The translations under genes were made by a program, and so were the position numbers. This document shows positions 1 to 32,000 of a stretch of DNA of 32,000 nucleotides, in pieces. Numbering within the stretch: the stretch's first letter is position 1; each line of letters opens with the position of its first letter. The notes under the pieces were generated by a model. The model was not told where the DNA came from. It saw only the letters and a list, made by a program, of their open reading frames with translations, and did no database searches. Source of the stretch: Candidatus Methylomirabilis sp. (lineage in GTDB: Bacteria; Methylomirabilota; Methylomirabilia; Methylomirabilales; Methylomirabilaceae). The DNA lies in the NCBI RefSeq assembly GCF_028716865.1, contig NZ_JAQUOY010000011.1:28337-60336 (forward strand). Reading direction: 5' to 3'.

Positions 1-30
1 TGATAGTAAGTACCTTAGGTTCTTGCATAC

Positions 31-1671
31 TCATACCTTTAAACCAAAATCCTCGTATATGTCAGTGAGATTTGGATTATAATATTTATCTTTTAAACCC
101 TCTTCCATCCACTGGTCTAAAAATGCATTCGTTTCCTCATCGTAATTCAGCCTGTCTTTATCAATCCTCAGACACATATACGGAACGCACGTTATCCTCT
201 CTCCGGACTTTATAATCATTTTAAAAAAATTCATAACTGAATAAAAATAACCTTTGCCGCTACAGAAAAAATTCCTTTCCTGTAATACAGAGCCTTTACA
301 TCCCCAGAATGACGGAAAAACAAGAGACACATTTCTCGGTATCATTGTTACTCCACCATAGCCCTTCTCATCACGAGGACTACCTCTATATGAAAATAAT
401 AACCTACCTGATGTTGCTATTGAAAGGCCTACATTGAATATTTTATTTTCTGAGTCTATAAATTTGCAACCAACCGCACTCACGCCATCCATAGATAGAT
501 AACCCATTGTGTCAATTAATCCATCTGAGACAACCTCGATAATATTGTCATCACAAAAGTATACATATCCATCGCGATGAATATTTTTCAACGCTCTATT
601 AATATTTTCAATATCGTAATCAGTAGATATAAATTCAACGTCAAATGAGCGCACGACATCTTCAAAAAGATTCCTTAATCTATCTGTCTCTTCCAAACAC
701 CTGCCTATCAGAATCAAAAAGATTTTTTTACCTGATTTAATACTGTCATCCCATGTAATTTTATAATGTCCTCTCCATAAAGTTTCATCTTCAGTGACTC
801 CTTTTACCGGCAGATTTCTCCTTCTTACTGTATCAGCTATTGCCTTTATTCCTGACTCGAAAATGTATGATTTCATATTAGGACTACTGGCAATACTGGA
901 CTGGGACTGTCGCCAACTGTAAAGGATCAGTGGATGATGATAAATCTTATCGGTTTGTTCCGTAATTCTCAAGGTTAAGTCATAATCCTGAGAGCCTTCA
1001 TAACCCTTTCTAAAGCCACCGACATCTAGCACAAGACCTTTTTTATATATTTCAAAATGAGAGGTATAATTAAAAGATAGTAGGTATTCAGGAGACCAAT
1101 CGGGTTTAAAAAAATGCATATATCTTCCGCCACTGGATGAAATCATATCCCTATCACTGTAAAAAAAATCCACCTCTCGCCGCTGAAGAATATCGATAAA
1201 AGAATAAAGTGCGTCTGGATACAATTCATCGTCCTGATCCATCAACGCTACATACTCCCCAGTCGTCATTTCGAGGGCATATTGAGAGGTCTCAGCTATT
1301 CCAGTATTTTTATTTTTTATCTTTATCTTTATTCTGTGATCAGAAAGTTTGGATAAAACTTTTAAATAACTTAAATTTTCAGAGTAATCATCGACTATAC
1401 ATAATTCCCAGTACGGGTAGGCCTGCCACAATACGGAATCTATAGCCTGCCTGAGCTCGTAGGGATCGGGATTGTATATGGGCATGATGATTGATACTTT
1501 AGGCTTAAATTTAAAGTTGTTGGCTCTTTTATTCAATTCTTGAAGTTTATAGAGTGAAAAATTACGATTTCTGAATAACCACAATTCATACTCACGCCAC
1601 GCAGAAATAGTAAAACGCTTAAGAAAGATTTCATCTTCCATATAATGAAAGGGAGAACCTTGAGGTACCAT
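31..1671 (-). CDS. Two-domain family-2 glycosyltransferase (GT-A fold)
   Basis: Track ORF 31..1674. Its first codon is TTG and an ATG follows at 1671. GT2 signature VSIIMPIYNP...LCIVDDYS and acidic motif ALMDQDDE. A second Rossmann-like C-terminal half is present (KIFLILIG...YFCDDN). Codon usage is AT-rich, like the rest of the island. Confidence 0.85.
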   Translation of the reverse strand: MVPQGSPFHYMEDEIFLKRFTISAWREYELWLFRNRNFSLYKLQELNKRANNFKFKPKVSIIMPIYNPDPYELRQAIDSVLWQAYPYWELCIVDDYSENLSYLKVLSKLSDHRIKIKIKNKNTGIAETSQYALEMTTGEYVALMDQDDELYPDALYSFIDILQRREVDFFYSDRDMISSSGGRYMHFFKPDWSPEYLLSFNYTSHFEIYKKGLVLDVGGFRKGYEGSQDYDLTLRITEQTDKIYHHPLILYSWRQSQSSIASSPNMKSYIFESGIKAIADTVRRRNLPVKGVTEDETLWRGHYKITWDDSIKSGKKIFLILIGRCLEETDRLRNLFEDVVRSFDVEFISTDYDIENINRALKNIHRDGYVYFCDDNIIEVVSDGLIDTMGYLSMDGVSAVGCKFIDSENKIFNVGLSIATSGRLLFSYRGSPRDEKGYGGVTMIPRNVSLVFPSFWGCKGSVLQERNFFCSGKGYFYSVMNFFKMIIKSGERITCVPYMCLRIDKDRLNYDEETNAFLDQWMEEGLKDKYYNPNLTDIYEDFGLKV

Positions 1672-1679
1672 CAAACGGT

Positions 1680-2015
1680 ATGCAAGCAGAAGAAAGGCAG
1701 TGGATCCGAAAGTGCAGACTCGAGACGACCGCCCAGGTCTTGGACCGAGGCTGGGACCGGATGCTCACCTTTTACTAATTTCCCAAAGCACACTGGGTCC
1801 ACCTGCGGACGAGTAACCCGATCGAGTCGCCCTTCGCCACTCTCAGGCTGCGGACGGATGCGGCGACACGGTTCAAGCGAGTGAAATACGCGACTGCGGT
1901 CATCTGGAAGATGCTGTTCATCGCCAAGCAGCGGTTCCGACGACTGAACGGCCCAGAGTTGCTGAGGGAGGTCTACCACGACGCACAATGCGTCACCGGC
2001 GTGCGAGTCGGGGAT
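1680..2015 (+). pseudogene. IS256/Mutator-family transposase, C-terminal remnant with an in-frame stop
   Basis: My own translation of the + frame in phase with 1680 gives ...GWDRMLTFY*FPKAHWVHLRTSNPIESPFATLRLRTDAATRFKRVKYATAVIWKMLFIAKQRFRRLNGPELLREV.... This matches the conserved C-terminal block of Mutator-type (IS256 family) transposases (FPxEHW.HLRTTNPIESTFATVRLR ... RW.RLNG). A TAA at 1776-1778 interrupts the frame. The N-terminal roughly 300 aa, including the catalytic region, are absent. The patch is GC-rich inside an AT-rich island. Confidence 0.7.
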
Positions 2016-2034
2016 AATTTCTATTTTAGGGATT

Positions 2035-3429
2035 CTACTTAGCATAATTTGAATTTGCGATAGTTGGAAATAGGTATGTGATTTCTGGAATCCCCAGTAC
2101 AATATTATTTACCCATTCCACTCCCTGTAACAAAGAATGATCCTGATTCCCTACTTCATATTTCCACCCCCCAAAACGCCCCCTTGAATATACCCCAAGA
2201 TTGTCTAAGGTAGGAATTAAGGCATTGATTATTGCATCCCTCTTTAAGGAGGGTACAGGATAGCCATAATCTGCCGTGTGTGTCCAGATAGAAACAATAT
2301 CTGACCTTGATTCGATCAATTTCGTATTTAACAAACCATTTATTGTCTCTTCGATCAGAGTAGATCTCTCAACTGGCTTCCTGGGTGATTCGCTGGTCTC
2401 CGTCATAAGTGACCAGTATTGGTTAATATCAGGTACGTTGTTTGGACTATAATTTGAAAAGACCGTTACCCTATAAAAGGGGCAATTAGATTCAGGAAAA
2501 TACATCCAGCATTTTGTAGAGAGCGTATCCTTTGGTTCACCCCTCAAACCTATCCCGACTATGTGAGAAGTGGAATGCATTAAATCTCCGGCGATTTCTC
2601 TTAATCCCTCTGGCACTCCAGCGACAATCGAGGTTAGGATATCTAACGGCATTGTTGATAACAAATATTGATACTCAATAACATCACCGTTAGAAAGCTC
2701 TACCCTTTTTTCTCTGGGTTTAATTCTTATAACAGTTGAATTTAATCTTACGTGCTTTAAGCCTATCAAATTTGCAACAGCATGCCAGATCGCCCCTGTG
2801 CCACCTTCTTTTGGGAATCTAAAGGTGTTATTCGGTCCCCAGCTATGATCGTCCTTTTCAAAAAGAATGCTCTCCAACACCTTTTCAATATCAGTTAAAT
2901 TGACCCGTTCTCCTATCCACTGATACGCCATCTCCTGTGGCGGATATGCCCAAACCTTGTAGTTGTAAGGGATCATAAATTTTTCAGCAATACCCTGACC
3001 AAATCGCGCCTCTATCCATTCCATAAAATTATTTCTTTTTGTATGATTTGTATTTTGAATAGTCGTTATAAGACCTTTAAGACAATGCCACATCGACTCT
3101 TTTGGTAAGTAACGTATATTGTTCTGAAATGGATAAGGTACGAAACGATCTTCTATCCATATCCATGATTCTCTGTGATGGTGTAACCAGCCATCCTTTC
3201 CCAGCGCATTATGCATCAATTCATCGAAGTATTTATAATGTGAAAATAGGACATGTCCTCCTATGTCCCATGTAAAACCACGATCGTCTACAAAACTTGT
3301 GGATAGACCTCCTATTAGGCCAGACTTTTCCAGGACCACAAAATCATCTTCTCCCAATTCCTTCAGGCGATACGCCGCCCCCAGACCTGTGGGACCTGAT
3401 CCAATAATCACATATTTAATGTATTCCAT
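2035..3429 (-). CDS. glf: UDP-galactopyranose mutase, eukaryotic (fungal/kinetoplastid) type flavoenzyme
   Basis: Track ORF 2035..3435. The first two codons are GTG and an ATG lies at 3429. FAD dinucleotide motif VIIGSGPTGLGAA. Block-by-block resemblance, recalled from memory, to fungal UGM: GGHVLFSHYKYFDELM, VPYPFQNNIRYLPKE, PYNYKVWAYPP, WGPNNTFRFPKEGGTG, KCWMYFPESNCPFYRVTVFSNYSPNN, YGYPVPSL, SRGRFGGWKYEVGNQDHS. It is about 465 aa long, versus about 370-400 aa for classical bacterial Glf, and it lacks the classical bacterial Glf motifs. Confidence 0.85.
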   Translation of the reverse strand: MEYIKYVIIGSGPTGLGAAYRLKELGEDDFVVLEKSGLIGGLSTSFVDDRGFTWDIGGHVLFSHYKYFDELMHNALGKDGWLHHHRESWIWIEDRFVPYPFQNNIRYLPKESMWHCLKGLITTIQNTNHTKRNNFMEWIEARFGQGIAEKFMIPYNYKVWAYPPQEMAYQWIGERVNLTDIEKVLESILFEKDDHSWGPNNTFRFPKEGGTGAIWHAVANLIGLKHVRLNSTVIRIKPREKRVELSNGDVIEYQYLLSTMPLDILTSIVAGVPEGLREIAGDLMHSTSHIVGIGLRGEPKDTLSTKCWMYFPESNCPFYRVTVFSNYSPNNVPDINQYWSLMTETSESPRKPVERSTLIEETINGLLNTKLIESRSDIVSIWTHTADYGYPVPSLKRDAIINALIPTLDNLGVYSRGRFGGWKYEVGNQDHSLLQGVEWVNNIVLGIPEITYLFPTIANSNYAK

Positions 3430-3570
3430 CACCACTGTCCGGTTGTTGGGTCATTCCATTGCTATAACTGCTGACACTGCGACAAGTAACGGTCCTTAGG
3501 GTTTTTCGCCGGTTTGCTCAGGCGACTACCGGCAATGACGCACACCTAGAAGCTGTAGGGAGGCGAGAAA

Positions 3571-4638
3571 CTACCGTTTCGTATCAAAGCCGGGTTCACT
3601 GTATAAAATCTTTCCTGCCCTTGAATTATCAAACCTGCTTATGAGACCATCGAAATACGCACACGTAATAAGCTTGATTCTCCTGTATTTATAATCATCT
3701 AATAGCAATATACCAACCGAATACCTGATATAAGATTTAAGGAGGCCAAAATAAAAGCGCCATCTTCTAATCGTATTTGTTTTCCCGAGCCAGATCAGAT
3801 TTCTATGAAAATAAAAAAGTACCCAGAGCCTGTCATATGGGATTCTCGGAGATCTTCGCCATAAAAAATTTTTGTTTATTCTCGAACTGTTAGTCTGTTC
3901 TTCGTGAATAACAATACTGTTGGTTATTAGCAATACCTTGCCAACTTTTTTCAGTCTCATAAAATATTCTAAATCGTCGTGCTGGGAGAAAAATTCTTTT
4001 TTTGGGAAACCAATCCCGTTTATGGCGCGCCTATGTATTAAGACCCCTACAAAAGAAGCAAAGTCTATCTCTATCGAATTCTGTTTAGAATATGCATCTA
4101 TCGATAACGGTTCCTGAATCAAAGGGAAAACATTCTTAAAATTAAAATACCCCCGATGCATTAGCTGAATTTCACCATTATCGCCCTTAACCACACAAGC
4201 CAATGCATACACATTTTCCTCGGTACAATAATCACACAATTTTTTCAATGCGTCTTCTTCGGGCGCAGCATCATCATCCATGAGCCATAGCCAATCATAC
4301 CCCATTCTGTAAGCTCTTTTAACCCCCTCATGAAAGCCTCCTGCTCCTCCTGTATTCTTCTTCATTCTAATGTAATAGAATTTAGTCTTACCCTGGTTAA
4401 ATGCATTTTCTACTATCGATTCTTTTTCAAAGTCATCACTACATATTTCAATAGGAAAATTCTTCATATAACCGTTCTTGGTTAACATTTCCGGTGTCCC
4501 ATCTGAAGATGCATTGTCAATCAAAAAGATGGCATCTAATGTTCTTGACTGTTTCATTAAAGATTCCAGACACCGAGATAGAAGCAACCTTCTATTGTAC
4601 GTAACTATCACGGCACAAAAAGTCGTTTGGCAATTCAT
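3571..4638 (-). CDS. Family-2 glycosyltransferase, candidate galactofuranosyl- or rhamnosyl-transferase type
   Basis: ATG at 4638. Motifs FCAVIVTYNRR...LIDNASSDGT and WLWLMDDDAAPEE (DxD) are typical of the GlfT/WbbL-like GT2 subgroup. It lies directly upstream of the UGM on the same strand. Sugar specificity is inferred from that adjacency only. Confidence 0.8.
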   Translation of the reverse strand: MNCQTTFCAVIVTYNRRLLLSRCLESLMKQSRTLDAIFLIDNASSDGTPEMLTKNGYMKNFPIEICSDDFEKESIVENAFNQGKTKFYYIRMKKNTGGAGGFHEGVKRAYRMGYDWLWLMDDDAAPEEDALKKLCDYCTEENVYALACVVKGDNGEIQLMHRGYFNFKNVFPLIQEPLSIDAYSKQNSIEIDFASFVGVLIHRRAINGIGFPKKEFFSQHDDLEYFMRLKKVGKVLLITNSIVIHEEQTNSSRINKNFLWRRSPRIPYDRLWVLFYFHRNLIWLGKTNTIRRWRFYFGLLKSYIRYSVGILLLDDYKYRRIKLITCAYFDGLISRFDNSRAGKILYSEPGFDTKR

Positions 4639-4656
4639 TTACATTGCCCAAGAGGA

Positions 4657-4872
4657 TTACTTATTAACCGTCTCATCATAGACTGCACCCTGCGGCATAC
4701 CGTGCGGTAGCGTCATTGAAGTAACATACTGTCCCCCTGAGGTCTTGTCAAGAGATGCGCAACGACCCACTATACAAGATAGACATTGCCGTGATGTCAG
4801 CATGGGCTGATCACCATCGATTGACAGCCCCGTGACCAGCATGACCTTCAGGCGTGCGAGGTTGATCGTCAT
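4657..4872 (-). CDS. Small ORF (71 aa) at the island junction; possible 5' fragment of a truncated gene
   Basis: The ATG at 4872 overlaps the GT4 stop codon by 1 nt (TGATG), the same junction architecture as wzm/wzt. The ORF reads MTINLARLKVMLVTGLSIDG...CLSCIVGRC.... It terminates within about 20 nt of the switch from GC-rich to AT-rich sequence. I recognised no family. Confidence 0.25.
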   Translation of the reverse strand: MTINLARLKVMLVTGLSIDGDQPMLTSRQCLSCIVGRCASLDKTSGGQYVTSMTLPHGMPQGAVYDETVNK

Positions 4873-6443
4873 CAATCCGCGCCGAGCAGGGCGCGGATGG
4901 GATGGCGTAACCATCGGATCGGTGTCGTGAGCTTCCAGAACGTGGATGAAAGGATAGCGTCCAGCGTTTCGCGATAACGACGGGCTTCTGCATCAAGTTC
5001 ACTGGCCCCCTTTTCCAGCTCCGATACACGCAGAAGCTGCTCCCGCAACGCAGCGTCCCGTTCCTGGACAAGGGCCGTCGCCGCGGTTTCGGTCTGCATA
5101 AGGCGCGACTCCAGATTCGCAAGAGCCTCCTCGCGCTCCCGGACCTGCTGCTGGGCGTGGACGAGTAACTTCAGATAGGGTGCGGACGTCTCTACCTTCG
5201 GCCGGCTGGTCTGAGTGGCATCCTCATAGATCTTCTCCAACATGGCGACATGGGCCTTCATTGACAAGAGTGTCTCGATCCGGATGCCCAGGCGCATCGC
5301 CTCCAGCACCTCCGGCGCGTCTAGGATCTCCTGGAGGCGCCGGGCCAGATCCTCTGCATCCTCAGCCCGAAAGGTCAGGCCGGCCTTCCCAATCCGCTCC
5401 GAAAGAGCGCCGCGGTCCGAGGCGAGGACCGGCAGCCCCAACCGCATCGCCTCGTCAATGGTAAACGAATAGGATTCACTGGTAATGGAAGGGAAGACAG
5501 CAAGATCAAGATCAAACGCCTGCAGGTCGGCCGGCTGATAGGCGCCATGGAATTGCACCGAGAGGCCGCGCGCAAGATCGTGAAGTCGTTCCCCATATGC
5601 CTGGTCTAAGGCTGTTCCGATCAGATGGACCTGCACTGCCGATGGATCGTCCAGACGATGCAGCGCCTCGAGGAGCAGGTGCGTACCTTTATGGTACAGG
5701 AAATAACCCCAATGCCCGATCTGAAGCGGTCGATCTGGGAACACTGCTGCCCCCTTCCGCCTCTCCTGCGCTATGATGGTCTGGGCACTCCCATGCGGGA
5801 GAACAATCAAGCGGTTCTCCGAAAGCTCAAGCAGCTCAAGCAGCAATGAACGGTGAGCTTCTGACGGTACGATGAGGGCTGAGGCCAGCGCAAGTTCCTC
5901 CCCTATCATCTGTTGACGTAATGTCAGTGCAGCAGCGACCTCCCGATCCGTCTGCCATTGAGTTCGCTCGACACAGTGCAGACACGGTGCGGTCAAGAGG
6001 GGCTCGCTGCAAAACGACCCCTCTCGGTGGATCCGATGGATTCGTGGGCAGGAGGTCCAGACATCGTGCAGCGTCACCACCACAGGAATACTTAGGTCCG
6101 CACAGATCGCCACTAGGTTATTGGTCAGTCGGTGCCAGTGATGCACATGGACGATATCCGGCCGACACGAAGTCAGGGTGCTCCGCAATACTTGCTCCAC
6201 CTCCGGATCGTATCCGTCTATCCATCCATAGTCTCGTCCTTCCGCGCGGTAATACCGCGTCACATCGTGGCCGTCCTGCTCTGTCGTGACGGTCGTCGCC
6301 TTCGCAGCCGGCTGTCCCGTTCCGGCGAATACCGCCACTGTATGACCGCGAGCTCGCAACTGCGCACAGACAGCCTCGCAGTAGCGCTCCGTACCTGCAT
6401 TCGACTCAGATGGAAAACCGTGAACGATCTGAAGGATTCTCAT
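4872..6443 (-). CDS. GT4 (group 1) glycosyltransferase with a roughly 110-aa C-terminal coiled-coil tail
   Basis: ATG at 6443. N-terminus MRILQIVHGFPSESNAGTERY is typical of GT-B/GT4 enzymes. EX7E motif SESYSFTIDEA. The C-terminal part (from about aa 410) is heptad-like and rich in E/A/L/R/Q, ending in SSTFWKLTTPIRWLRHPI. Confidence 0.85.
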   Translation of the reverse strand: MRILQIVHGFPSESNAGTERYCEAVCAQLRARGHTVAVFAGTGQPAAKATTVTTEQDGHDVTRYYRAEGRDYGWIDGYDPEVEQVLRSTLTSCRPDIVHVHHWHRLTNNLVAICADLSIPVVVTLHDVWTSCPRIHRIHREGSFCSEPLLTAPCLHCVERTQWQTDREVAAALTLRQQMIGEELALASALIVPSEAHRSLLLELLELSENRLIVLPHGSAQTIIAQERRKGAAVFPDRPLQIGHWGYFLYHKGTHLLLEALHRLDDPSAVQVHLIGTALDQAYGERLHDLARGLSVQFHGAYQPADLQAFDLDLAVFPSITSESYSFTIDEAMRLGLPVLASDRGALSERIGKAGLTFRAEDAEDLARRLQEILDAPEVLEAMRLGIRIETLLSMKAHVAMLEKIYEDATQTSRPKVETSAPYLKLLVHAQQQVREREEALANLESRLMQTETAATALVQERDAALREQLLRVSELEKGASELDAEARRYRETLDAILSSTFWKLTTPIRWLRHPIRALLGAD

Positions 6444-6449
6444 AGCCCG

Positions 6450-7121
6450 TTACCGCGCCTCAAACGCCTCTACGTAACGGGCTGATGGCAGATGGATCGT
6501 CCGATAGGCATTCAAGCCCGTCACCATTCGAAGATAGTCGTTATACCGAAGCTGGCTCTGGTATTGGCTAATCGCCTCGCATTTCAGGTCCCAGACCGGC
6601 GTGATGTCGAGGATATGCGACGGGTGGACTGTAGCCCAGATCTCGTAACACCAGTCTCGTACGGGAATGATGTATCGTCGAAGCGCCTCTTCAACGGCCA
6701 CCCCAAGGGCCCAATGATCCGGGTGGATCTCGTTGATTGATGGCCGATAGAGGATATCCGGTCGTTCAATCGTGAGTAACGCCCCGATTCGCTCCACCAA
6801 CTCAGGAGTGGGGGCGAGCTTGCCGTCCGGGTAGTCCCAATGCTCCAGGTCGCTTACCCCGAGGATGGCGCCCGCTCGCCTGCTCTCCTCACGACGCAAT
6901 ACGGGGTAGTCGCGCCCCACATAGTATCCCTTCGGGTCTCCAGCCGCTCCGTCGGTCACGATAACGACCTTGACCCGATCACTCTGGCAGCGGTGAAGCG
7001 CAATCGCGCCACCACACCCCAGGCTCTCATCATCGGCGTGGGGGGCCAGGACCAGGGCACGCCCAACCGGTGGGGCCAATAGTACCGCAGGCGGCGTCGG
7101 CGGCATCATTGCCCCTGGCAT
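6450..7121 (-). CDS. PIG-L/LmbE-family N-acetylglucosaminyl deacetylase
   Basis: Zinc-site motifs LVLAPHADDESLGCGG and IHPDH, plus VIVTDGAAGD. Only 6 nt separate it from the downstream GT4 start. Confidence 0.85.
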   Translation of the reverse strand: MPGAMMPPTPPAVLLAPPVGRALVLAPHADDESLGCGGAIALHRCQSDRVKVVIVTDGAAGDPKGYYVGRDYPVLRREESRRAGAILGVSDLEHWDYPDGKLAPTPELVERIGALLTIERPDILYRPSINEIHPDHWALGVAVEEALRRYIIPVRDWCYEIWATVHPSHILDITPVWDLKCEAISQYQSQLRYNDYLRMVTGLNAYRTIHLPSARYVEAFEAR

Positions 7122-7220
7122 GTCATTGCCTTAGAACGGTTAGGATGGACGGTGGCTTGCGAGATTCAGCAGGGCAGACCGTCGTCCATCCCATGACCAT
7201 ATGCTTCGCACCGTATTCAT

Positions 7221-8297
7221 TCAATAGATATCCGAATCGCCCATCGTGTAATACCATTGCTTTTTTGCCCACTCGAGGGAGATCTCAGGGCTTGTGGGCA
7301 AGACGACAAACTGATAGATCGTGGTTTCTGGACGAAAGCTCTGCTCTTGCAAAAAGCGATAGGACCAGCTATATGGCGCAAACCACGCCTGTATCTGTCC
7401 CATGCCAGCCCTTCTGGCAATCAGACTACAGTGGGCTAGGAGCGCGAGAGAAGCCCCTGTTACGCGGCTGCTTACCAGCCAATCGACCAGAGCGGCTACG
7501 GGCTCACCGCGTACCCCCATTCGCAGAACCGCCATCCCGGCCGCGATACCCGTAAGGCGATGGTAGGCCACCAGCATCTGATAGCGAACATCTGGACAGT
7601 TAGCGTACCGCCAGTTCAGATACCGGGCGTTACGAATAATTGCTATGGGCAGCTCCGGCCTCACCTGTTCCCAGAGTCTGTCCACCTCCCCTTCAAATCG
7701 ATTGACTTCTTCAACCCGGTAGAGCCTGGCACTCCAGGGAAGTCGATCGCCGTGATCCTGGTCCAGATCCCGTACAAGCGCGACGACCGGATGCAGTGGG
7801 GTATAGCCGGCAACCCGTCGTCCGACTCGCAGGGCCTCCGGCGTCGGGAATCCATATCCACCAGACACTTTATCCGGCCCGCCGTAGTCGGCAATAAACC
7901 GGTTGGCCACGGCGGCAAAAAGGCCAGGCCGCTTCAGGCCGAGTCGAAAGCGTGGATCCACCATGACGTCGATGATCTGGGTGAACACGAGCGTCTTGCC
8001 CCCCCAGACCATTCGGGCAGGCAACCCGGCATACTGTGCCACCACCTCTCCTGATGGGGTCTCTGCCAGCCGTATATACTGCCCCGCCGGGTTTTCTGCA
8101 AACTTCCAGCGCCAGTGGTCGTAGGGGCGCTCGACATGGAAGACCCGCCGAAAGAGATCCAGGATCCGAGTTTCATCGCCGGGTCGGTAGGGACGGATGG
8201 CCCACCGACCTGCGGGATCCTCATAGATGCCGGCCTCTTCAATCGCGGCAGCCTGTTCACCCACGCACCGCTCCTGACAAGAGGGGATGTTGCCCAT
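7221..8297 (-). CDS. GNAT-family N-acyltransferase (long form, about 358 aa)
   Basis: N-terminal GNAT-like region IRPYRPGDETRILDLFRRVF...QIIDVMVDPRFR. The ATG at 8297 overlaps the wzt 3' end by 41 nt. An in-frame GTG near 8263 is an alternative start. Confidence 0.7.
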   Translation of the reverse strand: MGNIPSCQERCVGEQAAAIEEAGIYEDPAGRWAIRPYRPGDETRILDLFRRVFHVERPYDHWRWKFAENPAGQYIRLAETPSGEVVAQYAGLPARMVWGGKTLVFTQIIDVMVDPRFRLGLKRPGLFAAVANRFIADYGGPDKVSGGYGFPTPEALRVGRRVAGYTPLHPVVALVRDLDQDHGDRLPWSARLYRVEEVNRFEGEVDRLWEQVRPELPIAIIRNARYLNWRYANCPDVRYQMLVAYHRLTGIAAGMAVLRMGVRGEPVAALVDWLVSSRVTGASLALLAHCSLIARRAGMGQIQAWFAPYSWSYRFLQEQSFRPETTIYQFVVLPTSPEISLEWAKKQWYYTMGDSDIY

Positions 8298-9492
8298 CAG
8301 GATCAGAGGGTACCTCTACCTCCCACCGGTGCTCCAAATGGCACAGCCCCAACGCCTGGATATTTTGCACGACCTGGAATGTGAACTCCCGTTCCCGCTG
8401 ATGGTAGAAGTGCACACCATGATCGTCCAACAGGAAGACAGAGATCGCATACTCTCCTGACATCAAAGGCAGGGCAGGAAAACGCAGGCGGATGCTTCCG
8501 GAGTGCGCAGGGGGTTTCACGTTGGCGACATGCGTACCTGTCCCAAAGACCTCCACGCCGTCATTACGGTACAAGACCACGCCCAAGTGGACGGGGGTCG
8601 GAGGGTCAGGAACCTCATACTGAACGGTAATCGCCAGCTCATCTCCTGTCATGAATTGATCACACTCGGCATCCTCTCCGTCGCGGCTGAGCCTGACCCT
8701 CGAGATCCAGGGGAAGGTCCGTGGGCCTTGGTCCACACGGATGACAGGTACTCTGGGAAGCTCTCGTTCCCGCAGATAGTTCTCGTACATCCCCACTACC
8801 CGCGATGTCTGTCCGACCATCGCCACTTGTCCATCCCTCAGCCAGATCGTCTCATCGCAAATCGACAAGACCTGATAGAGGTTATGCGAGCAGAACAGAA
8901 TCGTCTTGCCCGACCGCCTGAACTGTTCGATCCTGTCGATGCAGCGCTTCTGGAAGTACTGGTCCCCCACTGAGAGGGCCTCGTCGATGATCAGGATATC
9001 GGGATCGACGCTCGTGGCCACCGCAAATGCCAGCCGGACGTACATGCCGCTCGAGTACATCTTCACCGGTCGCTCGATAAAGTCGCCGATCTCGGCAAAG
9101 TCGGCAATCTCAGGGAATCGTCGCCCCATCTCCTTCTGGCTGATCCCCATGATGGCGCCGCTCATAAACGCGTTCTCGCGGCCCGTAAACTCCGGGTTAA
9201 ACCCGGCGCCCAGTTCCAGGATAGTAGAAATGCGGCCTTTTAACGATACGTTGCCGGAGGTGGGACGGAGCGTGCCAGCCACCAGTTGCAAGAGGGTACT
9301 CTTGCCTGCGCCATTATCGCCGATCAGCCCAACAGTTGAACCAACCCCAGCCCGGAAGCTCACATCTCGCAGCGCCCAGAACGCCTGGTGATAGGTCCGT
9401 CGACCCCGAAGGAGGTACTCCTTGAGGCGGTCCTTCGGGTTGGAGTAGATCCGGTAGACCTTGGAGAGTTCGGAGACCTCGATGGCGTACAT
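8257..9492 (-). CDS. wzt: Polysaccharide ABC exporter ATP-binding protein Wzt, with a C-terminal glycan-binding (Wzt_C-like) domain
   Basis: Walker A GDNGAGKST, signature YSSGMYVRLAFA, Walker B ILIIDEALSVGD. N-terminus MYAIEVSELSKVYRIY... is typical of Wzt/TagH. A C-terminal extension of about 150 aa is beta-rich. I trimmed the start from the track ORF (9594) to the ATG at 9492, which overlaps the wzm TGA (TGATG). Confidence 0.9.
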   Translation of the reverse strand: MYAIEVSELSKVYRIYSNPKDRLKEYLLRGRRTYHQAFWALRDVSFRAGVGSTVGLIGDNGAGKSTLLQLVAGTLRPTSGNVSLKGRISTILELGAGFNPEFTGRENAFMSGAIMGISQKEMGRRFPEIADFAEIGDFIERPVKMYSSGMYVRLAFAVATSVDPDILIIDEALSVGDQYFQKRCIDRIEQFRRSGKTILFCSHNLYQVLSICDETIWLRDGQVAMVGQTSRVVGMYENYLRERELPRVPVIRVDQGPRTFPWISRVRLSRDGEDAECDQFMTGDELAITVQYEVPDPPTPVHLGVVLYRNDGVEVFGTGTHVANVKPPAHSGSIRLRFPALPLMSGEYAISVFLLDDHGVHFYHQREREFTFQVVQNIQALGLCHLEHRWEVEVPSDPDGQHPLLSGAVRG

Positions 9493-10301
9493 CAGATCAC
9501 GTCGGCGAACGCCGGCTGCATTCGCCTGAAGATCTGGTGGCCTATCACAAAGGTCGTGAGCGCGCACACGCCCAGGACCGCCAAGCTCGGCCACGCCGGG
9601 GGGCGCCCCAGGAGGACCAGACTCCGGTAGGCTTCAACGACGGCGTACATCGGATTCATGCTCAGGAGGATGCGCCATTCCGCCGGCACCAGAGTCGGCG
9701 GATAAAATATCGGTGTCAGGAAGAGCCACAGGGTAAGTCCCACCCCCATGATCTGTCCAAGATCCCTAATGAAGACTGTGGTCCCTGCCACGATCCAGGC
9801 TAACCCGACAGTGAAGGCGACCTGGAGGAGCAGGACCGCGGGAAGCGCCAGTACCAAGGGGCTAAAGTGATGGCCGGTGAACAGCAGCACGGCGAACAGA
9901 ATCGCCAGTCCGATTAACTCATTGACAATCCCGGAGACCACCAAGTATACGGGCAGGATTTCAGCCGGAAAGATGGTCCGCTTAATCAGGTTCGCGTGCT
10001 CCAGGACCACACCGCTGGAGCGGTTCAACGCCTCAGCGAAGGCGTTCCAGGGCAGCATTCCACAGAAGAGGTAGATCGCAAAATTTCCCGTCCCTTCCTC
10101 GGCCCCCACGCGTACCTTGAGGATCTTCGAGAAGACAAAGCTGTACAGGACCAGCATGATGAGGGGGTGAATAACTGACCAGAAGAGGCCAATGGCTGAA
10201 CCCTTGTAGCGAGCCATCAGGTCCCGCTTGACAAAGTTGCCGATCAACGAGCTATGGCGCCAAAGCCAAACGAACGAACCCACGTTCCTCCTGTATCCCA
10301 C
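9492..10301 (-). CDS. wzm: ABC-2 type polysaccharide exporter permease Wzm
   Basis: Six predicted hydrophobic segments. N-terminal motif LIGNFVKRDLMARYKGSAIGLFWSVIHPL is typical of Wzm/TagG. The start is a GTG at 10301. I saw no in-frame ATG in the N-terminal part of the ORF, so the exact start is uncertain. Confidence 0.88.
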   Translation of the reverse strand: MGYRRNVGSFVWLWRHSSLIGNFVKRDLMARYKGSAIGLFWSVIHPLIMLVLYSFVFSKILKVRVGAEEGTGNFAIYLFCGMLPWNAFAEALNRSSGVVLEHANLIKRTIFPAEILPVYLVVSGIVNELIGLAILFAVLLFTGHHFSPLVLALPAVLLLQVAFTVGLAWIVAGTTVFIRDLGQIMGVGLTLWLFLTPIFYPPTLVPAEWRILLSMNPMYAVVEAYRSLVLLGRPPAWPSLAVLGVCALTTFVIGHQIFRRMQPAFADVI

Positions 10302-10336
10302 ATGTGTACACAGCCGAACAGCACGACGTGAAATTT

Positions 10337-10366
10337 AATATACTAAGGATTAGCGCAGAGCGTCAA
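10337..10366 (-). promoter_or_regulatory. Candidate sigma70-type promoter for the wzm operon
   Basis: On the minus strand: TTGACG (10366-10361), an 18-nt spacer, then TATATT (10342-10337). This lies about 35 nt upstream of the wzm GTG. Pattern match only. Confidence 0.35.
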
Positions 10367-10397
10367 GGAAAACAGGCGTCCGATGGTCGTTCTAGCG

Positions 10398-10436
10398 TTG
10401 CCTGTCAAATTTGCCTGTCAAATTGTCCCTTGACAG
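10398..10436. repeat. Tandem 13-nt direct repeat (TTGCCTGTCAAAT x2) plus an inverted half-site; operator-like
   Basis: 10398-10410 and 10411-10423 are identical. CTGTCAA (10402-10408 and 10415-10421) is the reverse complement of TTGACAG (10430-10436), which overlaps the -35 of the plus-strand promoter. The repeats lie between two divergent promoters. Confidence 0.6.
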
Positions 10437-10457
10437 AGCGTGTCACCCATGTATGAT
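10430..10457 (+). promoter_or_regulatory. Near-consensus sigma70-type promoter facing the PhyH-SCP2 gene
   Basis: TTGACA (10430-10435), a 16-nt spacer, then TATGAT (10452-10457). This is about 180 nt upstream of the ATG at 10639. Confidence 0.45.
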
Positions 10458-10638
10458 AACGCCACCGCGAGATACCCCCCTTGGCATCGGCTATTCGGAA
10501 AAAGGTGTCCGACGAAGTGGCGATGGGAAGCCGGTAGCAGGCTTTCTGGTAGTCGCCTCGACCATGTGATAATGTCGTTCGACTACGCATGAATAATTCG
10601 ATCGATCAAGGCCGGCAGCAGAAAGAGGAGCGTATTCG

Positions 10639-11934
10639 ATGCTGACTGTCGAGGAAGTGTATCACTTCGATCTCAAGGGCTACGTTCTGGTCAAGCACGC
10701 GTTCGAGCCGGACGTGATACGCGCACTCCACGACCAGCTCTGTGAGCTCGAACACGTCGAAAAGGAACAACTTCCACCACAGTGCATCCCCCACTGGACC
10801 CCGGTCGTCAACGAGTACCGCATTATGAACATTGTTGAATGCGGCAATCTCTTCATTCAACTCATCGATCATCCCCAGATTCTCAGTCGGGTCGAAGCCC
10901 TCGTGCCAGGGCCAATCCGCCTCACCGAAGCATACAGCATCTCGCGAAGGCGGGGGATCGGTCTTCCCCTCCACGCAACTCCCATTGCCCAATACCGCAT
11001 GACGCCATCGGGTCCGAAGTCCTTCCATGTCAAGGCCATCATCAATCTGACGGATTGCGGACCGGAGGACGGGCCGCTCGTCGTCTTCGAAGGCACACAC
11101 AAGCTGGGCATCCCCTTCCCGTACTCTATCATTCATCCGGACTGGCCCACACCCGCACATGATGTGGCCATGGCTCAGGCCTACCTCAAGGCTGACGGGT
11201 CCGCACCTACCGTAAAGGTTCCATGGGAACAGATCCCAGGGTACAAGGAGGTGTACGCTGAGGCCGGCGATCTCCTGATATTCACGGAAGATCTCTGGCA
11301 CGGGGCCAAGGAGTTACGGTCTGACCGTACTCGACGGACCCTCTACTTTGCCTATAGCCCTTACCATTTTGCCACCTGGCACGGTGTCGAATATTCTGCG
11401 GAGTTGAAGCAAAGGGTCACCGAGCGGCAGCGCCATCTTTTATCCGGGCCATTCATCGGGAGCTTTTACGAAGGCGCAGACATCGCATCCCGCGTGCCTA
11501 AGGATGTGCCATTTCAAATCTTGCCGAACTCCGAACGATGGTCAACCTGGGGGAAGGATAACCCCCCGGTGCCCTCACCCCCCTCACCTCAAGAGGGTCT
11601 TCTCGCGGAAACCCTTCGAGACATTTTTGAGCGCACGCTCCCACAGCGCCTTGCGGCTCACCCCGAACTTGCGATGGCGCACCTCGGAATTTGCCAGTTG
11701 ATTATCTCGGGGGAGAACGGGGGAAAATGGTTCCTGGACCTGACCGACCGGAACGGACACGTAATCCCTGGTGAATGCGACACACCTGACTGCGTGGTAG
11801 AGGTCAGCTCACAGGATTTCGTCGGCCTTTTCACGGGAAAGGCGGAGCCGGCTGAGCTCTTTTACCAGGGCAGACTCGCCATACGGGGCAACATCAGCGT
11901 GGCCATGCAGATGGCCACGCTGTGGGGAGAGTAG
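10639..11934 (+). CDS. Phytanoyl-CoA dioxygenase (PhyH) family Fe(II)/2-oxoglutarate oxygenase fused to a C-terminal SCP2 sterol/lipid-carrier domain
   Basis: SD AGAGGAG lies 8 nt before the ATG. PhyH-like blocks FDLKGYVLVKHAF, DGPLVVFEGTHK, AGDLLIFTEDLWHGA...R. The C-terminal roughly 100 aa are SCP2-like (GGKWFLDL...DCVVEVSSQDFVGLFTGKAEPAELFYQGRLAIRGNISVAMQMATLW). Confidence 0.85.
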   Translation: MLTVEEVYHFDLKGYVLVKHAFEPDVIRALHDQLCELEHVEKEQLPPQCIPHWTPVVNEYRIMNIVECGNLFIQLIDHPQILSRVEALVPGPIRLTEAYSISRRRGIGLPLHATPIAQYRMTPSGPKSFHVKAIINLTDCGPEDGPLVVFEGTHKLGIPFPYSIIHPDWPTPAHDVAMAQAYLKADGSAPTVKVPWEQIPGYKEVYAEAGDLLIFTEDLWHGAKELRSDRTRRTLYFAYSPYHFATWHGVEYSAELKQRVTERQRHLLSGPFIGSFYEGADIASRVPKDVPFQILPNSERWSTWGKDNPPVPSPPSPQEGLLAETLRDIFERTLPQRLAAHPELAMAHLGICQLIISGENGGKWFLDLTDRNGHVIPGECDTPDCVVEVSSQDFVGLFTGKAEPAELFYQGRLAIRGNISVAMQMATLWGE

Positions 11935-11982
11935 CCCACCCGCCCTCACGCCTGGCCTCGATCGTATCGCCCTTCAATCAGC

Positions 11983-12756
11983 TCAGCGAGTTGGCTTACG
12001 AAGGTGAATGGCGGCGAATGAATACGCCGCAATGCGATAGTCGAATCCATCCACAGTCTTGACAATAGCCTTGACCGGGGGACCATTGTCGGAATCAAAC
12101 ACGGGCTCAGAGAACCCTTCCCCGACAAGCTCCATACCGGATGGCCGAATAATCTGCTCATCTATCTCTTCGATTGAGATGGGAGGATCGCCGACCATCC
12201 GGCCGCCTTCGCCGTAATCAAACGTCATGAGGAGGGAGGCGCCTGGCCTCATGACCCTGCGCATCTCCGACCAGAAGAGTGGCCGATGCTTCCGCAAGAT
12301 CCCCTCGAAGACCGAAATTGAAATGACGCAGTCAAACCGCGCGTCGCCAAATGGCCACTCCTTACCGCTGTAGTGGACGCCCCTCAGTCGCGAATCCCAT
12401 CCCAGGACACGGCTATTGCTGTTGATCAGCTCTATCATCCGCTGGTCAATGTCTAGGATTGAGACGCTGTGGCCTTCTCCCGCCAAGTAGTAACAGATTG
12501 GGCTATTACCTCCCCCGAAGTCCAGGATCGTCCTGACGGGCATCGAGGTTCTCAGGCGGTCCAGTTCCAGCAGGACGTGAGCGTTTTCCCACTCGCGGGC
12601 GAAATCTAGCCTGACCGGCAGACCCAACTGTATGACTCGGTCCACGAGGGCTTGCAGAACCGCACTCTTGGCCAGATATTCCGGCCTTGACAGATCGTCC
12701 CGAAACAACCGAAGGATTCGATTAAAACCACATAATGAACGATGATTCATGGTCAT
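11983..12756 (-). CDS. Class I SAM-dependent methyltransferase
   Basis: Motif I ILDFGGGNSPICYYLAGEGHSVSILDID; post-I/II FDCVISISVFE. The track ORF starts at a GTG at 12780. I prefer the ATG at 12756, which has GGGAG 7 nt upstream. Confidence 0.8.
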   Translation of the reverse strand: MTMNHRSLCGFNRILRLFRDDLSRPEYLAKSAVLQALVDRVIQLGLPVRLDFAREWENAHVLLELDRLRTSMPVRTILDFGGGNSPICYYLAGEGHSVSILDIDQRMIELINSNSRVLGWDSRLRGVHYSGKEWPFGDARFDCVISISVFEGILRKHRPLFWSEMRRVMRPGASLLMTFDYGEGGRMVGDPPISIEEIDEQIIRPSGMELVGEGFSEPVFDSDNGPPVKAIVKTVDGFDYRIAAYSFAAIHLRKPTR

Positions 12757-12776
12757 GGCCACACTCCCGAACCATC

Positions 12777-14501
12777 TCACCGAGGAGGGAAGGTCCCGTC
12801 ATCAGACGGGGAAGACGGCAGTCGCTCCTGGATCACCTGGTAGATGATGACTGCGCGGCCCTGCTGCTCGCTCAGCACATGCACAGGGACTAGCTCTGTG
12901 AGCGCCCTGATCCTGTCAGGCTCGTACAAGAGGAAACGGAGCTGGGGCCGGAGACGGCCGGCAAAGATCTCGTCCATCACCAAAAATGAGACCCGCTGCT
13001 CTCGCAAGCTCCGGAGCAACCCCTCGTAATCAGTGTACGGGAGCGGGACCCAAGACCGCTCGGCGTAAAACGCTGGCATCGGCTTGCGAGCCATGATGAC
13101 GGCATCAGGCGCGGTGTGGGTCTTCAACCAGAGGCCAGCCTGTTGCAGCTCGATCGGTTCGCTCCAAGGGGTGCGCTGAAGATACGCGGCAAGTTCCCGA
13201 CCGGACCAGGCCAGGATGACGACGGCGGCCGTGACAGAGAGGGCCAGGCCCGCCCGCTTCACCATAGCCTCGGTTCTCTCCTGCCGAAGCAACTTGGGCA
13301 GGTAAGAGCCGGCCCACCTCGTCCCCTCCAACGCGAGGAGCACGAAAACCGGGATCAGTGGCGCCATATACCTGAGCTCGACATGGCCGAGGGGGTAGGC
13401 AAAGAATGGCGCAAGCATCGAGAGGTAGACAATCCCCCGCTTCCTGGCCTCATCCCCGCCCCACGCCAGGCACATCAGCACAATCAGCCCGAGGACAACC
13501 AACGCCAGCGGGAAGACGAAATGGGCCAACTGCAGGCCGAGGAAAAGCTGATGGCGATACGCCGTGAGCATCGGGAGCGGATGGCGCAGGAACGACGTGA
13601 ACAGCCCCGACTCCTCGGGCACAGCGGCCCTATCCGCACCGTACAGCAGGCGTTCGTAGTTCTCCACCTTCTGCGCCGGATCGTATGCGCTGTAGGCCTC
13701 CCGAATCAGCACGTTTGGATCGACCTTGTTGGAGAGCCGCCACTGCCCCGTGTGGGAGTGAATCGAAATCCAGTACGGGCCGGCGAGCAGCAAAAACCCC
13801 AGCGTCACTGCGGCACATCTGGCCATCGCGGGACGGGACTGGAAACGCCCTGCCGCCAGCGTGGCAAAGCTGAGCAGGAGCAGCGTGAGCACGGTGGCGA
13901 TCCCCGGGATCCTCGTCAGAAATGCCAGGCCAAGGACCACGCCAGAAGCTACCGCGACAGGCAGACTCCCGCCTTGGTGCGCCCTCCAGAAGCACAGCAT
14001 GGCCAGCATGATGAGGCAGAGATACAGGGCCTCGGAGAACGGGTGAGTGCTGTAATATATAATTTGGGGATGGACAGCGACGAGTAGGGCCGCCAGCAGC
14101 GCGAGCAGACGGCTACCGAACAACTCATAGGCGAGTAAGAATACGAGGCCGATCGCGATGCTTCCGGAGAGGAGCGAGATCGCCTTTCCGGCCCCTTCGT
14201 AATTGCCTCCGAAGATCGGCGCGACCAGGTTCAACAGCAGTGACAGGAGCGGCTCTTTATAGACCTTGCCTACTGCCCCGATCCCCTCCTGTCGCAATGT
14301 CTTGGCGCCTTCTACCCAGACATAGAAGTCGTAATCGATCATGTAGCTGTAACTGAGAAAGAGGAGATAAAGACCGAAGGCGCTCAGCGTCACAGCGGCC
14401 GCAAGCCACGGTGGCAGGAGCCAGCGGCTCGCCGCCCAGGCGGAACCGCCGGTCGGCTTCTGCGGAGGCGCTATACCGTTTCTGTGAACCTTGCGATCCA
14501 C
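12777..14501 (-). CDS. GT-C fold membrane glycosyltransferase (GT39/GT83, PMT_2/ArnT-like)
   Basis: About 12 hydrophobic segments followed by a C-terminal soluble domain of about 130 aa. Size and layout fit ArnT/PMT_2 proteins. GTG start at 14501. The stop lies a few nt from, or overlaps, the methyltransferase start. Confidence 0.7.
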   Translation of the reverse strand: MDRKVHRNGIAPPQKPTGGSAWAASRWLLPPWLAAAVTLSAFGLYLLFLSYSYMIDYDFYVWVEGAKTLRQEGIGAVGKVYKEPLLSLLLNLVAPIFGGNYEGAGKAISLLSGSIAIGLVFLLAYELFGSRLLALLAALLVAVHPQIIYYSTHPFSEALYLCLIMLAMLCFWRAHQGGSLPVAVASGVVLGLAFLTRIPGIATVLTLLLLSFATLAAGRFQSRPAMARCAAVTLGFLLLAGPYWISIHSHTGQWRLSNKVDPNVLIREAYSAYDPAQKVENYERLLYGADRAAVPEESGLFTSFLRHPLPMLTAYRHQLFLGLQLAHFVFPLALVVLGLIVLMCLAWGGDEARKRGIVYLSMLAPFFAYPLGHVELRYMAPLIPVFVLLALEGTRWAGSYLPKLLRQERTEAMVKRAGLALSVTAAVVILAWSGRELAAYLQRTPWSEPIELQQAGLWLKTHTAPDAVIMARKPMPAFYAERSWVPLPYTDYEGLLRSLREQRVSFLVMDEIFAGRLRPQLRFLLYEPDRIRALTELVPVHVLSEQQGRAVIIYQVIQERLPSSPSDDGTFPPR

Positions 14502-14651
14502 GAGGTCAACCGGCGAAAGTAGCCGCCTCGCCTCGTAGACAGCGGCATTGACGACGATGAACTATTGCCAGTATACTCACTGCTTCCGACCTCTACCATG
14601 CACTGCACGGATGTCCAACACCGTACACCCTACCCAGAGAGGAGATCTACC

Positions 14652-15230
14652 ATGATACGACACGCAACGCAATGGATTGCACTGCTTGCCCTCGCCGCGC
14701 TGAGCGTGGCATGCGCCACCTCCCCGCAAACAGGTTCCCAGGATTCCCTCACCGACACGCTCACCAGACTTCAGGAGCGGCAGGCCGCCGGCCGCGTCGG
14801 CGCCATCCACGGCTACCACTTCTTCTCCGGCCCGGATGTGGCAACGCGCTTCAAAAACGGCCTGGTCTCCCTCATTCCACTCTCCCCTGACCTCGAGGCG
14901 GCCATCACCCAGGCGCACGAGGCATACGCGACCGATCGCCTCGCTCCTCTCGCCCCACAGGTCGTTCAACAGCGCTTTGCCATCCTGGACGACTACGTCC
15001 GCGAGGTCAAGCAACGTGGACTCGGCGCTATGATCCGGGTAACCACCACCGATCCGAAGGAGGCCCGCTATGACTTCACTGATGTGCCGGAGGGCCGCTG
15101 GCTCCTGGTCGCCGAGGTCACCTCGCGGGTCTCCGTCCTGTACTGGGCGGTCCCGATTGAGGTCCGCGCCGGGGAAGCCCTCGCGCAGAACCTGTACGAA
15201 TCCAACATCTGGGTCGAAGGCCTAAAGTAA
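14652..15230 (+). CDS. Exported protein, possibly a lipoprotein, unknown function
   Basis: I chose the internal ATG at 14652, with GGAG about 8 nt upstream. Signal peptide MIRHATQWIALLALAALSVAC|ATS. The C-terminal segment TTTDPKEARYDFTDVPEGRWLLVAEV resembles a carboxypeptidase-regulatory-like beta-sandwich motif. Confidence 0.6.
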   Translation: MIRHATQWIALLALAALSVACATSPQTGSQDSLTDTLTRLQERQAAGRVGAIHGYHFFSGPDVATRFKNGLVSLIPLSPDLEAAITQAHEAYATDRLAPLAPQVVQQRFAILDDYVREVKQRGLGAMIRVTTTDPKEARYDFTDVPEGRWLLVAEVTSRVSVLYWAVPIEVRAGEALAQNLYESNIWVEGLK

Positions 15231-15236
15231 AAACAA

Positions 15237-15265
15237 CATGGCCGGGGGCAACGCCCCCGGCCATG
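15237..15265 (-). terminator. Intrinsic terminator hairpin between convergent genes
   Basis: Perfect 12-bp GC-rich stem: CATGGCCGGGGG (15237-15248) pairs with CCCCCGGCCATG (15254-15265), with a short loop. On the minus strand it is followed by TTGTTTTT. On the plus strand there is no U-tract. Confidence 0.7.
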
Positions 15266-15301
15266 TGACGAACGCGATGAAACAGCCTAGCTCGCGATCA
15301 G

Positions 15302-16654
15302 TTAGCGATTCGCGTGGCTGTTGTTATCGAGCCAGTTACCAGTCATGCTGTTGCTGTTACAGCTCTTAGTAGACTGGGAATTGGTAAGCTGGGAACTGGT
15401 ATTACCCAGGCCAAAGCACGGCCAGTTCAGCACAGAGACCTGGCGTGGGTCGTTCCAGTTGCGCAGCGCGTCACCTGTCTTCACGGCTGTCCCGGCAACC
15501 AGATCACTTGCCTGGATCTCGAACAAGACCCCGACCATACCGCGCTGACGACCAGAAGAGGTGTCGAAGCCGTTGCCGATGACAAAGTCCGGGTTGTTCG
15601 GCAAGGTTGAGCTTCCAACGGCGGGACCATTCGGCACCGCTTGCGTGTTGTCGAGATTGAACCAACCGACGGCATTGACCGCACCGAGTGTCGAGTCAAG
15701 CGTCGCGTAGCTTGCGCCACCAGAGGCGGCGTACTGAGTCCTGGCCTTCACCGTCGGGTAGACCGTGCAGAGGCGACCATTCAACAGATGGGCAAAGGCA
15801 GACACTGAGGTGGTGTGCTCCTCGCCATCGAAGACATCCCCTGCGGTGTTGACCAGCGTCGTGACGGCGCCAGTCGAGGCATTCAACTCCGAGCCTGGCG
15901 CTTCCTTCCTGAAGCCGTCGGCCGGCCCAGCGATGGAGATATAGGCGGTCAGCGTCGGGCTGGAAGCCGTGCACAGATCCTCCGCAAAGAACGCCGGGAA
16001 GAGGGCCTGGGAGGGGTACGTCTCATACAGCCCGGTCCAGGCGCTGGCGAAATCCCCAGCCGTTGCACGGGTCAAGATTTGGCTGGTGGAAATCGTGCGG
16101 GTATTCCCGCTAATGACCACAGAAGTCGTGGTAAATGTGCCTTGGGCCGATCCCTGGGCGGCTGCGGCCGGATAGGCGAAGGCAAAGTCCTTCACCGTAT
16201 CGATGATCACCGCCTCGCCCATCAGGGCATTGAGCTGATAGCTCGGTGAGTTTCGCAGGTTGGCGGAATCGCGCACATCCACATCCACCCAGCCGATCCC
16301 GTCAGAGGAGGTCTGCTTGGAGCCGCTGGGGGCAGGAGTGGCCGGGAGCGCCGCGGCACTACCGAGGGCCGCATTGACGGACACTGCCGCGATATCCTGA
16401 GGCGTCAAGATAACGGTCTGGTCGTTCCGCTGACAGTTCTGCCCGTAGAAGGTGAGGTGTGTGGGCGAGGTAATCGAGTTGCTGGCGTTTGTAAGGAGCA
16501 GGAAGGTCTGACGCCCCGTGGTGATATCAACGTACGGGAACAGCAGCCGAGAGCCGGGGACTAACTCCGTATTGGCGAACACTGCACTGGGCGCCGCGGT
16601 CGCCACGAGGGCGGTCGCGAGAAGCCCCACTAAACTATTGCGTAGAAGTTTCAT
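15302..16654 (-). CDS. Secreted Ala/Ser/Thr/Gly/Asn-rich protein of unknown function (candidate abundant surface protein)
   Basis: I chose the ATG at 16654, preceded by AAGGAGGGA 7 nt upstream. Sec signal MKLLRNSLVGLLATALVATAAPSAVFA|NT. I recognised no catalytic motifs. The gene is flanked by a near-consensus promoter, a leader of about 255 nt, and a strong terminator. Confidence 0.75.
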   Translation of the reverse strand: MKLLRNSLVGLLATALVATAAPSAVFANTELVPGSRLLFPYVDITTGRQTFLLLTNASNSITSPTHLTFYGQNCQRNDQTVILTPQDIAAVSVNAALGSAAALPATPAPSGSKQTSSDGIGWVDVDVRDSANLRNSPSYQLNALMGEAVIIDTVKDFAFAYPAAAAQGSAQGTFTTTSVVISGNTRTISTSQILTRATAGDFASAWTGLYETYPSQALFPAFFAEDLCTASSPTLTAYISIAGPADGFRKEAPGSELNASTGAVTTLVNTAGDVFDGEEHTTSVSAFAHLLNGRLCTVYPTVKARTQYAASGGASYATLDSTLGAVNAVGWFNLDNTQAVPNGPAVGSSTLPNNPDFVIGNGFDTSSGRQRGMVGVLFEIQASDLVAGTAVKTGDALRNWNDPRQVSVLNWPCFGLGNTSSQLTNSQSTKSCNSNSMTGNWLDNNSHANR

Positions 16655-16918
16655 CTGCGTGAATCCCTCCTTGAAGTGGTCGAGATCACCCATATTGTGA
16701 TACGCAGTCATGTCAATCTCGACCTGAACCGTGGTCTGTGAAACGATCGGTGAAACTTCTTACAGCGCTCTTCGTCTTTGCGCCACACCTCCTTCCTACC
16801 CCCTAAAAATTCCCCCCATTCACGTCCAACGTCTTTCAACCCCTTAGGATGTCACCCCCGCTGTTCACTACTATGGCCCATAGCCAGACGGAGAGGTAAC
16901 CCACGAACTTGGCCCTGT

Positions 16919-16947
16919 TATATATCCTGCTCATGGACCCATGTCAA
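16919..16947 (-). promoter_or_regulatory. Near-consensus sigma70-type promoter for the secreted-protein gene
   Basis: On the minus strand: TTGACA (16947-16942), a 17-nt spacer, then TATATA (16924-16919). It begins 10 nt after the stop of the upstream lipoprotein gene and implies a 5' leader of about 255 nt. Confidence 0.45.
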
Positions 16948-16956
16948 GCAAATTCT

Positions 16957-17448
16957 CTACTCCTGATTGAGGTCGGCTCCCCCGGGGGTTTTTGGTGGTC
17001 CAACCGCAGCGCGATATTGCAGATACCATTCACCATCCATCCACACCCAGCGCTGCTCGACATCCACCTCTTGGAGCGACAGGTGAGCCAATTTCGAGAA
17101 CATGATCTTATACTTGAGATGCAGCTTGGCCACGGCATCCGGGGATTTGACCTCGACCCCTTTGATCTCGTACTCAAGAATCTTTGTGGCCCCCTTGCCC
17201 CTGGCATAGGCTGTCAGCGACACACGTTCCCGCATCCAGGGCTCCTCGAACCTATACTGCTCCACGATGTCATCCCTGACCCGCGCATCCCAATACTGTC
17301 GGACGCGCTCCATTAATCGCTCATCCGGATCCTGGACGGCCTGCTTCAGGACTTGGCCCGCACAGGCCGACACTGCCAAGGCCGCCAGGGCGCACCAGAG
17401 GATGACTGTCCCCCGTCGGCGCCATGACGGGCGAGATCTCTGCCTCAT
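16957..17448 (-). CDS. Small lipoprotein, NTF2-like by sequence pattern, unknown function
   Basis: The ATG at 17448 forms an ATGA overlap with the upstream gene's stop. Lipobox LAVSA|C. The C-terminal pattern ...VEQRWVWMDGEWYLQY is typical of small NTF2/SnoaL-like folds; this is an inference. Confidence 0.7.
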   Translation of the reverse strand: MRQRSRPSWRRRGTVILWCALAALAVSACAGQVLKQAVQDPDERLMERVRQYWDARVRDDIVEQYRFEEPWMRERVSLTAYARGKGATKILEYEIKGVEVKSPDAVAKLHLKYKIMFSKLAHLSLQEVDVEQRWVWMDGEWYLQYRAAVGPPKTPGGADLNQE

Positions 17449-18617
17449 GCTTGGTTGACCCCTTTCCTCATCCACAGGCCGTGGTAGGCATGGCAGGCAT
17501 CGCCAACAAAGAGGTTCAGCAGCTCTTTGTTCCCGGCGGCCATCTTCCCCACCCCTACCCGTCCGATCCCCTGAATCACCGCTGCGAGCGCCTCTTCCCC
17601 GTCCCGGATCGCTCGCTCTTGGGCAGCGGTCGGACGAAAGAGCTGATACAGGCGAGCGTACTGGATCACCTCGGACGCATGTCCCAGGAATTTCAGCATG
17701 GCACTCGAGCGGTGGACCTGCACCAGATCCGGGGGAGACTGCTTCATGGCCTCCTGGAAGAAACGATCCATGAGGAAGCTGTCCGCCTTCAAACGCCAGA
17801 TCAGCAGGTCATACTGGTCCTTCATCCGGTCGGCAAAACGATTCTGTCGATAGCCGGACCTCAGGCAGGTCATGAGACCGTAGATCAGATGGGTGCCGCC
17901 ACAGGTGAAGTTATGAATCCAATCCTTCGAGGCCGGCATGGTCCCCTTCTGCTTGGCTGCCATCAGTTGTTTCGATGCGTCCTCCAGGGTAACCATACCG
18001 AACTCCACCACATCAGCAAAACGGACGGTCTTCCCATAGGCGTTTACCCAGGTGTCCTGTTTCGGAGGGGTGGTATTGGCAAATACGATCAGGCTCCAGG
18101 CCAGGTCGTTCCGGTCGAACGAGGCGGGATTAAACGCGAACAACGCCTTGGCGCCGGCCACGAGATCGCCGACCGTGCGCTGACGATCATGCCACCGGAA
18201 CGGATGGTTGGCCGTGATCCCCACATCCAAGGCCGCCTCGCTCAGGAAGGCGTTCGTGTGGCCCTCGACCTCGACCGGCATCGTGAGGTAGACCTTTCCG
18301 TTCACTGACTTCTCCTGCAGATACCGGCTGCACAGGTACTCGAATCCTGCGATGCCTTGAACGGAAAACCGCTCGCCTTTGGCGCGGACCCCGTGAAAGA
18401 GCACCCATGGGTTCTCTTTGTTGGCGGCGAACTCGAGGATGATTCCATCGAGGATCCGCTTGGTTTCTGAGGGCGCCGCAGCCTCCGCAGCGGAAAGCAG
18501 CGATCCCACGCCCTCGAGCGACAACGCGCCGCTCGCAGCCAGTCCTGCGCCTCCTGCAATCGCCCGCAGAAACCCCCGCCTGCTGAAACCCCCGCCTCGA
18601 CAACACGGACAGGCCAT
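17445..18617 (-). CDS. Tat-signal periplasmic protein of unknown function
   Basis: Twin-arginine motif FSRRGFLRAIAGGAGLAA, preceded by MACPCCRGGG. The mature part looks mainly alpha-helical, with Cys/His-containing blocks HNFTCGGTHLIYG and GDACHAYHG. I recognised no family. Confidence 0.75.
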   Translation of the reverse strand: MACPCCRGGGFSRRGFLRAIAGGAGLAASGALSLEGVGSLLSAAEAAAPSETKRILDGIILEFAANKENPWVLFHGVRAKGERFSVQGIAGFEYLCSRYLQEKSVNGKVYLTMPVEVEGHTNAFLSEAALDVGITANHPFRWHDRQRTVGDLVAGAKALFAFNPASFDRNDLAWSLIVFANTTPPKQDTWVNAYGKTVRFADVVEFGMVTLEDASKQLMAAKQKGTMPASKDWIHNFTCGGTHLIYGLMTCLRSGYRQNRFADRMKDQYDLLIWRLKADSFLMDRFFQEAMKQSPPDLVQVHRSSAMLKFLGHASEVIQYARLYQLFRPTAAQERAIRDGEEALAAVIQGIGRVGVGKMAAGNKELLNLFVGDACHAYHGLWMRKGVNQA

Positions 18618-18635
18618 CTCTATGTTTACCCCCCC

Positions 18636-18664
18636 TTGACGTTTGCCGGAATGTCGTTTATAAC
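18636..18664 (+). promoter_or_regulatory. Candidate sigma70-type promoter for the BNR lipoprotein / TMTC-like operon
   Basis: TTGACG (18636-18641), a 17-nt spacer, then TATAAC (18659-18664). This is about 78 nt upstream of the ATG at 18742. Confidence 0.45.
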
Positions 18665-18741
18665 ACCATAGTCGCTATACCCTGTCAACAGGATTTCACC
18701 GGATCCCGTTAGAAAAGAGAATCACAGGAGGGAACCATACG

Positions 18742-20265
18742 ATGACGCAGACAACGCGCGTTCTCTTCATCCTTGCGATGTGCATTGCCTTTACCTCCGG
18801 ATGCGTGAGCCAGCCGCGCGTTCCGCCCACACGCCCGGTGGCCGAGAAACTGCAAGCTCCCAGGGAAGGACCGGAGTTTCCAAGCCTCATGGCCGCCCTC
18901 GGTCCCAAAGGCGAGCTGTACCTGGTCTTTCACACGATCGACAGGGACACCAAGCTTCTTCAAGCCCTGTTCGCTCGCTCGACCGATCTTGGAGTAACCT
19001 GGGACAAGTCCCCTGTCCAGCTCTTCAGCACCACCGATCAAGACGTCTCGGTGAGTCTTCCGATCATCCAGACTGATGAAAAAGGGGGCATCTACCTTGT
19101 CTGGCGATGGAAGCGCCAGGGGATCAAACACATCTTTTTCACTCGATCGCTCGATGGGGGCCGGACGTGGCCTGGCCAGCCGACCCAGTTGGCGATTCCC
19201 GGCCAACCGTTCGCGCCCCTGATGGATGTCGATCCCACAGGCCATCTCTCCCTTCTCTGGCAGGACGAAGAGCAAGGCAAAAAGGGGTTCTGGTTTGTCG
19301 GGTCGATCGATTCCGGCGCCACATGGCAGGCGGAACCGGTCCGGCTCACTGCCTCTTCCCCCTCGACGGCCCGCCTCTATACACCCGGTCTCACGTCAGA
19401 CGGCAGAGGCCACGTCTACGCAGTCTGGCATGAAGTGGACCACAGCCCTCCTCACTTTACCCACTCGATCAAGCTGAATCGGTCGGCCGACTTTGGAGCC
19501 ACGTGGCTGCCGTCCGCTGAGACGGTGTATAGTACGCCGCACCATAGTCCGCCGTGGCCGGTTCATCCTTCTCTGTTCGCGGAGAGCGACGGGCACGTCT
19601 ACCTGCTCTGGCAGGAGTACGATTCTACCGGCATCTACGACCTCTACTTTATTCGCTCCGACGATGCCGGCGTGACGTGGCATCCGAAGGTCCGTCTGAA
19701 CACGACCCCACCGCGGGAGGCGATGGCCCGACATCACCAGTTGGCCTTCGATGGCCGAGGGAATCTCTACGCGGTCTGGGTGTCAGAGCACGACCAAGAC
19801 ACCATGATCGCCTTTCGCCGCTCGACAGACTTCGGTGAAACCTGGGGTCCGGAACTACGCCTTGATGAGCGCAAGCGGGGCGTCAACGCTCTGTCCCCAG
19901 TCATCGTCACCGACGTGAAGGGCCATGTCGTTACAGTGTGGCAACAAGAGGAGCGGAAGGGGTGGGGTGTGTATACCAACCGGTCCGACGATTTCGGTGT
20001 CACCTGGCTTCCCCGGCCTCTCCGGTTGGATACCCTCCCCGAGCGCGCCTCGCATCCGCGCCTGATCCAGCTTTTGAGCGATCGGACTGGACACCCGTAC
20101 GTCGTGTGGCGTGGAGATCCTTTTGGCAAGGAAGACTTCTTCATGACCCGTTCCACAGACCATGGCAAGAGCTGGCTACCGAAGGAGCAGTGGCTGACCG
20201 ACCCCTCGGAGCTCCACCTTCGCCAGGCAGCGGTCCAGGACGGAGGACCGCCATCGCGCCCATGA
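18742..20265 (+). CDS. Lipoprotein with eight BNR/Asp-box repeats (beta-propeller, sialidase/Ycf48-like fold class)
   Basis: SD AGGAGGGA upstream. Signal and lipobox-like FILAMCIAFTSG|C. Eight S-x-D-x-G-x-(T/S)-W boxes (STDLGVTW, SLDGGRTW, SIDSGATW, SADFGATW, SDDAGVTW, STDFGETW, SDDFGVTW, STDHGKSW) are spaced about 55-60 aa apart. Each is preceded by a G-x-(V/I/L)-Y-(L/A/V)-V-W strand. Confidence 0.85.
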   Translation: MTQTTRVLFILAMCIAFTSGCVSQPRVPPTRPVAEKLQAPREGPEFPSLMAALGPKGELYLVFHTIDRDTKLLQALFARSTDLGVTWDKSPVQLFSTTDQDVSVSLPIIQTDEKGGIYLVWRWKRQGIKHIFFTRSLDGGRTWPGQPTQLAIPGQPFAPLMDVDPTGHLSLLWQDEEQGKKGFWFVGSIDSGATWQAEPVRLTASSPSTARLYTPGLTSDGRGHVYAVWHEVDHSPPHFTHSIKLNRSADFGATWLPSAETVYSTPHHSPPWPVHPSLFAESDGHVYLLWQEYDSTGIYDLYFIRSDDAGVTWHPKVRLNTTPPREAMARHHQLAFDGRGNLYAVWVSEHDQDTMIAFRRSTDFGETWGPELRLDERKRGVNALSPVIVTDVKGHVVTVWQQEERKGWGVYTNRSDDFGVTWLPRPLRLDTLPERASHPRLIQLLSDRTGHPYVVWRGDPFGKEDFFMTRSTDHGKSWLPKEQWLTDPSELHLRQAAVQDGGPPSRP

Positions 20266-20302
20266 TGGAATCATCAATGAGCTCCCCACCTGACAGATTG
20301 CT

Positions 20303-22420
20303 ATGCCGAAGGGCGTGACAAGCAAGTCGCGACCGCCACAGTGGGAGGGCCACCGCAGGACAGAACGCCGACCTCCCCTCTCCCCAATCGGCTCCTTGTC
20401 TGAAAGCGAGCATCTTAAGATTAAGAGGCCGGACAGGCATAAGAGTTGGCTGGCCGCGGGGTGGTGGGTGGTGGCTGCCGCTGCCGCTGCCATCTACGCC
20501 AATGCGCTCGGCAACGGCTTCGTTGGCGATGACTACCCCATGATCTTACGAGACCCGCGGATCCGGGATCTCAAGAATATCCCGTCCTTTTTCATTCCCC
20601 CTGTTGCGTCGACACACGAGGTAATCGCGACGTATGGCTACCGCGTGACGATCGAGATCGCCCATACTATCGACTACTGGCTGTTCGGCCTCGAACCATG
20701 GGGATACCACGCCACCAATATCCTCTTTCACATCGTGGCCTCCACGCTCGCCTTTCTCATTGCCACCCGCCTGCTCGGAAAGTTGCTCCCGGCCCTCTTC
20801 GTGGGCCTCCTCTTTGCCGTCCATCCATCTCAAACGGAAGCCGTCGCCTATGTGACCGGCAGAAATGACGAACTCTACAGCATCTTTTATCTGGCGGGCT
20901 TTTACAGCTTTCTCCGCTACCGGGAACAGCCCAGCCGGCATTACCTGATTGGTCTCGTCTCCGCATTCGTGCTGTCCCTTCTCTCCAAGGAGGCAGGGGT
21001 CACCTTGCCGCTGACCCTGCTGGTCTTTGATAGCATCATGGGATTGACGTTCGAAGACCATCGGCAAGGCCCGACCCTGAGAGACTGGCGGCAGAGCCTC
21101 CGTGCCAGTTGGTACCGGTTCCGGCCTCTCTACCTCATGTGCTTCTTCCTCGCGGGGATCTTTGCCTATTACGTGGTCGCCTACAGCGCCGCCAGCGGCA
21201 AGAAGGAGTTCTGGGGAGGGGGGCTGGGGCCGACTCTCCTTACCTCGGCCCGAATTCACCTGCACCACATGATGCTCGTCCTCTTCCCTGCTACGCTCAG
21301 CGCCGATTACTCCTACAATGCATTTCCCGTATCGAGCACCATCTTCGACCCTGTCGGTCTGATAACGGTCGTGGCTGTAGCGACCATCCTGTACGGGTTG
21401 ATCCGGCTCGCCAGGGTCTCCCGAGTGGCCACTTTCGGCGGTCTCTGGTTCTTCATCACCCTCCTGCCTGTCTCCCAGCTCGTGCCCCATCATATCCTGA
21501 TGGCGGACCGCCATCTCTACCTGCCTTCGTTCGGCTTATTCCTGATGGCAGGCGTCCTGGTTGACAGGCTACACGAACATGGGCGCGCTCGTCAGCTTCT
21601 CTACACCTGTACTGCCGCCGTGCTGTTGATCCTGTCCGCCCGGACAGTCGTCCGAAACCGCGACTGGCGGGACGATTTCACGCTCTCGAGTAAGACCGTC
21701 CAGACGTCCCCCCAATCAGCTCTAGCCCATGTCGCCCTCGGCGAAATCCTCCGCAGGCGAGGCCGACTCGACCAGGCGGAGCGGGAATTCCGAACAGCGC
21801 TTGGCATTCATCCGAGCGAGCCCAAGGCCCACGCGGGAATGGGGGCCCTGCTCGCCATGCGGAAGCAGTGGGCCGAGGCGGAGCGGGAGCTGAAAATGGC
21901 CATGGAGCTGAACCCACTCTCCGATTACGGCCATCTGGAGCTCGGACGACTCTATCAGCTCCAAGACAGGTGGACCGAGGCCGAAGCAGAGCTGAAGCGC
22001 GCAGTGCAGCTATGGCCCAACTTCGACGAGGCCCACCTGAACCTGGGATTGGTCTACCTCAACCAAGGACGGCTGGCGGAGGCAGAGCGAGAGGTGTGGA
22101 CAGCCCTGGAGATTACGCCACGTCTGGCAGACGCGCACCTGGCACTGGGCCGCATAGCGCTTCAGGGTGGCCGAACGGACGAGGCCCTCGCCCACTTCCA
22201 GACCTCGGTTAAGCTGAAGCCTGACAACGCGTTCGCCCGCAACAACCTGGGTGTGCTGTACATACAAATGGGCCAGATCGAACCGGCGCTGGAGGAGTTT
22301 CAGGCCGCCCTCCGGATTACCCCGAATTTCGTCGAAGCCAGAGACAACCTTTGCCGGCTTTACTTGCGCCAAGGCCGTGTCGCCAATGCGGAAGCGCTTT
22401 GCCCCCGGCAATCGCACTGA
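20303..22420 (+). CDS. TMTC/PMT-like GT-C membrane glycosyltransferase fused to a C-terminal TPR array (paralogue 1)
   Basis: The N-terminal multi-TM domain (about 10 hydrophobic segments) opens with IYANALGNGFVGDDYPMI directly after TM1, the acidic loop-1 motif position of PMT/TMTC enzymes. The C-terminal part carries about 7 TPR units (AHVALGEIL...ARDNLCRLYLRQG). The exact start is uncertain. Confidence 0.8.
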   Translation: MPKGVTSKSRPPQWEGHRRTERRPPLSPIGSLSESEHLKIKRPDRHKSWLAAGWWVVAAAAAAIYANALGNGFVGDDYPMILRDPRIRDLKNIPSFFIPPVASTHEVIATYGYRVTIEIAHTIDYWLFGLEPWGYHATNILFHIVASTLAFLIATRLLGKLLPALFVGLLFAVHPSQTEAVAYVTGRNDELYSIFYLAGFYSFLRYREQPSRHYLIGLVSAFVLSLLSKEAGVTLPLTLLVFDSIMGLTFEDHRQGPTLRDWRQSLRASWYRFRPLYLMCFFLAGIFAYYVVAYSAASGKKEFWGGGLGPTLLTSARIHLHHMMLVLFPATLSADYSYNAFPVSSTIFDPVGLITVVAVATILYGLIRLARVSRVATFGGLWFFITLLPVSQLVPHHILMADRHLYLPSFGLFLMAGVLVDRLHEHGRARQLLYTCTAAVLLILSARTVVRNRDWRDDFTLSSKTVQTSPQSALAHVALGEILRRRGRLDQAEREFRTALGIHPSEPKAHAGMGALLAMRKQWAEAERELKMAMELNPLSDYGHLELGRLYQLQDRWTEAEAELKRAVQLWPNFDEAHLNLGLVYLNQGRLAEAEREVWTALEITPRLADAHLALGRIALQGGRTDEALAHFQTSVKLKPDNAFARNNLGVLYIQMGQIEPALEEFQAALRITPNFVEARDNLCRLYLRQGRVANAEALCPRQSH

Positions 22421-22452
22421 ACGCCTTCCGCCATAGAGCAGAGTATTCATTG

Positions 22453-23217
22453 ATGAGCGCTGCCCAATCGCTCGAAGATCTATCGTTGTCGATAATTATC
22501 CCGGCTTACAATGAGGCGAACCGCATCGGCGCCTCGCTTCACAAGATTGCGGTACACTTCTATGGGCGAACCGATCACCTCGAGGTAATCGTGGTTGACG
22601 ATGGGAGCCAGGACGCGACGAGTCGCATCGTCGAATCGATAGCGCAGGCGCATCCTTGGATTCAGCTGCTACGGAATGCGGTGAACACCGGGAAAGGTGC
22701 CGCGGTAAGAGCGGGTGTGCTTTCTGCAAAGGAAAACAGGATTGCCTTCTGCGATGCCGATCTTTCCGCACCGATTGAAGAGCTCAACGAACTTCTCACC
22801 TATCTGGATAAGGGATTCGATATCGCCATCAGTTCCCGGATCTCTGGTGGTCCGGCGAAGCACGTGAAGCGTGAACTGTTCCGTCGCCTCATGGCAGTCG
22901 TCTTCAACCGGTTTGTGCGGTTCCTGCTCATTCGCAAGATTGCCGATACCCAGTGCGGCCTGAAGGCATTTACACGACCAGTTGCTCTGGACCTCTTTGC
23001 CCAGCAATCCATCACCGGATTTGCCTTTGATGTCGAACTCCTTTGGCGTGCGCAGCGGGCCGGCCACCGAATCGTCGAGGTCCCAGTCTCTTGGGTCGCC
23101 GACCCAGAGAGTCGGATTCGGCCGTGGAGTGATTCGCTGACCATGGCTCGCGACGTCATCAGTCTGTGGTTTCACGAGCGAGTCATCCCCGCCTGGCGCG
23201 GAATAGCACACGGCTAG
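22453..23217 (+). CDS. GT2 polyprenyl-phosphate hexosyltransferase, soluble Dpm1/Alg5-like type
   Basis: I trimmed the start to the ATG at 22453, since the track ORF overlaps the upstream gene. Motifs LSIIIPAYNE, VIVVDDGSQDAT, NTGKGAAV, FCDADLSAP. There is no C-terminal TM helix. Confidence 0.85.
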   Translation: MSAAQSLEDLSLSIIIPAYNEANRIGASLHKIAVHFYGRTDHLEVIVVDDGSQDATSRIVESIAQAHPWIQLLRNAVNTGKGAAVRAGVLSAKENRIAFCDADLSAPIEELNELLTYLDKGFDIAISSRISGGPAKHVKRELFRRLMAVVFNRFVRFLLIRKIADTQCGLKAFTRPVALDLFAQQSITGFAFDVELLWRAQRAGHRIVEVPVSWVADPESRIRPWSDSLTMARDVISLWFHERVIPAWRGIAHG

Positions 23218-23419
23218 TTGAGCGCCGGCTATTGCCCCCGGCAGAGATCGAGAGACGACCACGGAGTATACTGCCTAATGGCAGATAGGTCGGCAACGGA
23301 TCGGGATTGTGAGCCTGTGGTGGGACCACGGACGGTAGCACAAGATGGATTCGCGAAGCTACACTGAAGGATGCAAGGGTTGCTTTGCTTCTGACTCGCA
23401 ATGGCGAGACCGTAGACGC

Positions 23420-24358
23420 TTATTTCAGGATGACATCGATCGGGGGATCGCTTTCGCGGTTTGACCCGTAGACGATCATTTCTGCCAGGAGACCAAAGGA
23501 GACAAGTTGAATCCCGCCAATGACCATGAGGGTACCCAGTATAAAGAGCGGACGGGACCCGATCCATTGACCAAACAGCCAGCCGACCGACAGGTAGGCG
23601 ACGATGCCAAAGCCAATCAACCCCACGACAACACCTAGCAAGCCGAAGAAGTGAAGCGGGCGAGTCGTATAACGGGTGAGTATCAGGACCGTCAGCAGGT
23701 CGAAGAAGCCCCGCGGGATTCGCTCAGCCCCGTACTTCGACCGGCCATACTTTCTCGGGTGGTGCGCGACCTCGATCTCACCGATCCTGAACCCACGCCA
23801 ACTGGCCAGTACCGGGATAAACCGGTGAAGCTCCCCGTAGAGTCTCATTTCCTGAATCACCACGCGTCGATAGACCTTGAACCCGCAGTTGAGGTCGTGG
23901 AGCTTGACCCCGGTCAGCCGGCAGGTGACCCGATTGAAGATGGCCGACAGGAACCGCCGAGACCAGGGATCGCGGCGCGTCGCCTTCCAGCCAGAGACCA
24001 GATCGTACCCCTCCTCCAACTTTTGCAGGAACCGGGGGATCTCCTTGGGATCGTCTTGCAGATCGGCATCCAAGGTGATGATCACTTCGCCCCTGGCCTC
24101 CCGGAATCCAGCCGTCAGTGCCACGGCTTTCCCCTGGTTACTCCGAAGTCGAATGGCCTTGAGCCGCTTGTCCCCCTCTTGCAGGCATTTCAACGCCTCG
24201 AACGAGCCGTCGGTGCTACCGTCGTCCACATAGATCATCTCGCACCGGTCGGCAAACGGCAGTAGGGCCGCTGCCAGCGCAGCGTGCAGTTCGGGTAGGC
24301 TTTCGGCCTCGTTGTACAGTGGGATCACCACGGAGAGTTCCGGATGGCCTGCCGTCAT
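23420..24358 (-). CDS. GT2 polyprenyl-phosphate glycosyltransferase, GtrB/ArnC-like with two C-terminal TM helices
   Basis: Motifs LSVVIPLYNE, IYVDDGSTDGS, NQGKAVAL, ITLDADLQDDP, SGWK..R.D. Two C-terminal hydrophobic helices are present (LHFFGLLGVVVGLIGFGIVAYL; LFILGTLMVIGGIQLVSFGLLAEMIV). Its ATG overlaps the upstream TMTC-like gene's stop (ATGA). Confidence 0.88.
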   Translation of the reverse strand: MTAGHPELSVVIPLYNEAESLPELHAALAAALLPFADRCEMIYVDDGSTDGSFEALKCLQEGDKRLKAIRLRSNQGKAVALTAGFREARGEVIITLDADLQDDPKEIPRFLQKLEEGYDLVSGWKATRRDPWSRRFLSAIFNRVTCRLTGVKLHDLNCGFKVYRRVVIQEMRLYGELHRFIPVLASWRGFRIGEIEVAHHPRKYGRSKYGAERIPRGFFDLLTVLILTRYTTRPLHFFGLLGVVVGLIGFGIVAYLSVGWLFGQWIGSRPLFILGTLMVIGGIQLVSFGLLAEMIVYGSNRESDPPIDVILK

Positions 24359-26157
24359 GGCACTGCTCCCCTTACCGGTTCAACCGTCAGCCCGCCGCTC
24401 CCCCGGAGACGCTGTAATCGCGCTAAGTTCTGCTGGGCCTCGCTGAGGTCGGGTATCCGGGCAAGCGCCGCCCGGAATGCCGCCTCTGCCTCCGCCATCC
24501 GACCATCCTTGGCAAATAGGACGCCCAGATTGTTGTGCGCATAGGCATCATACGGGGCTTTAGCCAGCGCCGCCCGAAACTGTTGTTCCGCCTCGGGTAC
24601 CCGCCCCATTCGCACTAAGACCGTCCCAAGCCACAGATGTGGAATCATCTCGCCTGCGTTCAGCCGAACGGCCGTCTGGAGTTCCCGCTCTGCCCGCTCC
24701 AGGTCATCCCGGTCAAAAGCGATCTTGCCGAGGTTGCCGTGAGCGGTCGCGAAATCGGGCTGGAGACGCACCGCTGTTTCTATCTCCTCTTCAGCTCGCG
24801 CAATCTCCCCGCGACGGAGGTACGCCGACCCCAGATTATTCCTGGCCCTCGCCGTCTGTGGTGCGACCTGTACCGTCTGGCTCCAGAGGGTCAGGTCATC
24901 CCTCCAATCAGTGTTCCGCCAGACCGTACGGAGAGACAAGAGGAGAAGAACCACAGCACCAGCCACATAGAGCGCCGGGGCGGCCTTTGGGTGATCCACC
25001 AGCGGGTCTAAGAGCCCCGCAATCATCAGGAAAAATCCAACCGATGGAGTATAGAGGAAGTGCTCGGCCATCATATCATGATGGGGGATGATCTGTGAGA
25101 CCGGGAGCAGCGCGGCAAAAAACCACACGCCACCGATGGCGACTATTGGTTTGGTCCTCAGGCATCTCAGCACGCCATATCCGAGCGCCGCAAGGATCAG
25201 GACAGCCGCTAGTGCTTCTGCGTCCGTCCAGGAGGTAGTGACAGGGAACGCAGAGTAGTCGACATTAAGCGTGAGCGGGAAGATCAACAGCTTGATGTAA
25301 TGGAGGAAGACCCTGGCCATGGTGAGTCCGGTGAACCAGAGGCTCCCACCATAATAAGTCCGCACCCAAGTCCCGCGAACGAAGAAAAGGACGTAGAAGG
25401 CCAGCCCTCCTCCTAGAACAACCAATGGCATGTAGAATAGGCGGGCTTCACGAACAGCGGACCAGGCGCAGGTCCCGATCTCCTGAAGGGTCGGAATACC
25501 GGGGGTCGATTCCTTGGCCTGAATCCGGCTGATCAGGTCATAGCCGAAACAGAGTAGCGGCAGGATGATGCCGCTCTCTTTTGAAAAGAACGCCAGCGGG
25601 TACACGAGCAGTACGGAGGCGAGGTATCCTGCCCGGCCGGTCTGTCGGTACCGGAGGAACAGATACAACCCCAGTAGAACAAAAAAGCCGGCCAGCACAT
25701 CCCGCCTGCCGGATAGGTATGTCACCGACTCTGTCTGAATGGGATGAATAGCAAAGAGGATCGCCGTAAAGAGGGCCGGGGTCAGTCGCTTGAACAGGCT
25801 CTGGGCAATCAGGAACACAACAACGGCTGAGAGGGTATGATAGGCAATATTGCTCAGATGATAGCCCCACGGGTCGCGGCCGGAGAGGGCGTAGTCGAAG
25901 GCATACGAGGCGCTCCGAATGGGGCGGTATGCCGCCCCGCCCTTCAGCAAGCTGGAGAGCTGACCGAAGTGCCCTGACCCTCCAGCGGTCTGCTCAGCAA
26001 CAATCGTTTCTAGGTCATCGAACAGAAACTCGTTGTGGAGCGAGTTGGCGTACACGAGCCAGGTGATCGCTGCAACGACAAGGACAGGCCACAGGCGTGA
26101 AGGCGACCATCGCGTTGCCGTCACGGTTGATCGCGCTTCAGCTCTTCTCTTTTTCAT
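24355..26157 (-). CDS. TMTC/PMT-like GT-C membrane glycosyltransferase fused to a C-terminal TPR array (paralogue 2)
   Basis: ATG at 26157. Same architecture as 20303..22420: TM1, then VYANSLHNEFLFDDLETI, then a multi-TM domain, then about 4-5 TPR units (ARNNLGSAYLRRG...AHNNLGVLFAKDG). Confidence 0.8.
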   Translation of the reverse strand: MKKRRAEARSTVTATRWSPSRLWPVLVVAAITWLVYANSLHNEFLFDDLETIVAEQTAGGSGHFGQLSSLLKGGAAYRPIRSASYAFDYALSGRDPWGYHLSNIAYHTLSAVVVFLIAQSLFKRLTPALFTAILFAIHPIQTESVTYLSGRRDVLAGFFVLLGLYLFLRYRQTGRAGYLASVLLVYPLAFFSKESGIILPLLCFGYDLISRIQAKESTPGIPTLQEIGTCAWSAVREARLFYMPLVVLGGGLAFYVLFFVRGTWVRTYYGGSLWFTGLTMARVFLHYIKLLIFPLTLNVDYSAFPVTTSWTDAEALAAVLILAALGYGVLRCLRTKPIVAIGGVWFFAALLPVSQIIPHHDMMAEHFLYTPSVGFFLMIAGLLDPLVDHPKAAPALYVAGAVVLLLLSLRTVWRNTDWRDDLTLWSQTVQVAPQTARARNNLGSAYLRRGEIARAEEEIETAVRLQPDFATAHGNLGKIAFDRDDLERAERELQTAVRLNAGEMIPHLWLGTVLVRMGRVPEAEQQFRAALAKAPYDAYAHNNLGVLFAKDGRMAEAEAAFRAALARIPDLSEAQQNLARLQRLRGSGGLTVEPVRGAVP

Positions 26158-26255
26158 CTCACGGACGGGGTCGCCATCGAGACGGACCTCTCGACCTTGT
26201 GCGACCCCTCGCTCCTGGGATGGACTGGGAAAGCGTGTCCGCTCTTCCGCAGGGG

Positions 26256-26284
26256 TTGATTTTTACTCGTCCCCCGTGTAGAGT
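26256..26284 (+). promoter_or_regulatory. Weak candidate promoter for the GT4 gene
   Basis: TTGATT (26256-26261), a 17-nt spacer, then TAGAGT (26279-26284), in the 160-bp divergent intergenic region. Each hexamer matches consensus at only 4 of 6 positions. Confidence 0.25.
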
Positions 26285-26318
26285 CCCAACCACAAAGGGG
26301 GGTCATTCCGGTGAGCCG

Positions 26319-27446
26319 ATGCGAATCTGTCTGATTGGTCCGGCATACCCGTTGAGGGGGGGGATAGCCCACTATAATTCTCAACTGGCCTTGGAGTTCG
26401 CCACGCGCCATGATACCACCCTCATCTCGTTCTCGCGCCAGTACCCGGCGCTGTTGTTCCCGGGCCGGACACAGTTGGACCAAGGCGCTCCACCAGAAGG
26501 ACTGACATCCGAAGCCCTCCTCGACTCGATGAACCCCTTCACCTGGAGCCGGGTCGGACGCCGGATCGCCGAACTGACTCCCAACCTCACTGTGATCCAC
26601 TGGTGGAACCCATTCTTCGCACCGTGCATCGGAATGATCGGACGGTTCGCCAAAAGGAGGTCTCGCACCGCCGTGGCCTTCATCTGTCACAATGTCTTTC
26701 CGCACGAACCGTTTCCCGGGGCGCGCGGACTGACCAGATTCGCGCTGGCCCCAGGCGATGCGTGGCTGGTCCATTCTGAAAACGACCGACGAGACCTGGA
26801 GTCGCTGACCCTGCAAGGCCAAACCCTTCTGGTCCCCCAACCTCCAGGGAAAGGGTTCGGCGAACCGATCGACAAAGAGGAGGCGAAAAGCCGTCTTGGC
26901 CTCTCCGGAAACACCCTCCTCTTCTTCGGTCTGATTCGCCGTTACAAAGGACTTCCTGGGCTGCTCCAGGCGATGCCTCGCATCCTCCAGAGCTTAGACT
27001 GTACCCTACTCGTGGTCGGAGAGTTCTACGAGGGGAAAGACCACTGTCTGGAACTCATCGGCAACTTAGGCCTCGCGTCGCGCGTCCGGGTCGTCGATCG
27101 CTTCGTTCCAGACAACGAAGTCGGCCTCTACTTTTCCGCAGCCGACTTGGTCGTGCTCCCCTACGAATCGGCTACCCAAAGCGCCATCGTCCCGATCGCC
27201 TATGCCTTTGAGCGGCCGGTGCTGGCCACTCGTGTGGGCGGGCTGCCGGAGGCTATCCGTGACGGGGAAACCGGCATTCTCGTCGAACCGCGCAATTCAA
27301 CCGCCCTGGCAGAGGCGATCATCCGCTTCTACAAGGAAGACGTGGGGAGCATATTTCGCCGGCATATCCTGAAACAGCAACACTTTTCCTGGGGGGAACT
27401 GGCTATCGCGCTGGAAGCCGCGGCGACCAGCCACACCTCATACTGA
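26319..27446 (+). CDS. GT4 (group 1) glycosyltransferase
   Basis: I trimmed the start to the ATG at 26319. The track ORF from 26097 overlaps the divergent gene and has no GT-like N-terminus. MRICLIGPAYPLRGGIAHY is a typical GT-B start. C-terminal block VLPYESATQSAIVPIAYAFERPVLATRVGGLPE. Confidence 0.8.
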   Translation: MRICLIGPAYPLRGGIAHYNSQLALEFATRHDTTLISFSRQYPALLFPGRTQLDQGAPPEGLTSEALLDSMNPFTWSRVGRRIAELTPNLTVIHWWNPFFAPCIGMIGRFAKRRSRTAVAFICHNVFPHEPFPGARGLTRFALAPGDAWLVHSENDRRDLESLTLQGQTLLVPQPPGKGFGEPIDKEEAKSRLGLSGNTLLFFGLIRRYKGLPGLLQAMPRILQSLDCTLLVVGEFYEGKDHCLELIGNLGLASRVRVVDRFVPDNEVGLYFSAADLVVLPYESATQSAIVPIAYAFERPVLATRVGGLPEAIRDGETGILVEPRNSTALAEAIIRFYKEDVGSIFRRHILKQQHFSWGELAIALEAAATSHTSY

Positions 27447-27581
27447 AGCGCGCGAGTCCACTCCAAGGGAACGTCCCGTTTCCCACGCCCGATATCCAGC
27501 CGTGCGATCCTCTGCCTGATGGCTTCCCTGCGACTACTGGCGGCCAGAGTGGGTTTTCACTCGCGCCAGGGAATCCTAGTA

Positions 27582-27617
27582 TAGTGTCTCAGCACGAACA
27601 GTCATGGTGAGACACTA
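27582..27617. repeat. Perfect 10-bp inverted repeat (hairpin) in a long intergenic region
   Basis: TAGTGTCTCA (27582-27591) pairs with TGAGACACTA (27608-27617), with a 16-nt loop. No U-tract follows on either strand. Confidence 0.5.
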
Positions 27618-27690
27618 CCATCACACTGATACAGGGCCCACGGGACTATCCTCTCACATCACACCATGAAATCTCTTGCTACTCGCCAAT

Positions 27691-27712
27691 AATAGGTGAT
27701 TTACCACCTATT
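27691..27712. repeat. Perfect 8-bp palindrome with a 6-nt spacer (operator-like)
   Basis: AATAGGTG (27691-27698), ATTTAC, CACCTATT (27705-27712). It lies in the most AT-rich part of the 420-bp region upstream of the ydbH-like gene. Confidence 0.5.
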
Positions 27713-27869
27713 GAACTTATACTAGGCCCATTTTCGCACTTGTCAAGAGACTTCTTGGGAAACAGATGGGAAACGGAACAAACATAGTCCCCCCTGCCCC
27801 AGCACAATCAGGGACACCGGTGGCAGGCTTGGCAAGAGGACATAACTGCCGTGTTGATGATAGATTTGC

Positions 27870-30614
27870 TTGCCATCTCTCGCCCTTCTTGCGTATGGTT
27901 GTGCTGAGGTTACATGTGTCCCTTTTAACTGGAGAGTTTTACGATTGAAAACGCTTAAATCGGCACTGATCGTTCTGCTGCTGGGGCTGACGACCGCTGC
28001 CGTCGTTGGCGTGCTTCTGCTCACGTTCCTCCTACCCACCCTCCTCCAGCAGTTCGCCTGCGCGCCGTATGGGATTCGCTGCGCCGTCGGGCAGGCCAAC
28101 ATCCGCCTCCGCCAGAACCTGACCGCAGACCTCGTGATTGACCATCTCACACTGTTTGACCCGGATGGCCGAGGTGTGGCGCTGCAGGTGAAGCGTCTCG
28201 CCACCACGCTGAACATTCCGGCGCTGATCCTCACGCACCAGGTCATGCCGACCGAGGTCCGGATCGAGAGCCCGGAACTGCTGCTCAGGCAGCTCGACGA
28301 TGGCCGGTGGAATCTAGTGGCGTTGGCTCAGGAGGTACAGCAGCATCTGCGGCCCACCACCCGGCCCACAACATTGCAACTCCCCCGAGCCTCTGTAACC
28401 GCCGGAACGCTTCAGATCGGCGGCCATCGAGTCACCGATCTAAATGTGACGCTCGAGCCGAAGCCGGCCCCTTTACTGTTTGAGATGCAGGCGCGGGCCG
28501 CCGTCGGTGGACGATCGGTTCAGGTCAGCGGCGCCTTGAAGAATACGCTCGAGGGGCAGATCCTGGCGCAGGTCCAGGAGACCATGCTGCGGGGCGCACT
28601 GCGGTTTCGCCTTGATCAGTTGGGTCGCGCCGTGACTATTCCCGAATGGTCGTTCGAGGCGGATGGGGCGATGGCTCGCGGGTCAGCGGCCATTCGATAT
28701 GCCAACTGGCCGCCCGCCTATATGCTAACCGTCGCGCAGTGGCGGGCAGGTCTCACGGTATTGGCACATCGGCTCTCCTTCTCCGGGCTTGCAGACCTGA
28801 CGGGCACGATAGAGGGCGAGCCGACTACGCTGCAGGGCCACTGGCTGGAGCTGCCTGTCGGAGAGGTCACGGCCACGCTCAGAGACGGTGGACTGGAGGT
28901 CGCTAAGCCGCGATTCGGGGTCACGGGGCTCAGTGGACGTCTCAACCTCTCGTTGCCGGACGGAGACCGCCCATGGAAGGCGGAGATGATGAGCCGATCG
29001 ATACAACTGCACGCTGCCACCATGGATGGTGCGACAACACTGCAAACCGCTCAGATCGCCGTGCAAGGGATTGGGATATCGGGGCGTGATCTTCAAGGCA
29101 CACTCGCCATTGGACAGGTCAACCTCACTGGTCGGCAACTGCGCGCACTCAGGGCCAGGTTTGAAATAGACCCTGACCAGGTTCGAATCTCGGAGTTTCA
29201 TGTTGCCGTTGGTGATGGGAATGTCCGTGGCCACGCCTCGTTTTCGAGGTCTACGCCCCTGCAAGAGACGCGCGTGGCGCTTTCGGTACGCGGCCTCCGC
29301 CCGCAGTCGTTGTTCACCCCCACCGAAAAGCCGGCAGCGCGACAAGGAGTTACGCTCGATGCCGACCTCTTCGCAGACGCTACATTCGGCGGATCGCAAC
29401 CTCCTGCTGCCGGCGGCGCGATGACGCTTCGAGGCCTCTCGCTTAGCCTGGCACGGCAAGCGGCTGAGCCGGTGCCTCTGCTCACGGGTATCCGCGGCGA
29501 AGTCGCTTTCACCCTCGACAGGGGCCTGCTGACGATCAAAGAGACGACCCTTCGGATCGACGGAGGACTGACGCTCACCCTCGCAGGCAGTCTGCCGCTC
29601 GGCCATAACGACCGCAGCGCGACCCGGTTTCACGTGACCGTCCCCTGGACAGAGGTCGCCGCGCTCCGCTCCCCACTGACCGCCATGACGGGAGGTCGGC
29701 CTGATGCAACTCGCCTCACCGGTCAACTTCAGGCAAACCTCGAGCTCATCGACCAGGAATATCACGCAGCGCTTTCCCTGCGAAACGTCGGTATAGAATC
29801 GAGCAGCTTCCGTCTGGACAGCGCAAGCGGCGTAATCCCGCTGCGCGGACGGATCGATCAGGGTCCGACTGTACCCCTGCACCAGGTCGCGGCCCAGCAG
29901 AGAGCACGCTGGTCCCAGCTCACCAAACGTGAGTATCGCGCGGCACTGGAGAGGTTATCGAACGTGGCGGACCGGACGCCATTCTCGCTGACTATCGGCT
30001 CACTCCGCTACGACCCGATCGAGCTTCGCAATATCGAGGTCGCCCTCGCCTCGTCCGGAAACCAGATCGCCGTACAGCGGTTTGTTTTTGACGCCTCGGG
30101 CGGGCGGTGGAGCGGCTGGGGAACGGTCGAGCCGCTGGGCGGGGGGATCGCTCTGGCCTTGCTCACGGAGGGACTCAGCCTGCGCGCAATTTGTGATGCC
30201 TTTCCGCCGATCACAGGGTATATTAACGGTCGGATCAACGGGATGGCCGACCTCGAGGTTCCGCACTTTGCCCTCGACCAGGCACAAGGCAGCGCGCGAT
30301 TCTGGGCTGTAGACTCCCCGCAAGAGAAGCGAAGGATCAGCCGCACCCTAATCGAACAGTTGGCGGGACAGCAGATCCGCTATTTCAGCCTGTTTGGAGT
30401 AGCTCGCCGCTATAATCGCGGCGTGCTGGAGGTGGCCTTGAAAGCGAGCGATCTGATCTTTCACGAACTTGAAATTTCCCACACGATCCTGGGGTATAAG
30501 GATCTGGATGTTCGAGTCTCGCCTGTCTTTAACAGGATCGGGTTAGCTCACCTGCTCGAGAGCATCGGCGAAGCAGCCGAGCGGATCAGAGCCTCGGCCA
30601 AGCCGAACCACTAA
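27870..30614 (+). CDS. ydbH: AsmA-superfamily, YdbH-like intermembrane lipid-transfer (bridge) protein
   Basis: N-terminal membrane anchor (ALIVLLLGLTTAAVVGVLLLTFLL), then about 850 aa of beta-rich, low-complexity-free sequence typical of AsmA/TamB/YdbH proteins. C-terminal block ...GYINGRINGMADLEVP...RYNRGVLEVAL.... The main evidence is synteny with a DUF1318/YdbL-like gene 40 nt downstream. A TTG at 27945, with GGAGAG 8 nt upstream, is a plausible alternative start. Confidence 0.75.
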   Translation: MPSLALLAYGCAEVTCVPFNWRVLRLKTLKSALIVLLLGLTTAAVVGVLLLTFLLPTLLQQFACAPYGIRCAVGQANIRLRQNLTADLVIDHLTLFDPDGRGVALQVKRLATTLNIPALILTHQVMPTEVRIESPELLLRQLDDGRWNLVALAQEVQQHLRPTTRPTTLQLPRASVTAGTLQIGGHRVTDLNVTLEPKPAPLLFEMQARAAVGGRSVQVSGALKNTLEGQILAQVQETMLRGALRFRLDQLGRAVTIPEWSFEADGAMARGSAAIRYANWPPAYMLTVAQWRAGLTVLAHRLSFSGLADLTGTIEGEPTTLQGHWLELPVGEVTATLRDGGLEVAKPRFGVTGLSGRLNLSLPDGDRPWKAEMMSRSIQLHAATMDGATTLQTAQIAVQGIGISGRDLQGTLAIGQVNLTGRQLRALRARFEIDPDQVRISEFHVAVGDGNVRGHASFSRSTPLQETRVALSVRGLRPQSLFTPTEKPAARQGVTLDADLFADATFGGSQPPAAGGAMTLRGLSLSLARQAAEPVPLLTGIRGEVAFTLDRGLLTIKETTLRIDGGLTLTLAGSLPLGHNDRSATRFHVTVPWTEVAALRSPLTAMTGGRPDATRLTGQLQANLELIDQEYHAALSLRNVGIESSSFRLDSASGVIPLRGRIDQGPTVPLHQVAAQQRARWSQLTKREYRAALERLSNVADRTPFSLTIGSLRYDPIELRNIEVALASSGNQIAVQRFVFDASGGRWSGWGTVEPLGGGIALALLTEGLSLRAICDAFPPITGYINGRINGMADLEVPHFALDQAQGSARFWAVDSPQEKRRISRTLIEQLAGQQIRYFSLFGVARRYNRGVLEVALKASDLIFHELEISHTILGYKDLDVRVSPVFNRIGLAHLLESIGEAAERIRASAKPNH

Positions 30615-30654
30615 GCTACAGTCATTGAGGACCGTAGACAGAAGGAGGACGTGG

Positions 30655-31329
30655 ATGCGCCGGTACCGAAAACAGCTTACGATGCTCACCCTGAGCGCTC
30701 TATTCAGCTTCGCCGCGTGCGCGGTCATTACGGTCAACGTCTATTTTCCGGAAAAGGATGTCAAGTCGGCCTACAAGTCGCTGGAAGAGGAGCTGCTTCA
30801 GCCGGCTCCGAAGAAGGAAAAGAATGCAGCGCCGGTAGAGCCGCCAACGTCCGGCCTGCGGCAAGAGCGGCAAACCCTGCTGGCCGTCATCCGTGCATGG
30901 CGAATGACGTTGGTGACCGAAGCCATGGCCCAGGACGATCTCTCGCGGCGGATTGCGCAGGAGATTAAGGGCTATCCTGAGGTAATCGCCGCGTATAGGG
31001 GGATCGGGCAGCGACTCGCCCGGCTGAATCAGCTTCGAGATCAGGGATTGGTGGGTGAGGCGAAAGATGGGAAGGCGATCTTACGCGCGAATCCCCCCCA
31101 GGTGGGCGAGGCGGAAGCCGCGCTGCTGCAGGAGGAAAACAGGGACCGCGAGGTCGTCATCAACGGAATGGCCAAGGCGATCCTCAAGCTGACCCAGCAA
31201 GAAGGAACCCCTGCGAATCTGGCGAGGGTGAGGACGGATGCCGCCGACACCTTTGCGTCGATCCGCCGCGACGCGGCTCACCCGGGCTGGTGGGTACAGC
31301 TTCCGAACGGAACCTGGACGCACAAGTAA
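30655..31329 (+). CDS. Lipoprotein with an N-terminal YnbE-like segment and a C-terminal YdbL (DUF1318) domain
   Basis: I chose the ATG at 30655, with AGGAGG 6 nt upstream. Lipobox-like LFSFAA|C. The segment after the Cys, ITVNVYFPEKDVKSAYKSLEEELL, resembles YnbE (recalled ...ITINMNVKIEHE...KDVEELL). The C-terminus GLVGEAKDG...LLQEENRDREVVINGMAKA...GWWVQLPNGTWTHK parallels E. coli YdbL (GRVGE...INAERK...GEYVQGINGKWVRK). Confidence 0.7.
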   Translation: MRRYRKQLTMLTLSALFSFAACAVITVNVYFPEKDVKSAYKSLEEELLQPAPKKEKNAAPVEPPTSGLRQERQTLLAVIRAWRMTLVTEAMAQDDLSRRIAQEIKGYPEVIAAYRGIGQRLARLNQLRDQGLVGEAKDGKAILRANPPQVGEAEAALLQEENRDREVVINGMAKAILKLTQQEGTPANLARVRTDAADTFASIRRDAAHPGWWVQLPNGTWTHK

Positions 31330-31358
31330 CGCTCGACCCAATTATTTGGTATTGGCCG

Positions 31359-32000
31359 CTACTGGTCTTCGTACTTGGCTTTCAACTCGGCCACCACATT
31401 GGCGTCTGCCAGCGTGGTGGTATCGCCCAGCGCCCGGCCTTCGGCAATATCACGCAGCAGGCGGCGCATGATCTTGCCGCTGCGGGTTTTGGGCAGCTCG
31501 GCCGTAAAGATCAGGTCGTCCGGCCTGGCGAAGGCGCCGATCTTCTTGACGACATGCGCCTTGATCTCCGCCTGAAGCTCTGGGGTGGGTTTAGTGCCGT
31601 CCCGGATGGTTACAAAGGCGGCGACAGCCTGCCCCTTGATCTCGTGGGTGCGACCGATGACGGCTGCTTCAGCCACGCACGGGTGATCCACGAGGGCCGA
31701 TTCCACCTCCACCGTCGAGACACGATGTCCCGACACGTTCATCACGTCATCGACGCGACCCAGCAGCCAGAAATCGCCATCCTTGTCCCGACTGGCTCCG
31801 TCACCGGTGAAGTAGATACCTTTATAATTCGACCAGTACTGCTTGACGTAGCGGTCAGGGTCGCCCCAGATCCCGCGGAGCATACCGGGCCAGGGCTGAC
31901 GTAGTACGAGGTATCCGGTCGTGGCTGGTCTGCCGTTCTCATCGACGACCTCCGCGTCGATTCCCGGGAAGGGCTTGGCAGCCGAGCCGGGCTTGAGCGT
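31359..32000 (-). CDS. acs: Acetyl-CoA synthetase (AMP-forming), C-terminal part; the gene continues beyond the window
   Basis: The frame is open to the right edge: ...TLKPGSAAKPFPGIDAEVVDENG...WPGMLRGIWGDPDRYVKQYW...TGDGASRDKDGDFWLLGRVDDVMNVSGHRVSTVEVESAL...LPKTRSGKIMRRLLR. These are canonical Acs C-terminal motifs, including the catalytic-Lys region SGKIMRR. Confidence 0.92.
   Translation of the reverse strand, partial: TLKPGSAAKPFPGIDAEVVDENGRPATTGYLVLRQPWPGMLRGIWGDPDRYVKQYWSNYKGIYFTGDGASRDKDGDFWLLGRVDDVMNVSGHRVSTVEVESALVDHPCVAEAAVIGRTHEIKGQAVAAFVTIRDGTKPTPELQAEIKAHVVKKIGAFARPDDLIFTAELPKTRSGKIMRRLLRDIAEGRALGDTTTLADANVVAELKAKYEDQ

Follow-up and report, generated by a model that had tools for sequence, protein, structure and literature searches.

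Two convergent gene pairs in a Candidatus Methylomirabilis genome encode TMTC-like GT-C/TPR proteins and putative polyprenyl-phosphate-sugar synthases

A locus of Candidatus Methylomirabilis sp. encodes two large membrane proteins with C-terminal TPR arrays, each next to a GT2 glycosyltransferase, which raises the question of what sugar transfer these pairs perform and on what acceptor. The window, i.e., the whole stretch of DNA that was analyzed, comprises 32,000 nt (contig NZ_JAQUOY010000011.1, 28,337 to 60,336), and all coordinates are based on it. The four open reading frames were found where they had been claimed beforehand: A (20303..22420, plus strand; 705 aa, about seven C-terminal TPRs), GT2a (22453..23217, plus strand; 254 aa), GT2b (23420..24358, minus strand; 312 aa), and B (24355..26157, minus strand; 600 aa, about five TPRs). 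The pairs A+GT2a and B+GT2b converge on a gap of 202 bp, and the ATGA overlap joining GT2b to B, described in an earlier note on this DNA, can be read directly in the sequence. A is 100% identical to a protein named by NCBI 'tetratricopeptide repeat protein [Candidatus Methylomirabilis sp.]', though its start is uncertain: NCBI places it 56 codons further downstream, a choice that would truncate TM1.

A and B are paralogs (39% identity across 564 aa, E 4e-113) and share, as the earlier note had proposed, TM1, a following acidic motif, further TM segments, and a TPR array. The motif, YAN(A/S)LxNxF(V/L)xDD, is exact in both proteins (A, from residue 65, YANALGNGFVGDD; B, from residue 36, YANSLHNEFLFDD), and its two aspartates (D47/D48) are invariant across 30 homologs. 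Further motifs in A are HPSQTE, GRND, SKE, DYS, LPVSQLVPHH, and DRHLY. Both proteins have many TPR matches in Pfam. The expected relationship to PMT_2 and DUF1736/TMTC profiles held in part: PMT_2 scores exceeded the cutoff of 26.1 bits in both proteins (B, 38.7 bits; A, 26.3 bits), whereas DUF1736, which matched at the equivalent loop in each, stayed below its cutoff of 27 (A, 22.5 bits; B, 18.2 bits).

AlphaFold2 models (pLDDT about 85, pTM 0.84-0.88) pointed to the same class. B (pLDDT 84.7) was modeled with 11 TM helices, compared with about 10 plus TM1 in the earlier note, followed by TPRs at residues 421-585. When the membrane-domain model was searched against the PDB with Foldseek, the top 37 matches were all GT-C proteins or a GT-C-like GPI-transamidase subunit (chain U), and they included STT3, AglB, Pmt4, PglB, ArnT (5f15), DPY19, Pmt1/2, and Emb. 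The 24 best matches had a probability of 1.00, and most of the first twelve had a TMq of 0.45-0.50; with E about 1e-4 for all, these scores do not separate GT-C subfamilies. Lysine and arginine make up 25% of the loops of B assigned to the cytoplasm and 7% of those assigned to the periplasm; this bias and the 11 modeled helices assign a periplasmic location to both the DD loop and the TPR array, as had been anticipated. For A and B, the models support a predicted GT-C fold whose acidic loop is conserved, and a TMTC-like topology with the N-terminus inside and the TPR array outside.

The two GT2 proteins belong to the polyprenyl-phosphate-sugar synthase class, an assignment supported by motifs and alignments. 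GT2a carries DADLSAP and no hydrophobic segment, in agreement with its proposed nature as a soluble Dpm1/Alg5-like enzyme. It scored 99 bits with Glycos_transf_2 (Pfam), its best NCBIfam matches include Dol-P-hexose transferase and PpgS, and it matched ArnC (3e-14) and DPMS (1e-13) in the PDB. An identical protein is named dolichyl-phosphate beta-glucosyltransferase by NCBI, and GT2a is probably a glucose-type, Alg5-like polyprenyl-phosphate hexose synthase. GT2b has DADLQDDP and two C-terminal hydrophobic segments (TM 232-298), and its predicted GtrB/ArnC-like character was corroborated by full-length alignments with ArnC (E 1e-54) and GtrB sll0501 (E 2e-39) in the PDB. Its NCBIfam scores were 203 bits for ArnC, short of the cutoff of 529, and 150 bits for PgfS.

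We then considered whether the four genes form a mirror-symmetric unit, as suggested by their convergence. Comparison of the window with its closest relative, L081, by blastn argued against conservation of such a unit: on either side (15231..20275 and 23417..27368) the two sequences share 87-89% identity, but the segment 20276..23416, which contains exactly A+GT2a, is replaced by 410 bp in L081. The A+GT2a segment is thus gained or lost as a single unit. Other relatives have an exosortase-like gene pair at the position of GT2a, and three (L084, L085, and L086) have an A-like gene without a dedicated GT2. The pair B+GT2b, in contrast, is conserved in several phyla, usually with a gene overlooked in the earlier note, which encodes a GT4 glycosyltransferase (26316..27446, plus strand, divergent from B; matches to Glyco_trans_1_4 and Glycos_transf_1). 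This GT4 gene adjoins the orthologs of GT2b and the GT-C/TPR gene in L081 and L082, and also in the Acidobacteria L018, L037, L046, and L065. The GT4 is 41% identical to the copy in L018, a member of the Blastocatellia, and GT2b is 54% identical to the corresponding partner there. The conserved module is B+GT2b+GT4.

The GT-C/TPR family is large (47,224 clusters at 50% identity, E<=1e-10), and the linkage to GT2 genes predicted across phyla was found for B and GT2b, but no GT2 lies within 8 kb of the majority of family members. When the neighbors in 80 genome loci were clustered without bias, the commonest non-self neighbor of the GT-C/TPR gene was a GT2 of the lipid-phosphate-sugar class (16 genes, 14 loci), located nearer to it than under uniform placement (Fisher p 3e-9; 1.4e-6 for nine representative loci).

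These findings give good support to the enzyme class of A and B, which are most likely periplasmic monosaccharide transferases using a polyprenyl-phosphate-sugar donor, a familiar donor/transferase logic. In such a scheme, a GT2 on the cytoplasmic face would transfer one sugar residue from a nucleotide sugar to undecaprenyl (polyprenyl) phosphate, GT2b serving B as donor synthase and GT2a serving A; the lipid-phosphate-sugar would then be flipped by a putative flippase. The candidate elements of the GT-C active site, which would move the single sugar onto a periplasmic acceptor, are the DD loop that follows TM1 in the periplasm, the KE motif, the DY loop corresponding to DUF1736, and the PHH...E(H/R)xxY loop.

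As to the acceptor, we tentatively favor Ser/Thr residues of folded envelope proteins held by the TPR array, with A and B acting as inverting-type GT-C enzymes of a TMTC-like branch of the PMT_2 clan, though we regard this proposal as somewhat short of an even chance. TPR-bearing glycosyltransferases with known acceptors modify proteins. Eukaryotic TMTC1-4 (CAZy GT105; TMTC_DUF1736 plus TPR), which are Dol-P-Man:cadherin O-mannosyltransferases, have 11 TM helices, with the N-terminus inside and the TPR array on the opposite side of the membrane (PMC7801869), as predicted here. They also share with A and B the DD of outer loop 1, the RxD, KE, and YRP motifs in corresponding loops, a DUF1736-like loop between TM7 and TM8, and the lipid-phosphate-monosaccharide donor logic. 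The differences are that the DUF1736 scores of A and B (18-22 bits) lie under the Pfam gathering threshold, that SHKS of motif M2 is absent and PxxP not recognized, that DW is replaced by DY, and that ERxxY becomes EHxxY in most of the family, B included, A keeping DRxxY. Where TMTC has its phosphate-binding arginine, B carries a histidine, as does at least 90% of the family. Furthermore, the donor lipid would be undecaprenyl-phosphate, and cadherin acceptors are not expected in Methylomirabilis.

Two other protein-modifying systems invite comparison. Pseudomonas aeruginosa TfpW, a pilin D-Araf glycosyltransferase, is likewise described as a GT-C with a periplasmic TPR domain; tfpW directly follows pilA, and its D-Araf donors come from a DprE-type pathway, whereas no pilin gene adjoins A or B. 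Actinobacterial and fungal PMT enzymes (GT39), partnered with Ppm1/Dpm1 polyprenyl-phosphate-sugar synthases, modify protein Ser/Thr, and their membrane domain, of the PMT_2/PMT clan, also has an acidic first loop, Pmt4 and Pmt1/2 being among the structural matches; unlike them, A and B lack a MIR domain and carry a TPR array after TM11, with a TM count of 11. A possible acceptor or partner is the BNR/Asp-box beta-propeller lipoprotein (18742..20265, plus strand; BNR_2 and BNR matches) encoded 37 bp upstream of A, whose translation has a cysteine-containing lipobox-like signal sequence and whose gene adjoins GT-C/TPR genes in L081, L083, L084, and L085. Several points count against this proposal, among them the low DUF1736 scores, the histidine in place of arginine, the lack of a GtrA-like flippase gene in the window, the relatives in which A has no dedicated GT2, and the polysaccharide/LPS-type setting of the genes. 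Most characterized bacterial pairs of GT2 and GT-C modify glycans or lipids. In addition, glycans were not detectable on the S-layer protein of M. lanthanidiphila (PMC8671808).

We therefore weighed a second possibility, that the same enzymology acts on a polysaccharide, Und-PP- or LPS-linked, that leaves the cell through the Wzm/Wzt transporter of the locus, in a Gtr/Gml-type addition of side chains after export; the TPR array would bind the polymer or dock on the export/ligation machinery, and A+GT2a would be a serotype-converting accessory cassette. The window indeed holds a polysaccharide exporter (8257..10301, minus strand), consisting of Wzt (ABC_tran plus Wzt_C) and Wzm (ABC2_membrane, an ABC-2 permease), together with GT2s, GT4, a PIG-L deacetylase, a GNAT protein, methyltransferases, and a third GT-C without TPR (12777..14501, minus strand; PMT_2 45.5 bits, PMT 31.4 bits). 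Similar neighbors recur elsewhere: Wzt-Wzm-methyltransferase-PMT_2 stand directly beside the A-like gene in L086, Wzm/Wzt come after the GT4-GT2b-GT-C/TPR trio in Blastocatellia L018, and the GT2b/GT-C/TPR pair is adjoined by a Wzx-like gene in L008 and a GT9 heptosyltransferase in L015. The third GT-C has orthologs in L084 and L086 and is part deleted in L081; such a deletion and the presence or absence of A+GT2a, between genomes 87-89% identical, resemble surface-antigen variation. The O-antigen side-chain systems of the GtrA/GtrB/GtrC type and of Klebsiella and Citrobacter likewise combine a GT2 making Und-P-sugar with a periplasmic GT-C, encoded by adjacent, modular, and strain-variable genes, and this three-component paradigm is documented in ABC-transporter-dependent O antigens (PMC11127046). 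Yet the window encodes no flippase of the GtrA, SMR, or MATE type, the conserved third gene is a GT4 rather than a flippase, and the glycan-modifying GT-Cs compared have no TPR array but a carbohydrate-binding module (as in PMC11127046) or no extra domain. Among homologous families whose acceptor is known, the closest, TMTC, modifies proteins, and the bulk of the GT-C/TPR family, tandem arrays of two to five paralogs included, lies outside recognizable polysaccharide loci within 8 kb. The repeated polysaccharide/LPS neighbors (Wzm/Wzt, Wzx, GT9) make a glycan acceptor nearly as likely as a protein acceptor.

Transfer onto lipid A/core or a membrane glycolipid, as by ArnT/ArnC or PIM enzymes, appears unlikely. 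ArnC is the best-scoring named relative of GT2b, aligning with it end to end, ArnT is among the structural matches, and the conserved cytoplasmic GT4 could add the first sugar, which would mirror the mycobacterial order of PimA/B first, then Ppm1 and PimE. But GT2b scores far under the ArnC equivalog cutoff, neither A nor B reached the ArnT model in NCBIfam, no ArnA/B/D-type genes or other Arn pathway genes were seen, and ArnT-type enzymes lack TPR arrays. Finally, a role of A and/or B as enzymes of the O-antigen ligase/polymerase type or as en-bloc oligosaccharyltransferases, using an Und-PP-oligosaccharide instead of an Und-P-monosaccharide, seems very improbable: STT3, AglB, and PglB are top structural matches and a combination of both activities has been proposed for TfpW, but those Foldseek scores do not discriminate between subfamilies, there was no Wzy_C/O-antigen ligase family match and no WaaL or Wzy structure among the matches listed, the WWDxG-type periplasmic domain of STT3/PglB is absent, with a TPR array after TM11, and the partner that is tightly linked, by translational coupling, is a lipid-phosphate-monosaccharide synthase.

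Under the favored reading of A and B as TMTC-like transferases acting on envelope proteins, B+GT2b+GT4 would form the conserved core of the system, and A+GT2a an accessory cassette that may confer a second sugar or acceptor specificity differing between close relatives.

The four genes that the earlier note described as a mirror-image pair of cassettes were all found as open reading frames. Two encode GT-C/TPR proteins, with a membrane glycosyltransferase domain followed by a C-terminal TPR array: A (20303..22420, + strand; 705 aa) and B (24355..26157, - strand; 600 aa). The other two encode the GT2 enzymes downstream of them, GT2a (22453..23217, + strand; 254 aa), which carries DADLSAP and has no hydrophobic segment, and GT2b (23420..24358, - strand; 312 aa), which carries DADLQDDP and two C-terminal hydrophobic helices. 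A and B are indeed paralogs (39% identity over 564 aa, E 4e-113), and the motif said to follow their first TM helix is literally present in both (65-YANALGNGFVGDD in A, 36-YANSLHNEFLFDD in B). The 4-nt ATGA overlap of B and GT2b is legible in the DNA (...gtgccATGAcggca...), and the two pairs converge on a gap of 202 bp, where intrinsic terminators and promoters were sought with no informative result. Proteins identical to A and GT2a are deposited from an NC10 assembly (Candidatus Methylomirabilis sp.), on a contig of 78.8 kb. The NCBI version of A, P0121, is 649 aa long and otherwise identical; its start codon lies 56 codons after the ATG at 20303. Because that start would cut TM1, half of which would be lost, the upstream ATG is the better one, and the omission of 20303..20470 from the deposited record is likely a start-site error.

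Pfam placed both proteins in PMT_2 (B 38.7 and A 26.3 bits, cutoff 26.1), with dense TPR matches in each. With TMTC_DUF1736 (PF08409), A scored 22.5 and B 18.2 bits, both below the gathering cutoff of 27, and 30 of 30 homologs matched the Pfam DUF1736 profile in the equivalent loop at E<=0.01 (best 7e-8). These matches show relatedness, though curated membership is not reached. When 30 homologs, A and B among them, were aligned, the predicted acidic loop proved to be conserved: D47 and D48 (numbering of B), in the loop 42-95 after TM1, are invariant. Further invariant or near-invariant positions are Y77-R78 (YRP), H138-P139-x-Q-T142, G150-R-R-D153, K193-E194, D300-Y301, P352, P358-H359-H360 and E365-H366-x-x-Y369.

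AlphaFold2 modelled full-length B with a pLDDT of 84.7 and a pTM of 0.84. Because the Foldseek list of this model was swamped by TPR proteins (OGT, SPY, APC/C), residues 1-421 were modelled separately (pLDDT 84.5, pTM 0.88). The top 37 PDB matches of this domain were all GT-C enzymes or the GT-C-like GPI-transamidase subunit (chain U), and the matches included STT3/OST, AglB, Pmt4, PglB, ArnT, DPY19, Pmt1/2 and Emb; the probability was 1.00 for the top 24, and TMq was 0.45-0.50 in most of the top dozen, falling below them. Searching the PDB by sequence, the membrane domain retrieved nothing at E<=10 and the full-length query TPR proteins only. As to whether A and B might instead be O-antigen ligases or polymerases, no Pfam or NCBIfam match to such enzymes (Wzy_C, WaaL) was obtained and no WaaL or Wzy structure was among the Foldseek matches listed. 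The structural matches listed for the membrane domain therefore support the GT-C fold (GT-C_A type) foreseen in the earlier note and exclude the ligase/polymerase alternative.

In the model of B, 11 TM helices precede an array of about five TPRs (421-585). Helix parity would place the TPR array in the periplasm, and with it the DD, DY and PHH...EHxxY loops and the KE motif. Lysine and arginine occupy 13 of the 52 residues in the loops that the model assigns to the cytoplasm and 9 of the 129 in those that it assigns to the periplasm. A periplasmic TPR array, as had been supposed, and a cytoplasmic N-terminus are thus predicted both by the helix count of the model and by the charge bias of its loops.

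A and B were compared with the animal TMTC proteins (GT105), which O-mannosylate cadherin-type domains from Dol-P-Man, by means of the published motifs M1-M7 (PMC7801869, Table 4: DD, SHKSYRP, RxD, KE(T/Q)xxT, DW, PxxP and ERxxY). M1 (DD), M3 (RxD, as GRRD or GRND) and M4 (KE) are kept in A and B. The predicted architecture is also alike, with 11 TM helices, the N-terminus inside and the TPR array on the lumenal or periplasmic side; the topology deduced for the human TMTCs in PMC7801869 is the same as that of our model of B. In contrast, of M2 only YRP is left in B and YRV in A, DY takes the place of DW in M5, and M6 is not recognisable, LPVSQxxPHH standing there instead. M7 reads EHxxY in B and in at least 90% of the family, whereas A retains the arginine (DRxxY, as DRHLY). 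True PMTs (GT39) have the PMT_2 domain in common with A and B, but not the lack of a lumenal MIR domain: no MIR match was found in A or B, nor is there room for one, as the TPRs come right after TM11. Judged from their sequences, A and B are TMTC-like members of the PMT_2 clan.

The earlier classing of both GT2s as lipid-phosphate-sugar synthases holds, by PDB and NCBIfam matches and by database names. GT2b matched ArnC (E 1e-54) and GtrB sll0501 (E 2e-39) in the PDB, both end to end. Among the best matches of GT2a are Dol-P-hexose transferase, PpgS, ArnC and DPMS, and GT2a and its relatives are named dolichyl-phosphate beta-glucosyltransferase, i.e. Alg5-like, by NCBI and JGI. The likeness to the ArnC/ArnT system of lipid A goes no further, since GT2b scored 203 bits against an ArnC equivalog cutoff of 529, A and B gave no ArnT match, and profile scans of the window revealed no Arn pathway genes. 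GT2b is predicted from these matches to be a generic polyprenyl-phosphate sugar synthase of the GtrB/ArnC/PgfS class. Pairing of a GtrB-class synthase with a GT-C enzyme is a well-known paradigm: in Gtr-type three-component systems a GtrB-type synthase adjoins the GT-C, as GT2b adjoins B. Those systems differ in having a small flippase (GtrA/SMR/MATE) in the module; none was seen in the window, where a crude hydropathy scan found no ORF below 260 aa with at least two strongly hydrophobic segments, and a GtrA-type flippase may be encoded elsewhere.

The mirror-symmetric four-gene unit is real in this genome, but it is not a conserved entity. In the nearest relative (L081/L082), whose B ortholog is 80% identical, the order GT4, B-GT2b, BNR lipoprotein is kept, and A and GT2a are absent. 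At the DNA level, 15231..20275 and 23417..27368 of the window are 87-89% identical to L081; the intervening 20276..23416 corresponds exactly to A plus GT2a, and L081 has 410 bp in its place. A and GT2a thus make up a clean presence/absence cassette, a modest indication that they work together. No other genome was found to pair them; elsewhere in NC10, orthologs of GT2a lie beside different PMT_2 proteins and AnmK. Two other Methylomirabilota contigs (L084, L085) keep the convergent arrangement of an A-like gene and a B-like gene with its GT2b. In relatives, the position of GT2a is taken by an exosortase-EpsH-like ORF of 170-178 aa, which matches the C-terminal part of the profile only, and an ORF of about 200 aa (L083 2101..3226; L084 11801..12899; L085 9636..10770). 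A fourth contig (L086) has an A-like gene adjoining Wzt-Wzm-methyltransferase-PMT_2.

Close relatives at this level of identity also differ in their GT-C gene content. The third GT-C gene of the window (12777..14501), which has no TPR, lacks its middle (13202..14122) in L081. Where the window has position 15231, L081 also has an insertion, a group II intron reverse transcriptase (RVT_1+GIIM); the L081 stretch concerned in these comparisons is 18225..20092. L081 has, moreover, T2SS/pseudopilin genes upstream, which are absent from the window.

The pair of the B+GT2b type is more widely conserved. Its genes overlap by 4 nt or are immediate neighbours in L081, L085, L007, L008 and L015, are divergent in L001, L018, L037, L046 and L065, and are paired also in L084. 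The GT4 gene that diverges from B (26316..27446, + strand) has orthologs adjoining GT2b in L081/L082 and in four Acidobacteria loci; in one of the surveyed loci (L018), GT4 is 41% and GT2b 54% identical to the window copies. The conserved module is therefore a GT-C/TPR protein with a GtrB-type GT2 and this GT4.

A scan of GTDB representative genomes yielded 80 loci, from Methylomirabilota, Thermodesulfobacteriota and other delta-proteobacteria, Nitrospirota, Acidobacteriota, Planctomycetota (many Brocadia and Kuenenia), Omnitrophota, Elusimicrobiota, Clostridia and Woesearchaeota. When all neighbouring ORFs were clustered without bias, the commonest non-self neighbour was one GT2 family (16 genes in 14 loci), followed by a second GT2 family (8 loci), Wzm-like (5), GT4 (5) and Wzt-like (4) genes. 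The best families of short GT2 neighbours in Omnitrophota and Brocadia were all AglJ, Dol-P-hexose, PpgS or ArnC. Where present, the GT2 lay nearer the GT-C/TPR gene than expected from uniform placement in the surveyed flanks (Fisher combined p 3e-9, 14 loci); for nine representative loci p was 1.4e-6, with phylogenetic non-independence handled in part only. Such a GT2 occurred within 8 kb in only 14 of the 76 loci with a called GT-C/TPR gene (in 66 of the 76, the flank on one side or the other was 3 kb or longer), and 12 loci had tandem arrays of 2-5 GT-C/TPR paralogs instead. A neighbour-joining tree concentrated the GtrB-type linkage in the super-clade that holds A and B. Taken together, the proximity statistics, the count and the tree indicate that the linkage is real and enriched, but belongs to a sub-clade rather than to the family as a whole. 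The cross-phylum linkage raised in the earlier note thus stands in that it is enriched and that B+GT2b recurs, but most loci of the family have no adjacent GT2. With the membrane domain of B as query, the family comprised 81,464 clusters (50% identity) at E<=1e-3, 47,224 at E<=1e-10 and 1,647 at E<=1e-30.

The tandem arrays (L041, L050, L063, L048, L052, L061, L066, L071 and L073, also L010, L014 and L020) come from Omnitrophota, delta-proteobacteria, Planctomycetota and Nitrospiraceae, and in Brocadia and Kuenenia several separate contigs of a single genome each carry a GT-C/TPR copy. The more distant locus L089 (6001..10835) has an Alg5-like GT2, then a 508-aa protein without Pfam match and a separate 595-aa all-TPR protein, perhaps the GT-C/TPR architecture in split form.

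The window as a whole is one long envelope-glycan locus. Its first part (1..4700), with a GC content of about 40% as against about 60% in the remainder, contains a GT2 (31..1674), an amine-oxidase-like flavoprotein (2035..3435), a second GT2 (3571..4638) and a 143-aa ORF, and probably represents a variable end of the glycan cluster, acquired by lateral transfer. Genes for a GT4, a PIG-L deacetylase and a GNAT protein follow, then Wzt (with Wzt_C) and Wzm, a PhyH-SCP2 protein and a methyltransferase, the third GT-C, four conserved secreted proteins or lipoproteins, A/GT2a/GT2b/B and the GT4. The PhyH-SCP2 protein (10639..11934), a fusion of a PhyH-type dioxygenase and an SCP2 sterol carrier between the exporter and the methyltransferase/GT-C genes, is conserved in L086. 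The four-gene set at 15302..20265 adjoins GT-C/TPR genes in L081 and L083-L085 as well; it encodes a secreted T/S/A-rich protein of 469 aa, a 172-aa protein, a 390-aa protein with a twin-arginine signal and the BNR/Asp-box lipoprotein (18742..20265), which alone has a Pfam match. Beyond the GT4, 27870..31329 encodes a 914-aa AsmA/YhdP/DUF748-like protein and then a DUF1318 protein with a lipobox-like N-terminus, an arrangement that we take to resemble an envelope lipid-transport operon of the ydbH-ynbE-ydbL type.

In the mechanism with the best support, GT2b (GT2a for the accessory cassette) would load one sugar onto polyprenyl phosphate on the cytoplasmic side, a flippase would carry the lipid-phosphate-sugar across the membrane, and on the periplasmic side the GT-C would pass the sugar to an acceptor that its TPR array holds. 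Fold, motifs, topology and synteny support the enzyme class and the membrane side on which it acts; what we say of lipid, sugar and acceptor is inferred. A polyprenyl-phosphate-linked sugar as donor is indirectly suggested by the adjacent synthase-class GT2s and the enriched linkage.

As for the acceptor, a protein may well be what A and B modify, a reading to which we give slightly less than an even chance. It is favoured because TMTC, the only homologous family with a known acceptor, modifies proteins, because the same is true of TfpW, the one bacterial GT-C that we found to be characterised and to have a TPR domain in the periplasm, and because, in Methylomirabilota, conserved neighbours include the BNR lipoprotein and three secreted proteins. 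TfpW, likened here by its architecture as described, modifies pilin; its gene lies directly downstream of the pilin gene and it uses a D-Araf donor pathway, whereas no pilin gene lies beside A or B. It served us as an analogue; apart from it, the literature searched yielded no characterised bacterial TMTC-like enzyme, nor one with an assigned acceptor. The window locus and orthologous modules in other phyla sit, however, among Wzm/Wzt, Wzx or heptosyltransferase genes, and the presence or absence of the cassette between close relatives looks like seroconversion. Both observations argue for a glycan or lipid acceptor; of these, a polysaccharide is a serious possibility, somewhat short of the protein reading, and a lipid or glycolipid is improbable. 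En-bloc transfer, in place of the passage of one sugar, is very improbable.

In a more speculative reading with a protein acceptor, which we think rather unlikely, each TPR array would choose a class of folded envelope proteins, candidates being the BNR beta-propeller lipoprotein, the neighbouring secreted proteins and, in relatives, exosortase-sorted proteins. The arrays of 2-5 paralogs in anammox bacteria, Omnitrophota and delta-proteobacteria would then be substrate-specialised sets like TMTC1-4, and cassettes that vary between strains, A+GT2a for example, would add diversity to the surface glycoproteome. The S-layer protein of Kuenenia is heavily O-glycosylated, and the source paper names no transferase; anammox genomes carry many GT-C/TPR paralogs, and as an acceptor this protein is a lead, not evidence. 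On the speculative reading, the bacterial TMTC-like family would constitute a widespread, unrecognised system of domain-specific periplasmic protein O-glycosylation, a prokaryotic counterpart of the cadherin O-mannose pathway of animals and possibly its ancestor.

Prokaryotic TMTC homologues have been mentioned in passing before (PMC7801869). New here are the GT4 as a conserved partner, an indel by which A+GT2a is marked off as an accessory cassette, exosortase-like genes in the GT2a position of relatives, and the scale of the family. The enzymology is unsurprising to a specialist, but with this locus one can test directly what the family's acceptor is: it offers compact modules, in which a translationally coupled transferase/donor-synthase pair comes with a conserved GT4, and a natural presence/absence variant of a second pair. 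If the acceptor is a polysaccharide, the three-component logic of seroconversion would be extended to a new GT-C subtype, which is useful but unsurprising. The identity of the acceptor would annotate a very large family and would show whether TMTC-type, TPR-guided protein glycosylation predates eukaryotes.

Follow-up and report, generated by a model that had tools for sequence, protein, structure and literature searches.

Open reading frame analysis confirmed two genes, both on the forward strand, in the 32,000-nt stretch of Candidatus Methylomirabilis sp. DNA analyzed here (the window): a large AsmA-like gene and, following it, the gene of a 224-aa lipoprotein. Both genes are real and form a conserved pair. 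Their features, in window positions, are as follows.

27945..30614, + strand: large-protein gene, encoding a predicted inner-membrane-anchored AsmA-like (bridge-like lipid transfer) protein of 889 aa.
29940..30611, + strand: C-terminal region of the large protein (~220 aa), its most conserved part and proposed docking end.
30642..30648, + strand: Shine-Dalgarno sequence AAGGAGG of the lipoprotein gene, 6 nt before ATG 30655, read from the sequence.
30655-31329, + strand: lipoprotein gene (ORF of 224 aa, start ATG 30655).
30655..30717, + strand: signal peptide of the lipoprotein, residues 1–21, with the lipobox FAA before C22 at its end, read from the sequence.
30718..30798, + strand: ultra-conserved strand-plus-helix segment C-AVITVNVYFPEKDVKSAYKSLEEELL, residues 22–48, the proposed YnbE-equivalent docking element.
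30799..30894, + strand: Pro/Glu/Lys-rich disordered tether, residues 49–80, variable in length and sequence in the alignment.
30895..30933, + strand: strand-like element and AxAQ motif, residues 81–93, AWRMTLVTEAMAQ, previously described as a relic signal peptide.
30934..31329, + strand: extended YdbL-like (DUF1318) domain, residues 94–224 and the stop codon, with the Pfam match at residues 120–224 (31012-31326).

ORFs of 914 and 224 aa lying 40 nt apart had been reported in the first-pass annotation of this DNA, and both are present, the 40 nt separating the stop codon of the large gene from ATG 30655. The length of 914 aa is that of the longest ORF, which opens with TTG 27870. Translation likely starts at TTG 27945, which has GGAG upstream and yields the same 889-aa protein as database entry P0121.

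The C-terminal part of the lipoprotein is a genuine YdbL (DUF1318) domain by both Pfam and fold, as had been proposed for its last ~110 residues. The PF07027 profile matches residues 120–224 over profile positions 4–92 of 92 with 40 bits (cut-off 27, E 5.9e-10), and gives 41.8 bits when the C-terminal piece is searched alone. In the AF2 model, pLDDT climbs through block 91–100 and is 88–98 from residue 101; the top PDB match of the lipoprotein in Foldseek is E. coli YdbL (28oj; probability 1.0, TM 0.80 on the target, rmsd 2.7 over 101 columns). YdbL residues G31, V33, G34, E35, N58, R61, W104, and K107 do not vary in the family, and 53 of the 56 aligned members have R28, while the hydrophobic interface positions L24, Y65, L68, I79, and L87 carry conservative replacements. 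In E. coli YdbL, R28, E35, N58, and R61 are needed for function, and W104 and K107 are predicted to contact YdbH (PMC13464000). Here, the domain is not exported to the periplasm as a free protein by a Sec signal peptide of its own but belongs to a lipoprotein, whose lipobox cysteine (C22) does not vary among 48 homologs. The earlier assignments of the product as a lipoprotein and of anchor and YdbL-type domain to one polypeptide are both borne out.

A relative is present in at least 636 protein clusters and in at least 470 species genomes, which belong to several phyla. We fetched 80 loci, all with the full-length form of the lipoprotein; they include Methylomirabilota, Nitrospirota, Geobacteraceae and other Desulfobacterota, Dadabacteria, and Spirochaetia, as well as the isolate Geobacter hydrogenophilus DSM 13691. 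Of 81 loci, 75 have a large open frame on the same strand directly upstream of the lipoprotein gene (complete frames, ~680–1300 aa), and at least three of the remaining six had too little upstream sequence. The upstream frames are all homologs of the window large protein (E ≤ 5e-21), and no third gene is conserved around the pair in the fetched loci. The short proteins among the matches trace to truncation or to frameshifted calls and do not represent split genes.

The large protein had been taken for a YdbH-like bridge protein. Its AsmA-like character and a gene order like that of the E. coli operon were confirmed, but not its identity as YdbH. Pfam matches of the window protein to DUF748, YhdP, and AsmA are all N-terminal and below the cut-off; other members of its family match DUF748, AsmA, or YhdP above it. 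The YdbH-like profile PF11739, which gives 970 bits with E. coli YdbH, had no match to the window protein at E ≤ 1 or to its C-terminal 304 aa at E ≤ 10, and among eight family members one reaches 16.6 bits (cut-off 26.3). Searching with YdbH as the phmmer query recovered none of 74 upstream frames. The family HMM scores −2 bits against E. coli YdbH, compared with 21–62 bits against the other five paralogs (YicH 61.6, AsmA 34, YhjG 33, TamB 31.5, and YhdP 21). In hhalign comparisons, the best E. coli counterpart of the C-terminus is YhjG 430–623 (P = 4e-4), and the similarity to YdbH is not significant (P = 0.42); in hmmsearch, the last ~240 profile positions of the family have no counterpart in the E. 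coli paralogs. The AF2 model (pLDDT 81) consists of a transmembrane helix at residues 2–42, ~50 β-strands, and a C-terminal helix at 867–884, and Foldseek matched it to LPD-3 (probability 0.91), the Atg2 N-terminal domain (probability 0.99), ApoB100, and LptD. On the predicted structure, the large protein is a β-groove protein of the AsmA-like clan with an N-terminal inner-membrane anchor; by profile comparison, it falls outside the YdbH family and closer to the AsmA, YicH, YhjG, and YhdP types. Its most conserved part, in a conservation profile of 77 upstream frames, is the C-terminal ~220 aa, and C-terminal fragments alone (197–264 aa) score ~104–111 bits against the window protein.

The other of the two most conserved parts of the pair is the N-terminus of the mature lipoprotein. 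Directly after the lipid anchor, the family consensus, C-A-[VI]-ITVN[VI]YFPEKDVK.AYK.LE.EL, is almost invariant, and across phyla residues 22–48 exceed even the YdbL domain in conservation (81 loci). Here, a lipobox cysteine is followed by a strand, ITVNVYF, in which non-polar and polar residues alternate, and by a short acidic helix, a layout that resembles that of YnbE in pattern, not by homology. In the AF2 monomer, residues 22–31 are coil and residues 33–48 are helical with pLDDT ~85; YnbE alone is likewise predicted as coil plus helix (PMC11126948). The signal-peptide helix, which is isolated in this model, reaches only ~62, a difference that suggests packing of helix 33–48 against something.

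The similarity of this segment to YnbE that was originally perceived is not significant in profile comparison. PF13617 (YnbE-like lipoprotein), which gives 59.3 bits with E. coli YnbE, had no match at E ≤ 10 to any of four N-terminal pieces of the lipoprotein. An hhalign comparison with 96 mature, diverse YnbE representatives aligned five columns (ITVNV/ITINL; P = 0.03, probability 1.6%); in a column-shuffle test, 9 of 200 shuffles reached the observed score, and an ungapped profile test gave P = 0.07. The P values of the profile tests lay at 0.03–0.08. The best local match does land on the functional YnbE strand. At the level of sequence, the resemblance does not clearly exceed chance and homology is not demonstrable; a YnbE role for the segment is suggested by its position and physicochemical pattern. 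Both profile checks set beforehand, for a YnbE match and a YdbH-like match, came out against the initial reading.

Between the conserved N-terminus and the YdbL domain, pLDDT falls below 50 (residues 51–91), and the distance from the lipidated cysteine to the AxA motif ranges from 36 to 81 residues across the family. In the AF2 model, the AxA position marks the junction of the disordered tether and the ordered domain. A90 is invariant and A92 and Q93 are nearly so in the family alignment; AxA[QEA] is found in 75 of 81 members, most commonly as AYAQ. Judging from this alignment, the motif is under selection and not decaying. The preceding segment contains a φ-x-φ-x-φ pattern in 51/75 cases and about six charged residues in 22 family-wide, and its best 10-residue hydropathy has a family median of 0.94 versus 2.66 for true N-terminal signal peptides. 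It is hydrophobic and signal-peptide-like in the NC10 lineage only; outside NC10, it is strand-like and charged, unlike what would remain of a signal peptide. AxA and the GxVGE motif are ~38 residues apart here, compared with 10 for E. coli YdbL. The bridge-module model described below does not account for the AxAQ motif or for the strand-like element that precedes it.

The first-pass annotation saw in this linker the decaying signal peptide of a formerly separate YdbL, left by fusion of ynbE and ydbL downstream of a ydbH ortholog. The AxA site and its signal-peptide-like surroundings in NC10 are indeed present, and A[YFWM]A followed by Q is a classical signal peptidase I pattern. The gene order mirrors ydbH-ynbE-ydbL of E. 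coli, the N-terminal segment, as noted, has its best local match on the functional YnbE strand, and one read-through from an enterobacterium (P0286) demonstrates that an internal signal peptide would survive a fusion of this type. Nevertheless, a near-invariant AxAQ is unlike a neutral relic, and a charged, strand-like segment outside NC10, the ~38-residue spacing, and the presence of the architecture in several phyla do not fit the remnant of a fusion. Moreover, the large protein lies outside the YdbH family, homology to YnbE is not significant, and the 150 best YnbE representatives are all 41–120 aa long, with no fused intermediates among them. We regard this origin as unlikely.

We propose instead, with a probability of roughly 60%, that the two genes encode a lipid-bridge module spanning the envelope, similar in function to E. 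coli YdbH-YnbE-YdbL but different in construction. For this module, we infer lipid transport, an outer-membrane location of the lipoprotein, strand augmentation, and intramolecular binding between helix and domain. The large protein would be held in the inner membrane by its single N-terminal helix and span the periplasm with a continuous β-groove. The partner lipoprotein, presumed to reside in the outer membrane, would present the strand ITVNVYF, 2–3 residues past its lipidated cysteine, for addition to the conserved C-terminus of the groove by β-strand augmentation, and the groove would thereby terminate at the outer membrane. Next comes the acidic helix EKDVK.AYK.LE.EL, whose proposed binding site is the YdbL-type domain of the same protein, in analogy to E. 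coli, where YdbL is bound by the C-terminal helix of YnbE. With the domain on a disordered tether of ~45 residues, the chaperone-to-anchor ratio would be fixed at 1:1 and the sticky strand kept from self-association before docking. This proposal is favored by the strict pairing of the genes and their spread over phyla, the retained YdbL residues, the same anchor-strand-acidic helix logic as in YnbE, the signs of packing in helix 33–48, the co-conserved ends of the two proteins, and the β-groove fold of the large one. The lack of significant YnbE similarity in the segment and the position of the large protein outside the YdbH family speak against it. Because of the latter, the analogy with the E. 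coli system crosses subfamilies. The short distance from cysteine to strand, 2–3 residues where E. coli YnbE has 13, and the AxAQ motif with its strand-like element count against it as well.

The lipoprotein might instead be a membrane-tethered YdbL-type chaperone and nothing more, its N-terminal segment serving for sorting or for another partner, and the groove-extending partner being encoded elsewhere or nonexistent. The insignificant YnbE similarity would be expected in that case, as would the absence of the strand from the AF2 monomer prediction. This alternative, which we consider improbable, is at odds with an N-terminal segment conserved above the YdbL domain, more than a sorting signal needs, and with strictly adjacent genes that lack a conserved third gene. 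It also leaves aside that the helix-binding residues are kept in the YdbL domain, for which no conserved acidic helix is available other than that of the protein itself.

Very unlikely, in our estimate, is a precursor cut after AxA, between A92 and Q93, into a ~70-residue lipoprotein and a soluble YdbL-like protein, which would supply a YnbE-like/YdbL-like pair at 1:1 from one gene. The prevalence of AxA[QEA] and its placement exactly at the border of tether and domain would suit such a cut. However, behind an N-terminal signal peptide, another hydrophobic segment would have the wrong topology for signal peptidase I, and in most lineages the preceding stretch is too polar for a substrate of that enzyme. 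The 1:1 products would fit the critical YdbL:YnbE ratio in E. coli (PMC11126948, PMC13464000). As a long shot, periplasmic cleavage at AxA/Q would release a free chaperone and leave a YnbE-like lipoprotein with two groove-extending strands, the split proteobacterial ynbE and ydbL being the fission product of an older form; if so, cleavage would build in a 1:1 ratio for which E. coli must balance expression and DegP turnover.

An assembly or frameshift artefact joining two genes, for which a check of related genomes had been advised, is refuted by 80 independent assemblies, including that of an isolate, and by hundreds of protein clusters with the same uninterrupted architecture; artefact and recent fusion alike are excluded because the architecture is multi-phylum and lies downstream of a homologous large gene in nearly all loci with enough upstream sequence.

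We view the pair not as a recent gene fusion but as a variant of E. coli YdbH-YnbE-YdbL, widespread and not described before; no mention of the lipoprotein-YdbL architecture was found in the literature searched. Both systems (E. coli: PMC11126948; PMC13464000) begin the operon with an inner-membrane-anchored β-groove protein (889 aa here, 879 aa in E. coli), place second a lipoprotein that combines an alternating strand with an acidic helix, contain a DUF1318/YdbL domain with a common fold and critical residues, and have the same gene order. They differ in that the large protein here lies outside the YdbH family and the lipoprotein segment has no YnbE model match. Furthermore, anchor and YdbL domain are joined here in one polypeptide by a disordered tether (224 aa, versus ~60 aa for standalone YnbE), the YdbL domain carries an extra conserved N-terminal extension of ~28 residues, and the strand starts 2–3 residues after the cysteine rather than 13 as in E. 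coli YnbE. The form described here is found in Methylomirabilota, Nitrospirota, Desulfobacterota, Dadabacteria, and Spirochaetia.

With the AsmA (PF05170), DUF748 (PF05359), and YhdP (PF13116) types, the large protein shares the N-terminal anchor and the first groove segment. To our knowledge, E. coli AsmA, YicH, YhjG, and YhdP are not encoded beside DUF1318 genes, nor is a comparable lipoprotein partner known for any of them. In TamB-TamA and TamB-TamL, too, an AsmA-like bridge docks on a dedicated outer-membrane partner encoded adjacently, but that partner is an Omp85 β-barrel (lipidated in TamL) and not a small lipoprotein with a chaperone domain. Docking of AsmA-like bridges at the outer membrane is known only for TamB, on TamA, and for YdbH, on YnbE with YdbL. 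The pair described here shows a YdbL-type domain alongside a bridge protein of a non-YdbH family in several non-proteobacterial phyla, with the chaperone domain covalently joined to a lipoprotein in which evolution has left the first 27 residues of the mature form nearly unchanged. Geobacter carries the pair, which makes genetic testing possible. If the proposed docking is correct, lipoprotein-plus-YdbL docking would not be a peculiarity of enterobacteria but a general solution of ancient origin, and the tethered form would represent a natural fixed-stoichiometry version of the ratio-critical E. coli system.

Two open reading frames on one strand occupy window positions 27870-31329, lie 40 nt apart and encode 914 (longest form) and 224 amino acids, as the first-pass annotation had described. 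Because a TTG at 27945 follows a GGAG and yields an 889-aa product, beginning MKTLKSALIVLLLGL, with the same sequence as database protein P0121, the large gene was taken as 27945-30614.

27945-30614, + strand: large gene, AsmA-like bridge protein (open reading frame; start with GGAG; P0121 identity)
30655-31329, + strand: lipoprotein gene (open reading frame from an ATG, 40 nt after the large-gene stop; AAGGAGG 6 nt before the start)

A terminator scan between the two genes returned nothing credible, so the pair is consistent with one transcript. The 420-nt gap that precedes the bridge gene holds five sigma-70-like promoter matches, at 27556-27899 (0.7 expected). An NCBIfam scan returned nothing useful.

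The bridge operon sits at the edge of a long envelope-glycan cluster (4872-27446) with GT4/GT1 and GT2 glycosyltransferases; glycosyltransferase, PMT_2+TPR and BNR-repeat genes make up the remainder of the window. The names of the closest database proteins point to a Methylomirabilis-like (NC10) bacterium. Positions 1-5000 have a GC content of 0.36-0.44, versus about 0.60 elsewhere in the window, and hold three open reading frames (GT2, a flavin amine-oxidase-like protein and GT2); this region was probably acquired horizontally as an island for glycan synthesis.

18742-20265, + strand: BNR-repeat protein
20303-22420, + strand: PMT_2+TPR (ArnT-like) membrane protein
24355-26157, - strand: PMT_2+TPR (ArnT-like) membrane protein
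31359-31883, - strand: acetyl-CoA-synthetase-like C-terminus

The C-terminal domain of the lipoprotein is a genuine YdbL-type domain, as its Pfam match, its fold and its retained residues show, and the earlier assignment to YdbL/DUF1318 was thereby confirmed. Residues 120-224 match Pfam DUF1318 (PF07027) with 40 bits (cut-off 27), and when the window proteins were compared by BLASTP with E. coli YdbH, YnbE and YdbL, the YdbL C-terminal motif alone aligned, the YdbH and YnbE comparisons giving no information. In a Foldseek search, the sole meaningful PDB match of the AF2 model was the E. coli YdbL crystal structure 28oj (2026; probability 1.0, TM 0.80 on target, rmsd 2.7).

AF2 model of the lipoprotein (48 homologs, mean pLDDT 78)
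Residues 3-21: signal-peptide helix, pLDDT about 62
Residues 22-31: coil, pLDDT about 54
Residues 33-48: helix, pLDDT 83-87
Residues 51-91: disordered, pLDDT below 50
From about residue 92: ordered domain, pLDDT 75 in block 91-100, then 88-98

When E. coli YdbL was aligned to 56 lipoprotein family members, G31, V33, G34, E35, N58, R61, G94, W104 and K107 were invariant, R28 was retained in 53, and the hydrophobic interface positions L24, Y65, L68, I79 and L87 were conservatively replaced. In E. coli, YdbL function requires the residues at these positions, which lie where the C-terminal helix of YnbE binds or, for W104 and K107, at the predicted YdbH contact (PMC13464000). The domain carries a conserved N-terminal extension of ~28 residues (P108, V110, A113, Y114), which is absent from E. 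coli YdbL.

The large protein is an AsmA-like bridge protein outside the YdbH family. Its Pfam matches, to N-terminal DUF748, YhdP and AsmA, all fall below cut-off, and the full-length YdbH-like model, which gives 970 bits for the E. coli YdbH control, does not match it. Eight family members from other phyla exceed the cut-off on DUF748, AsmA or YhdP, and just one of them matches the YdbH-like model, weakly (16.6 bits). A family HMM built from 60-odd full-length members was searched against six E. coli AsmA-like paralogs.

Family HMM scores of E. coli AsmA-like paralogs
YicH: 61.6 bits
AsmA: 34 bits
YhjG: 33 bits
TamB: 31.5 bits
YhdP: 21 bits
YdbH: -2 bits

The best alignment of the 260 conserved C-terminal residues was to YhjG 430-623 (P=4e-4), compared with P=0.42 for YdbH. 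The AF2 model (pLDDT 81) consists of a membrane helix (2-42), about 50 consecutive β-strands and a C-terminal helix. Foldseek retrieved, at low TM, the bridge-like lipid carriers LPD-3 and ApoB100, as well as LptD and the Atg2 chorein-N domain; this whole-model comparison supports the predicted fold class rather than a subfamily. Together these results uphold the bridge fold proposed in the first-pass annotation but not its assignment to YdbH.

The window bridge protein (889 aa) is a short variant. After residue 336 it is missing 119 residues that 77% of aligned relatives, almost all NC10, have, and after residue 477 a variable segment of ~133 residues. Two proteins encoded on other contigs, P0124 (897 aa) and P0152 (912 aa), are likewise short by length, gap positions aside, and the short form thus represents natural variation in groove length.

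At the other end of the lipoprotein, the lipobox cysteine C22 is invariant, and the segment that follows it, A-[VI]-ITVN[VI]YFPEKDVK.AYK.LE.EL, is the most conserved part of the whole protein, above the YdbL domain (81 loci, several phyla). The pattern is YnbE-like: a lipid anchor, an alternating non-polar/polar strand and a short acidic helix. In the monomer model the segment is predicted as coil and helix, much as YnbE modelled alone is predicted to be disordered with a helix (PMC11126948). Profile comparisons gave no significant match in support of the earlier proposal of YnbE likeness. The 34-position Pfam YnbE model, which gives 59 bits for E. coli YnbE, matched none of four N-terminal lipoprotein pieces at E<=10. 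An exhaustive YnbE profile search yielded 680 representative clusters, the best 150 all of 41-120 aa, and the 120 matches listed by a word-indexed search with E. coli YnbE were all close enterobacterial relatives. With hhalign, 96 diverse mature YnbE sequences drawn from the exhaustive search aligned to the N-terminal alignment at ITVNV/ITINL only (P=0.03, probability 1.6%), a score reached by 9 of 200 column shuffles; an ungapped profile comparison chose the strand-on-strand, helix-on-helix register with P=0.07. These tests do not establish homology to YnbE, and the lack of a significant YnbE-profile match is an outcome that the first-pass annotation had named as refuting its reading. The putative YnbE role is drawn from the position and pattern of the segment. 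A tethered YdbL-type chaperone whose N-terminus serves another role would agree with the profile results and less readily with the strong conservation of the segment, and we consider it unlikely.

The helix is followed by a linker rich in Pro, Glu and Lys, whose length varies (36 to 81 residues from cysteine to AxA across the family). Where this disordered tether meets the YdbL-type domain (window 30895-30933; all 80 loci) lie an AxAQ motif and a strand-like element. In the motif, A90 never varies and A92 and Q93 hardly do; 75 of 81 sequences have AxA[QEA], most frequently as AYAQ. Of 75 sequences, 51 have the preceding short alternating-hydrophobic element (e.g. WRMTLV, IRFEF, FKFEF or FSISI), whereas shuffled linkers would be expected to give 2.3.

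The first-pass annotation had read this segment as the relic signal peptide of a true ynbE-ydbL fusion. An AxA segment is indeed present, and NC10 versions, and only these, look signal-peptide-like, but family-wide it is polar and charged, with a median best 10-residue hydropathy of 0.94 versus 2.66 for true N-terminal signal peptides and ~6 charged residues per 22 (e.g. KPESSIRFEFVSSAYAQE). AxA and GxVGE are ~38 residues apart in the family, compared with 10 in E. coli YdbL. Near-invariance across phyla is not expected of a neutral relic, and on this conservation we regard the AxAQ motif as functional and a relic-bearing fusion as improbable. It may cap the structure, act as a second groove-extending strand together with its stop, or be a site of processing. 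The last option, a precursor cleaved between AxA and Q, draws on the motif itself and, set beside the charged segment before it, seems very improbable.

A separate observation concerns P0286, an enterobacterial protein from the YnbE representative search, in which ynbE reads through into ydbL with the internal YdbL signal peptide intact (...DKDVENLLKDQKRSVLGAHMKKPLL...). Either a sequencing error or a fusion of very recent origin would account for this protein, which exemplifies what a fresh ynbE-ydbL fusion would look like.

The full-length lipoprotein architecture is represented by at least 636 clusters at 90% identity, and when one genome per species was scanned, at least 470 genomes held a relative. 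Database names are "DUF1318 domain-containing protein" or "hypothetical" only.

Distribution of the best 80 loci among the at least 470 genomes
Nitrospirota, with Nitrospira and Thermodesulfovibrionales: 36
Geobacteraceae, with isolate G. hydrogenophilus DSM 13691: 19
Other Desulfobacterota: 10
Methylomirabilota, counting one Patescibacteria-labelled contig: 6
Dadabacteria: 4
Unclassified: 3
Spirochaetia: 2

The contig labelled 'Patescibacteria group bacterium' (L004, DATMXF010000044.1) carries the large gene and a lipoprotein 79% identical to the NC10 one, and is probably a mis-binned Methylomirabilota contig.

A large same-strand open frame precedes the lipoprotein gene in 75 of 81 loci, its end lying anywhere from 46 nt within the lipoprotein gene to 379 nt before it; the upstream sequence available is too short to show one in at least three of the remaining six. 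Complete upstream frames encode about 680-1300 aa, shorter ones being broken or cut by contig ends, and all are homologous to the window large protein (E<=5e-21). Even fragments limited to its last 197-264 residues reach about 104-111 bits, which makes the C-terminus its best-conserved part. No conserved third gene accompanies the pair, the best neighbour cluster occurring in 12 of about 75 loci. Apparent split versions among the short matches of the fusion search were all truncated fragments or frameshifted calls. The multi-phylum spread and the pairing exclude a recent lineage-specific fusion; an assembly artefact is excluded by the recurrence of the architecture across the best 80 loci.

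We infer, with a probability of roughly 0.6 for the model as a whole, that the inner-membrane-anchored groove protein spans the periplasm and that its conserved C-terminal end docks on the lipoprotein. The ITVNVYF strand, 2-3 residues past the lipid anchor, would augment the final strand of the groove, in the manner of YnbE on YdbH, and the acidic helix 33-48 would fill the helix-binding pocket of the lipoprotein's own YdbL-type domain, lined by R128, R165, M172, V192 and F200. Conservation of the YnbE-helix-binding residues points to this placement, as does the high pLDDT of the helix, which exceeds that of the signal-peptide helix standing isolated in the model. With the tether, the ratio would be held at 1:1 and local concentration would be high, which fits findings in E. 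coli that the balance of YdbL to YnbE is critical and that YnbE is restrained by YdbL from self-association (PMC11126948, PMC13464000).

A literature search returned no mention of DUF1318 fusions or of AsmA-like/lipoprotein-YdbL pairing. Compared with YdbH-YnbE-YdbL, the pair would work alike: the YdbL domain of the lipoprotein is a family member, whereas the large protein falls outside the YdbH family and the lipoprotein N-terminus has no Pfam YnbE match. Lipoprotein-plus-YdbL docking may extend to another AsmA-like subfamily and several phyla, and the pair provides a naturally tethered form in which bridge assembly can be tested.
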